Numbered from the stretch's first letter, positions 1 to 64,000 are shown. The stretch: 64,000 nucleotides of DNA from an uncultured Verrucomicrobiae bacterium (GCA_963804425.1 CAWDQF010000003.1:134722-198721), one strand, 5' to 3'. Notes: a model not told the origin generated them from the sequence alone. Numbers and translations: made by a program.

Positions 1-123
1 AGTTCCGGAGCAGCGAAGGAGCAATGGAAATACAAGAAACAGCTGCTCGAGGATAAGATGAGCCAACTCGATCAGCAGAAAGATCAGGCGAAAGACGACC
101 TCAAACGAAGATGGAATGACTGA
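1..123 (+). CDS. 3' end of a CDS entering from upstream (charged coiled-coil-like C-terminus)
   Basis: Frame 1 is open from the window edge to TGA at 121-123 (...KEQWKYKKQLLEDKMSQLDQQKDQAKDDLKRRWND). No family recognised. Confidence 0.4.
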   Translation, partial: SSGAAKEQWKYKKQLLEDKMSQLDQQKDQAKDDLKRRWND

Positions 124-161
124 GCTACGCTCATCGTAGAATCATGGGATTCCGGATCAGC

Positions 162-512
162 CTAGGATGCGTCCAAAACGATTCTAACCTCGGAATCTTC
201 GGCGGATGCGGAAGGTTCAGCCAGGCTCAGGGAGCAGCCAGGCGTCGAACAGGTCGTTGGCTTCGAAATTTCGATTCGGACCTTTCCGCCGAAAAGACTC
301 CAGGTGCGCGGGGCATGTCGCCACCAAGTATAACTGATTTGATCAGCCAGTCTTGAGCTCCCGGAACAAATCACCTTTACCATAAACCCCTGGCCTCTGA
401 ACAAGGCGGTCCGGTAATTTTCCAATTGTGGCACGGAGTGGTCCAGGAGAGAAGCGACACTGACCCCGATGAAAGCCGAGAAAGAGACGGCAATGAGGAT
501 TTTTCGTAGCAT
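162..512 (-). CDS. hypothetical protein with signal-peptide-like N-terminus
   Basis: Internal ATG gives MLRKILIAVSFSAFIGVSVASLL, which looks like a signal peptide. The rest has no recognisable motif. It is the only ORF filling this gap. Confidence 0.2.
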   Translation of the reverse strand: MLRKILIAVSFSAFIGVSVASLLDHSVPQLENYRTALFRGQGFMVKVICSGSSRLADQISYTWWRHAPRTWSLFGGKVRIEISKPTTCSTPGCSLSLAEPSASAEDSEVRIVLDAS

Positions 513-574
513 GTGCTTCCGAGTTGGGCCGCTAAGCCACATAGATAGCAGAGGGTTGACGCCGGGTCAAAAAA

Positions 575-1174
575 TTGATTTGCGCTCCAATTCGCGTCGT
601 GCGCAGTTGCGTGTTTCAATGTGAGGTGAGTTCGACCGATGCCTCCCAAGAAAGCCATCTGATCGAAATTCTTTGCACGCTGCAGGAGCGCGGGGTCGAC
701 TTTGTTGTTGCCGGAGGAGTGGCCATGGTATTGCACGGTGTCGAAAGAATGACTCTCGATCTGGATGTGGCAGTTTCCCTCGAGCCGGAAAATTTGAAAC
801 GCTTCTTGTCGGCTCTCAGCCAGCTGAATTTGGTTCCACGTGCGCCGATTCCCGCCAACACCATCCTTGATGCTGCTCGAGTAGAAGAGTTGATTCAGGA
901 AAAGAATGCGCTTGTCTTCACGTTTTGGAATCCGCAAGAACCGTATAGACAGATCGACATGTTTCTGACTCGGGAGAATAGCTTTGACGATCTGATGGCA
1001 GACGCTCATGCTTTGATCATCCGGGGGCGAACCATTCGAGTAGCGTCACGGCGGAAGTTGATCGAAATGAAAAGTCGCGTTCGTCCGATTCGCGAAAAAG
1101 ATCTGAATGACATAAAGGCCCTCACGAAAATCGACGAGTACAGATCGCCATCCGATGAAGAACCAAGAGCGTAG
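575..1174 (+). CDS. nucleotidyltransferase-fold protein (AbiEii/DUF6036-like)
   Basis: VVAGGVAMVLHGVERMTLDLDVAV matches the GG..hG..R.T.DlD pattern of minimal NTase-fold proteins. The C-terminal KDLNDIKAL is typical of this group. The true start is probably internal (GTG near 626). Confidence 0.55.
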   Translation: MICAPIRVVRSCVFQCEVSSTDASQESHLIEILCTLQERGVDFVVAGGVAMVLHGVERMTLDLDVAVSLEPENLKRFLSALSQLNLVPRAPIPANTILDAARVEELIQEKNALVFTFWNPQEPYRQIDMFLTRENSFDDLMADAHALIIRGRTIRVASRRKLIEMKSRVRPIREKDLNDIKALTKIDEYRSPSDEEPRA

Positions 1175-1355
1175 TCGACTTGGAATCAGTTTGTCCGTTT
1201 GGGCGGAATTACGTCCTGAGGATTTCGATGGCCATACGGAGTTCGCCCGGATGGATGCAGAGCAGCGACTCAGATGGCTTTCTGAAATTGCCAGATTCGT
1301 CTATGACGCCCGCCAATGCCAGGGAGCCGATAGATCCGGACATTCCGCGGATTGA
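1155..1355 (+). CDS. small hypothetical protein overlapping the NTase gene end
   Basis: 66-aa ORF starting 20 nt before the upstream stop, so it may be operonic. No family recognised. Confidence 0.35.
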   Translation: MKNQERSRLGISLSVWAELRPEDFDGHTEFARMDAEQRLRWLSEIARFVYDARQCQGADRSGHSAD

Positions 1356-1389
1356 GCGTTTGCTGGAAATATTTTCTTTTGGCTGAGGT

Positions 1390-3249
1390 ATGGTTTGCCC
1401 GAAATGCCGGTCCGAATCGGGTGCCCCTTTTTGTCCCGCTTGTGGACTTGATCTGCAAATCCATCGGCAGGTCGAAGGCCTGCAGAGAGAAGTTGCTGAG
1501 CTCCGCGAGCTTTTGACGAATCTTCGGTCAAGCTCTGTTCCGAGTTCGGCTGGTCCGAATGTAGTGAGGACTGGACCACTTCCACCGCCGCTCCCGACTC
1601 AATCCGGAGGAGACCGCCGAAGCTCCGGGGCGGTTAGGCCGCAGCCCAGAACCCAGAGCCGCCCGCCAGCGCGGTCCGCAGAATTGGCCCTAGGCCAAAG
1701 ATGGTTCTTGGGAATTGGGGTCTTCGTGCTGCTCCTCGCCATCGGTTTTTTCCTCAAATATGCCTTCGATGAACAATGGATCCGTCCCCCGGTGCAAATT
1801 ACCATCGGGCTGTTTGCTGGCATCCTCCTTATTGGTGGAGGGGAAATTTGTCGCCGCCGCCGTTGGGCGGGACTCGATATTGGCTTCGCCGCGTTGGGCC
1901 TGGGGGCTCTTTATCTTAGCATTTATGCTGCCAACCAAATCTATCGCCTGCTGCCAGATGGTTTGACGATTTTTATCGTCTTAGTCATCAGCGCTTTCGG
2001 ATTGCTGCTCTCTTATTTGTGGGATTCCCGAGTCTTGGCCATTTTGAGTTTCTTGGGTGGCTACTTGTCACCGCTATTGTTTCATGCCGACGAGTTGGGC
2101 AACTGGGTATTTTTCGGCTACTTGTCGGCTCTGAATATCGCCACTGCCGGGTTGGCCTATGTGAAGCGCTGGTCTTCGGTCTCCTGGTTTGGCGCAATCC
2201 TGAGCTGGAGCGCATTCCAGGTCTGGTCATCCAGCCACGCGACCGGTGAACAGTGGGGATACGCTTTTTGTTTCACTCAATTAGTTTTTTTTCTCTACTC
2301 GATATTTCCTTTCCTACGGCTCCGTGCTCCGGTGCTTGGCTGGCGGCTAACTGGCGTCGGGATCGCACTGATCAACGGCTGGCTCTGCGCCTGGAAGTCC
2401 GCCGAACTCTTGCGGTACGAGAAAATTCCGGTATCGCTCGTTACCTTGGCCTACTCGGTCGCAGCGCTCTCTCTTGCTCTCATATTCTGGCGCCGTTCAT
2501 ACGGACCGGCCGTGACCTGGCTCATTGCCCAGGGACTGATCTACTTGCTGGTAGCCTGGGCCGCGATCCTTTCGGATAGCTGGACTGCGGTATTTTGGGC
2601 AGCCCAGACCGTTGCTACCTATTGGATTGCCGCAAAGGCCAAGGATCGCGTGCTCTTACACGGCACGATTGTCCTCGGCATCGTCGTGACATTTCGATTT
2701 CTCTTTGTCGATGTCGACATTCTTGGCTTTTCTCTCGCTAATGAACGGTTTTTCGACGGCCTTTTCTCTCGCTGGTTGATCGGAATGGTCGTCGTCTCGT
2801 GTTTATTTACGGTCTCTTGGCTGGCCGCTCGTGCCATCGTCAACGGCGTGCATCCCAACTTGGCCCGCTGGTTTGAGATCGTCGGACTGATCAGCCTTTT
2901 CGGGTTCCTCAATGCGGAACTCGAACGGGCCACCTGGGAATGGTATTTCCCGACTACCTTGGCCGCGTTCTCTATACTCTGGACTCTATTTGCTGCCTTG
3001 CTGCTGGTAATCGGCTTTCTTTGGAAACGAAAGTTTTATCGGATCAGCGCGATTATTCTCCTGTTCCTCACCGTAGCAAAGGTGCTCATCTTCGATACCG
3101 CGGAAGTGAGTGCTCCGTACCGCATATTTTCTTGCGCTGTATTAGGAGCCATTTTGGTAGCGTTGTCTGCGCTCTATTACCGTTTCGCAATGCGCCTCTT
3201 GCCCGCCCAACCCGCCGATTCCGTGGCTGCAAAGGAATACGATTGTTAG
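1390..3249 (+). CDS. DUF2339-like polytopic membrane protein with N-terminal zinc ribbon
   Basis: N-terminal CPKC...CPAC zinc ribbon, a short coiled coil and a Pro/Ser-rich linker, then more than 12 hydrophobic helices. This architecture is typical of DUF2339. Confidence 0.8.
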   Translation: MVCPKCRSESGAPFCPACGLDLQIHRQVEGLQREVAELRELLTNLRSSSVPSSAGPNVVRTGPLPPPLPTQSGGDRRSSGAVRPQPRTQSRPPARSAELALGQRWFLGIGVFVLLLAIGFFLKYAFDEQWIRPPVQITIGLFAGILLIGGGEICRRRRWAGLDIGFAALGLGALYLSIYAANQIYRLLPDGLTIFIVLVISAFGLLLSYLWDSRVLAILSFLGGYLSPLLFHADELGNWVFFGYLSALNIATAGLAYVKRWSSVSWFGAILSWSAFQVWSSSHATGEQWGYAFCFTQLVFFLYSIFPFLRLRAPVLGWRLTGVGIALINGWLCAWKSAELLRYEKIPVSLVTLAYSVAALSLALIFWRRSYGPAVTWLIAQGLIYLLVAWAAILSDSWTAVFWAAQTVATYWIAAKAKDRVLLHGTIVLGIVVTFRFLFVDVDILGFSLANERFFDGLFSRWLIGMVVVSCLFTVSWLAARAIVNGVHPNLARWFEIVGLISLFGFLNAELERATWEWYFPTTLAAFSILWTLFAALLLVIGFLWKRKFYRISAIILLFLTVAKVLIFDTAEVSAPYRIFSCAVLGAILVALSALYYRFAMRLLPAQPADSVAAKEYDC

Positions 3250-4193
3250 GCCGCTGCCGCGGCCCGAACCGCCGGAAGCGCTTCCTCCAAACTGGCTAGG
3301 TCTCCGATGGATATCACTTCAGTGCCTTTGCGGATCCGTGTCACCAGACCGGTCAGGACCGATCCCGGACCAAGCTCTAAGAAAAGATCGCATCCTGCGT
3401 GATCAAGCAGGTACTCAATGCTTTCGGTCCATCGCACCGAATTGGTTACCTGATTGCCCAAAGTCGTTCGAATTTCCTCCGGCTCATACACCGGCCGCGC
3501 CGTGGCGTTTGCCACCACGGTCAATAGCGGACGCTGGATTCCAGCCGTTGCTAGCTCTGCTTGCAGCCGTTGCCGCGCGCTTTGCATCAGTCGCGAATGG
3601 AAAGCGCCGGCCACGGTCAGTGGTACTGACCGGCGGACTCCCTTTGTTTTGGCCAGAGCGATTGCCTTTTCGATTTTGCCAGACTCGCCGGATAAGACAA
3701 TTTGTCCGGGAGCATTCAGGTTCGCCACATCGACATCGGCTTCGGCCGCGATTTGCTGCACCAGCGATTCTTCGCCTCCTACCAAGGCCGCCATCGCACC
3801 CTTCGTCTCGTTGCACGCCTCTTCCATAAATCGACCTCGCTGCGCAACCAGATTTAGCCCTGTGGCAAAATCAAAGGTCCCAGCAGCCGCGTGAGCCGTG
3901 AATTCGCCGAGCGATAGACCTGCGACCGCGACGGTCGGAACTGCGCCAATTTCTTCTTCCAGCACCCGAAACAGAGCCAGACCGTGTACATAAAGCGCAG
4001 GCTGACAATTCGAGGTCTTGGTCAGTTCTTCCATCGGACCGGCAAAGGAGAGCTGGCTAAGTGATCTGCCCAAGCGGCGATCGGCCTGCGCGAACAGATT
4101 CGCAGCCACCGCGTAACGGCCGGCAAGATCTTTTCCCATCCCAACCTGCTGGGCGCCTTGTCCTGAAAAGAGAAGCGCGATCTTCCTCGGCAT
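3246..4193 (-). CDS. fabD: malonyl-CoA:ACP transacylase
   Basis: ALLFSGQGAQQVGMG, GLSLGEFTA (GxSxG nucleophile) and GAFHS motifs. Start moved to ATG 4193 (MPRKIALLF). Confidence 0.93.
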   Translation of the reverse strand: MPRKIALLFSGQGAQQVGMGKDLAGRYAVAANLFAQADRRLGRSLSQLSFAGPMEELTKTSNCQPALYVHGLALFRVLEEEIGAVPTVAVAGLSLGEFTAHAAAGTFDFATGLNLVAQRGRFMEEACNETKGAMAALVGGEESLVQQIAAEADVDVANLNAPGQIVLSGESGKIEKAIALAKTKGVRRSVPLTVAGAFHSRLMQSARQRLQAELATAGIQRPLLTVVANATARPVYEPEEIRTTLGNQVTNSVRWTESIEYLLDHAGCDLFLELGPGSVLTGLVTRIRKGTEVISIGDLASLEEALPAVRAAAAA

Positions 4194-4225
4194 AGGGTGA
4201 CGATGAAGAATCAAGCCACCCTCGT

Positions 4226-4338
4226 CAATCGGCGCCTCAGCCCAAGATCATTCGCCAATCCTGACCGGCGTGACATTGTCGGCGTTGCTCGATCTGGAGG
4301 GATGGCAGAGGCGTTTAATGCACGGTCTTTTAATCCAA
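4226..4338 (+). repeat. copy A of a leader plus tRNA-Ser 5'-half repeat (tRNA-like part 4296-4338 is degenerate)
   Basis: Aligns colinearly with 7118-7231. It carries GGAGGGATGGCAGAG (acceptor plus D arm), but the anticodon arm no longer pairs and there is no T arm. Confidence 0.7.
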
Positions 4339-4759
4339 GTAACTGCTTTGTAAGTAAGGGTTTACGTTGGATAGAACACGAGCATAAGCGAACAAATGCG
4401 CACCGAAACGAGACCGAATCCGTCAAGATGCCGCCAAACGAATTTGCGGCTTCTCCCCGTCGCGTTCTGCGATTCCAGAAGCACCTTTTTGACGCCGATA
4501 GCTCCCACAAAACTACCAGAAATTCTAAAGTTTCGAGTTGTACTGCCGTACTATCTACCATGGTGAAGAGGTGCTTGATCCGGCCGGCAAGCTGGCTCGT
4601 GTGGGTTGAGCCGTTGGCGGCCCAATTTGATCCCGCGTACGATTTGGCTCTCTCTTGGAGACGAATCGATGCTCTGACCTCCCATCACCGGACGAACCAA
4701 GCCGAATTGATCGATTGGTTTATTCCACGTCCAGCGGTTGGTGCTATCAGGTTCTTCCA

Positions 4760-6949
<2,190 letters not shown>

Positions 6950-7117
6950 GCTGAAATATTTTGCGGCCGTATTTTCGCAATTGAATCGTGGACTGACCCG
7001 CCGTTTTGCAGCTTGAAGGTGGAACCGTTTGTTGTCTATTTTCTGTCGCGTGGAAGCCAGATTGATGCTTCCTCGAAAATGCGAGCAGGGTAATCTGAGT
7101 CCGCTCAATCCAGCGTC

Positions 7118-7231
7118 CAATCGGCGTCTCAGCCCAAGATCATTTTCCAAACCTAACCGGCGTGGCATTGTTGGCGTTGCTCGATCCGGAGGGATGGCAG
7201 AGTGGTCGATTGCACCGGTCTTGAAAACCGA
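7118..7231 (+). repeat. copy B of the leader plus tRNA-Ser 5'-half repeat
   Basis: I count about 8 mismatches to copy A over the first ~88 nt by manual alignment. It ends in a well-preserved tRNA 5' half. Confidence 0.75.
7188..7231 (+). pseudogene. tRNA-Ser 5' fragment (acceptor, D arm, anticodon arm; no variable or T arm)
   Basis: GGAGGGA-TG-GCAGAGTGGTCGATTGC-A-CCGGT-CTTGAAA-ACCGA. The anticodon arm matches the intact tRNA-Ser at 12809 except for the last base. Similarity ends at 7231. Confidence 0.75.
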
Positions 7232-7312
7232 TAATTACCCTAGGCAAAATCTCAACCCCTCGAAGAACAGCTAATAGAGCCGAACCAAAACGAACGTGAG
7301 TGAATCAAAATG

Positions 7313-7377
7313 TGGCAACAAACTGGCAACACTTGTAAGCACTCGGTCTGTTGCCAAGCTGTTGCCAGAAACTGGCA
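7313..7377. promoter_or_regulatory. cluster of TGGCAAC/GTTGCCA motifs (candidate recombinase or arm-type sites)
   Basis: TGGCAAC at 7313 and 7324 (direct), GTTGCCA at 7350 and 7361 (inverted), TGGCA at 7373. The same heptamer occurs twice at the other island end. Confidence 0.35.
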
Positions 7378-7477
7378 TGATGAGCCATTAAAGAACGGTC
7401 GCTAGACAAGGTTTTTGGATAGCTTAGCGAGGGGCCGCAAATTTGAGCCGAACAGTAGGCTAAGAAAGTGGAGAGTT

Positions 7478-7690
7478 ATGAGGCAAAGACGCAAAAAACA
7501 CGTGGTGCTTGATCCGGAGGATTTCTCGGAAATCGCCCTGGAGAAGTGCGCACAGCGTGCGCAAGATATGACGGATATCGCCGCAGGCCGGCGAACGCCG
7601 GAACAAGTTCAACGGGACAACGATTTGCTTGGGATCGATCCAAGGCCATTTGAGATCATGGACATGGTCAAAGCGTGTGAGCGGCTTTGA
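7478..7690 (+). CDS. small hypothetical protein
   Basis: ATG at 7478 is preceded by GGAGAG at 4-nt spacing. 70 aa (MRQRRKKHVVLDPEDF...). No family recognised. Confidence 0.4.
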   Translation: MRQRRKKHVVLDPEDFSEIALEKCAQRAQDMTDIAAGRRTPEQVQRDNDLLGIDPRPFEIMDMVKACERL

Positions 7691-7934
7691 GCCGAGCTTT
7701 GGCTTGCAGAATGGCCACGAAATTCCCGACGCGCATCATGGCGTCAAGTTCCTGACACTCCTCTTCGGAGAGAGTGCCTTCGGTGCATTTGTCGGCCAGT
7801 TCTTGGATTCTGGCCTGCATGTCGGCATCGGCGCGTAGCCGCAGCAGCGACTCAGCGCTCTTTCGGTCAAGGCATTGACCGACAGCGGCTAGCACGCGGT
7901 CCAATGTGTTGTTGGCTGAATCGGCGGGCACCAT
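7668..7934 (-). CDS. small helical protein, antitoxin-like (no adjacent toxin)
   Basis: LRLRADADMQARIQELADKCTEGTLSEEECQELDAMMRVGNFVAILQAKARL resembles small proteins I recall pairing with PIN toxins in cyanobacteria and planctomycetes. This is a recollection, not a search result. Confidence 0.5.
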   Translation of the reverse strand: MVPADSANNTLDRVLAAVGQCLDRKSAESLLRLRADADMQARIQELADKCTEGTLSEEECQELDAMMRVGNFVAILQAKARLKAAHTL

Positions 7935-7970
7935 TGGTCAGGTGGTTGACGTGTGCAGTCCGAGATGGCT

Positions 7971-8213
7971 CTACTCGGCTTTAATCTTTTCGTACAACCA
8001 GGTTTTGATCAAAGATTGCCTGGAAATCCCTCTCACGCCGGCGGCCAAATCCAGCTTGGTTAAAAGAGCAAGCGGGAGATCGACATTGACGCGTTGGGTC
8101 GCAGGGACGTCGTGGTTAGGGATTATTTTGTGTTCAACAATTTCGGTAGAATCCTCTCCGGCATCAATTCGCCGGTCGAACTCTTCGGTGCTCATTTTCT
8201 TAGCTCTGGCCAT
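7971..8213 (-). CDS. brnA: BrnA-type (ribbon-helix-helix) antitoxin
   Basis: FDRRIDAGED...RVNVDLPLALLTKLDLAAGVRGISRQSLIKTWLYEKI matches the BrnA pattern (...krvnvdlP..ll..LD..A...GisRqalIK.wl). Start set at MARAKKMS. Confidence 0.8.
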   Translation of the reverse strand: MARAKKMSTEEFDRRIDAGEDSTEIVEHKIIPNHDVPATQRVNVDLPLALLTKLDLAAGVRGISRQSLIKTWLYEKIKAE

Positions 8214-8470
8214 ATAATTTCTCCTCCGATCGTTTTGCCTTGTGAAACTGAAATGAAGCGGATGTTTTCGTTGCGGATCGTGTAAACGATGCGCCAAATT
8301 GCGCCGGAAAAACCAACGATGCGAACAAACCTGGCTTGGGGTTCAGTCATGGCTTGAAGTGTGATAGCTTTTTGATCGTGCCACACGACCTGAGCTTGCT
8401 CAAAAATTGAACAGAAATTCCGTTGCCGCATTCTGTGTAGTATAGAGGGCACACTCATGAAAAAATACAT
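8192..8470 (-). CDS. brnT: BrnT-type (DUF497) toxin, start uncertain
   Basis: ARFVRIVGFSGAIWRIVYTIRNENIRFISV matches the BrnT core (ERf..iG...g.il.VvyT.Rg..iRiIS). It lies upstream of and overlaps brnA, as in brnTA operons. The N- and C-terminal regions are atypical. Confidence 0.6.
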   Translation of the reverse strand: MYFFMSVPSILHRMRQRNFCSIFEQAQVVWHDQKAITLQAMTEPQARFVRIVGFSGAIWRIVYTIRNENIRFISVSQGKTIGGEIIWPELRK

Positions 8471-8804
8471 GCTCACATTCTTTGGCGGCAACATGTCGCT
8501 TCGGTACGAGAATCTTGATACGGCAGACAAAGAGGCTCGGAAAAAGCATATGGCTGCCTGGGGGAAATGGATGGCTGACCTTTCGAAGGCCAAAAGGCTG
8601 GAGGTCGGATACCCGTTGGAACCGGACGGGAAACGGATCGATCAGAGCGGCGCCGAAGATTACCGCTTTCCCGATACTACGGAAGGTGGCTTCATCATCA
8701 TAAACGCGGAATCATTGGAAGATGCCGCGGAAATCGCGGCAGAGGCGCCCATTATCGGGAATGGCGGACATATTCTCGTGCGCCCGTGCGGGGAGATGAA
8801 ATAA
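8457..8804 (+). CDS. YciI/DGPF-like family protein
   Basis: MKKYMLTFFG start, correct size, and a GGFIIINAESLEDAAEIA...P segment characteristic of YCII-related proteins. Confidence 0.75.
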   Translation: MKKYMLTFFGGNMSLRYENLDTADKEARKKHMAAWGKWMADLSKAKRLEVGYPLEPDGKRIDQSGAEDYRFPDTTEGGFIIINAESLEDAAEIAAEAPIIGNGGHILVRPCGEMK

Positions 8805-9252
8805 CTTATTATAGAACAGCCCACAGGGGCGGATGACAATAGAACCTTCTGCGCACCGTACTCCACAGTGACAATCTTTTATCGGAGTGACCCGCGTGCC
8901 TATTATTTCGCAGATCATCTGGCACTAATGAAATCTTAGGCTCTGTGGAAATCAAACTGACTCACTACCGGATTCTTCGCCTGACCTCACGAAAACGGAA
9001 AAAATCGTACGCTTAGGCCTTCCAAGGATCATCCGACTAAAAGAAAACGCTCCAGAACTCGATTACAGCTCGTTTTACGGCAAAACGGGTTGGAAGACCA
9101 ACTGCTTTGTGATGGAGGTTGAGCGTTCTTTCTGAGTGCATTCGCACTCCAGTCCACGAGGAGAGAGCTCCTTACCGTACTTAAATTTCCGTTTCGTGTG
9201 CGCACCCCTTAATGATGCCATAATGTCCTTTCCTTTTTGATTTGTTGATGCG

Positions 9253-9981
9253 TCACACAGGGTTTTTCGGCGGTGCCGGGACGAAAGCCGCAAACTGGCG
9301 CTCGAGCGCCTTGGCCGCGCCCGTGCGCCACGCCTCAGCGATGGATTGGGACGCCGGATCGGGGAAGATCTCCTCTTCCCCTCTCTCCATTCCATCGAAA
9401 ATGCCCGCTGCCGCGGACTCGGGAGAGGCTTTCGGTATCTCAAAACCGCGGTTCATATCGGTGTCGATGGGGCCGAGAATGACGGCATGGACCATTACTC
9501 CTTGGCCAGCCAAGATTGCTCTCAGTGATTGCGTCATGTTCAACGCGGCTGCCTTCGAAATGGAGTACGCGGGTATAACCGGCAAGGCTGCAAGCGCCAC
9601 CAACGAGAGATTGTTGACGATGGCACCTTTGGAGCGTGTCAGCAGCGGCAGGAAAGCGCGCGACATATTGAGCGGACCAAAGAAATTGACAGCTAAGTGC
9701 TGTTCGATCACCTCGAAATTGCTCAGATCGTCGTAGATCGCAACGCCCGCATTATTTATAAGAATGTCAAGGGTATCTATTTCGGTGGCCGCCCGCTGAA
9801 TCTGCGAGGCGCTCGTCACGTCCAAAGTTACAGGCGTCACGCGTTTGTCAGGATGTCGGATTGCGTTGCGCGCACCCGCATATACCCGCTTCGCGCCACG
9901 CTTGAGTGCCTCTTCGACGAGAGCTCGACCAATGCCCCGGTTGGAGCCGGTGACCAAGACTGTTTTATTTGCGATAGCCAT
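9253..9981 (-). CDS. short-chain dehydrogenase/reductase (SDR)
   Basis: TGSNRGIG cofactor motif, NNAG, and catalytic YSISKAA (YxxxK). Confidence 0.9.
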   Translation of the reverse strand: MAIANKTVLVTGSNRGIGRALVEEALKRGAKRVYAGARNAIRHPDKRVTPVTLDVTSASQIQRAATEIDTLDILINNAGVAIYDDLSNFEVIEQHLAVNFFGPLNMSRAFLPLLTRSKGAIVNNLSLVALAALPVIPAYSISKAAALNMTQSLRAILAGQGVMVHAVILGPIDTDMNRGFEIPKASPESAAAGIFDGMERGEEEIFPDPASQSIAEAWRTGAAKALERQFAAFVPAPPKNPV

Positions 9982-9996
9982 GTTGTTTTTGCTTTC

Positions 9997-10116
9997 CTAT
10001 TTTGCTTTGAGTTTTCGTCCTGTCGTCGTCTCACCCGGCCTTGGTTTGGGATGGTCTTCCTCAACCAATTTGAGATTTTCCAGGCCTCCCGGCGCTCTCA
10101 GCTTAACCAGCCTCAT
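9997..10116 (-). pseudogene. N-terminal fragment of a zinc-type (MDR) quinone oxidoreductase / alcohol dehydrogenase
   Basis: MRLVKLRAPGGLENLKLVEEDHPKPRPGE is the canonical MDR N-terminus, followed by unrelated residues and a stop after 39 aa. Confidence 0.4.
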
Positions 10117-10857
10117 GAATATCTCCCCTGAATCGCCGCGACACGTCGGAGGCACCGTGGGCCACTAACCGATTGTCGATTAGTGGTGCGTCGCTGAAGA
10201 CATCGATTAGGCCTGAATCTAGCTTGATAGTCGAAGTAAACTCGGTGGTTTGATGTTCGGCGCTTGTGCATGTCGGGCATTTCCGGTTGCTTCTTCTCGT
10301 GTCTTAGTTGGCGGAGTAGACTTAAGTGGGAATATCGAGGCAGCGAGAGTTACAAGTGTGGCGGGATTCTAGAAGGACTCGATGATCACGGCGTCGCACA
10401 ATCGCAATCGGTACGGCGCGCCACGAGCGCTCGGCTGACCGTCTCACCTTTGCAACGGTTGCAGCGAACGGGTGCGGGAGCCGCGCCTGTAGGCGCATCC
10501 GAGCTCAAAACACCGAAATTCCGTGCCGGGCCTTCTTACCTTCCGGGCCTTTGGAACCGCGCTGGTCGATGGAGCAAGCGCTCACCGCCATCATCCAGGA
10601 GGCATGGATCAGACCGGAAAACCCAGACGCAGCGCCCCTTGTAGAGGGGGAGGATTTCGCTGCTGACGTACGATCTGAGGGATCGCGAAACGCGCGGACG
10701 TCTTTCGAATCGCGCTTTATCACACCTGCTGCGGAACGTGTCGGGGCTGCGTGGCGGCGCGGGGCCATAGCGCCGGCGTGCCGTTGGCGATGATGATCGT
10801 CGGCGCCGAGTAGCCGATGCGCCTCGCCCGGCTGACGCTGGATGCTGCCGCCACCGA

Positions 10858-11244
10858 CTAGATCGCGGCCGCGCCGGCCTGGAGCCGACGGAAGAAGAAG
10901 TACGACGCGCCCCAGAGAACCCCGGTCCCCACCGGCCAGCTCCACGCCTCGACCCCATCGCCGACGGCGAGGTGGGCGACCAGCGCCGAGACGAGCGTGA
11001 TGGCGAAGCCGGCGTAGGCCCACTCCTTGAGCCGCGCGGGGACCATGGGGAGGAGCAGTGCGGCCACGCCAGCCAGCTTGGCCCACGAGAGCTCGATGCG
11101 GAAATAGGCGGGGAAGCCGAGGTGGGCGAAGGCCTCGGCCACCTGGGGGAGCCGCAGCTGGGCGTAGGCGGTGAAGCTCATCTGGAGCGCGAAGAGCGCC
11201 GTGGAGATCCAGAAGCCGACGACCAGCCCCTTGGAGGCCTTCAT
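10858..11244 (-). CDS. DoxX family membrane protein
   Basis: 128 aa with four hydrophobic helices. KLAGVAALLLP...EWAYAGFAI pattern as in DoxX. Last gene of an ArsR-SRPBCC-DoxX operon. Confidence 0.8.
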   Translation of the reverse strand: MKASKGLVVGFWISTALFALQMSFTAYAQLRLPQVAEAFAHLGFPAYFRIELSWAKLAGVAALLLPMVPARLKEWAYAGFAITLVSALVAHLAVGDGVEAWSWPVGTGVLWGASYFFFRRLQAGAAAI

Positions 11245-11669
11245 CTTACACCCCCTTCGAGCACCCGCTCCAGACCGCCGAAGAATTTCTGCCAGCCGTA
11301 GTTTGCACCCTGATAAGCTGCCTGCTGATCGGGACGGAAGCCGGACTGCTCCATGCGAACGTGGGTGCCGCCCTCCGCTGGAGTCAACGTCCAGAGCACA
11401 ACGGAGTTAAGCCCCAAAGAACTCCAGCTATAGGAGAGCCGTTTTAAGTGATCGACGATCAGCACCTCACAGTCGATAACACCATCCCAGTTCGGCATGG
11501 GTTCGGACCGGAATTGGAACTTCCGCCCGACCACCGGTTCGAAGTCATTTTTCATCAGCCATTGCGCGATGAGCGGGTTCTCGGTGAGCGCGCGCCACAG
11601 CTTTTCTGGCGGATGTGGGAATACCCTCTCGATCACAAGGGTACGGGTACTCTCTGCTGGATTACTCAT
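11241..11669 (-). CDS. SRPBCC / AHSA1-domain protein
   Basis: LVIERVFPHPPEKLWRALTENPLIAQWL and GGTHVRMEQSGF are typical of Aha1/SRPBCC proteins encoded next to ArsR regulators. It has 4-nt overlaps with both neighbours. Confidence 0.85.
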   Translation of the reverse strand: MSNPAESTRTLVIERVFPHPPEKLWRALTENPLIAQWLMKNDFEPVVGRKFQFRSEPMPNWDGVIDCEVLIVDHLKRLSYSWSSLGLNSVVLWTLTPAEGGTHVRMEQSGFRPDQQAAYQGANYGWQKFFGGLERVLEGGVR

Positions 11670-12010
11670 TATTCCATCCTTTCCAAAAGTGCTTCAAGAC
11701 GGTCAAACCGGTCGCGCCAGAATGCACCGTAGTGACGCAGCCAGTCCACCATCGGCGCCAGCGCATCGGGCCGTGCGCGATAGTGAGTTTCGCGTCCTTC
11801 GCGGCGATGCCGTACCAGCTTCGCCCGCTTCAGCACGGTCAGGTGCTTGGAGACAGCAGGCTGAGATACGCATGCATAGCGAGTCAATGCGTGGACGGTC
11901 TGTTCGCCCTGCCGGGTCAACTCCTCGAAAATGGCCCTGCGCGTCGGATCGGCGAGAGCGCGGAACACGTTATTGGCGTTGGCCGGCGTCACGCACAAAA
12001 CCATAACCAT
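11669..12010 (-). CDS. ArsR/SmtB family transcriptional regulator
   Basis: FRALADPTRRAIFEELTRQGEQTVHAL...VSQPAVSKHLTVLKRAKLV is a winged-HTH signature. Start moved to ATG 12010. Confidence 0.88.
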   Translation of the reverse strand: MVMVLCVTPANANNVFRALADPTRRAIFEELTRQGEQTVHALTRYACVSQPAVSKHLTVLKRAKLVRHRREGRETHYRARPDALAPMVDWLRHYGAFWRDRFDRLEALLERME

Positions 12011-12239
12011 ACGGTGATGGTTTTTCAAGGAGAGACGTAACACAATTTCCAATTGCGGCCTTGCGCGATATCAACTCCTTCGATTGCGCAGCAGGCAAGA
12101 CACGATGGACAGATTCGTGACGAGCTTCGCTTAACCCAGCCTGAAATTCTCCGTTTCTCGATGAGCGCACAATCGCCGAGTCACTCAGCGAGCGCTAAAG
12201 GGGAATCGGAGAATCGAAAGTTTCCGATTCCCGGCCGGA

Positions 12240-12695
12240 TCACGGGCAAACCGGAAGTAGGACCTGAGTGTTTGCCGAGCGCATTGCGGAAACGACGTTT
12301 GCGCAACGATGCCGAACGTCTTCGATGTGTTTTTTGGAAAGACCGGCGCTGGATTTCGTCTGTTGGTAGTCTGCCGAAAGGACTGAAACGGGAAGGATGC
12401 TTCGCGTTTCCAAATGAGCAACGAAAAACTCTGTTGCGTCCCAGATAGTCTTTCCGAAAGGCGTGAGGCGTTCTGCGCATTTGGCAGCTAAAATTCGCAA
12501 ATCGGCCGAGATGGCCTGCCCTTCTTCCCCCTCTTTGCGCAACTGCTTTCCTCGCTTCTTTAGCTCTTCTAGCGCCTCCTTTTCAGTCTTGAAGAACAGG
12601 CGTTTTCGCTTCCCGTTGACTTTGAGACCGTCGAGATAATACTGGTAGTCCCTGTCGCCCTTATACGGTAATATTCGCAACTCTCGGCGTGCCAT
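12240..12695 (-). pseudogene. tyrosine integrase remnant (N-terminal part only)
   Basis: MARRELRILPYKGDRDYQYYLDGLKVNGKRKRLFFKTEKEALEELKK... resembles the arm-binding/SAM-like N-terminus of phage-type integrases. The ORF stops after about 150 aa with frame breaks near 12300, and no catalytic R..HxxR..Y domain follows. Confidence 0.65.
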
Positions 12696-12724
12696 TCGCT
12701 TTGGTTCGCATATTACCCGGAATT

Positions 12725-12741
12725 TGGCAACTGTTGGCAAC
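12725..12741. promoter_or_regulatory. two direct TGGCAAC motifs 10 bp apart in the integrase upstream region
   Basis: TGGCAAC at 12725 and 12735, the same heptamer as the 7313-7377 cluster. Confidence 0.35.
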
Positions 12742-12808
12742 TAGATCCGAATTTAGCCGAATTCTAGGGCTGGAATTTGCGACGTAAGTTGATAATAATG
12801 AGCAACTT

Positions 12809-12896
12809 GGAGGGATGGCTGAGTGGTTTAAAGCACCGGTCTTGAAAACCGGAGACCCGTAAGGGTCCGTGGGTTCGAATCCCACTCCCTCCGCCA
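12809..12896 (+). tRNA. tRNA-Ser (anticodon UGA), CCA encoded
   Basis: Manual fold: acceptor GGAGGGA/TCCCTCC, D arm, anticodon arm CCGGT-CTTGAAA-ACCGG (anticodon TGA), long variable arm AGACCCGTAAGGGTCCG, T arm GTGGG-TTCGAAT-CCCAC, discriminator G, CCA. Confidence 0.93.
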
Positions 12897-12906
12897 CTTG
12901 ATGCTC

Positions 12907-13620
12907 TCACTGGTTAGTGACCGGCGGCTGTTTTGGGACTTTGATCAAGATTTCCGTAAAGGTGGAGCCGTCACTCGCCGCCGAGATTTCTCCGTTGATC
13001 TGAGCTAACTCTCCGCGGGCTCGGAACAAACCCAAACCGAATGACTCAGTGAGTTTCCGCGTGGTAAAAAAGGGATCGAAAATGCGGGGCAAGACTTCTT
13101 TCTTTATCCCTCTGCCGTTATCCCGAAATCGAAAAATGTAACTGTCATGGAGTTCTTCGATCTGATGCTCGACTTGAGTGGCACCGGCTGTGGCCGCGTT
13201 CCGGAGGATTTCTTCCAAGATCTGGCGCAGTTTCACCGGATCCACTTCAATCGCTCCGGTGATTGCGGAATTTTTCGCGATCACTTGGAGATTTGCTGGC
13301 ACAGCGCACTCCTGGAACAGTGATTCAAAATGTACCGTTTCGAAACGATACGGGGTCGCTTTTGCCACAATCGCTGCCTCGTCAACGATCAGCGATAGCA
13401 CTTGAGTCGCTTTGGCCATGTTTTCTACCGGGTCTCGAATCTCGTTCGGTAGCTTTTCATCCATGAGAATTAAACCACTGTGGCCGGACAAAACCGTCGT
13501 GACATTGTTTAATTTGTGAATCAAACCGGCTAACAGACTGAAATAATACTCAGACGAATAAAGGGTTCGCGGGGAAGTTACGTTTTTGGTCTTGGACACA
13601 GCTATATTTTCAACAAACAA
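12907..13620 (-). CDS. soluble histidine kinase (HisKA-like H-box plus HATPase_c)
   Basis: H-box LAGLIHKLNNVTTVL, N-box ILRNAATA, DNGRGI, GLGLF. No transmembrane segment. Confidence 0.8.
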   Translation of the reverse strand: MFVENIAVSKTKNVTSPRTLYSSEYYFSLLAGLIHKLNNVTTVLSGHSGLILMDEKLPNEIRDPVENMAKATQVLSLIVDEAAIVAKATPYRFETVHFESLFQECAVPANLQVIAKNSAITGAIEVDPVKLRQILEEILRNAATAGATQVEHQIEELHDSYIFRFRDNGRGIKKEVLPRIFDPFFTTRKLTESFGLGLFRARGELAQINGEISAASDGSTFTEILIKVPKQPPVTNQ

Positions 13621-13638
13621 TATAATTCTTCGGGTAAT

Positions 13639-14460
13639 TTACACCAACTCGAGGGAAAAATCGATAGCTGAAGCCGAATGAGTCAACTGCCCGACAGAGA
13701 TATAATCGACTCCGGTTTCCGCAATTGGGCGAATGGTCTGTAAGTTGACTCCTCCGCTGGCTTCGAACTTTAGACCGGGCCGGCGAAGGTCAACGCACGC
13801 GCGCATTTCAGCGGGAGCCATATTGTCGAGGAGAATAACATCCACACCGTCGAGCCGAGCGAAGTCGCGGACCTGCGCCAACGAATCCGCTTCGAGTTCG
13901 ATTAGGATGCTGGGATGCTCTTTTCTCAGCTTTTGAATGGTGGCGATCAGGTCTGGCTTGGCCAGCAAATGATTGTCTTTTACCATCACCGCATCGAATA
14001 ACCCCATGCGATGGTTGGTTCCGCCGCCCGCCACAACGGCAGCTTTTTCTAGCCTCCTCAGACCGGGTGTCGTCTTCCGCGTATCCAGAATCTGCGCCGC
14101 AGTTCCCTTGACGGCCTCCACGAATGCCCGAGTCAATGTTGCTACCCCGGACAATCGCTGCAGAAAATTTAAGGCGACCCGTTCGGCCGTCAGAATAGAG
14201 CGGGTCCGCCCGGAAATCCGGACAACGGTAGCTCCCGGGTTCACCGGCGTGCCGTCGGGTTGAGCGATCTCGATCAGAAGATCAGGATCGACTTGCCGAA
14301 AAGTCGATTTAGCCGTCTCGGTTCCGGCGACGATTGCGGCCTGTTTCGCAAGAATGCGCGCTTGTGAGTGATGAGTCTCTGGAATGAAAAAACGGGAGGT
14401 GAGATCGCCAGAGCCCACATCTTCAGCCAGCGCAATAGCTACAGGGTCAACAGAAGCCAC
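13639..14460 (-). CDS. nadC: nicotinate-nucleotide pyrophosphorylase (quinolinate phosphoribosyltransferase)
   Basis: EDVGSGDLTS start, ERVALNFLQRLSGVAT, LDTRKTTPGLR, KDNH, and ILLDNM...ASGGV are all canonical NadC segments. Confidence 0.93.
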   Translation of the reverse strand: MASVDPVAIALAEDVGSGDLTSRFFIPETHHSQARILAKQAAIVAGTETAKSTFRQVDPDLLIEIAQPDGTPVNPGATVVRISGRTRSILTAERVALNFLQRLSGVATLTRAFVEAVKGTAAQILDTRKTTPGLRRLEKAAVVAGGGTNHRMGLFDAVMVKDNHLLAKPDLIATIQKLRKEHPSILIELEADSLAQVRDFARLDGVDVILLDNMAPAEMRACVDLRRPGLKFEASGGVNLQTIRPIAETGVDYISVGQLTHSASAIDFSLELV

Positions 14461-14553
14461 GGGTGCGAGCGTAGTCCGGATTCGCCAAATCTCAAGCGCC
14501 CCAGTGACCCCGAGTGATGCTGTTGTACGACAAAATCAAAACATATAACATTC

Positions 14554-14582
14554 TTGTGTTGTATTATGATAATAACATAATA
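14554..14582 (+). promoter_or_regulatory. candidate sigma70-type promoter in the AT-rich leader of the T4SS operon
   Basis: TTGTGT (14554) - 17 nt - ATAATA (14577), inside an unusually AT-rich ~80-nt stretch just upstream of the pilin gene. Confidence 0.25.
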
Positions 14583-14597
14583 TATCTAAGATATTTT

Positions 14598-14936
14598 ATG
14601 AAAACGCTTCCTCATCAGACAGGAAATCCGATGCTAAAAGCTTGGATCAAGCTGTCCATTTTCATGCTTGGTGGCTCGACACTGGCGAGCCCTGCCTATG
14701 CGGCTGATCTAAACGTGTTTATCGATCCGCTGAAACAAGGATTGAATCTAATCGTAGTTTTCGGATTCATCGCCGGCTGCGTCATGGTCATCGGCGGTTT
14801 CCTTAATGCACGGCGAGACGAGAACTGGAAAATGACGGTTATCTATGGAATTGGGGTCGCCGGTGCGGTAGCCCTAATGAAAGCACTGTTCTCGATTTTC
14901 GGCGGTAACGCTTCCGCGACGATCGCTGGATTCTAG
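14598..14936 (+). CDS. virB2: VirB2/TrbC-like T4SS pilin
   Basis: Signal peptide ending AYA|AD, then two hydrophobic helices separated by NARRDENWK in a ~72-aa mature part. First gene of the operon. An alternative start at 14631 has AGGAAA 6 nt upstream. Confidence 0.7.
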   Translation: MKTLPHQTGNPMLKAWIKLSIFMLGGSTLASPAYAADLNVFIDPLKQGLNLIVVFGFIAGCVMVIGGFLNARRDENWKMTVIYGIGVAGAVALMKALFSIFGGNASATIAGF

Positions 14937-14964
14937 CATCTGCGAACACTCATCCGAGCTAGTT

Positions 14965-15303
14965 ATGGACGAGGGCCTTATATACACGGACAGCCGACCT
15001 CGGGCAAAGTCGACCGGGCACGCATTCGGTTTTGAGGGAAATCTTGGGATGGGCGTCATCACTGCGGGAATGATCTCGGTTTTCATCCTAACAATGCTGC
15101 TGCAGACGGGAAATCCGATGCCTCTTCCCTGGGAGTTCGCGATCGCTTCATTACCGACGCTGCTAACAACAGGGTATATCAGCCTGTTCCGCAACAAGAA
15201 GCCGCCTCGCTTTGATGTGGATCTTCTCATCAGTTTTGTGAACGGCCCTGCGTTTCAACCCGCGCGTGTGCAGCCGCGCCATCCCTTTCTTCCGCTCAAA
15301 TGA
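14965..15303 (+). CDS. VirB3-like small inner-membrane protein
   Basis: 112 aa with two hydrophobic segments, located between the pilin and VirB4 genes. ATGA overlap with virB4. The call rests mainly on position and topology. Confidence 0.45.
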   Translation: MDEGLIYTDSRPRAKSTGHAFGFEGNLGMGVITAGMISVFILTMLLQTGNPMPLPWEFAIASLPTLLTTGYISLFRNKKPPRFDVDLLISFVNGPAFQPARVQPRHPFLPLK

Positions 15304-18149
15304 TCTCCGCTCTATTTAGCGCGTGCGAATCGATCGTCGGCTTAGTGACCCATAAGGGAGCGGGTCCGACTTCTCGAATTTCCCGAATCGGCATGCCTAA
15401 TGGATTCTTTCTCAATGATCTGCTGTGGTTCGGTGACGGCGCGACGAAAAGGACAGTTGTTTCTCGCGGATTCATGATTGAGCCAGGCGAGATGACCGCG
15501 TTCAGCGTCGGGCAACTGAACGAACTGCACGAGCGGCTGCGCGCTCTCCTTGGCATGTTAGGTCAAGAGTACCAGTTACAAATCCAATGGAGTATTGACA
15601 GCGATTACCGGCACGAACTGGAAGAATACCATAAAGAGACTCTAGAACTACGTAGGCGAGATCCAGTGTACGGGCAATTTGGCGTATTAGTTCGGGCGGA
15701 ACGCTATGAGCGATACAAAGCGGCGATGCAGCAGGGCAGACTTCGCCGAGAGCGACTGACGCTCTTCTTTACGCGCGTCATCGAAACAAAGGTGCCCGCC
15801 TTTGGCCAGCTAGCTGTCGCTGAGTACTTCGATACTTTATCGCGCAAAGAAAGTCTGGGTCTTCAAGATCTTGTGTTGGGCGCGCTTTCCCGTCTCTTCG
15901 CGGATTGTCGGGTCACTGCGATGCGGGATGATGACCATTTCCTCTTTTATTATCGCTTTCTAAATACAAATCTCGGAATGACCGAGGCTGACCCACTGGA
16001 GATGTTCGATCCAGCCTACTCGATCCAGCAAAATTGCTTGCACTCCGAGGGGATCGGTACGCCGAAGATTCCGGGCGTTTCATTCTCGCTCGACTGTTAT
16101 CATCACGCCATTTTTGCGGTCCGCCAATGGCCCCGCCGAACGTTTCCAGGGATCATTTCTGCGCTTACGAGCATGGGATTCCAGGAATACGGCATCACCG
16201 TGAATATCTATCCGAAGCGGATCGATAAGGTCATTGAGAAGGAAGAGCGGAATATTCAGCGTTTGCAGATCGACGCGATGTCGGAGCGAAAACAATCACT
16301 CGTCACCGACATGGCGGCAAAACAGGATAAGGTGAACGAACTCCAGCAGGGGAGAGTGATTCCACTCGATTGCTTATACGTTGTGCGGCTGTGGCATCGC
16401 GATCCGGAAGTGTTAGCGGGCCGTTGCGCTTCCCTGAAGAATGCATTCACCTCGATGGGAGGAGCAGCGATTCACCACGCGACCATTCCGGAGAATGCTC
16501 GCCAATTATTCTATCAGACTTGGCCGGGGTGGACCTACGGAGTCTACCGGGCATTCGATTTACCGGCCGAAGATTCCTATCTCTGCGACTTAGTTCCCTG
16601 GTCGGCCACGTTTACCGGCCATCTGGACAAGGCGGAAGCCATTTATAATGGTGCGCGTGGCAATCTCGTCGGGATTAGAACTCGGATCGGCAATACTCCA
16701 CAACACGGCGTTCTCTTCGGAATGACGGGTGCAGGTAAGTCGGTAATCATCGGCGATTTGTTGGCTCAAATTGGTCACCGGTTTGGTTTTAGACTCATCG
16801 TTGAGGAGGGGCTCTCGCATGGCGTCCTGACCCAGACGCAAGGCTGCGAGCCGGTCATCGTGAACCCTAACGGCAATCTCACGATCAACTACCTGGACAC
16901 CGGAGGCACTCCTTTGTCTCCTTTGCACCTCGCCTTCAGTGCCGGTCTTTGTATGCTGTTTTGCGGGAATGAAGGCCTAGATGGCGAGCGCAAGGCACTC
17001 CGCCATGCGATGCTGGTGGAGAACCTGCAACAGCTTTATACCGACGTCTTCACAGACTGGATCGTTGCTAACGAGCCGGCTGCGGAAGAGCTTCGATGGT
17101 TAGCCTGCGCAATCGATCGATATCTGCGAACCAAGATGAAGAGTTCGCAATTCAATTTTGTCGATGCGTTTGCAACTTTCCGCGACTGGGAAGCGCGGTG
17201 TCCCGACGAAGCGCAGTCCTTCATTCAAGGACTGGGGGAGCAGGCAGTGGCAGAGTTCGGCAAGAACCCTGCGACTGCTAACCTGGCGCGCGATCTGGCG
17301 TTTGCTTATTTTCGGCCAGACCAATTTCCAACCCACAGCGGACTTGTTGAACAACTTCTCTACAACCCGCGCGCTGGGATGCGGGAACGAGAAGAAAGCG
17401 ATCGAGTTGGCAAGCTTCTCAAAGCGTGGGGGCGCGATGGTGAGCGTGGCAGACTCTTTGATGGCGTTAGCAACGTGCGAATTGATGGAAGGGTAGCTCA
17501 TTTTGAACTGGGTCAGATACCCGAACACGCCATCGAAATGAGGGCGGCTGCGAACTTCCTCGTTGCCAACTATGGTCGTCAAAAGATTATATCAATGCCA
17601 CGCGCGGTGCCAAAGATAGCGATCTTCGAAGAGGCGTCGCGAACCCTAGATATTCCAGGGGGAGTCAAAATGATCCAGGAGTACTACCGCCAGATGAGGA
17701 AGTTTGGCTGTAACATACTCGCTGTCGTTCAGCAATACGATATCATCAAAGATTCACCAGTGCGCGGTGCGATGATCGGAAATTCGAAGATGTTCCTAAT
17801 AACTGCGCAGCAGAGTCGAGAGGATGCCTATGATATTGGCGAGGCGTTAAGCCTTTCGCAAAAAACTGTCGACACCATTCACAACTATCCGCTTCCGGAG
17901 TTAATGGATCCCTCGGACCGGTTCAGCGCTTTTACCTACGTAGCTAACTACAAAATCCGGCGTTTGGTTGGCACTGTGAAGAACGTTGCGTCTCGCGAAC
18001 TGCTTTATGCTGCCTCGAGTGACAACGATACCTTCGACGAACGGACCGCTTGTCTTGCTAGCTACAAAAATATCATTGCCGGCATCCTACAGGAATCCGA
18101 GAAAATTTCGTGCGCGACGGAGGCATCTGCAACTGAGCCGGTTCTATGA
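15300..18149 (+). CDS. virB4: VirB4/TrbE/TraC-family T4SS ATPase
   Basis: 949 aa. Walker A GMTGAGKS, Walker B-like KIAIFEEA, and the long N-terminal domain typical of VirB4. The operon context also fits. Confidence 0.9.
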   Translation: MISALFSACESIVGLVTHKGAGPTSRISRIGMPNGFFLNDLLWFGDGATKRTVVSRGFMIEPGEMTAFSVGQLNELHERLRALLGMLGQEYQLQIQWSIDSDYRHELEEYHKETLELRRRDPVYGQFGVLVRAERYERYKAAMQQGRLRRERLTLFFTRVIETKVPAFGQLAVAEYFDTLSRKESLGLQDLVLGALSRLFADCRVTAMRDDDHFLFYYRFLNTNLGMTEADPLEMFDPAYSIQQNCLHSEGIGTPKIPGVSFSLDCYHHAIFAVRQWPRRTFPGIISALTSMGFQEYGITVNIYPKRIDKVIEKEERNIQRLQIDAMSERKQSLVTDMAAKQDKVNELQQGRVIPLDCLYVVRLWHRDPEVLAGRCASLKNAFTSMGGAAIHHATIPENARQLFYQTWPGWTYGVYRAFDLPAEDSYLCDLVPWSATFTGHLDKAEAIYNGARGNLVGIRTRIGNTPQHGVLFGMTGAGKSVIIGDLLAQIGHRFGFRLIVEEGLSHGVLTQTQGCEPVIVNPNGNLTINYLDTGGTPLSPLHLAFSAGLCMLFCGNEGLDGERKALRHAMLVENLQQLYTDVFTDWIVANEPAAEELRWLACAIDRYLRTKMKSSQFNFVDAFATFRDWEARCPDEAQSFIQGLGEQAVAEFGKNPATANLARDLAFAYFRPDQFPTHSGLVEQLLYNPRAGMREREESDRVGKLLKAWGRDGERGRLFDGVSNVRIDGRVAHFELGQIPEHAIEMRAAANFLVANYGRQKIISMPRAVPKIAIFEEASRTLDIPGGVKMIQEYYRQMRKFGCNILAVVQQYDIIKDSPVRGAMIGNSKMFLITAQQSREDAYDIGEALSLSQKTVDTIHNYPLPELMDPSDRFSAFTYVANYKIRRLVGTVKNVASRELLYAASSDNDTFDERTACLASYKNIIAGILQESEKISCATEASATEPVL

Positions 18150-18508
18150 AAAAATCGGGATTCTTTCTCTGTCTTCTGATCACGAGCTGCACGGTTGGTC
18201 CGACCGTCCCGAAAGGGCAAATCACGGTACAGGGTCGTGGTGCAGAGGCGCTGACCAATCAAGGTGATCCACTAATGGCAAGCGGTGCTGATGAACGGAA
18301 GGTTCCGATCGATTTTGCCAAAGGCTATGCCAAAGGGCTCTCCGATCAGGTGAAGCGGAATTATTGGGCGCAACAGGAGAACCAACGTTCCCCTCAGGAG
18401 GATAACCAGGGCAAGATCCGCTATTACAACGCCACGATACCAGAACATCAAGATTCGAGTGGAGTTATACGGGTCCAACGCGAGGTAGTCATCCCAATTG
18501 TCGAATGA
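18146..18508 (+). CDS. small lipoprotein (VirB7-position candidate; function unknown)
   Basis: Lipobox LLITSC after MKKSGFF. ATGA overlaps on both sides. Confidence 0.65.
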   Translation: MKKSGFFLCLLITSCTVGPTVPKGQITVQGRGAEALTNQGDPLMASGADERKVPIDFAKGYAKGLSDQVKRNYWAQQENQRSPQEDNQGKIRYYNATIPEHQDSSGVIRVQREVVIPIVE

Positions 18509-19341
18509 AGACTCAAATATTGAAGTGGTCTTTCATAGTGTTCATTTGTTCCGCGGTCTGTGCCACCGGTAAAGCCTACACCGTTCACGATCCAATTCAC
18601 ACGGTGCTCAATATCTTACAGCAGGTAATTGGACAGGTGCGACAGGAACTTCAACACGCTGAGGATGTCGCCAAATACGCGGAGATGATCGAAAAGCAGA
18701 TGCAACAAATTCAGCAACTAACCACGATGATTAATCAAAACGTGGAGCAGCTGCGCCGCATTGGCGATCCGAACACCTACGTCAACATGTTAGGGCTAGA
18801 TACTCTATTCAACGAAATGAGCCGAATCAAAAACGGAGTCGGCACTACGATGGCAGAGTTTCAACACACCGTCGATGGAGTCGCTGCTCTCAAAGACACT
18901 GCCAACGGCCTATATCAAGATCTTAGCCAGGTGCCCGATCGGTTCGGGAAGACGGTCCAATACGATGTAAACAGCTTTAAACGGTTCGGAGCGGTCCAGG
19001 ACATGTATAAGTCTTTTAATACGGAAATCGAGCAGGCAAATCGTTCGCTGGCGGTTCTTCAGCAAGAGAAACAGAGCAGCTTACAACAATTAAATTCAGC
19101 CGGTTCCCTAATCGAAGTCCAGAAACTTACAGGCAAGTTGCATGCAATTGAGTCTAGCATTCAGGACACAACTGCCCGAATAGACATGGCTGCGCAGAAG
19201 ACGCTCGTTCAACACGTTGCCAACCAGAACGATCAGCTGCGAATGCAGCAGGCGCTGCTGCAACAACGTTTGCAAGAGGTGGAAGAAGAAAATTTGCAAA
19301 TGCAGCAAAATGCCAACCGGATGCTGCAATCACTAAAATAA
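18505..19341 (+). CDS. TrbJ/VirB5-like protein
   Basis: Signal peptide, then VHDPIHTVLNILQQVIGQVRQELQ... and a Gln-rich coiled coil. This resembles the (I/V)xDxxNxxQ...Q start of TrbJ. It precedes a TrbL-like gene, as in Trb operons. Confidence 0.65.
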   Translation: MKTQILKWSFIVFICSAVCATGKAYTVHDPIHTVLNILQQVIGQVRQELQHAEDVAKYAEMIEKQMQQIQQLTTMINQNVEQLRRIGDPNTYVNMLGLDTLFNEMSRIKNGVGTTMAEFQHTVDGVAALKDTANGLYQDLSQVPDRFGKTVQYDVNSFKRFGAVQDMYKSFNTEIEQANRSLAVLQQEKQSSLQQLNSAGSLIEVQKLTGKLHAIESSIQDTTARIDMAAQKTLVQHVANQNDQLRMQQALLQQRLQEVEEENLQMQQNANRMLQSLK

Positions 19342-19348
19342 CTAACTT

Positions 19349-20695
19349 ATGTTTTTACTTGCCGCCGTCGACGGAACCTCCATCAATCTCCATCTGCAAG
19401 AGATCCTTGCGGCCATGCAGAATATTGAGCGCCAGGTGCAACCACTCGCCGTCGTCGTTGCCTTTGTTCTCTTGGTGTTCGGGACCATGCGCGGGTTCTT
19501 AGAACCAGAATCGCGCAAATTCATGCTGAACCTATTGCGGGCAATCATCATTGTTGGCTTAATCTGCCAGTGGTTCCAAGTGAAGCAGTGGCTAGGCTAC
19601 GCGGCTGACGGACTGACTCAATACCGAGTTAACGTTAACCTTGCGGCGTTTGGTCAAGGCTCCCGCGAAATCGCGGTGGGCGAAAACCTGGATGAAATTC
19701 GAAGCGTCATCAGCGAGAAAATTACCCAGAAAAGCGACAGCAAAGATCAGCTTAACGCGGGCGACTTGGCAAACCCATTTCAAGCGGCTCAAAAGTTGTT
19801 CAACGCCAACGTCGGCCATTTTTTGTCGCTGGTGCTTTGGCATATCTATATGGGGACGCTCTTCATCTGCGAGTGGATCATCGTTATGATGAGTTTCTTG
19901 CAACGGGCAATCGTAGTCTTTCTCGATCTTTATGTTCCGATTGCTTTAGCCGAGTTTTCTGTGCGTGGCTTACAAAGCCAAGGCCAAGCATTCTTCAAGA
20001 GCTATGTCGGCGTTCATGCTTGGCCGGTGGGTTGGATGTTCGCAAATCTAGTGACGTTTGCTCTTTTGCAGGCGTTGCCAGCTCCCCATGCGAACAATCC
20101 GATGGAAATACTGGGAGCAATCGTCTGGTCGATTCCAATTCTGCTCTGGGTAATTATTGGACATGTGATTGGCCCGTTTTACGCCCAAAAAGTGGTGACG
20201 CGAGGTGGGGCGGAACTGCAGGCATTCGCCGGCGCGATGGTCGCTGTTGTGGGAGGGACCACCGGCTCAGCATATGCCGGAGCGCTCCATTTCGGGGCAA
20301 GAAGACTCGGGACCTTTGGCCAATCGGCTTTAAACCCCAAAAGGAACGATGAGACTGGCAGCAGCCAGGGCCCGGAATCATCGAGCGGTTGGGCAGGTAC
20401 GTCCGAGTTGGAAGGATTAAACTCTAGTCTTGGTGCAAGCGGCCGGCAGGGGAAACAAGTGGATTGGGCACGTGGCCTCCTTGGTTATGGAGCTGAGAAG
20501 ACCGCCCAGGCCTCTGATTTTGCTGCTGGCCTTTCGGAAACCGGTGGGAATTTTGCGAGTACCGTGGGTTCGATGATTGCCAACGCCAGCGGCAACCGCA
20601 TCGGTCCGGAGGGTACTTTTCGGTTCGGTTCTTTCAGAAGATCGGAACCTGAGCTTAACCGCTCGTCTCGGCGAGCCAGAAGTTATTTAAGCTAA
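19349..20695 (+). CDS. TrbL/VirB6-like polytopic membrane protein
   Basis: Multiple TM helices with a large periplasmic loop after TM2 and a Gly/Ser-rich disordered C-terminal tail. It follows the TrbJ-like gene. Confidence 0.65.
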   Translation: MFLLAAVDGTSINLHLQEILAAMQNIERQVQPLAVVVAFVLLVFGTMRGFLEPESRKFMLNLLRAIIIVGLICQWFQVKQWLGYAADGLTQYRVNVNLAAFGQGSREIAVGENLDEIRSVISEKITQKSDSKDQLNAGDLANPFQAAQKLFNANVGHFLSLVLWHIYMGTLFICEWIIVMMSFLQRAIVVFLDLYVPIALAEFSVRGLQSQGQAFFKSYVGVHAWPVGWMFANLVTFALLQALPAPHANNPMEILGAIVWSIPILLWVIIGHVIGPFYAQKVVTRGGAELQAFAGAMVAVVGGTTGSAYAGALHFGARRLGTFGQSALNPKRNDETGSSQGPESSSGWAGTSELEGLNSSLGASGRQGKQVDWARGLLGYGAEKTAQASDFAAGLSETGGNFASTVGSMIANASGNRIGPEGTFRFGSFRRSEPELNRSSRRARSYLS

Positions 20696-20708
20696 CTAGC
20701 GGCACACA

Positions 20709-29019: not shown

Positions 29020-29646
29020 ATGTCCCTCATTAATTTCGTAAGTGGAGAGGTGGAGTTCAAGATCGTTTACTATGGTTGCGCGCTTGGTGGGAAGACGTCG
29101 TCTCTCGGTTATGTTCACGAGAGAGTCGATGCCCAAGATAGAGGGAATTTAGTGTTGCTGCCGACGCAGAACGATCGCACGCTATTCTTCGATTTCTTGC
29201 CGGTAGATGGTGGCACCGTCAAAGGGTTCAAAGTAAGATTCAAACTTTGGACCGTTCCCGGACAGGTGATGTACAACGCTACCCGGCAGCTTGTGCTTCG
29301 AGGTGTGGATGGAGTCGTTTTCGTGGTCGACTCCCAGTGGGACCGGATGGAGGCGAATGTTGAAAGCCTGAGGAACCTCGAAGAAAACCTCGCGGCGATG
29401 GAGTTGAGCCTAGAAAAGGTGAGCTTCGCCTTCTTCTATAATAAGTGCGACTTACCGGAGGAAAGCATAGCTCCAGTCGAGGCGATCGATCTGCTCCTCC
29501 GGCGCAGAATCGAGAAGGTCAAGCGGTTTGCCGGAGATTGTATCAGTGGGAAGCACGTCTTCAACGTGTTAAACCAGGTAACCCAGAATGTCCTAGGTGA
29601 ATTCTTGGTGAAGGATGATCTGGAGAATTATGAGGCCTACCGTTAA
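29020..29646 (+). CDS. mglA: MglA-like Ras-superfamily small GTPase
   Basis: Near-colinear with my recollection of Myxococcus MglA: INF..GE...KIVYYG...GGKT, DRTLFFDFLP, LWTVPGQVMY (the TVPGQ switch-2 variant), GVDGVVFVVDSQ..RMEAN.ESL.NL. Confidence 0.9.
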   Translation: MSLINFVSGEVEFKIVYYGCALGGKTSSLGYVHERVDAQDRGNLVLLPTQNDRTLFFDFLPVDGGTVKGFKVRFKLWTVPGQVMYNATRQLVLRGVDGVVFVVDSQWDRMEANVESLRNLEENLAAMELSLEKVSFAFFYNKCDLPEESIAPVEAIDLLLRRRIEKVKRFAGDCISGKHVFNVLNQVTQNVLGEFLVKDDLENYEAYR

Positions 29647-30025
29647 TGCTAAAAAACAGCGCTCTGTTCGACCGCCGGCAAATGCCGGTTTTTCTTTGGT
29701 TGAGATCCTGGTGGTATTGGCGATTGTCGCGATCGCTGCAGGCTTCATCGCCATCTCTATTTTGAGCGCACTGAAGCAACAGAATAGTCGGATGTGCCTG
29801 ACGAACATGCTCACAATTGAGGCTGCTAAAGATGAATATGCGCGAGATCATCCCGGCTCAACTTCAATAGCGAGCGTAGCGGAATTCGCGCCTTACTTTC
29901 GCTTTGGCATCCCTCGTTGCCCGGACAACCAGGCAAATAATTACAATAACCTGTTGGATCTAAGGAGCCTGGTTAGTTGCTCCATCCATCCGGAGAATTC
30001 CACGAAATTGAGCGCCGGAAAGTGA
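29630..30025 (+). CDS. prepilin-type N-terminal cleavage/methylation domain protein (pseudopilin-like)
   Basis: G|FSLVEILVVLAIVAIAAG is the class III signal and hydrophobic helix. The start overlaps the mglA end by 17 nt. Confidence 0.8.
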   Translation: MRPTVNAKKQRSVRPPANAGFSLVEILVVLAIVAIAAGFIAISILSALKQQNSRMCLTNMLTIEAAKDEYARDHPGSTSIASVAEFAPYFRFGIPRCPDNQANNYNNLLDLRSLVSCSIHPENSTKLSAGK

Positions 30026-31077
30026 AGAACGCAGGCACGGCCGTTCAGCAGCGTTGGAAGACCATCGTCGATTTCGTGAGTACGCACGAAGTCAGTGATG
30101 TTTCGCTTTTCCGGGGCAATGTCTCGGCTCGGCTAGAAGGGCAAATCGTGCCGTTAGCAGAGCCTGGTGCGCTGTTAGAGCAGGAGGTCCAATTCATGAT
30201 CGGTGAATTGGTGAGGGACCGACCTCGTCTGCATGAACAGCTGTCGGCGAGCCAAAAATCAATCGATTTCACAGCGGTGTGCCACGGTAAACGATTTCGA
30301 GTTAACATTGCTCTCGCTCAAGGAGGGCTTTTCGCATCGTTGCGTCCGCTTCCCGACGCGCCACCAGTGCCCGACGACGTGGGTCTTACCGGTCAAATCA
30401 CAAAGTTCGTAACCTCACTAAGTGAAGGACTAATCCTGATTTCTGGCCCGACTGGTTCCGGCAAAACTACCACCATTGCTTGTTTAATCGAAGCAATTAA
30501 TCAAACGCGTCAATCCAAGATTGTGACCATAGAAGATCCGATCGAATTTCTTTTTTCAGGCAAACAATCAGAAATCATCCAACGCGAGGTTGGAGCCGAC
30601 GTCGAATCGTATTCGACTGGGCTGCGCGAGGCTCTGCGACAAAACCCGGACGTGATAGTCGTCGGTGAAATTCGCGACGCTGAAACTGCGATGGTTGCGC
30701 TTCAAGCAGCCGAGACCGGGCATTTGGTTATTGGATCACTGCATGCGAGAAGCGTGGTGGAAACGGTCACACGCTTTGTGTTGTTGGCTCCTGAGAAAAG
30801 TTCGGCGGAAGTGAGGCACGTTTTCGGGACAAGCATGCGCCTGCTGGCAAATCAGCGACTCCTGCGCAAAAGGCACGGAGGGCGAGTTGCGATACGAGAA
30901 ATTTGCGTTCACGCGCCCAAGGTCGAATCGGTGATTCTGTCCGGCAACGAGCAGGAATTGGACAACTACATGTTAAGTGGTAGGAACTTAGGAATGATCG
31001 ATTTTCAGACGGCACTCCGACAGCTCCAGGCTCAGCTGGAACCATCAGAATTCCAGATAAACTTTAGAGGCCGTTGA
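30022..31077 (+). CDS. pilT: PilT/PilU-family (T2SSE superfamily) hexameric ATPase
   Basis: GPTGSGKTTT Walker A, IVTIEDPIEF, REVG, QNPDVIVVGEIRD (Walker B/Asp box), GHLVIGSLHA (His box). A GTG start at 30022 forms a GTGA overlap with the upstream stop; ATG 29977 is the alternative. Confidence 0.88.
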   Translation: MKNAGTAVQQRWKTIVDFVSTHEVSDVSLFRGNVSARLEGQIVPLAEPGALLEQEVQFMIGELVRDRPRLHEQLSASQKSIDFTAVCHGKRFRVNIALAQGGLFASLRPLPDAPPVPDDVGLTGQITKFVTSLSEGLILISGPTGSGKTTTIACLIEAINQTRQSKIVTIEDPIEFLFSGKQSEIIQREVGADVESYSTGLREALRQNPDVIVVGEIRDAETAMVALQAAETGHLVIGSLHARSVVETVTRFVLLAPEKSSAEVRHVFGTSMRLLANQRLLRKRHGGRVAIREICVHAPKVESVILSGNEQELDNYMLSGRNLGMIDFQTALRQLQAQLEPSEFQINFRGR

Positions 31078-31175
31078 TATGCGGAGAGCAAAACAGTCCG
31101 GCCCATAATAGTGCAGCGGAGGCGCGGCCCAGTCTGAGAACGCTAATACAAACCCGCGCCCAGCGGTGAACCTGC

Positions 31176-33284
31176 CTAACCGCCGCTTCCGCCATAGCTC
31201 CTGAGCGTTTCAAGAAACGCGGGGACATATTTCTCGGCTTTGAACTCTCCGACGCCACGGATACGGCGGGCGGCCTCGACGGATTGGGGCCGGATCCGAG
31301 CGAAGGCCTTAAGGGTTTCGTCCGGGAAAATGGCGTAGGCGGGAAGATTGCCGTGGACCTGGGCCAGCTCGGAACGTTTCTGGCGGAGCGCCTCGAAGAG
31401 GGCTTGATTGAACGGAGCTTCGACTTGCGGGTCGTTCACTGCGTCGCGCGGGGGTTTGCGCCGAGCCTGCTCAGGCCAGACCAGTTCACAGTTTGCGCGA
31501 CCGTGCATTACCTCGATCCCCAAAACCGTGAGCGTGATGGTGGGATACTGGTCGCCGGTGGATTGAAGCAAACCGCCGAGTTCGAGCTCGCGGAAAAGTT
31601 GGTAAAGAAACTTCGGGGGAAGCTCTTTCAGGAGACCGAAGGTCGACAGAGCGTGGAGGTTGAGCTGGATCAATTCTGGGGTTTGGTTGCCAACCAAGGC
31701 TTGAATGATTCGGCTCCGGCCAAAGCGAGGTAGAAAGCCGTCCCCTTGCCGGATCGACATCCGCGCCACTCCGCTTAACGCCTTGCGAACCGTGGTTAGT
31801 TGGTCGCGACCGAGGGGGCGCACTTCCCGGGTAGGAGTACCGACGCAATGGTCGCAGGCGCCGCACTTGGAGGTATCCGAATCACCAAAGTAGCGTAGCA
31901 TGACCTGTTGGCGGCAATCCCGAGAGAAGGCGTAATCGATGACCGCCTTCAGTTTCGCGCGATCCCGTCGTTCCTTTTCTTGGAGGTACTGGCGGTCAAT
32001 CGGGAGCTGGTGCGGTCGCAGACCGCGTCGCCGCACCCGGATGACCCGACTGCGGCCGGCGAGGTCGTCTCGATCGAGAATCCCGGCGCGATCGAGCACG
32101 GTGAGCGCTGCCTGCACCGACATCGCGTTGTTCTCGGCATCGAGGCGCGCAGCCAGATCGGACACCGAGGCGAAGACCTCGCCGGATTCATTCGCGAGTT
32201 GGCCCAACAGGAGGTAGAGCCTCGTGATCAGTTCCGACCCCGGGTTGTTACCCGCAATAAAGAATTCATGAATGCGAGTGTCGGCATAGTTGAACAGAAG
32301 TTCGCAGATGGCCGGTTCGCCGTCGCGACCCGCGCGACCAGCTTCCTGGTAATAGGCTTCGAGTGATCCCGGAATTTCGAAGTGCGCCACGAACCGAAGA
32401 TCCGGGCGATCGATCCCCATACCGAAAGCGTTAGTCGCAACGACCACGTCGCACTGATCTTGGGTGAAACGGTTTTGGGCTGCTTCCCGGGCAGCATCAT
32501 CGATCCCACCATGGTAGCGTACCACTCGGACTTTGAGGCTTTCGAGATGGTCGGCGACCTGGTCGACGCGTTTGCGCGTGGCGCAATAGACAATGCCCGT
32601 GCGTTGCTGCTCGACCAGCTCGCGTAAACGTTGGTACTTCGCTGCTTCGCTCGCGGTGTCGGTCACTATGAATCGGAGGTTCGGGCGACCGAATCCGGCC
32701 ACAAAAATCTTCGGATCGGCTAACCCCAGGCAATGGACAATATCGGCGCGTACCTCCGGGGTAGCCGTGGCGGTAAACGCGCCGACCCGGGGCCGGCCGA
32801 GCTGGTCTAGCACCGAGCCGAGCCGATAATAGTCCGGCCGGAAGTCGTGACCCCACTGGGAAACGCAATGGGCTTCGTCTACGGCGAAGAGCGAGATGGA
32901 AACCTCGCCCAAAGCTTGTACAAATGTGCCGCTCCGGAATCGTTCGGGTGCAATGTAAATTAGCCGGAATTCGCCGGCCTTGAGGGCGCGGATCCGTTGC
33001 TTTTGGTCGGCCAATCTCAAGGTGCTGTTGATGAAAGTGGCCGGGATGTCGCGCGCTAGAAGTCCGTCCACCTGATCTTTCATCAGCGCGATCAACGGAG
33101 AGACCACGACCGTGACTCCTTCCAGCAACAGAGCAGGCAACTGATAACAGAGCGATTTACCGCCTCCGGTTGGCATCAAGACGAAGACGTCATCCCCGGC
33201 CATGATTCGGGCAATGATCTCCGCCTGCGGTTCCCGGAACTCTGTGAAGCCGAAGTATTGCTCGAGGGCGGTTTGCGGGAGCAT
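31176..33284 (-). CDS. recQ: ATP-dependent DNA helicase RecQ
   Basis: [33 protein letters not shown], the zinc-binding Cys cluster (CxxCDxC), and a C-terminal HRDC-like region. Start moved to [12 protein letters not shown]. Confidence 0.93.
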
Positions 33285-33632
33285 GCGAGTTATGTTCCAC
33301 GTTCCATGTTTAACGGAATAGGAACAGGATATATTTGTATCATACGGAAAAGAAGTTTGGAAATTGGTTAAAGGACCTAGAAGTAGGGGACGCCGCGAAT
33401 TCTTCAACTTGCGTCGGTTCTCGCCGCCGCAAAACTCGGCAAGGTTAGCCTAGCCGATGCCAGCCACCCTGATCGGCCTGTCTGAAAATGTGAATTTCAA
33501 GTTTCGAGTCAACTACATGAATTGGAAGACTACAGATTAAGCGACAGGCGCCTGGGAAACCGATTTTCAAACGCGCCGCCAGATTGAGGGTCAACTGGAG
33601 CCTTCCGAGTTCGAAACAAACTATAGGGCTCG

Positions 33633-35489
33633 CTAAAACCAGCGACGCCAGAATGGGTACCAAGATGGCGTGTTGCCTTCCGCGTCGATCGGGTGAATTC
33701 GCCTTTTCCGGTATCCCTTTTCGCAATGCTTTACGATCGCTGTGAATTTTGGAAGTGACATCAATTCGAACGGCTTAATCAGATACTCTTCTTCTTGGGT
33801 GCGGGTTGTGCTGTGATTTCCCCGACCTCGAGTGTAGGACCGCTTCCAATGCATTCGTTTTCCGACAAAGTCGGCAGAGCTTTCCGCGCAGCTTCGGTCA
33901 GCTGCTTTAAAAATAATACGGTTTCGTAAGTTAAGAATAGTGACTTCCGCTTTTTCTTTTGAACCGAGAGCCGGCAAAAAAGAGAGTTTCGATTGAGCCG
34001 CGAGAACCGTCGTTGTCCGCGCTTGGCGAATGACGTCGACATTGCCATCCGATTCGGTGATGAACCGTTGGGCTTCATCTTGCCAACAAATCAGAAGGTT
34101 GTCGTCCTCCAGTTTTCGATTTCCGGACGGTCTTGGATCGAACCGGCGCAGAGCGTGAGTGTAAAAGAGCAATTTTAGAATCGTGGTGATATAGCGGCGC
34201 TCGGTTTGATATTTTTGCGGTAACGAGATGCAAATGATGGCGCCTTCATCCAAGGCGGCAAAATCGAAGCTATTTTCCTCGGCACCGAACACTTCGCTGA
34301 TATCTGGATTCGTGAAGTAGTTGAGATAATTGTAAATCGTTGAGATGACGCCCCCGAGTTGTTCCGCAGGTTGGTGCAAAAATCCGTTCAAGAAATGGTC
34401 GTGACATTCCCGGGCGTCCAGATTGCCTTCGTTTTTCAAGGGTTCGAGTTGCTGCAACATTGCCCTGAGCACCGGTTGGTACTGGAGCATTTCCAGAAGG
34501 TGGTGCATTGTCGGTACCAGTCCAAGCAACCGAAAGAATTGTATCCCTCGTCCGATATTCACATGTGCTTGCGTTTTGAAGAAACCTTTATCTTCGCTGC
34601 CAGACGCCAAAGATGAAGCGGTATCAACAATAACGGTGGCATAGGTGGACCATGGGATTGTTTCGTCAGAAAGAAGGTTAAACCGTGTCGGCGGCGTCCA
34701 GTCGTCGTTGGCCTGATCCGGCCTTGTTTGCAGGAGCAACACGTCCTGTTCGCGTCCATATCGCTTGGCCATCCTCACGAGTGTCTCGTGGTAAATGCCC
34801 TTTTCGTCACAGCAGAGACCCCCCCAGTCTGGCTCGTTCTGAAAGACGCTGTGGAGCAACACATTGATCGCGAAGGTTTTTCCAGCGCCGGTGTCGCCTG
34901 TTATCAGCCAACCGCGACAGAAATCGTTTCGGTCCCAATGAAAGCCAGCTAGCGACGCTGACGTCTGAGACTGGCGGTTCCCGGGAGCAAGGTAAAAGGC
35001 CGAGGGCAAGCTAATCAATATCGGGAGAACACTGATCCAGCCAATGATTGGGTAGAGGAACCAACTAGAAAGTAGTAGCAGACTAGTCAACAACACGACA
35101 ATGGGTGAGAACAGGAAATCAAATCGTTGTCTCTGACGTCCCGTGCAGATCCAGCGCCGTGCTCTGGCAACAGCCTCAGAAAGCGAGACGTCGCTCACCT
35201 CATAACGGCGTACATAACAGAGAGCTCCCTGGGAGCAGATCTGCAGGAGGAACCGGGGAACCGCGACGGTTCCTGTGTTCGAACTCTGAATAAGCGGGAA
35301 CAAGGATTTTGCACGAATCTGAAAGCCTGACCGCTGATCGATCTCTACGAAACCGCGACCGCGCGAGTAGGTTGGGAGCCGCAGCACGGTCCCGTCCGGG
35401 CGGCGGTAAGAAAGCGAGTCCGTAAGATCTGGGCCGTCGATCCGACAGAAGTGCTCGAAAGAATGATCCGCAGTTTTCGCGCTCTCCAT
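33633..35489 (-). CDS. VirD4/TraG/TraD-type type IV coupling protein (T4CP)
   Basis: Two TM helices, then Walker A GDTGAGKT and Walker B LICWQDEAQ. The size and all-alpha insertion are typical of T4CPs. It has an unusual ~120-aa N-terminal extension. Confidence 0.85.
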   Translation of the reverse strand: MESAKTADHSFEHFCRIDGPDLTDSLSYRRPDGTVLRLPTYSRGRGFVEIDQRSGFQIRAKSLFPLIQSSNTGTVAVPRFLLQICSQGALCYVRRYEVSDVSLSEAVARARRWICTGRQRQRFDFLFSPIVVLLTSLLLLSSWFLYPIIGWISVLPILISLPSAFYLAPGNRQSQTSASLAGFHWDRNDFCRGWLITGDTGAGKTFAINVLLHSVFQNEPDWGGLCCDEKGIYHETLVRMAKRYGREQDVLLLQTRPDQANDDWTPPTRFNLLSDETIPWSTYATVIVDTASSLASGSEDKGFFKTQAHVNIGRGIQFFRLLGLVPTMHHLLEMLQYQPVLRAMLQQLEPLKNEGNLDARECHDHFLNGFLHQPAEQLGGVISTIYNYLNYFTNPDISEVFGAEENSFDFAALDEGAIICISLPQKYQTERRYITTILKLLFYTHALRRFDPRPSGNRKLEDDNLLICWQDEAQRFITESDGNVDVIRQARTTTVLAAQSKLSFLPALGSKEKAEVTILNLRNRIIFKAADRSCAESSADFVGKRMHWKRSYTRGRGNHSTTRTQEEEYLIKPFELMSLPKFTAIVKHCEKGYRKRRIHPIDAEGNTPSWYPFWRRWF

Positions 35490-35737
35490 GTGAGGAGATT
35501 AATTAATGTGATCATAAATAACAAGTAATAAAACCGTTGTATTAGTAGGCGATTCGCCTATCCAATGCACCGTCGATCGCCGGTGCAAGGCATCGGAGTG
35601 TTGCCCAAAAGTGCAGAGGGTTTCGCCATACCATATCGATGCGGCCAAATTAATGTAAAATGCGGGATTGCTGAACGGAGGAACCCAAACCGCGCTGGCA
35701 ATGATGACGCCTCTTGGGAGCGGCGCGAGAGCCGCTT

Positions 35738-36175
35738 TTATTTGCCCCAGCGGTTTAAGACAGCGTTGGTAACGGCCTCGCGAACGGCATCGTGTCGCAT
35801 TGCCCACTGGAAATGATAAATCGGATTCTCGTACTGCTCGGCAAATTCTCGCTTCATCGCTTCCGAGATCCGATTCGAATCGATTAGTCCACGCATCCGC
35901 GAAACCACATCCTCGACAATCTCCAAGCAATATAAGATCAACATCTTTGCCGCGCGTTGTGAAATATCATCCAATTCTTCCGTACATACCAAAAAGAAGT
36001 TTTCCCAGGTGACTTTGCTTACGCCCTTGAGCCACTGCTCTTTTCCTTCATAAAACACCCCTTGTTTTCTGTAGTTTTCCAGAAAATCGTCCAAACTGAG
36101 CGGTTGGCCATTGGCCGAGAACGACCATTTTTGAGTTTCGGCCGAAATTTGACGAGTTTCCTTAGTGGCAGCCAT
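35738..36175 (-). CDS. hypothetical protein, paralog of 37052-37627
   Basis: Shares ..(T/W)(P)ENFF.. and the C-terminal RH..VR.AV.NA(V/L)(L/M)NRWG(A)K with the 191-aa protein on the other side of rep. Confidence 0.6.
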   Translation of the reverse strand: MAATKETRQISAETQKWSFSANGQPLSLDDFLENYRKQGVFYEGKEQWLKGVSKVTWENFFLVCTEELDDISQRAAKMLILYCLEIVEDVVSRMRGLIDSNRISEAMKREFAEQYENPIYHFQWAMRHDAVREAVTNAVLNRWGK

Positions 36176-36245
36176 TTTTATTGCTTCTTTTATGGAACAA
36201 TTCGGTTAAAAAGGTCTTGTAACACCCTATCCCAGAGAAAGTAAA

Positions 36246-36980
36246 GTGCGTAAGTATAACAAAGTTTTTGGAACGTTACCACTAGCAGATCAGGACGATC
36301 AGCTCGGTTTCGGTGACGATTTGATCGAGGCCTATTACAAGCTGACTAAGAACGAGCGCAGCATCGTGATGTCGATCGTCGATCGATTGAAACCGGGAGT
36401 CACCGCCTTTGAGTTTGATGATTTCGCTCTCCAGCCCGCCGCGCTGAAACTGCTTACCTACCACCGGTTGGTCCTCCACAATGGGGACAAGCAGAATTCG
36501 GTGCTGTACGCGCGTTGGCTGAGCGCTATCACCATAGTCGAGAAAAAGATGATTCTGCACATCGATCCCGGGTTGCATCGTCATCTCGAACGCTTGAAGG
36601 ACCATCAGAGAGAAGACGCCGAGCGATCTTCTGTGAAACTGGCTAGCCAGTACTCGATTCGCCTGTACGAATGGGCCTGGAGATGGCGCAATGTTGGGTT
36701 AAAGCGGATCTCCATCCCGAAAATTCGCAAGGTGTTGGGCGTCGATGAGGTGCGCGATGCTCAAGGGAATATTGTCAGCGAGAAATGTTTGGTTCACTGG
36801 CCTAATCTCAAACAACGGGCCATCGACCGGGCCTTGCATGAAATTAACGAAAAAACCGATCTCGGAATTCGTTTGGTGGCGGTCGGGCAAGCCAAGTACC
36901 GAAGGGTTCTTTCGCTGGCATTTGAGATCAAGGAGAAAAAGAAACGCACCCGAGGTAACGGAGCGGCTCTGGCCAAGTAA
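36246..36980 (+). CDS. Rep_3/RepB-like winged-helix plasmid replication initiator
   Basis: YSIRLYEWAWRW...ISIPKIRKVLGV...WPNLKQRAIDRALHEINEKTDLGIRLVAVGQAKYRRVLSLAFEI follows the Rep_3 pattern (YaiRLYELl...l.eLr..LGv...y..f..fk.rVl.pA..EIne.tdl.v.y...K.gRkv..l.F.i). GTG start. Confidence 0.7.
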   Translation: MRKYNKVFGTLPLADQDDQLGFGDDLIEAYYKLTKNERSIVMSIVDRLKPGVTAFEFDDFALQPAALKLLTYHRLVLHNGDKQNSVLYARWLSAITIVEKKMILHIDPGLHRHLERLKDHQREDAERSSVKLASQYSIRLYEWAWRWRNVGLKRISIPKIRKVLGVDEVRDAQGNIVSEKCLVHWPNLKQRAIDRALHEINEKTDLGIRLVAVGQAKYRRVLSLAFEIKEKKKRTRGNGAALAK

Positions 36981-37051
36981 AATCGGCAAACTCCTGATTC
37001 TGGCGACGTGAGCCGGAAAGTGCGGGGAAATGCGCTTAAGGAACGCAAAGA

Positions 37052-37627
37052 ATGTACCATGGGCACTCGCCGAAAATGTCAGGCAAGGGCCTGAGCGGCG
37101 ACGAGATTCTCGCGTTGCGAGAGCTGCGGCTCAATTATTCCTACAATTTCGCTGAACCGCCTTACCCTAAAATCCGTTGGGAGCTATTCGAACTAATCAA
37201 TCACGCGCATTTCCCCATGGCTCAGGCGGATGCCTGTGACAAATGGAATTGCCGGGAAATCACGCCCGAAAATTTTTTCCGGATTCTCGATCAGGATCGA
37301 TTGGCAGAACCCGGTTTCTTGAGCGCTTTGACGATCGGCAAACTGGTTTGCTATAGCCTGTTAGTGGCCGAATCGACCAGCGAATCAGTTCACGCTCTCG
37401 CCGAGGGAGTTGAGCTGCGAGCAGACACGTTATTGCAACGGATCCAGCTGAATGCGGATTACTTGAGCTCTGGCATCGAAGAATATTCTCCTTGGCGGCA
37501 ATTCTTTGTCGCCGCGCGCCATCCCGTCGTCCGTTGGGCGGTCAACAATGCTCTCATGAACCGCTGGGGCGCAAAACTGTATCCGGCGCCCGGCGAGGGT
37601 TCGAGTGAAGCGTTTTCTGAACTTTAA
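37052..37627 (+). CDS. hypothetical protein, paralog of 35738-36175
   Basis: See paralog. Its 3' ~160 nt is duplicated in decayed form at 38132-38290. Confidence 0.6.
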   Translation: MYHGHSPKMSGKGLSGDEILALRELRLNYSYNFAEPPYPKIRWELFELINHAHFPMAQADACDKWNCREITPENFFRILDQDRLAEPGFLSALTIGKLVCYSLLVAESTSESVHALAEGVELRADTLLQRIQLNADYLSSGIEEYSPWRQFFVAARHPVVRWAVNNALMNRWGAKLYPAPGEGSSEAFSEL

Positions 37628-37703
37628 TAGGGATTGACTTGGAACTAGTAACAACCCCTCGCTTATAGCTGCTACGCAATTTTACAGATTGCTCCCGCTG
37701 CTG

Positions 37704-38051
37704 TTAGAAAATCTCTGGTTTTTCTGACGCCGTCTCCGTCGAAATACGGATGGAGATCTGCTTTCCTTCGCGGACGAGCGCGACGCGAAAATTGGAAAGT
37801 TCGTCGATCAACTGGCGTCGCCCTAAAAAATCCTGGCCAAGCTCCAATTCGACATCGGCGAATGTGTAACGCAGGGTAATTAACCGCTCACCGTAGGTAT
37901 CGATGCATTGAAGATAGGCATACGGGATGCTCTTCGTACGCGGAGGCGATGCCAGTTGAAATGTGCAAGCGGTTCCCGGACTGTTTCCGGCGTGTAGCAC
38001 ATATGATTGATCCTCCTGGCGAGGGATAGTTATAGCTCTCGAGGCAGACAT
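37704..38051 (-). CDS. unknown conserved protein X, copy 1
   Basis: 115 aa from MSASRAITIP. Colinear with copy 2 (HAGNSPGTACTFQL..PPRTK.IPYAYLQCIDTYGERL..LRY.FADVEL.LG.DFLG.RQLI.ELSNFRVAL.REG). Confidence 0.65.
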   Translation of the reverse strand: MSASRAITIPRQEDQSYVLHAGNSPGTACTFQLASPPRTKSIPYAYLQCIDTYGERLITLRYTFADVELELGQDFLGRRQLIDELSNFRVALVREGKQISIRISTETASEKPEIF

Positions 38052-38076
38052 GTACACGTCGTTCCTGTGCTGCGGA

Positions 38077-38290
38077 TTCAACTATTGCGTGCCTTTTTTG
38101 AAAAATACCGAAGGCGGCGTCAATCCAATTGAGCTCTGGCATCGAAGATTACTCCTTTGGCGGCAAAATTCTGCCACTACGCGAGGATCCCTCGGTGGGC
38201 GGTCACGGGAACCCCCCGGGCGCAAACTGTATCCGGTGCCCACAGGGTAGCTCGATTAAAGCGTTTTCCGAGCTGCGATAGGCCCGACTA
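38077..38290. pseudogene. duplication debris: a folC 3'-end fragment (38077-38129, minus sense) joined to a decayed 3' fragment of the 191-aa gene (38132-38290, plus sense)
   Basis: 38077-38129 aligns with 38736-38786 (folC stop region). 38132-38290 aligns with 37465-37630 but carries indels and frame breaks. Confidence 0.7.
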
Positions 38291-38330
38291 GGGGCGAGTA
38301 CAAACCCGTTGCCTGTAGTTGCTACGGATT

Positions 38331-38699
38331 TTACAGGTCGCCCAGGTGCCGCGAGAAAAGCTCTCGTTTTCCTGAGCGTTTCTCTGTCAAAATGCGGATC
38401 GAAATATGCGTTCCTTCGCGGATGAGCGCGACCCGAAAATTGGAAAGCTCTTCGATTAACTGGCGTTGCCCCAGAAAATCACTCCCGAGTGTCAATTCGA
38501 CATCGGCGAATGCGTAACGCAGCATGGTCAACCTTTCGCCGTAGGTATCGATGCATTGAAGATAGGCATACGGGATGCATTTCGTACGCGGAGGCCAATC
38601 CAGTTGGAATGTGCAAGCGGTTCCCGGACTATTCCCCGCGTGTATCACGTACGGTTGATCATCAGGAAACTGAATAGGTATAGCTATCGCGGCAGACAT
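38331..38699 (-). CDS. unknown conserved protein X, copy 2 (immediately downstream of folC)
   Basis: 122 aa, starting 41 nt downstream of the folC stop on the same strand. Paralog of copy 1. Confidence 0.65.
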   Translation of the reverse strand: MSAAIAIPIQFPDDQPYVIHAGNSPGTACTFQLDWPPRTKCIPYAYLQCIDTYGERLTMLRYAFADVELTLGSDFLGQRQLIEELSNFRVALIREGTHISIRILTEKRSGKRELFSRHLGDL

Positions 38700-38740
38700 T
38701 ATACCTAGTTCCTAAGTTTTTATTGCGCAGGCGGTTTCAA

Positions 38741-39961
38741 CTATTGCGCGCTTTTTTCGAAAACACCGAAATCAGGGTCAATCCAAGCGAGCGCTTCGCC
38801 CACTAGATAGAGCGATCCTGTGACCAGGATCGGGTCACGCAGAGTTCGTGCTTCTTTTATCGCCACTTTGACATCCGCGTAGACTGTTCGCGGCAAATGG
38901 TTCGGAGGGTGGAGTTCGGAGGGGAACGCAGATCGATCATTTTGCACGGGAACCAGGAAAAAGCGAGCGGCGATCTGGGACAGGGCCTCAAGCATTTCGG
39001 TAAGATTCTTATCCTCTAAGCCGCCGAAAATGACGGTGGGCGTCGTGCCGCGATGATATTCCTTCCATGTTTGCACTAGATGCCAACTCGCCGCCGGGTT
39101 GTGCGCACCATCGAGAACCAGGCTGGGTTCTACGTGATGGAAACGACCGGGCCAGAATACCCTGGCAAGCCCGGCTGTAATCGCAAGAGGAGAGACTGTC
39201 AAGTTAGCCTTAGCGATTGTCTCAATGGCGACGGCGGCATTTACCTGTTGATGAACCCCAGCCAGCGCGATGCGCAATGGGGAGACCGGAAATTCCGCGT
39301 AATGAACATGGGTGTGGCGCTCCTGCGCAATCGATTCGAAAACCTTTCGGACTTCAATCGGTTGGGGCGCCGAAACCACCGGGATTCTCTGCTTGATAAT
39401 TCCCGCCTTTTCGCGAGCGATTTCACCTCGAGAATTTCCCAGGAGCCTTTGGTGATCGAGGTCGATCGAAGTCAGGACGGAGACGATAGGCGTGATCAGG
39501 TTGGTCGCGTCTAGGCGGCCGCCTAAGCCAGTTTCTAGAATGACAATATCGACCTTTGACTTAAGAAAATGGAGGAAAGCTAAAGCAGTCGTAATCTCAA
39601 AAAACGACGGAGTGAGTCCCTTCGCTGACATGGAGGCCCGGACTTCACTAAGGCCCTGAACGATCTCCGCATCTGGAATAGAACATCTGTTTACTTGAAT
39701 CCGTTCGTTGTAACGGACCAGATGTGGCGAGGTAAAGAGGCCGGTCTTCAGCCCCGCAGCGCGACAAATAGACTCCAGCATGGCGCAAACCGAACCTTTG
39801 CCGTTGGTTCCAGCGACATGAATAAACCTGAGCGATCGATGAGGATTTCCGAGGGCCTCAGCCAGAGCTTGGATCCCCTCCAGTCCGAGTTTGATGCCGC
39901 GGCTCTGGGTGCGGTAAAGCCAGCTCAGGGTGTCGTCCAACGCCTTTTGAGATGGTGACAC
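38741..39961 (-). CDS. folC: bifunctional folylpolyglutamate synthase / dihydrofolate synthase
   Basis: HVAGTNGKGS P-loop, a Mur-ligase-like middle domain, and LDGAHNP. Confidence 0.92.
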   Translation of the reverse strand: MSPSQKALDDTLSWLYRTQSRGIKLGLEGIQALAEALGNPHRSLRFIHVAGTNGKGSVCAMLESICRAAGLKTGLFTSPHLVRYNERIQVNRCSIPDAEIVQGLSEVRASMSAKGLTPSFFEITTALAFLHFLKSKVDIVILETGLGGRLDATNLITPIVSVLTSIDLDHQRLLGNSRGEIAREKAGIIKQRIPVVSAPQPIEVRKVFESIAQERHTHVHYAEFPVSPLRIALAGVHQQVNAAVAIETIAKANLTVSPLAITAGLARVFWPGRFHHVEPSLVLDGAHNPAASWHLVQTWKEYHRGTTPTVIFGGLEDKNLTEMLEALSQIAARFFLVPVQNDRSAFPSELHPPNHLPRTVYADVKVAIKEARTLRDPILVTGSLYLVGEALAWIDPDFGVFEKSAQ

Positions 39962-39964
39962 GAC

Positions 39965-40810
39965 TTAATTAGCTTCGCCCAAATAATCGAGCAACCGCGA
40001 TAACGTCGAACGCAAATCGGGGCGACGTACGATCAGATCGATAAATCCGTGATCGCGAAGAAACTCGGCCGTCTGAAATCCGTCTGGAAGATCTTGATGG
40101 GTGGTCTCGCGAATCACTCTCGGACCGGCAAAACCTACCATGCATTTTGGTTCGGCTAGAATGAGGTCTCCCAGGGAAGCAAAGCTGGCCATAACGCCTG
40201 CGGTGGTCGGATGGGTCAATACCGAAAGGTAGGGTAGCCCGGCTTCGGCGTGTCGCGCCAAAGCGCCACTCGTCTTGGCCATTTGCATGAGACTAAGCAT
40301 TCCTTCATACATGCGCGCACCGCCGGACGCCGCCACAATAACTACGGGGTGCTTCGCCTTGGTTCCCTTCTCAATGAGTCTGGTTATCTTCTCTCCAACA
40401 ACCGAGCCCATTGTGGCGGCAAGAAAATGAAAGTCCATTACACCGATCGCGACCGGTTTTTTCTCAATTTTGCCGAACCCTGTGACCACGGCATCTTTCA
40501 TACCGGTTTTTTCCTGGTAGCTACTCAAACGTTCCGTGTAAGAGGCGACTCCGGTGAATTTTAAAACATCCATTGAGATCAAGTTTGCATCGAATTCTTC
40601 GAATGAATCGGCATCCAGAAGATTATGGATGCGCTCTGCCGCCGATAGCGTGAAATGGTGATCGCATTTCGGGCAAACCTTCAGATTCTTTGAAAGCTCC
40701 AGGTTGTGAATCACCTCTCCGCAATCGGGACATTTCTGCCAAAGACCTTCCGGCATTTCGCGTTTCTTCTGGGTTCCGGATTTGAGGGAGGGTTTTTGAA
40801 AAATTGCCAT
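39965..40810 (-). CDS. accD: acetyl-CoA carboxylase carboxyltransferase beta subunit
   Basis: Zinc ribbon CPDC...CPKC at the N-terminus, GGARMYEG, and the crotonase-like fold region. Confidence 0.93.
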   Translation of the reverse strand: MAIFQKPSLKSGTQKKREMPEGLWQKCPDCGEVIHNLELSKNLKVCPKCDHHFTLSAAERIHNLLDADSFEEFDANLISMDVLKFTGVASYTERLSSYQEKTGMKDAVVTGFGKIEKKPVAIGVMDFHFLAATMGSVVGEKITRLIEKGTKAKHPVVIVAASGGARMYEGMLSLMQMAKTSGALARHAEAGLPYLSVLTHPTTAGVMASFASLGDLILAEPKCMVGFAGPRVIRETTHQDLPDGFQTAEFLRDHGFIDLIVRRPDLRSTLSRLLDYLGEAN

Positions 40811-40822
40811 AAATCGACCATG

Positions 40823-41542
40823 CTATCCACGGGCGACCGTAACCGCTCGAACCGAGGCTGCTCCACCCGAAAGCAGGACTTTAGCACATTCATGCAAAGT
40901 AGTGCCGGTCGTAAGCACGTCATCGAGTAACAAAACACGTTTCCCAAGCACGGCCGTACTCTTGCCCAGGTCGAAGGCATTGTGCAAGTTTCGGACCCTG
41001 TTGTCTCGATCGAGGATCGTTTGGGTCTGGGTGTAACGCATCCGTCGCAAACACTTCAACAGCGGTTTACCTGCTCTTCGTGCCACAATTTCGCCGAGAG
41101 CGGAGACTTGATCGTACCCTCTCTCCCGGATGCGAACCGGATGAAGCGGTACGGGAACGATCGCGTCAAATGTCTCCTGGGTGATCCGCCGATCCGAGAA
41201 GGCACTCCAAAGCCAGTCAGCGAGAATATTTCGAAGGTGAAATTGTCCGCTGTATTTCAGGCGATGGATTAGTTCGCGGACGGCGCCGCGTGCCAGGTAG
41301 GCCGACACCGCACAATCAAACGCAAAGGCGCGGTCTTCGCAGTTAGGACAGCGAAATGGGTCCTCGATCTCACCGGAGAAAGGGCGCGAGCAGATTTGGC
41401 AAAAAGGCGGTTGGATGCGCTCCGCGGTTGCCCGGCAATGAGCGCATAGCCAGTCTTGATCTAGCCCGGTCTGGCAAATCACGCAGAAATGAGGGTAGAC
41501 TAAGTCAGTAATGGTTTGAGCGAGTTCGCGGAGTAAAAACAC
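40823..41542 (-). CDS. comF: ComF-family protein (double zinc ribbon plus PRTase domain)
   Basis: CxxC...CxxC and CxxC..CxxC motifs N-terminally, and a C-terminal VLLLDDVLTTGTT PRPP-binding loop. Confidence 0.85.
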   Translation of the reverse strand: MFLLRELAQTITDLVYPHFCVICQTGLDQDWLCAHCRATAERIQPPFCQICSRPFSGEIEDPFRCPNCEDRAFAFDCAVSAYLARGAVRELIHRLKYSGQFHLRNILADWLWSAFSDRRITQETFDAIVPVPLHPVRIRERGYDQVSALGEIVARRAGKPLLKCLRRMRYTQTQTILDRDNRVRNLHNAFDLGKSTAVLGKRVLLLDDVLTTGTTLHECAKVLLSGGAASVRAVTVARG

Positions 41543-42479
41543 GACGCAGGAAGAGTAGCCAAACCAGAAACCAAAGGAAGAGTAACGTTGCGACCGATGC
41601 TAGACCGACCGTCAGCTCGGGTCCAAACCAGGGAGGTGCTTCGGTAAGATGCTTGGCGAGCTTATTAAAGCTCATCTTTCCGAGGACAGTTCCGGCATGT
41701 AAGCCGATAGATAGCCACAGAGAACGCGTTCTTACTGCACAATGGGCCAGCAGAAGGCCGAGAACAAAAATGGTCGTAAACCCTCCGCCGACCAACAGAG
41801 GATCGCTGAATCGCCCAAACAGTTTTCCCAGGAGCTCGAATCCCGAATACCACTGGACCAGTGAAATCTGGCCGTCCTCAGGTCGCATAAAGTGAACAAT
41901 GGAAAACAGCGCGGAAACGAGCACGATAGCCGGAACCGCGGTGATCGATTGACGAACCAATCCGAGGATAACGCCCCGAAACAGAAACTCTTCGACCACC
42001 GCGACGGTCAACGCGGTAGGCAATACCCGCGCCACCAGGCTCCAAGGTAAATGGCTTTTCCAAGTATAAATTCCGAACTGGACAGCGCCAAAACCGAGCA
42101 CGGTAGCGACGGTCAGGGCTAAAAGAAATCCCCCGATGACATCTCGCCACCAAATAGGATTACGCTGCAGCCCGAGAACGCGAAAACTTCGTAGACCGAT
42201 CCAGCGGAGTGCCAAAGGCAATAGCAGAAGAGCGGAAACCAAAAGGGCGCGCGCGAAGTAACGCTGGAAGTCGGTATCTTTAAGGAAATGCAGAGCGCTG
42301 ATTTGAGAACAGGCCTGTCCCAACCAGTAGAGCGGGGGCGCCAGTAGAGCCGCGACGAGCACTACGCCCAAGAGATATCCGATAATTTTTCCTCCGGCGG
42401 TCAAGCGCGACGAATTAACGTGGACTGGCGGCAGGTGCAAACTAAAGTTCGCGTTTGATTTTTCCTGCGAGCACAGCAT
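41505..42479 (-). CDS. CPBP-family intramembrane glutamic endopeptidase
   Basis: EEFLFRG motif 1 and FSIVH motif in a polytopic protein. Start moved to 42479 to avoid overlapping the divergent small gene. Confidence 0.8.
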   Translation of the reverse strand: MLCSQEKSNANFSLHLPPVHVNSSRLTAGGKIIGYLLGVVLVAALLAPPLYWLGQACSQISALHFLKDTDFQRYFARALLVSALLLLPLALRWIGLRSFRVLGLQRNPIWWRDVIGGFLLALTVATVLGFGAVQFGIYTWKSHLPWSLVARVLPTALTVAVVEEFLFRGVILGLVRQSITAVPAIVLVSALFSIVHFMRPEDGQISLVQWYSGFELLGKLFGRFSDPLLVGGGFTTIFVLGLLLAHCAVRTRSLWLSIGLHAGTVLGKMSFNKLAKHLTEAPPWFGPELTVGLASVATLLFLWFLVWLLFLRRVFTPRTRSNHY

Positions 42480-42488
42480 TGATTTTTT

Positions 42489-42749
42489 GTGCATAACCGG
42501 CACGCTTGGGTGCAAAAAACAGACGAAGGGGTTCGGCGCGAGGTCCGAGTGATCAAGCATGGGGGTGAATGGCGTTTCCAATCGAAGCGGGCTGACCAGC
42601 AAGAATGGGTTTACTATCGCGAACCGCTGCGAACAGATTTGGAAGAATTCCGGGACGTCTTATTTCGAAAGTACCAGCGGCGAAGGGCAGCCTACGAAGA
42701 TGTCGTTTGGGCTGACCAGCTGTTAGCCAGGATTCGATCGGGAGTTTGA
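42489..42749 (+). CDS. small hypothetical protein upstream of bioA
   Basis: 86-aa ORF ending 1 nt before the bioA start. Balanced composition. No family recognised. Confidence 0.45.
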   Translation: MHNRHAWVQKTDEGVRREVRVIKHGGEWRFQSKRADQQEWVYYREPLRTDLEEFRDVLFRKYQRRRAAYEDVVWADQLLARIRSGV

Positions 42750-42750
42750 A

Positions 42751-44070
42751 ATGCAGTTTGACCTCGAGAAACTAGAGATCGTGGATAAGCGGTATCTGTG
42801 GCATCCGTTCACGCCGATGGAGGAGTGGGTTGCCGAAGAACACCACCCACTGATGCTCGTGGCAGGCCAGGGCGCGTGGTTGAGTGATGCGCACGGTAAC
42901 AAATACCTCGACGGCAACGCTTCAATTTGGACGAACATTCACGGCCACAATCATCCAGTGATCAATCGAGCGATCAGTGATCAGCTCCAGCGGGTCGCTC
43001 ATACTTCATTTCTAGGCTTTTCGAATCCTCCGGCAGTAGAGTTGGCGGAAAAACTGATTAGGCTCATTGACGAATCCAGACTTACTCGAGTGTTCTATTC
43101 CGACGACGGCTCGACCGGCATCGAAGTCGCCATCAAGATGACTAGTCAGTATTTCAGTCAGAATGGACACCCGCAAAAGGCCGCCTTCGCGGCGTTTCAG
43201 AATGCGTACCATGGTGACACGCTTGGCGCATCCAGTCTCGGCGGGATCGCTCAATTCCATGATCGCTTTGCCCGTTATCATTTCCCAGTTGAGCGCCTGA
43301 GGGCGCTCGAAGATCTTGATCGGCTCGAGGGAGACAAGACAGCCGGGATTATCATTGAACCGCTTGTGCAGGGGGCCGCGGGCATGCGGATCTGGCCCGC
43401 AGGCATGCTTCAGCGTCTGCGCAATTGGTGCGACCAACATGACGTCTTCCTGATTTTTGACGAAGTGATGACCGGTTTCGGACGAACCGGCAAGATGTTC
43501 GCTTTTCAGCATGAAGGAGTCGCACCCGATTTCTTGGTTCTCGCGAAAGGTCTGACCGGAGGGTACCTGCCGCTAGCAGTGACCATTACTTCGGAACGCG
43601 TTTTTGCAGGGTTCTTAGGTGTGGCCGAGAAGATGCGCACGTTTTTCTACGGTCATAGTTACGCCGGGAATGCACTCGGTTGTGCGGCGGCGCTGGCCAA
43701 CCTGGAGTTGTTTGAGACGGAAAGTACTCTGGTCAAGCTTCCGGCGAAGATCGAGCGGTTGTCCCGCGGTCTCGCCCGGTTGGGTCAAAACCGCTGGGTC
43801 CGAGATGTACGACAGTGCGGGTTGATCGCGGGAGTAGAAGTAGGACGACCAGATGGAACCGGCTTTGATCCGCGAGAACGGGTCGGAATGCGCATCTGTT
43901 TAGCTGCCCGCAAGTTTCAACTGCTTACTCGCGCAATCCAGGATGTCATCGTTTTCATGCCGCCGCTCTGTGTAAACGTCGGGGAGATCGATTGGGCGCT
44001 CGACGCGATCGATCGAGCCACGGTCGAGGTTCTGGAAGGCAAGGAGTGGAGAGGCGGAATAATGGATTAA
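42751..44070 (+). CDS. bioA: adenosylmethionine-8-amino-7-oxononanoate aminotransferase
   Basis: YLWHPFT start, class-III aminotransferase segments, FDEVMTGFGRTG, and the PLP-lysine region VLAKGLTGGYLPL. Confidence 0.93.
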   Translation: MQFDLEKLEIVDKRYLWHPFTPMEEWVAEEHHPLMLVAGQGAWLSDAHGNKYLDGNASIWTNIHGHNHPVINRAISDQLQRVAHTSFLGFSNPPAVELAEKLIRLIDESRLTRVFYSDDGSTGIEVAIKMTSQYFSQNGHPQKAAFAAFQNAYHGDTLGASSLGGIAQFHDRFARYHFPVERLRALEDLDRLEGDKTAGIIIEPLVQGAAGMRIWPAGMLQRLRNWCDQHDVFLIFDEVMTGFGRTGKMFAFQHEGVAPDFLVLAKGLTGGYLPLAVTITSERVFAGFLGVAEKMRTFFYGHSYAGNALGCAAALANLELFETESTLVKLPAKIERLSRGLARLGQNRWVRDVRQCGLIAGVEVGRPDGTGFDPRERVGMRICLAARKFQLLTRAIQDVIVFMPPLCVNVGEIDWALDAIDRATVEVLEGKEWRGGIMD

Positions 44071-44105
44071 GCCTGGGCTAGGTTCCGGTCCGATCTCACA
44101 ATTAA

Positions 44106-44124
44106 GGTGACACTTTTGTCTCAG
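44106..44124. repeat. IS left inverted repeat GGTGACACTTTTGTCTCAG
   Basis: Exact reverse complement of 45483-45501. A partial second copy (GGTGACAC) is at 44131. Confidence 0.9.
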
Positions 44125-44212
44125 TGATTGGGTGACACCCCAGGGCGAAGGAAAACCTGGGGTGCATCAGAAAAAGGGTGACACCTTGAAGGAAAGCCAG
44201 ACAGAGTTGGCG

Positions 44213-44506
44213 ATGCCGTGGAAGGAAGAAAAGGCGCTGCAACAACAGAGAGAAAGTTTTGTCAAAGAAGCATTCCGCAAGGAGAAGCCATTTAGGGAGC
44301 TGTGTAAGGAGTACCAGATAAGTCGAAAGACGGGATACAAGTGGTGCAAGCGATCTCGGGAAGAGGGAAGCAAGGCACTGGGGGACCGACGGCGAGGTCC
44401 TCGGGAGGGCTCGGCGCAGGTCATCGAGGCCCGCTGGCAGCTGCTGATACTGGAACAGAAAAAAAGTATCCGAGTTGGGGATCGAAAAAGCTCTTTGCTC
44501 GCTTGA
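44213..44506 (+). CDS. IS transposase orfA (HTH part)
   Basis: FRELCKEYQISRKTGYKWCKR is a helix-turn-helix. It ends shortly after an A7 run at 44459-44465. Confidence 0.75.
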   Translation: MPWKEEKALQQQRESFVKEAFRKEKPFRELCKEYQISRKTGYKWCKRSREEGSKALGDRRRGPREGSAQVIEARWQLLILEQKKSIRVGDRKSSLLA

Positions 44507-45390
44507 GACGGCTGCATGGCTCGGAAAAGATTCCCTCGCGAGCGACGATCAGCCGAATTCTGAAGCAATTTGGATTAGTCAAACATCGAACTCGGCGTCG
44601 AGCTAAGGCTGGTCCTGAGCGTCCTGATCCAAGGCGTTTAGAGCCGCTATGGTGTAACGATGTTTGGGGAGTGGATTTCAAAGGCTGGTTCCGCACCGGG
44701 GATGGTCAGAAGTGCCATCCCTTAACGATCAGTGATCTCTACAGTCGCTTTATCATTCGTTGCGATAACTTGAGTTCTTTGGCTCTAGCACCGGTCTGGG
44801 AGAGCTTTGAGATGGTCTTCAAGCACTATGGCCTGCCTCGAGCAATTCGGGTCGATAATGGTAAACCTTTCGCAGGTGGTTGGGTGTTGGGATTGACCCA
44901 GTTAAGCCTTTGGTGGCGCTTACTGGGCATTCAAGTCGATTTTATCGATCCGGGAAAACCCTACCAGAATGGCACTCACGAACGGATGCATTTGAGCCTA
45001 AAGCTCGAGATAGCCAATCCCCCAGCGCGTAGCCTCCAGGCTCAGCGACGTCGGACAACAAAATGGCTCAGGAGTTTTAATGAGGAGCGACCGCACGAAG
45101 CCTTGGGTATGAAAACTCCGGCCGAAATCTACCTGGCTTCTGAGCTCAAATATCACCCTGTTTGGCCCTTCGAATACGATGCCGAATTTGAGGTTCGAAC
45201 CGTCAATTCCAAAGGCGATATCCAGTGGCTCAATAACCGGCGCTTCATTGGAGAGGCCTTTCAAGGTCAACGACTCGGCTTGAGGCGTTACAATGACAAG
45301 ATGCACGAAGTCTATCTCAGCGACATCCTGCTGGGTCACCTGCCCGCCGCGCATTTTTGCCCTTTTCGACCTACGCTCTCAAAGCGCTAA
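44341..45390 (+). CDS. IS transposase orfB (rve/DDE catalytic part; -1 frame relative to orfA)
   Basis: WGVDFKG (D), RVDNGKPF (D), PYQNGTHERMH (E). The functional N-terminus probably comes from a fusion with orfA at the A7 run. Confidence 0.8.
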   Translation: MVQAISGRGKQGTGGPTARSSGGLGAGHRGPLAAADTGTEKKYPSWGSKKLFARLRRLHGSEKIPSRATISRILKQFGLVKHRTRRRAKAGPERPDPRRLEPLWCNDVWGVDFKGWFRTGDGQKCHPLTISDLYSRFIIRCDNLSSLALAPVWESFEMVFKHYGLPRAIRVDNGKPFAGGWVLGLTQLSLWWRLLGIQVDFIDPGKPYQNGTHERMHLSLKLEIANPPARSLQAQRRRTTKWLRSFNEERPHEALGMKTPAEIYLASELKYHPVWPFEYDAEFEVRTVNSKGDIQWLNNRRFIGEAFQGQRLGLRRYNDKMHEVYLSDILLGHLPAAHFCPFRPTLSKR

Positions 45391-45482
45391 AACGCGCGAA
45401 CCGCCTCCGACGACCCGTCAACAAAACAACTTCTAACCGGCACAGTGTTACCCAAATACTGAGACAAAGTGTTACCTTATTG

Positions 45483-45501
45483 CTGAGACAAAAGTGTCAC
45501 C
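45483..45501. repeat. IS right inverted repeat
   Basis: CTGAGACAAAAGTGTCACC. An imperfect extra copy (CTGAGACAAAGTGTTACC) is at 45459-45476. Confidence 0.9.
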
Positions 45502-45621
45502 CAAATATGAGTCCCCAGATTCCCGAGGCCCTTCCTGCTTCGTCCTTCCTCCTCCGGACTACGGCGGACAAGTCGGGCCGATCACCCCATCAGGTCGGTC
45601 CTCTACTACTCCAACACTCCA

Positions 45622-46257
45622 TTACTCCCTTCGGTCTTCCCCCCGCACCTGTTCGCGGATCGCCTGGTTCCGCGGATCGTTGGGCTCGAATTCGAGCGCT
45701 TTGTTGATCGCAGTCTCCGCTTCGGCGGTGTGCCCGAGATGATGGAGAGCAATCGCCAAGTTGCTCCAAGAGGCTCCGGAAGCAGGGAAAAGCTCCGTAC
45801 TTTTCCGAGCTGCGATTGCGCATTCCTCCCAATGACCCAATTCCGCTAGACACCAAGTAAGTTCCAACCATGCTTCACCGTTGGTTGGCGCACCTTCTAA
45901 GACATCGAAAAAACAGTCGGCAGCGGCCTGCCATCGACGCACCATACGATTGGCTAATCCGGCAATAAATGAACCCAAGATTTGATGCCGGCCGGGAGTT
46001 CGCGAGAAAGCGCTAGCCTTTTCTCCGATTCGCTCGATCTGGGCTTCACGCTCTGCCACTGCCGGTCCATCTCCTCTTTGGCTTGCCAGATCGGCTTCTT
46101 GCTCCAGTTTCCAAAGGTAGTTTCCCATCTCCCGAAGCTTCCGGTCGTAATCCTTTTCGGTGACTATGGTGTAGCGCGAAATCGCCATCGGAAAATGTGG
46201 AGAACGGGCAAAATAACGCAACTTCGAGCTAGCCAATCTCCCCGGAAAATAGGCCAT
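45622..46257 (-). CDS. TPR-repeat protein
   Basis: The C-terminal half reads as about three TPR units (GEAWLELTWCLAELGHWEECAIAARKSTELFP, ASWSNLAIALHHLGHTAEAETAINKALEFEP). Confidence 0.75.
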   Translation of the reverse strand: MAYFPGRLASSKLRYFARSPHFPMAISRYTIVTEKDYDRKLREMGNYLWKLEQEADLASQRGDGPAVAEREAQIERIGEKASAFSRTPGRHQILGSFIAGLANRMVRRWQAAADCFFDVLEGAPTNGEAWLELTWCLAELGHWEECAIAARKSTELFPASGASWSNLAIALHHLGHTAEAETAINKALEFEPNDPRNQAIREQVRGEDRRE

Positions 46258-46355
46258 TACGCAAGAAAAGGCCGCTTTTTAGCGCCAAGTGGGCCGCGGT
46301 TCCAAGAAAGAACTTGATCAAACTGCGGTTTTGGGAGCGTTATACGGATTGGCGG

Positions 46356-47252
46356 ATGAGCGCGAAGATTCTTGCTTTTATTAATTTCAAGGGCGGAGTC
46401 GGCAAAACTGCGAGTGTTGTCAATCTCGGAGCTACTTTGGCTAAGCTTCACGATAAGAAGGTTCTGATTGTTGATCTCGACGCCCAATCAAACTCCAGTC
46501 TCTGGCTGATGCGGCCCGATCATTGGCGAGATCACGTCGCGAAGGGGCGCCGTTCGACTTACCAAATCTTTGACGACGCGATTCAGGGGAAGAGCCGTTT
46601 TAATTTCGAAGAATCAGTGGTCAAAGGAGTCATCACCTGGACTGGCTTTGTGGAATTGCCCCGGCTGCATTTATTGCCGGCATCGGTTGAGTTGCTCCGA
46701 ATAGAGGATCGGATTCATGAACTGCGGGCTCCGAGCGTTTATCGACTGGTTGAGCATGCCTTAGCCGAACATTTGCATGCTTACGATTTCGTGTTTTTTG
46801 ATTGTCCGCCCAATCTCTACAGTACAACCAAGAACGCGATTTTTCTCGCTGATCATTGCATCGTCCCGTACGTTCCGGATTACCTGTCGCTCTCCGGTTT
46901 TCAGGTGCTTGCTGAATATATTACAGAGATGCGAGAGAGGTACGCGGATTCAATTGGGGGCGGCAAGCGCCCGAATATCGGAGCTTTGTTAGTTAGTCAT
47001 TATCGTCAGACTGGTAACGTCTTCCGCCTGGCCATCAATGAATTGGAGATAGAGTTGGCCTCGTTCCGCGACCAAGGATTTGTCGATGGCGACGCCGCCT
47101 TGCTGGAGCCTTATATCCGCCACTGCGTCCGGGTAGCGGAATCCACCAGCGAGCATCTGCCCGTTATTTTATACGCGCCTGGAAGTATCGGAGCGCAGGA
47201 TTACGGCGATCTGGCGCAACGCTTTCTTAACCATTTCCAAAACAGACGATGA
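46356..47252 (+). CDS. parA: ParA/Soj-type partition ATPase
   Basis: Deviant Walker A KGGVGKT in ILAFINFKGGVGKTASVVNLG, then LIVDLDAQSNSS and FFDCPP. Confidence 0.9.
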   Translation: MSAKILAFINFKGGVGKTASVVNLGATLAKLHDKKVLIVDLDAQSNSSLWLMRPDHWRDHVAKGRRSTYQIFDDAIQGKSRFNFEESVVKGVITWTGFVELPRLHLLPASVELLRIEDRIHELRAPSVYRLVEHALAEHLHAYDFVFFDCPPNLYSTTKNAIFLADHCIVPYVPDYLSLSGFQVLAEYITEMRERYADSIGGGKRPNIGALLVSHYRQTGNVFRLAINELEIELASFRDQGFVDGDAALLEPYIRHCVRVAESTSEHLPVILYAPGSIGAQDYGDLAQRFLNHFQNRR

Positions 47253-47878
47253 ACTATCTCGATCTTTCGACAAGGCTATCGCATCTGGCGGAGAGGCTCA
47301 ACAAACAGGCAACAAAGATTGAAGGGTCTGCCGTCGGAAAGTCTGCCATGAGACTGGTTACCGAACTCGAGCATTTCGATTCGGTTTTGGAGAGTTATTT
47401 AGCCAGCCGTAAGTCCGGCGAATTTTTCCTTGAGACGTTGCTGCGCTCGCCTTCCGCGAAGAAACACCTATCGCTTGAATTGCTCAAAAAGGGACTCCGG
47501 GAAATCTGTGGAAAGCGGCTGAAGGCAGAAGAATTTGGTCTAGCCAAGGCTGAATTCGTCGAGGGGGTCCATACCCAGGACAAATCTGCGGCTGCCGTGA
47601 AATTCCTAAAAAACGCGTTTGCAGAGGCCGCTTCGGTTGCGTCGGGCGGAAAGGACAAGGCCGCGCTGCAGCAGGAATTTATTCAGCTCGGTCGGTTGAA
47701 CGAAGAAGAGTTTGCCAAAGTAATCGCTAAGCGGACATTTGGAGAACTGAGACGATTGGCGGGCAGTAACGCGGTGCGTTTTACGGATAAGACGACTAAG
47801 CCACGTCTGATCCAAGTGATTCGCCGTTTTTCCGCCCGGGCAGCGATAAACGCAACTCCGATCCACCTCAGTCGATAG
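47249..47878 (+). CDS. hypothetical protein coupled to parA (ParB-position, not ParB-like)
   Basis: ATGA overlap with the parA stop. 209 aa, helical and Lys/Glu-rich. No ParB box or HTH recognised. Confidence 0.5.
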   Translation: MNYLDLSTRLSHLAERLNKQATKIEGSAVGKSAMRLVTELEHFDSVLESYLASRKSGEFFLETLLRSPSAKKHLSLELLKKGLREICGKRLKAEEFGLAKAEFVEGVHTQDKSAAAVKFLKNAFAEAASVASGGKDKAALQQEFIQLGRLNEEEFAKVIAKRTFGELRRLAGSNAVRFTDKTTKPRLIQVIRRFSARAAINATPIHLSR

Positions 47879-47886
47879 CGTCAGTC

Positions 47887-48420
47887 GTGATGCACGGCGA
47901 CCTCGACAGCATCCTCTTTGAGGAGGAAGAAATTGCGGCTCGACTCGATAGTTTAGCCGCTCAGATCACCGCTGATTATCACGGGCTGGATCTCACTGTG
48001 ATCGCGATTCTGAACGGGAGCCTTATCTTCATGGCGGACCTGCTGCGCCGGATCCCTCTCCCTCTCCAGCTGGATTGTCTCCGGGTGCGTAGCTATTACA
48101 GCGGCACGGTTTCTACCGGCCAAGTGACATTTGATCCGCAGACATTGCCCGATCTAAGGGATCGCCACGTTTTGCTTTTGGATGATATCTTGGACAGTGG
48201 GCACACGCTTGCGGCGATCATTGACACGATGCGGACTCAGGTGAAGCCGCTCAGCGTCCGCAGCTGTGTGCTTCTTCGGAAAATGAAACAGCGCGCCCGA
48301 CCGGTCGAAGCCGATTATGTCGGGTTCGATATCCAAGACGAATTTGTCGTAGGCTATGGATTGGATTATAACGAAAAGTATCGGAACTTGTCGATGATCG
48401 GCGTACTGCGACAGGAGTAA
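47887..48420 (+). CDS. hpt: hypoxanthine phosphoribosyltransferase
   Basis: VIAILNGSLIFMADLLR and the PRPP loop VLLLDDILDSGHTL, followed by YVGFDI.DEFVVGYGLDY. Confidence 0.92.
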   Translation: MMHGDLDSILFEEEEIAARLDSLAAQITADYHGLDLTVIAILNGSLIFMADLLRRIPLPLQLDCLRVRSYYSGTVSTGQVTFDPQTLPDLRDRHVLLLDDILDSGHTLAAIIDTMRTQVKPLSVRSCVLLRKMKQRARPVEADYVGFDIQDEFVVGYGLDYNEKYRNLSMIGVLRQE

Positions 48421-48659
48421 TGTTAGTTCAAATTCAGTATTTTTCCAGCTTGCGCGATTTAAATGGACCCGAGAAAGCCGAGGTAAGCGACGAGGCGTCG
48501 ATCGAAGAGTTGCTGGCCCAACTGTACGCGTCCGTTCCCGGTTTGAAAGACTGGGATAAATACCTGTTGATAGCCGTCGGCACAGAATATGTCCCGCGTG
48601 AACACCGTCTGGCACCCAACGATTTGGTATCACTCATGCCGCCGGTACAGGGCGGGTAG
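48420..48659 (+). CDS. MoaD/ThiS-family sulfur-carrier protein
   Basis: 79 aa with a beta-grasp pattern (FSSLRDL...) and a C-terminal PPVQGG di-glycine. Confidence 0.8.
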   Translation: MLVQIQYFSSLRDLNGPEKAEVSDEASIEELLAQLYASVPGLKDWDKYLLIAVGTEYVPREHRLAPNDLVSLMPPVQGG

Positions 48660-48710
48660 GCGGTGATGAATAGCAAGTTTGGCTATCGGCGATTGGCTAT
48701 TTCGTTCTTC

Positions 48711-49801
48711 ATGAGAATCGTTGTTTTGGGAGCAGGAATCGTTGGCGCGAGCACGGCCTTTCATTTGACTCAACTCGGCGCTGAAGTCTATCTCATCGAT
48801 CGGGACGCTCCCGGACGCGCAACTTTGGCCGGCGCCGGAATTATCTGTCCTTGGGTTTCACGGATCCAGGATCCGCGCTACGAAGCGCTTTCCTTCACTG
48901 CGGCGAGGTCCGGAGCTGGTGGTCAAGCTACCCGGATCCGGCGAAACTGAGACTGATTATGAGGTGGTTGGCGGTTTGGTCGTCGGACAATCCGATGGAC
49001 AACTCGACGCTTTCGTCGAGCGGTTAGAATTGCTTCTTGACCGCGGACTGAAGGAGATTGGAGAGGTTCGGTTTCTTGGCTCCGGCGGTTCGGGGAGCTG
49101 TTCCCTTGCCTTAATCCCGGGTTGGCTGGCGTTTTCTTGAGCGGGGCCGCCCGGGTCTCGGGCGAAATGTTTCGGGCGGCGTCGCTGTGCCAGGCCGCCA
49201 TCAGGGCCGGCACTATACGGCTGTTGGGGGCGGCCGTTCTCGCAGCTTCCGGAGACGCTGTTGTCGGCGTTCGCATGGCCGGCGAATTATCCCCAGCGAT
49301 ACGGTAGTGGTCGCGGCGGGTGCCTGGTCGACTGAACTATGCAGACCACTCGGGCTAGAGTTGGCTCTCGAACCCCAGCGAGGACAGATCATGCATCTGC
49401 GCTTGCCCGGAGCGGACACTGGAACACTACCGATCGTCCTACCTGCTTTGAGTGACTATTACCTGATTGGCTTCCCTGATTCACGAATCGTTATCGGTGC
49501 GACGCAGGAGAGTGAAGCTGGTTTTGACTTCCGAATCACTGCCGGCGGAGTAGCCGAAGTCCTCCAAGAAGGGTTGCGTGTCGCACCAGGTTTAAAAGAA
49601 GCAACCCTAGCCGAAATTCGGGTCGGGTTCCGGCCGCTCAGCAAAGATGGGTTACCATTGCTGGGTCGCGTCCCCTCGATTTCCGGTCTCGTCATTGCGA
49701 CCGGGCTCGGTCCGCACGGTTTGACGGTCGGACCTTATGTCGGGTCCTTGGCCGCCCAGCTAGCGGTAGGGTCCCCCTGCGCACGAATTGACCGGGTTTG
49801 A
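48711..49801 (+). pseudogene. FAD-dependent oxidoreductase (DAO/ThiO-like), multiply frameshifted
   Basis: The Rossmann start MRIVVLGAGIVGAS is in one frame. Homologous-looking continuations appear in ORFs 48919-49140, 49122-49307 and 49187-49801 in other frames (VVVAAGAWS..., GLVIATGLGPHGLT). Confidence 0.8.
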
Positions 49802-49895
49802 ACCCGACAGATCAATCTAGCCAGTGTTTCTGAGGACCGGAGACCCCCTGTCACCCTAGCAACGAATGAGAAACAAGCCTGCGTCATTTCTCGTC

Positions 49896-50246
49896 TTATT
49901 CGGACGGTTGACCGAAAAAGCCGCGGATGCGGCGTAAGCGTCCATCGGTCTCTATTTCGGCAAAAGACGCGCCCTTCATCTCGGTTTCACGAACACCGTT
50001 TTGCATCGTCCAAAGAGCGAGGCAGCTATCGTGATGCGCGATTACTTCGGAAATGACGAAGTGCCGACCTGGATAGCCCGTTTGAAAACTCTCCATATAA
50101 TCGGAGATTTCTGCGTAGCCCGACGTTTCCGTCAGCGGATCGGCATATTGAATATCTGGGGTCAGACGCTTTTCTAAGATCTTGTGTCTGGCGGCTCTAT
50201 CTGGATTTGACCATGCTGCCGCATACTCATTCCACAATTCCTTCAT
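49896..50246 (-). CDS. NTF2-like (SnoaL-type) protein
   Basis: Size and pattern fit (MKELWNEYAAAWSNPD...). ATGA overlap with the upstream TetR gene. Confidence 0.65.
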   Translation of the reverse strand: MKELWNEYAAAWSNPDRAARHKILEKRLTPDIQYADPLTETSGYAEISDYMESFQTGYPGRHFVISEVIAHHDSCLALWTMQNGVRETEMKGASFAEIETDGRLRRIRGFFGQPSE

Positions 50247-50854
50247 GGTTTTCTTTTCGTTTTGGCTGGTTTTTGCTCGCATGAAATGGATCCGATGGTC
50301 ATGCGCACTGTCTCATTCAAAATTCGCGCCGGAGTGCCGTTCCGCACCCGAACAAGCAGGCCCTGATACGCGGATAGCAAGAACTCTGCGGCTGCCTCGG
50401 GCGAACGGTCGGGCGGTGCGAGGTTTTGTGTCTGAGCGCGCCGCACCTCTAAAGCGAATGCGTCGCGCAGGATAGAGAAACCTTCCTCTATTTTTTTCTG
50501 GATCTCGGGATCGTCGGCTCCAATTTCCGCGGCAGTGTTCGTTAGCAGGCAACCGGCGTTTGGTATGCCTTCTATTTCGTAGGTCGAGGTGAAAAATTTC
50601 GTGAGTTCCCGAATTGGGTGGATCCCTTTTAAGTATGTCTGAATTCGGTGACGCACAACGCACGTATGATAGGCGTCCAAGGCTCTGAGAAAGACGCTCT
50701 TCTTATTGCCGAAGGCGTTGTAAAGGCTACCTGCTTGCAAACCGGTCGCCAACTCCAGATCTTTTAAGGACGTAGCAGCGAATCCGAGCCGTCGAAACAA
50801 GTGAGCGGTCCCGACTAGAATTTTGGCTTCGTCGAAGCTGCGAGCTCGTCCCAT
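50243..50854 (-). CDS. TetR/AcrR family transcriptional regulator
   Basis: N-terminal HTH (AHLFRRLGFAATSLKDLELATGLQAGSLYNAFGNKKSVF). Confidence 0.88.
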   Translation of the reverse strand: MGRARSFDEAKILVGTAHLFRRLGFAATSLKDLELATGLQAGSLYNAFGNKKSVFLRALDAYHTCVVRHRIQTYLKGIHPIRELTKFFTSTYEIEGIPNAGCLLTNTAAEIGADDPEIQKKIEEGFSILRDAFALEVRRAQTQNLAPPDRSPEAAAEFLLSAYQGLLVRVRNGTPARILNETVRMTIGSISCEQKPAKTKRKP

Positions 50855-50879
50855 GTTCGACGAGCATAGGGTATTTTAT

Positions 50880-50891
50880 TTGATCGATCAA
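50880..50891. promoter_or_regulatory. 12-bp perfect palindrome TTGATCGATCAA (candidate TetR operator)
   Basis: Lies 26 nt upstream of the TetR start, flanked by partly symmetric AT-rich arms. Confidence 0.4.
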
Positions 50892-51108
50892 TAAAAAATA
50901 ATTGCAACGAACATCAAGTCGCGAGCAGCAGTCCGAAAGACCCTGTGCAGGAATAGACCTGCCTCTTCCGTTGCAGGAAGTTAACGGATCTGTTCCCCGC
51001 TTCACTGCCGAGCTCCCTTGCGATGGCATCCGCTACTAGCCGCGGGCTTCACCACGGCGCCCGCCCCGGAGAAGCAGCTCGTTGTAATTCGTAAAGCGAT
51101 GCGGGTCG

Positions 51109-51285
51109 CTAAGATTTTGTGTCTGGAATTGGAGTTTTGACGCCGTTATCCACGTTGACCAAAATGACGTGTGTGTGGAACACCTGAACGTTCCGGACCG
51201 GGTCGAGCGACCAGACTTGGACTTTACAGGGAGTGTTTCGTTCAGGACGAACCAAGAGCAAACGCCCGTATTGTTTGCCGATCAT
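51109..51285 (-). CDS. possible 58-aa small protein downstream of yajQ
   Basis: ATG-initiated ORF (MIGKQYGRLLLVRPERNTPCKVQVWSLDPV...), just below the ORF-track size cutoff. No family recognised. Confidence 0.25.
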   Translation of the reverse strand: MIGKQYGRLLLVRPERNTPCKVQVWSLDPVRNVQVFHTHVILVNVDNGVKTPIPDTKS

Positions 51286-51310
51286 TCGATGGAAATCGCC
51301 GGGCCCGAAA

Positions 51311-51799
51311 TTATTCGCGAAAGTTCTTGAACGAGAGAGCTACACCGAAGTCCTTCCCGCGGAGGAATTGAATAACAGCTTGTAAGTCGTCGCGCTTTTT
51401 CGCGGTCACTCTCACTTGCTGATCCTGTAGTTGGCTTTGCACTTTCAAGTCGAGCCCTTTGATCGCCTTGATGATTTCCTTCGCCTTATCGCCTTCTAAT
51501 CCTTGTTTGATCCGGAGCTCTTGGCGCGCATGACCGAGCGGCGAAATTGCGGGATCTTTCCGTTCCACATTGCGGAGATCGACGTTCCGTTTAGCCAATT
51601 TACCGATCAAGATTTCGTGCAGAGCCTTTAGACGACTTGCGTCTTCGGCTTTCAATTCAATCAGATCCGGTGCGGATAATTCGATGGTGGCTTGGCTTTC
51701 CTTGAAGTCAAAGCGAGTACTTAGCTCTTTTCTTGCCTGATTCAGAGCGTTGTCGATCTCTTGTTTATCAACCTCCGAGACGATATCGAATGAAGGCAT
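51311..51799 (-). CDS. yajQ: YajQ-family nucleotide (c-di-GMP)-binding protein
   Basis: MPSFDIVSEVDKQEIDNALNQARKELSTRFDFK is the canonical YajQ N-terminus. 162 aa. Confidence 0.92.
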   Translation of the reverse strand: MPSFDIVSEVDKQEIDNALNQARKELSTRFDFKESQATIELSAPDLIELKAEDASRLKALHEILIGKLAKRNVDLRNVERKDPAISPLGHARQELRIKQGLEGDKAKEIIKAIKGLDLKVQSQLQDQQVRVTAKKRDDLQAVIQFLRGKDFGVALSFKNFRE

Positions 51800-51819
51800 A
51801 TTTCCTCCTTACGGGCAGC

Positions 51820-52794
51820 TCAGGGCGTTTGCAATAGTTGTTCTTGCACGAACGCGCCAATCTGGATGGGGTGTGGCCGGGCAGAGGGGGCCGATTGGGC
51901 TGCTCGGTCGTCCAATTCTCGGACCTGGCAAATTTGGTTGTTTTGCCAGATCCAGGCATCTTGGCGATACGGACCGACCTGTTTCGGATCGCTCCAAAAA
52001 TGGATGGATAAAAGCTGTCGGGAAATCGCTGCGGCTAGGTGCATTGGACCGCTGTCCACACTGATTACGAAACTAGCCCGGCGTAACAGCCAGATCAGTT
52101 GAAGCAAATCGGTCTGGTTCACCAGGGATGCGGCATTCCGAGAAAAACGAAAATCGGTTTCCGTCTTTCCGACAACGATGACTGCGAGCGGCGCGAGCGC
52201 GCGCGTTAGTTCATAGATCTCGGACGCCGTGAGTGATTTGTTAGTTCCGCGCGAGAACGGGTGTAACACCACGAAGCGGTCTGGTAATTCAAATTCCGGA
52301 ATCTCCCGTCCGTCGGGTAGTCCGAAATGCGGCTTTTCCGGCATGACGGCCCCGGCTAGAGCGGCCAGCCTTAGGTAACGCTCAACCGAATGCTGCTGCG
52401 AATCAACCTGGGCAGTCTGTTGGTAGAAAAAACGCGCTCCTTCTCGAGCGTCAGATAATCCTAGAAGCATCTTCCCGCGCGTGCTGCGGGCAATCCAAGC
52501 GCTCCGCAAAAGACCCTGAAAATCCAACACGAGATCTGGTTGGTATCGGCTCAGCTGCCGACACCAATTCAAAAATCTAGGCGCACCGGCCAAACCTCGA
52601 AAACTTTGGCGCGGAAAAGGAATAACCTCAGTGAGGTCAGGATTTCCCAGCAAAAGAGGGCTCCATTCGCTACTAACTATCCAATAGAATTGGCTGTTCG
52701 GAAGACCCTGTCGGAGGGCGCGGAGAGAGGGAAGAGTGTGGACGATATCACCGAGCGAGCTTGGTTTGACCAGGAAGACCGTTTTTGCCCTCAT
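51820..52794 (-). CDS. glycosyltransferase family 9 (heptosyltransferase-like)
   Basis: KPSSLGDIVHTLP start and the C-terminal SVDSGPMHLAAA motif. Confidence 0.85.
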   Translation of the reverse strand: MRAKTVFLVKPSSLGDIVHTLPSLRALRQGLPNSQFYWIVSSEWSPLLLGNPDLTEVIPFPRQSFRGLAGAPRFLNWCRQLSRYQPDLVLDFQGLLRSAWIARSTRGKMLLGLSDAREGARFFYQQTAQVDSQQHSVERYLRLAALAGAVMPEKPHFGLPDGREIPEFELPDRFVVLHPFSRGTNKSLTASEIYELTRALAPLAVIVVGKTETDFRFSRNAASLVNQTDLLQLIWLLRRASFVISVDSGPMHLAAAISRQLLSIHFWSDPKQVGPYRQDAWIWQNNQICQVRELDDRAAQSAPSARPHPIQIGAFVQEQLLQTP

Positions 52795-53513
52795 CGGCCA
52801 TGGAACAAACGCTCAGCTAATTTCGATGGCAAACCCGCATTGACGATCTTCGATTTTGCCGATGCGATGTCATACCGGACCCGCCGCAACCGCACCTTCT
52901 TTTCATCGTAATCAAAGATGGCGTACGCGGCTCGCCAATCTCCGTCGCGGGGCTGCCCCACGCTTCCAACGTTGATAAAGTATTTTCTATGCGGTTCGAT
53001 GATCACCTCCTCGAGCGGAAGTCCGACCACCGAACCATCGCGAATGTAGAGACGCGGCGCATGCGTGTGGCCAAAGAAACATACCTGTGCCTTCTGTTTA
53101 GAAAAACTCGCGGCCGCATCGAGTTGATTGAGCACATACCCCCATTCGCCGGGGCCGTCGAGCGTGGCATGCACAATCGTGAAAGACTCCACTTCATAGA
53201 CCAGCGGTAAATCGCGCAAAAAAGTCTTTTCCTCTTCGCTAAGTTTGTCTCGCGTCCAGCGAATCGCGGATTCAGCCAGAGGATTGAAGTTGTCCAATGA
53301 ATTCAAACTAGATGCGTAATCGTCGTGGTTGCCCTTTACGATCGGGCAATTCAGCTCGCGCACCTTATCCAGGCAAGCATTCGGATCGGCGTTGTAACCT
53401 ACAATGTCACCAAGGCAGATGTTTCGGTCGCACCCCTCTTCCCTTGCATCCGCGAGTACGGCGTCAAACGCCTCCAGGTTAGCGTGAATATCGCCGAAGA
53501 TGGCAAACCGCAT
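52791..53513 (-). CDS. metallophosphoesterase family protein
   Basis: MRFAIFGDIHAN, GDIVGY, GNHD and GHTH motifs. Start moved to ATG 53513. Confidence 0.85.
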   Translation of the reverse strand: MRFAIFGDIHANLEAFDAVLADAREEGCDRNICLGDIVGYNADPNACLDKVRELNCPIVKGNHDDYASSLNSLDNFNPLAESAIRWTRDKLSEEEKTFLRDLPLVYEVESFTIVHATLDGPGEWGYVLNQLDAAASFSKQKAQVCFFGHTHAPRLYIRDGSVVGLPLEEVIIEPHRKYFINVGSVGQPRDGDWRAAYAIFDYDEKKVRLRRVRYDIASAKSKIVNAGLPSKLAERLFHGR

Positions 53514-53782
53514 TTCCCGTTGAATATGAGTCTGAATTTTCGGGCCGTCTAGAAATTTGAGACTGTTCGCGATAACCAGTGGCCATCCTCGCGCGCCGCC
53601 GATCGCAGAATCCGACCTCGCCGAGTGCGCGGACATCAAACATGGCTTATCGAAAGGCGGTGTCAGACAGGCCGCCTTCGCGGGCTACGGCGCGCCCTCG
53701 TTTTTGAAGATCCGCGAATTGTGGGACGTGGCAGCGACGTAGCCTTTGCGCAGTCGGGCTGCGATCCTCCCCCGGCCTTCCT

Positions 53783-54064
53783 TTATCTTCGGATCTCGAA
53801 TCCGCGTAGCGATTCGATTGGTTCGATAATTTGGATCGAGTGACGCTGGATATGGGGCCGGAGGTAGCTCTGAAAAATTGCTTCTAAGAACTGCTCGACT
53901 TCTTCTGGGGTGCCCTGCGCTTCCAGTTGGACCCTGCCGTCCGGAAGGTTCGCTACCCAGCCGACGACATCAAACCCATGGGCGATCTCCTTGACCGAAA
54001 AGCGGAACCCGACTCCTTGGACGCGACCCTCGAAAAAAGCGCGCTTGGCCGCTAGCGGTTTCAT
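53783..54064 (-). CDS. acyP: acylphosphatase
   Basis: GRVQGVGFR and GWV.N..DG.V motifs. 93 aa. Confidence 0.9.
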   Translation of the reverse strand: MKPLAAKRAFFEGRVQGVGFRFSVKEIAHGFDVVGWVANLPDGRVQLEAQGTPEEVEQFLEAIFQSYLRPHIQRHSIQIIEPIESLRGFEIRR

Positions 54065-54187
54065 TCCCGAACTCAGGTGTTAGGCAGATTTTGGGAGAAA
54101 TTTTCGTCATCGTCCTCGGATGAAATAGCCACTAGCTGATCACGATAGCCAAAATTTGCTATTGGCTATTGCAATCGGTCAGCACGC

Positions 54188-54565
54188 TCAGCGCTTCCAC
54201 TCTAACGCCCCTTTTTTAATGGCGTAGATAAATCCAACCATCAAAATCGCAATGAAGCCGACCATGCTGCCGAGAATGGAAAGAGCCCCGTATTTCGCGA
54301 TAAAGTCCCGATAGACGACCGCCCAGGGGTACATGAACACAATCTCGATATCGAAAAGGATAAAGAGCATCGCGACAAGGTAAAATTTAACGCTGAATCG
54401 AGCCTGAGGCCCTCCCTGCGCCACCATGCCACATTCGTACGGCGTGTCTTTTACCGGATTTCGCTTTCCGGCACGGCCAACCACCACGCTCATTAAGAGC
54501 GCCACTCCAGCGAAACCGATTGCCACGATTACCTGGAGTAGTACCGGAAGATAATCTTGCGCCAT
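54188..54565 (-). CDS. nuoA: NADH-quinone oxidoreductase subunit A
   Basis: Three TM helices, PYECG, and FDIEIVFMYPWA. Confidence 0.9.
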   Translation of the reverse strand: MAQDYLPVLLQVIVAIGFAGVALLMSVVVGRAGKRNPVKDTPYECGMVAQGGPQARFSVKFYLVAMLFILFDIEIVFMYPWAVVYRDFIAKYGALSILGSMVGFIAILMVGFIYAIKKGALEWKR

Positions 54566-54573
54566 ACGACGCG

Positions 54574-54897
54574 TTACGGTTTCGACGCCGCCATAGCCGC
54601 GACCTGTGCGGCGTTCGCCGCTGCCATGGCCGCCAGTGCCCCGGAATCTCCCTTGTAAATCTTGCCGTTCTTTTTTACTACTCCACGGGCTACCAGATTC
54701 TGCAATTTCTCGTAGGCTCGCAGCCGAAGCATCTCCTCGCCGCCGCTCGCAGCATTCCTCTGACGCAAGTTTTCATGAACGATTGCGAAGAGCTGCTTGA
54801 ACTCAAAAGACTTCTTCTGAGAAAGTACAGAAACGAGTTCTTCCGTGACGAGATCGGGCAGACGACGAGAAAAGGCGTTTTTCTTCTGAATAGCCAT
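54574..54897 (-). CDS. hypothetical protein upstream of nuoA
   Basis: ORF ending 9 nt before nuoA, with an Ala-rich tail. Start set at MAIQKKN. No family recognised. Confidence 0.45.
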   Translation of the reverse strand: MAIQKKNAFSRRLPDLVTEELVSVLSQKKSFEFKQLFAIVHENLRQRNAASGGEEMLRLRAYEKLQNLVARGVVKKNGKIYKGDSGALAAMAAANAAQVAAMAASKP

Positions 54898-55262
54898 AGG
54901 GACAGAAAGTATAGCATAAAACAGTCCGAACACGAATGGATTTCCGCCGATTTACATTAAATTACCCCTTAAAAATCGGTTAACCTACTCTCGCTTAACA
55001 TGGTTTAGGCTTGTTTTGGGAATGGATTCAGAACTTTGGAGTCGGAACGAGGAACTCAGGATACCAAAGCCGCCGGCAGGGCGCCATCGTTTCGTTTTTG
55101 AGCCCTGACCGCAGACAAATCGCCTGGGCTTCTTTCCGCGGCGAGGACGAGTGCGGTTTCCTTTATCAAAGCGACTGTTTTCGTGGCGGAGCAAAGTCGG
55201 CTGAAAGAGGCAAGCAGAAACAGAGAAAATTACGCGAATTTCATTGACCAGATCGGCGCAAA

Positions 55263-55300
55263 GTGGGTAGAAGTGGGGCGTTGTGGTTTAAAGTGGTTTA
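55263..55300 (+). promoter_or_regulatory. four direct GTGG(G/T) boxes at exact 10-bp spacing (MraZ operator array)
   Basis: GTGGGTAGAA GTGGGGCGTT GTGGTTTAAA GTGGTTTATT at 55263/55273/55283/55293, 18 nt upstream of mraZ. A possible -35 TTGACC is at 55244. Confidence 0.6.
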
Positions 55301-55317
55301 TTCAACCATGATTTCCC

Positions 55318-55773
55318 ATGGAAATACCTCACCAAGGTTTGCCAATTTTTGCCGGCGAATTCCGGCACGCGATGGACGCGAAAAATCGCGTCACTATCCC
55401 TGCGCGGTGGCGTCGTGGCGAGGTGGACGAGTTCTTTGCCATACCTGACCTCGAGAACGGCTTTTTGATGATGATGCCTCCTGAGGTGATGCAAGAGGTG
55501 GCAGGACGTGTTGAGGCGGACTCGAGGCTTAGCGCGCAAGAAAGGCGACGTTTTATTCGTCAGTTCTATTCCCGAGCCCAACACCTCACGACCGACAAGC
55601 AGGGCCGTCTTGTCCTCCCAGAAGAGCACTGTCGCCCTCTCAAACTCAGACAAGAGGTGGTGTTAGTCGGAGGACATTCACGATTTGAGGTATGGAATCC
55701 TGATTCCTGGAAGAAGGCGTACGACGAAGAGACGCCGACCTTTCAACACATCCTTGGGATGATGGGTGTGTAA
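55318..55773 (+). CDS. mraZ: transcriptional regulator MraZ
   Basis: F.GEF.H..D.KNRV.IPA.WR and a second SpoVT/AbrB-like repeat (DKQGRLVLPEEH). First gene of the dcw cluster. Confidence 0.92.
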   Translation: MEIPHQGLPIFAGEFRHAMDAKNRVTIPARWRRGEVDEFFAIPDLENGFLMMMPPEVMQEVAGRVEADSRLSAQERRRFIRQFYSRAQHLTTDKQGRLVLPEEHCRPLKLRQEVVLVGGHSRFEVWNPDSWKKAYDEETPTFQHILGMMGV

Positions 55774-55831
55774 TGCCGATCCGAATTGGCCTATCCAACA
55801 AAAATTCAATTGCCGAGTGAGAGAGGAAGAG

Positions 55832-64000: not shown

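Follow-up and report, generated by a model that had tools for sequence, protein, structure and literature searches.

Architecture of the locus

We analyzed a window of 64,000 nucleotides from an uncultured Verrucomicrobiae bacterium that carries genes for a type IV secretion system (T4SS), a coupling protein (T4CP), a homolog of plasmid replication initiators (Rep) and several orphan proteins (Table 1).

Table 1. Features of the locus, in window coordinates
Feature	Position	Strand	Basis or detail
T4SS (mating-pair-formation) operon	14514-24409	+	family matches, conservation
VirB2-like pilin	14514-14936	+	T4SS operon
VirB4/TraC-like ATPase	15300-18149	+	T4SS operon
TrbI/VirB10	22446-23747	+	T4SS operon
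Standalone ClpB-NBD2-like AAA+ ATPase, 327 aa	24488-25471	+	Pfam AAA_2 5.7e-26
VirD4/TrwB-type T4CP, 618 aa	33633-35489	-	Pfam TrwB_AAD_bind, TraG-D_C
Putative T4CP promoter	35496-35524	-	-35 TTGTTA (35519-35524), 17-nt spacer, -10 TAATCT (35496-35501)
Palindrome TAGGCGATTCGCCTA, previously an oriT candidate	35546-35560	.	present in window
p145, 145 aa, orphan family, always divergent from Rep	35738-36175	-	homologs, AF2 model
Divergent p145/rep control region	36176-36245	.	conserved TAACAC..TAAT + AAAGTAAA
Rep_3-family (RepE/pi/RepA-like) two-winged-helix protein, 244 aa	36246-36980	+	Pfam Rep3_N, Rep3_C
p191, acidic accessory paralog of p145	37052-37627	+	paralogy with p145
p125, lineage-specific duplicate of p122	37704-38081	-	76% identical to p122; relatives carry one copy
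Displaced pseudo-copy of folC 3′ end, last ~18 codons	38082-38137	-	repeat families D4, D6, D7 + alignment
Degenerate pseudo-copy of p191 3′ end, start of duplication copy B	38129-38281	+	D9, D11, D12 + alignment
p122, orphan family, always between Rep or p191 and folC	38331-38699	-	32 loci

The T4CP and Rep_3 assignments proposed in an earlier sequence-only reading both exceed their Pfam thresholds in profile searches (T4CP: TrwB_AAD_bind 37.3 bits, cut-off 20.5, and TraG-D_C 29.8 bits, cut-off 22; Rep: Rep3_N 31.0 bits, cut-off 22.4, and Rep3_C 28.3 bits, cut-off 21.1). The T4CP has an N-terminal extension of about 120 aa followed by two hydrophobic segments (approximately residues 125-170), and its Walker A (GDTGAGKT) and Walker B (DEAQ) motifs do not vary among 13 homologs that are 63-84% identical. 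More than 1000 homologs were found at 64-99% identity, and the named ones belong to Chthoniobacterales. Its putative -10 hexamer ends only 6 nt ahead of the ATG, and a leaderless mRNA is therefore predicted. A TTGACA-like hexamer occupies the equivalent spot upstream of the T4CP start in many relatives; in one of them (L012), TATATA lies 17 nt past the hexamer and 6 nt ahead of the ATG. A consensus promoter scanner run on the window did not call the T4CP promoter.

Rep also matches NCBIfam RepM (5.5e-16), and its family profile matches R6K pi (2nra, 1.5e-6) and RepE (1rep) in the PDB. It is a basic protein (pI 9.9) with a GTG start and a basic C-terminal tail. Orthologs in the clade are 76-97% identical and the next sequences 38-43%, followed by plasmid Reps at 27-30%; the nearest characterised relatives are plasmid initiators. 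The gene behaves as a single-copy ortholog, always paired with the orphan p145 gene, and its family occurs in one clade only. Islands in the same genomes contain degraded mobile Rep_3 paralogs. The p145-rep spacer has a fixed length (63-71 bp in all loci), with conserved columns in the alignment and AAAGTAAA directly 5′ of the rep GTG start. The T4CP-p145 spacer varies from 116 to 1345 bp among loci and is unconserved in sequence.

The p145 protein is acidic (pI 5.5) and mostly helical in prediction (AF2 model with pLDDT 82 and pTM 0.80). We found 161 homologs; among the 120 matches listed, identity is 72-97% throughout, nearly all have a length of 144-147 aa, and those with names are all from Verrucomicrobia/Chthoniobacterales. 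A Foldseek comparison of its fold with the PDB gave no match (best E 2.5), and searches of Pfam, NCBIfam, PHROG and PADLOC gave nothing above noise. The suggestion that two unknown genes around rep are paralogs is borne out, as p145 and p191 align weakly (29% identity over 106 residues, E=7e-8) and have in common a C-terminal ...RH..VR.AV.NA..NRWG motif. We found p191 in 18 loci, or about half of the relatives; it is missing where Rep abuts p122 (for example, in L012).

At the folC side, p122 is predicted to be beta-rich from a low-confidence AF2 model (pLDDT 46), carries the conserved motifs IPY..L..ID, LRY.FADVE and NFRV, and yielded only 7 clusters when 1.84 billion representatives were searched exhaustively with an HMM. 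The true start of p125 is likely M11 (37704-38051). Both genes belong to the same conserved block, beyond the extent first assigned to it; the p125/p122 pair and an approximately 665-bp tandem duplication had been missed. This duplication is the right-hand end of the block and takes in the folC 3′ end, with a TTGAGCTCT microhomology at its junction (p191 pseudo-copy), and by comparison with relatives is specific to the window's lineage.

The upstream T4SS operon postulated earlier is real, with VirB2-like, VirB4-like and TrbI/VirB10 proteins identified. Its further genes encode VirB3-like, lipoprotein, coiled-coil, polytopic VirB6-like, VirB8/9-like and second lipoprotein components; most components have no family match, and no VirB11 family match was found in the operon. 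VirB4 is 77-92% identical over 80 metagenome loci and 77-80% in distant relatives. The AAA+ protein aligns with ClpB residues 559-828 in the PDB (E=2.6e-35), with a weaker match to ClpB_D2-small (17.2 bits, below the 21.9-bit cut-off), and its gene directly follows the last T4SS gene in every locus that continues beyond the 3′ end of the operon. Near the operon there is a tRNA-Ser, of whose 3′ end no second copy was found.

Synteny among related genomes

We recovered 35 related species-level genomes, all Chthoniobacterales MAGs, one with the locus on a 5.04 Mb contig, by a pattern-based scan to which clade genomes without the module are invisible. The clade hosting the locus consists of uncultured soil Chthoniobacterales (Verrucomicrobiota). 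The gene order T4CP-p145-Rep-(p191)-p122-folC-accD is kept in 35 of 35 loci. Synteny in relatives had been named beforehand as evidence against a plasmid-like module, and the block is syntenic throughout, though without any housekeeping annotation.

Close and distant relatives alike keep the nadC-T4SS-AAA+ arrangement, with nadC 5′ of the T4SS operon. The operon directly adjoins the T4CP in at least 11 of the relatives (L012, L015, L017, L022, L025, L027, L032, L036, L037, L055 and L060). Therefore, the ancestral unit was probably contiguous, in the order nadC / VirB2...VirB10-lipoprotein-AAA+ / T4CP-p145 / Rep-(p191) / p122 / folC. The approximately 9 kb of other genes between operon and T4CP in the window (glyoxalase to PilT, plus recQ) is, on this comparison, a secondary interposition. 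The same adjacency supports the earlier idea that the T4CP may serve the upstream operon. recQ, once taken as the module's boundary, occurs at this position in the window only and bounds the module in none of the relatives.

Rearrangements are seen all around the T4CP-p145-Rep trio, and its members are never split in loci that extend far enough (L004 carries a 4.8 kb insert between p145 and T4CP). Only adjacency links p145 to the T4CP. The G+C content of the module (0.50-0.53) equals that of its surroundings, and GC skew around the locus shows no sign change.

Vertical descent and selection

The distance matrices of the module and of its housekeeping flanks (accD, folC and comF) are strongly correlated (Mantel r=0.887; 0 of 2000 permutations reach this value), with the module diverging at about 0.8 times the housekeeping rate. 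These distances show that the module has been vertically inherited, co-diverging with the flanking housekeeping genes. Its dS is saturated and its dN very low. The lowest dN/dS of the region belongs to Rep (0.014-0.015), compared to 0.03-0.05 for p145, 0.05-0.10 for the T4CP and 0.08-0.11 for p191, and to 0.03-0.045 and 0.10-0.12 for the flanking accD and folC. The module is under strong purifying selection, no weaker than that on accD. Median identities are 81.9% for Rep, 78.1% for accD, 77.2% for p145, 67.1% for the T4CP and 51.5% for p191, placing Rep at about the level of VirB4 and above accD and every T4SS component tabulated for identity. Such constraint exceeds what is usual for a mere regulator and hints at a more central role.

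Missing transfer and mobility functions

No match to relaxase or integrase families was found in the ORFs of the nadC-folC interval or in most other large ORFs of the window, and none upstream of VirB2 in L060; the AAA+-T4CP gaps of L015 and L036 hold only an OMP-like and a transposase-like ORF, as read from translations. A repeat search found no iterons or tandem repeats beside rep, and neither a DUE-like element at the locus nor att repeats or flanking direct repeats at the module were found. The sequence-only reading's account of absent relaxase, integrase, iteron array and flanking direct repeats thus holds for the ORFs and repeats scanned. Other parts of these genomes could still encode a relaxase.

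The palindrome TAGGCGATTCGCCTA is present in the window as described; as an oriT candidate it is unconserved, missing from the closest relatives (L005 and L007). Apart from promoters, no non-coding DNA is conserved among the loci, and we found no conserved site resembling nic or oriT. We could not define a binding site for Rep; an inverted repeat spanning the T4CP promoter reached significance in only 4 of 29 loci. Replacement of the relaxase by one of the unknown proteins finds no support in p145 or p191: p145 is predicted to be helical and has no fold match, and a conserved HUH motif is missing from both (the HAH of p191 is unconserved). The analysis revealed neither a substrate nor an effector domain or secretion signal for the locus.

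Comparison with known systems

A lineage-wide, chromosomal T4SS without a relaxase has been described in Patescibacteria and interpreted as co-opted (PMC12102498). The present locus resembles this system, the rvh system of Rickettsiales and the bacteria-killing X-T4SS of Xanthomonadales, which are co-opted, vertically inherited and relaxase-less with a T4CP. All are chromosomal, lineage-wide and conjugation-derived, keep VirB4 and (mostly) a VirD4-type T4CP, and have parts that can be scattered in the genome. The present locus differs in its phylum, its very divergent T4SS (VirB4 is 27% identical to the nearest plasmid relative), the ClpB-NBD2-like AAA+ gene after the operon, the lack of a VirB11 match and the lack of an identified effector or recognition domain. 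We know of no conserved Rep_3 homolog beside the T4CP in rvh, X-T4SS or the Patescibacteria system.

In having WH1 and WH2 domains, the same length (244 aa) and a basic character, Rep is like RepE of F, pi of R6K, RepA of pPS10 and Acinetobacter RepM. Unlike these plasmid initiators, to which it has only the low identity given above, it is chromosomal, has no iterons or origin signature, is always accompanied by the 145-aa orphan and evolves under housekeeping-level constraint. The locus is also like the Dtr modules of R388 (trwA-trwB-trwC) and Ti (virD1-D4), where genes for small accessory proteins and a DNA-binding protein neighbour that of the T4CP and either adjoin the Mpf operon or diverge from it. 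Unlike them, it has neither a relaxase nor a conserved oriT, and its DNA-binding protein is a replication-initiator homolog instead of an RHH/IHF-type accessory factor.

The nearest plasmid-borne VirB4 (27% over 96%) and T4CP (29%) are found on Opitutaceae plasmids (CP007054.1 of TAV5 and the Termitidicoccus mucosus plasmid), which also carry the nearest homologs of the 120-aa lipoprotein and the VirB6-like protein. These plasmids are therefore likely mobile relatives of the present T4SS type. They are extrachromosomal and typed MOBF, unlike the window locus, and no homologs of Rep, p145, p191 or p122 were found on them.

Proposed mechanism and alternatives

The hallmark plasmid genes at the locus, Rep_3 and T4CP, could mark the remnant of a plasmid that integrated recently between recQ and folC and is decaying or still mobile; the duplicated folC 3′ end superficially resembles an att duplication, and the tRNA-Ser near the operon would fit. 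We consider this highly improbable. The synteny in all 35 relatives, co-divergence with the flanks, saturated dS with very low dN, matching G+C, and lack of an integrase or tRNA repeat argue against it, and the folC repeat is part of a simple, lineage-specific tandem duplication. From the earlier suggestion of an integrated plasmid, an origin in a plasmid or conjugative element remains plausible, given the Opitutaceae T4CP and VirB4 and the plasmid initiators nearest to Rep; an embedded, variable or decaying insert does not.

Our favoured explanation, which we hold with modest confidence as a whole, origin and mechanism included, is that T4CP, p145, rep and p191 form the conserved distal end of a type IV secretion locus that lies in the chromosome and is inherited vertically, and that derives from an ancient conjugative element that was fixed and exapted. 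A conjugative plasmid or ICE with a verrucomicrobial T4SS type and a Rep_3 initiator would have integrated between nadC and folC in the ancestor of the clade, and would later have lost its relaxase and oriT and its iterons and origin, the remainder being exapted. The T4CP, predicted to be an active ATPase, would feed substrates to the co-opted T4SS; with no relaxase, these would most likely be proteins, or a non-canonical nucleoprotein cargo, and not a self-mobilised DNA strand. Rep and p145 would be kept for a non-origin role. Rep would no longer fire an origin, surviving as a sequence-specific double-stranded-DNA binder. Rep_3 dimers are autorepressors at inverted-repeat operators (RepE, pi and RepA of pPS10), so that the most likely role of Rep would be regulation of the compact, divergent promoter region shared by p145 and rep, and possibly of the T4CP promoter as well. 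The acidic p145 invariably accompanies Rep and lies next to the T4CP, and may be a partner or adaptor of either. p191 and p122/p125, which evolve faster and are duplicated or lost, would be accessory: candidate substrates, adaptors or immunity-like factors.

The strength of constraint on Rep, with the lowest dN/dS of the region and identity above accD and the tabulated T4SS components, would also suit an unlikely alternative: that Rep and p145 were exapted for a housekeeping chromosomal function apart from secretion (replication control, a nucleoid-associated role or a secondary initiator), with the T4CP a neighbour by shared ancestry alone. The p145-rep pair is served by a fixed divergent control region of its own, and the T4CP, with its own putative promoter, can lie 4.8 kb away from p145. 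However, the locus has no skew inflection, iterons or DUE-like element, the trio is never split in far-reaching loci despite the surrounding rearrangements, and a one-clade family would be unusual for a core replication function. It is rather improbable, in turn, that the exapted T4SS moves chromosomal or environmental DNA out of or into the cell without a relaxase, as a non-canonical Dtr module in which Rep recognises and melts DNA and hands it to the T4CP and p145 acts as coupling adaptor. Such a module would come close to the second alternative of the sequence-only reading. Rep, p145 and T4CP are adjacent wherever the sequence reaches the T4CP while the operon is separable, Rep is conserved at VirB4 level, the ancestry is conjugative, T4CPs are related to DNA translocases (the Pfam match is to the TrwB DNA-binding-domain family), and DNA transfer without a relaxase occurs elsewhere (Streptomyces TraB and Thermus transjugation). 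Against such DNA handling stand the lack of iterons, of a conserved nic- or oriT-like site and of conserved non-coding DNA beyond promoters, and the absence of a conserved HUH motif from p145 and p191; moreover, Rep_3 proteins to our knowledge have no nuclease activity, and VirD4-type T4CPs recognise protein signals on relaxases, not naked DNA.

A plasmid-type initiator gene without adjacent origin repeats is the most strongly conserved gene of its neighbourhood.

The locus is a chromosomal, vertically inherited T4SS

The sequence-only reading described positions 33408-37703 as a plasmid-like module between recQ and accD-folC, possibly a remnant of an integrated plasmid. Our analysis shows that the locus is a chromosomal, vertically inherited type IV secretion system (T4SS) of conjugative ancestry that lacks a relaxase, is fixed in its clade and is under selection. 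The features of the locus and its surroundings are collected in the table.

Features of the locus and its surroundings in window coordinates. dN/dS was calculated against the three closest relatives, with dS saturated (about 1-2) for all genes.
Feature	Position	Strand	Description	dN/dS
T4SS operon	14514-24409	+	VirB2-like to second lipoprotein	
AAA+	24488-25471		ClpB-NBD2-like ATPase, 327 aa	
GTPase/PilT group	27645-31077		four-protein gene group	
recQ	31176-33407	-	ORF as listed, 743 aa	
T4CP	33633-35489	-	coupling protein, 618 aa	0.05-0.10
T4CP promoter	35490-35530		putative, with -35-like hexamer TTGTTA	
Palindrome	35546-35560			
p145	35738-36175	-	orphan, 145 aa	0.03-0.05
Rep	36246-36980	+	Rep_3 family, 244 aa	0.014-0.015
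p191	37052-37627	+	orphan, 191 aa	0.08-0.11
Duplication copy A	37463-38137			
p125	37704-38081	-	orphan, 125 aa	0.08-0.17
folC pseudo-fragment	38082-38137		last ~18 codons, from tandem duplication	
Duplication copy B	38129-38795			
p191 pseudo-fragment	38129-38281		3' end, from tandem duplication	
p122	38331-38699	-	orphan, 122 aa	
folC	38741-39961	-		0.10-0.12
accD	39965-40810	-		0.03-0.045
comF-like	40823-41542	-		
IS transposase	44341-45390		rve/rve_3 integrase core	
GTAACACT	45444; 45468		two copies	
ParA/MinD-like pair	46314-47878		ATPase (AAA_31/CbiA), then 209-aa protein	

Using a Rep alignment, we scanned a single genome from each GTDB species, a pattern-based search to which genomes without the module are invisible, and recovered 35 orthologous loci, all from Chthoniobacterales/Verrucomicrobiae MAGs and one of them 4.26 Mb into a contig of 5.04 Mb. 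All 35 share the order T4CP(-), p145(-), Rep(+), p191(+) where present, p122, folC, accD, comF and Rce1-like; p191 is missing from about half. The context of Rep is chromosomal (dcw cluster, accD, folC, recQ and nadC; a 5.04 Mb contig in relative L007), and the G+C content of the block is the same as that of its surroundings. Across 20 genomes, the pairwise distances of T4CP, p145 and Rep correlate with those of folC, accD and comF (r = 0.887; 0 of 2000 Mantel permutations reach this value), the module's rate of evolution is ~0.8 times that of the housekeeping genes, and a near-identical module in a divergent background was seen in no pair. The lowest dN/dS belongs to Rep, as does the highest median identity across loci (81.9%, compared to 78.1% for accD, 77.2% for p145 and 67.1% for T4CP). 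Rep is therefore under the strongest constraint of all genes in the neighbourhood. VirB4 of the T4SS operon is 77-80% identical in distant relatives.

Consequently, the conserved synteny, the co-divergence with the flanks and the selection on the module effectively refute a recent plasmid remnant. The notion of a variable, patchily distributed module is likewise contradicted, both by that co-divergence and by an unchanged position in every relative recovered.

The far side of T4CP varies. recQ adjoins it in the window and in none of the relatives examined, while PilT or AI-2E genes are found there in some others. The recQ ORF as listed has a TTG start and is probably over-extended at its 5' end, with the helicase domain beginning at about residue 59. 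The group at 27645-31077, which encodes a DUF4388/PatA_N and FGE-sulfatase protein, an Arf/MglA-like small GTPase (73-81% identical across relatives), a prepilin-type protein and a PilT-like ATPase, moves as a unit and adjoins T4CP in several relatives (L001, L009, L010, L028 and L038).

The coupling protein and its secretion operon

Profile searches bear out the VirD4/TraG-type assignment of T4CP, which exceeds the Pfam cut-offs for TrwB_AAD_bind (37.3 bits; cut-off 20.5) and TraG-D_C (29.8 bits; cut-off 22) and weakly matches the VirD4-like, TraD and MobC coupling proteins of NCBIfam. Its Walker A (GDTGAGKT, G198-T205) and Walker B (DEAQ, D471-Q474) motifs are invariant in 13 homologs with identities down to 63%. 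The family profiles cover only the C-terminal half, and a sequence comparison with PDB chains gave no match. An unusual N-terminal extension of ~120 aa precedes a long hydrophobic stretch at about residues 125-170 (FLFSPIVVLLTSLLLLSSWFLYPIIGWISVLPILISLPSAFYL), as read from the translation. T4CP has more than 1000 homologs; the best 120 are 64-99% identical and mostly full length, and the few named ones among them are Chthoniobacterales, some on contigs of up to 1 Mb.

T4CP belongs to the T4SS locus. The operon and T4CP are 8-9 kb apart in the window, and in 11 related loci (L012, L015, L017, L022, L025, L027, L032, L036, L037, L055 and L060) the two adjoin directly, with the VirB10, lipoprotein and AAA+ end of the operon converging on the coupling-protein gene. 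On the 5' side of the operon lies nadC, in distant relatives as well as close ones. Most simply, the ancestor would have had a unit of ~22 kb between nadC and folC that interposed genes later split in some lineages, including that of the window.

The standalone AAA+ protein matches ClpB residues 559-828 (E = 2.6e-35), and its gene lies directly 3' of the last T4SS gene in the window and in every related locus extending that far. It may act as an unfoldase or energiser associated with the T4SS; no VirB11 family match was found among the T4SS proteins. We know of no described T4SS with a ClpB-NBD2-like AAA+ partner. At the other end of the operon, four relatives (L058, L071, L073 and L096) have two tandem VirB2-like matches upstream of VirB4, which suggests two pilin genes compared to one in the window.

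Rep is a Rep_3 family protein with a conserved promoter region

Rep has the WH1 and WH2 architecture of Rep_3 initiators, and the proposed winged-helix assignment was confirmed by Rep3_N (residues 25-143) and Rep3_C (residues 160-228), both above Pfam gathering scores. It matches RepM of NCBIfam (5.5e-16), and the family profile finds π of R6K (2nra; 1.5e-6) and RepE of F (3e-3) in the PDB. Orthologs are 76-97% identical, followed by a gap to 38-43% and then by true plasmid initiators at 27-30%.

Second, divergent (33-43%) and mostly truncated Rep_3 copies are present in the same genomes (L039 and L040; also L042-L044). The L039 copy, which has Rep3_C only, lies in an island (L039 3500-19300) with a pentapeptide-TIR protein, an ATP-dependent DNA ligase, a DruA-transposase fusion and a tyrosine integrase; the neighbours of the L042 copy, on a metagenome contig, are ORFs without annotation. 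We rejected these paralogs as ancestors of the module: most (L039, L040 and L042/L043) are truncated, and neither T4CP nor p145 accompanies them in the islands or stretches of unannotated ORFs where they occur. They are therefore uninformative on its ancestry. The truncated paralogs show the look of decaying mobile copies, from which the conserved Rep ortholog differs.

Conserved non-coding DNA at the locus has two parts only, the p145/rep spacer and the -35-like hexamer of T4CP. The divergent p145/rep spacer is 63-71 bp long in all loci, contains a conserved TAACAC..TAAT and ends with AAAGTAAA directly before the GTG start of Rep; some lineages carry GTGTAACAC in the fixed-length region upstream of Rep. 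No robust inverted repeat that could serve as an operator was found in Rep's own promoter region. GTAACACY occurs five times in the window, once at the locus.

Upstream of T4CP, many loci have a TTGACA-like -35 hexamer (TTGTTA in the window lineage). A -10-like hexamer, 17 nt further on and 6 nt before the T4CP start, accompanies it in L012, L007 and the window; this spacing suggests that the T4CP mRNA may be leaderless. A scan for consensus promoters and terminators found sites no more numerous than in shuffled sequences. Striking inverted repeats span the T4CP promoter in L019 (11-bp arms) and L036 (10-bp arms), but as a general operator they were rejected, beating shuffles in just 4 of 29 loci. 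The T4CP-p145 spacer is unconserved and varies from 116 to 1345 bp. In L004, a 4.8-kb insertion (4700-9500) separates the two genes, and co-transcription of T4CP and p145 is therefore not obligatory. As read from translations, this insertion encodes a 936-aa protein like TonB-dependent outer-membrane receptors and a 328-aa secreted repeat protein; it also holds an 82-aa fragment duplicating the T4CP N-terminus (ORF 9001-9249).

Two orphan families and a tandem duplication

The two genes around rep had been read as paralogs of each other, and p145 and p191 are indeed genuine distant paralogs (E = 7e-8) with a common C-terminal ...HP.VRWAVNNA.MNRWG motif. p145 is acidic (pI 5.5), is confined to the Chthoniobacterales clade of the window and has 161 homologs; nearly all of the 120 listed are 144-147 aa long. 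Its predicted structure is mostly helical (pLDDT 82), and neither a PDB fold match nor a profile match was found. p122 has conserved motifs and only 7 cluster representatives among 1.84 billion proteins; its model, built from a two-sequence alignment, is of low confidence (pLDDT 46). Defence-system, phage and RNA libraries gave no meaningful matches, and no effector-like domains were found in p145, p191 or p122 with the Pfam, NCBIfam, defence-system and phage libraries.

p125 and p122 are 76% identical, and both belong to the conserved block, which thus reaches beyond 37703. They stem from a tandem duplication of ~665 bp (copies ~80% identical; junction at TTGAGCTCT microhomology), in which p122 gave rise to p125 and both copies are still intact ORFs. 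Relatives have a single p122. Therefore, the duplication is lineage-specific and not an attachment site.

Conjugative functions and ancestry

Pfam and NCBIfam searches of every ORF called in the nadC-folC interval, of most large ORFs elsewhere in the window and of the region upstream of VirB2 in L060 gave no match to a relaxase family. With the same libraries, no recombinase was found between nadC and folC; the sole recombinase-type match among the window ORFs scanned is an unrelated IS transposase. In two relatives (L015 and L036), the gap between AAA+ and T4CP holds, by its translations, a small OMP-like ORF and a transposase-like ORF only. No iteron or tandem array was detected at 12-42 kb (TRF, minimum score 30, and a repeat search), and the sole flanking repeat is the lineage-specific tandem duplication. 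Accordingly, the previously noted absence of a relaxase and integrase holds for the window ORFs scanned, and that of an iteron array and flanking direct repeats for the locus.

The IS transposase lies between a class-III aminotransferase and TPR/ParA-like genes, has no counterpart at the same position in L001 and L003, and is followed closely by the two GTAACACT copies. The nearby ParA/MinD-like ATPase and 209-aa protein, the latter without a family match, lie ~8 kb from the Rep gene and keep their position in L001 and L003; they could be an orphan partition-like pair.

Several candidate remnants of mobility were rejected. An ICE integrated at the tRNA-Ser or folC 3' end is contradicted by the tRNA 3' end, which has no second copy in the window, and by the folC repeat, which comes from the duplication. 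An HUH relaxase hidden in p191 would depend on its HAH motif (residues 52-54), whose second His is not conserved; p191 is therefore not an HUH nuclease, and p145 is predicted to be helical. The palindrome proposed as an oriT-like repeat does exist, but it is absent even from relatives with a Rep 95% identical and is not supported as an oriT. GC skew does not change sign at the Rep locus, and cumulative skew climbs throughout the window, the only dips being local and far from the locus. The locus is therefore probably not a replication origin.

The nearest plasmid-borne relatives of VirB4 (27% identity over 96% of its length) and T4CP (29%) are on the 100-kb Opitutaceae TAV5 plasmid, as are those of the 120-aa lipoprotein and the VirB6-like protein. 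This plasmid is of type MOBF and lacks homologs of Rep, p145 and p122. Chromosomal location, vertical inheritance and no relaxase found place the locus with co-opted (non-conjugative) T4SSs.

Discussion

What Rep does in such a system can be explained in several ways. Rep_3 would have lost origin firing and been kept as a DNA-binding protein, with p145 as a putative partner of Rep or of T4CP. The most conservative role would be that of an autoregulator or regulator of the compact divergent p145/rep promoter, and autoregulation is a known property of RepE, π and RepA dimers. However, the constraint on Rep exceeds that expected of a mere regulator, and two rivals are therefore kept alive by it: a relaxase-independent role in DNA handling, and a housekeeping role unrelated to secretion.

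A bolder proposal, which we consider improbable, is that a Rep_3 initiator was domesticated as an integral working part of the chromosomal T4SS. One possibility is that Rep would select and melt DNA in a relaxase-independent export or uptake pathway. Another is that Rep itself would be DNA-binding cargo delivered by the T4SS, as its C-terminal tail is basic and its gene always accompanies those of T4CP and an acidic partner. If true, a domesticated Rep_3 would belong to a clade in which some of the most abundant uncultured bacteria of soil may fall; Chthoniobacterales are prominent there, with hardly any in culture.

For genome annotation, a 'plasmid replication initiation protein' together with a 'T4CP' should not be scored here as an integrated plasmid or ICE. 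The analysis also defines two orphan families (p145/p191 and p122), whose sole functional lead is their association with the T4SS locus. A complete T4SS and T4CP under strong selection implies a contact-dependent or secretion-based lifestyle trait, of which we found no description for this clade in the full-text literature. The locus is also a natural example of what survives the chromosomal fixation of a conjugative plasmid: it has lost the relaxase, oriT, iterons and integrase but kept the Mpf genes, the T4CP and, surprisingly, the replication initiator. With the initiator as its most constrained gene, the locus offers a testable case of Rep_3 exaptation.
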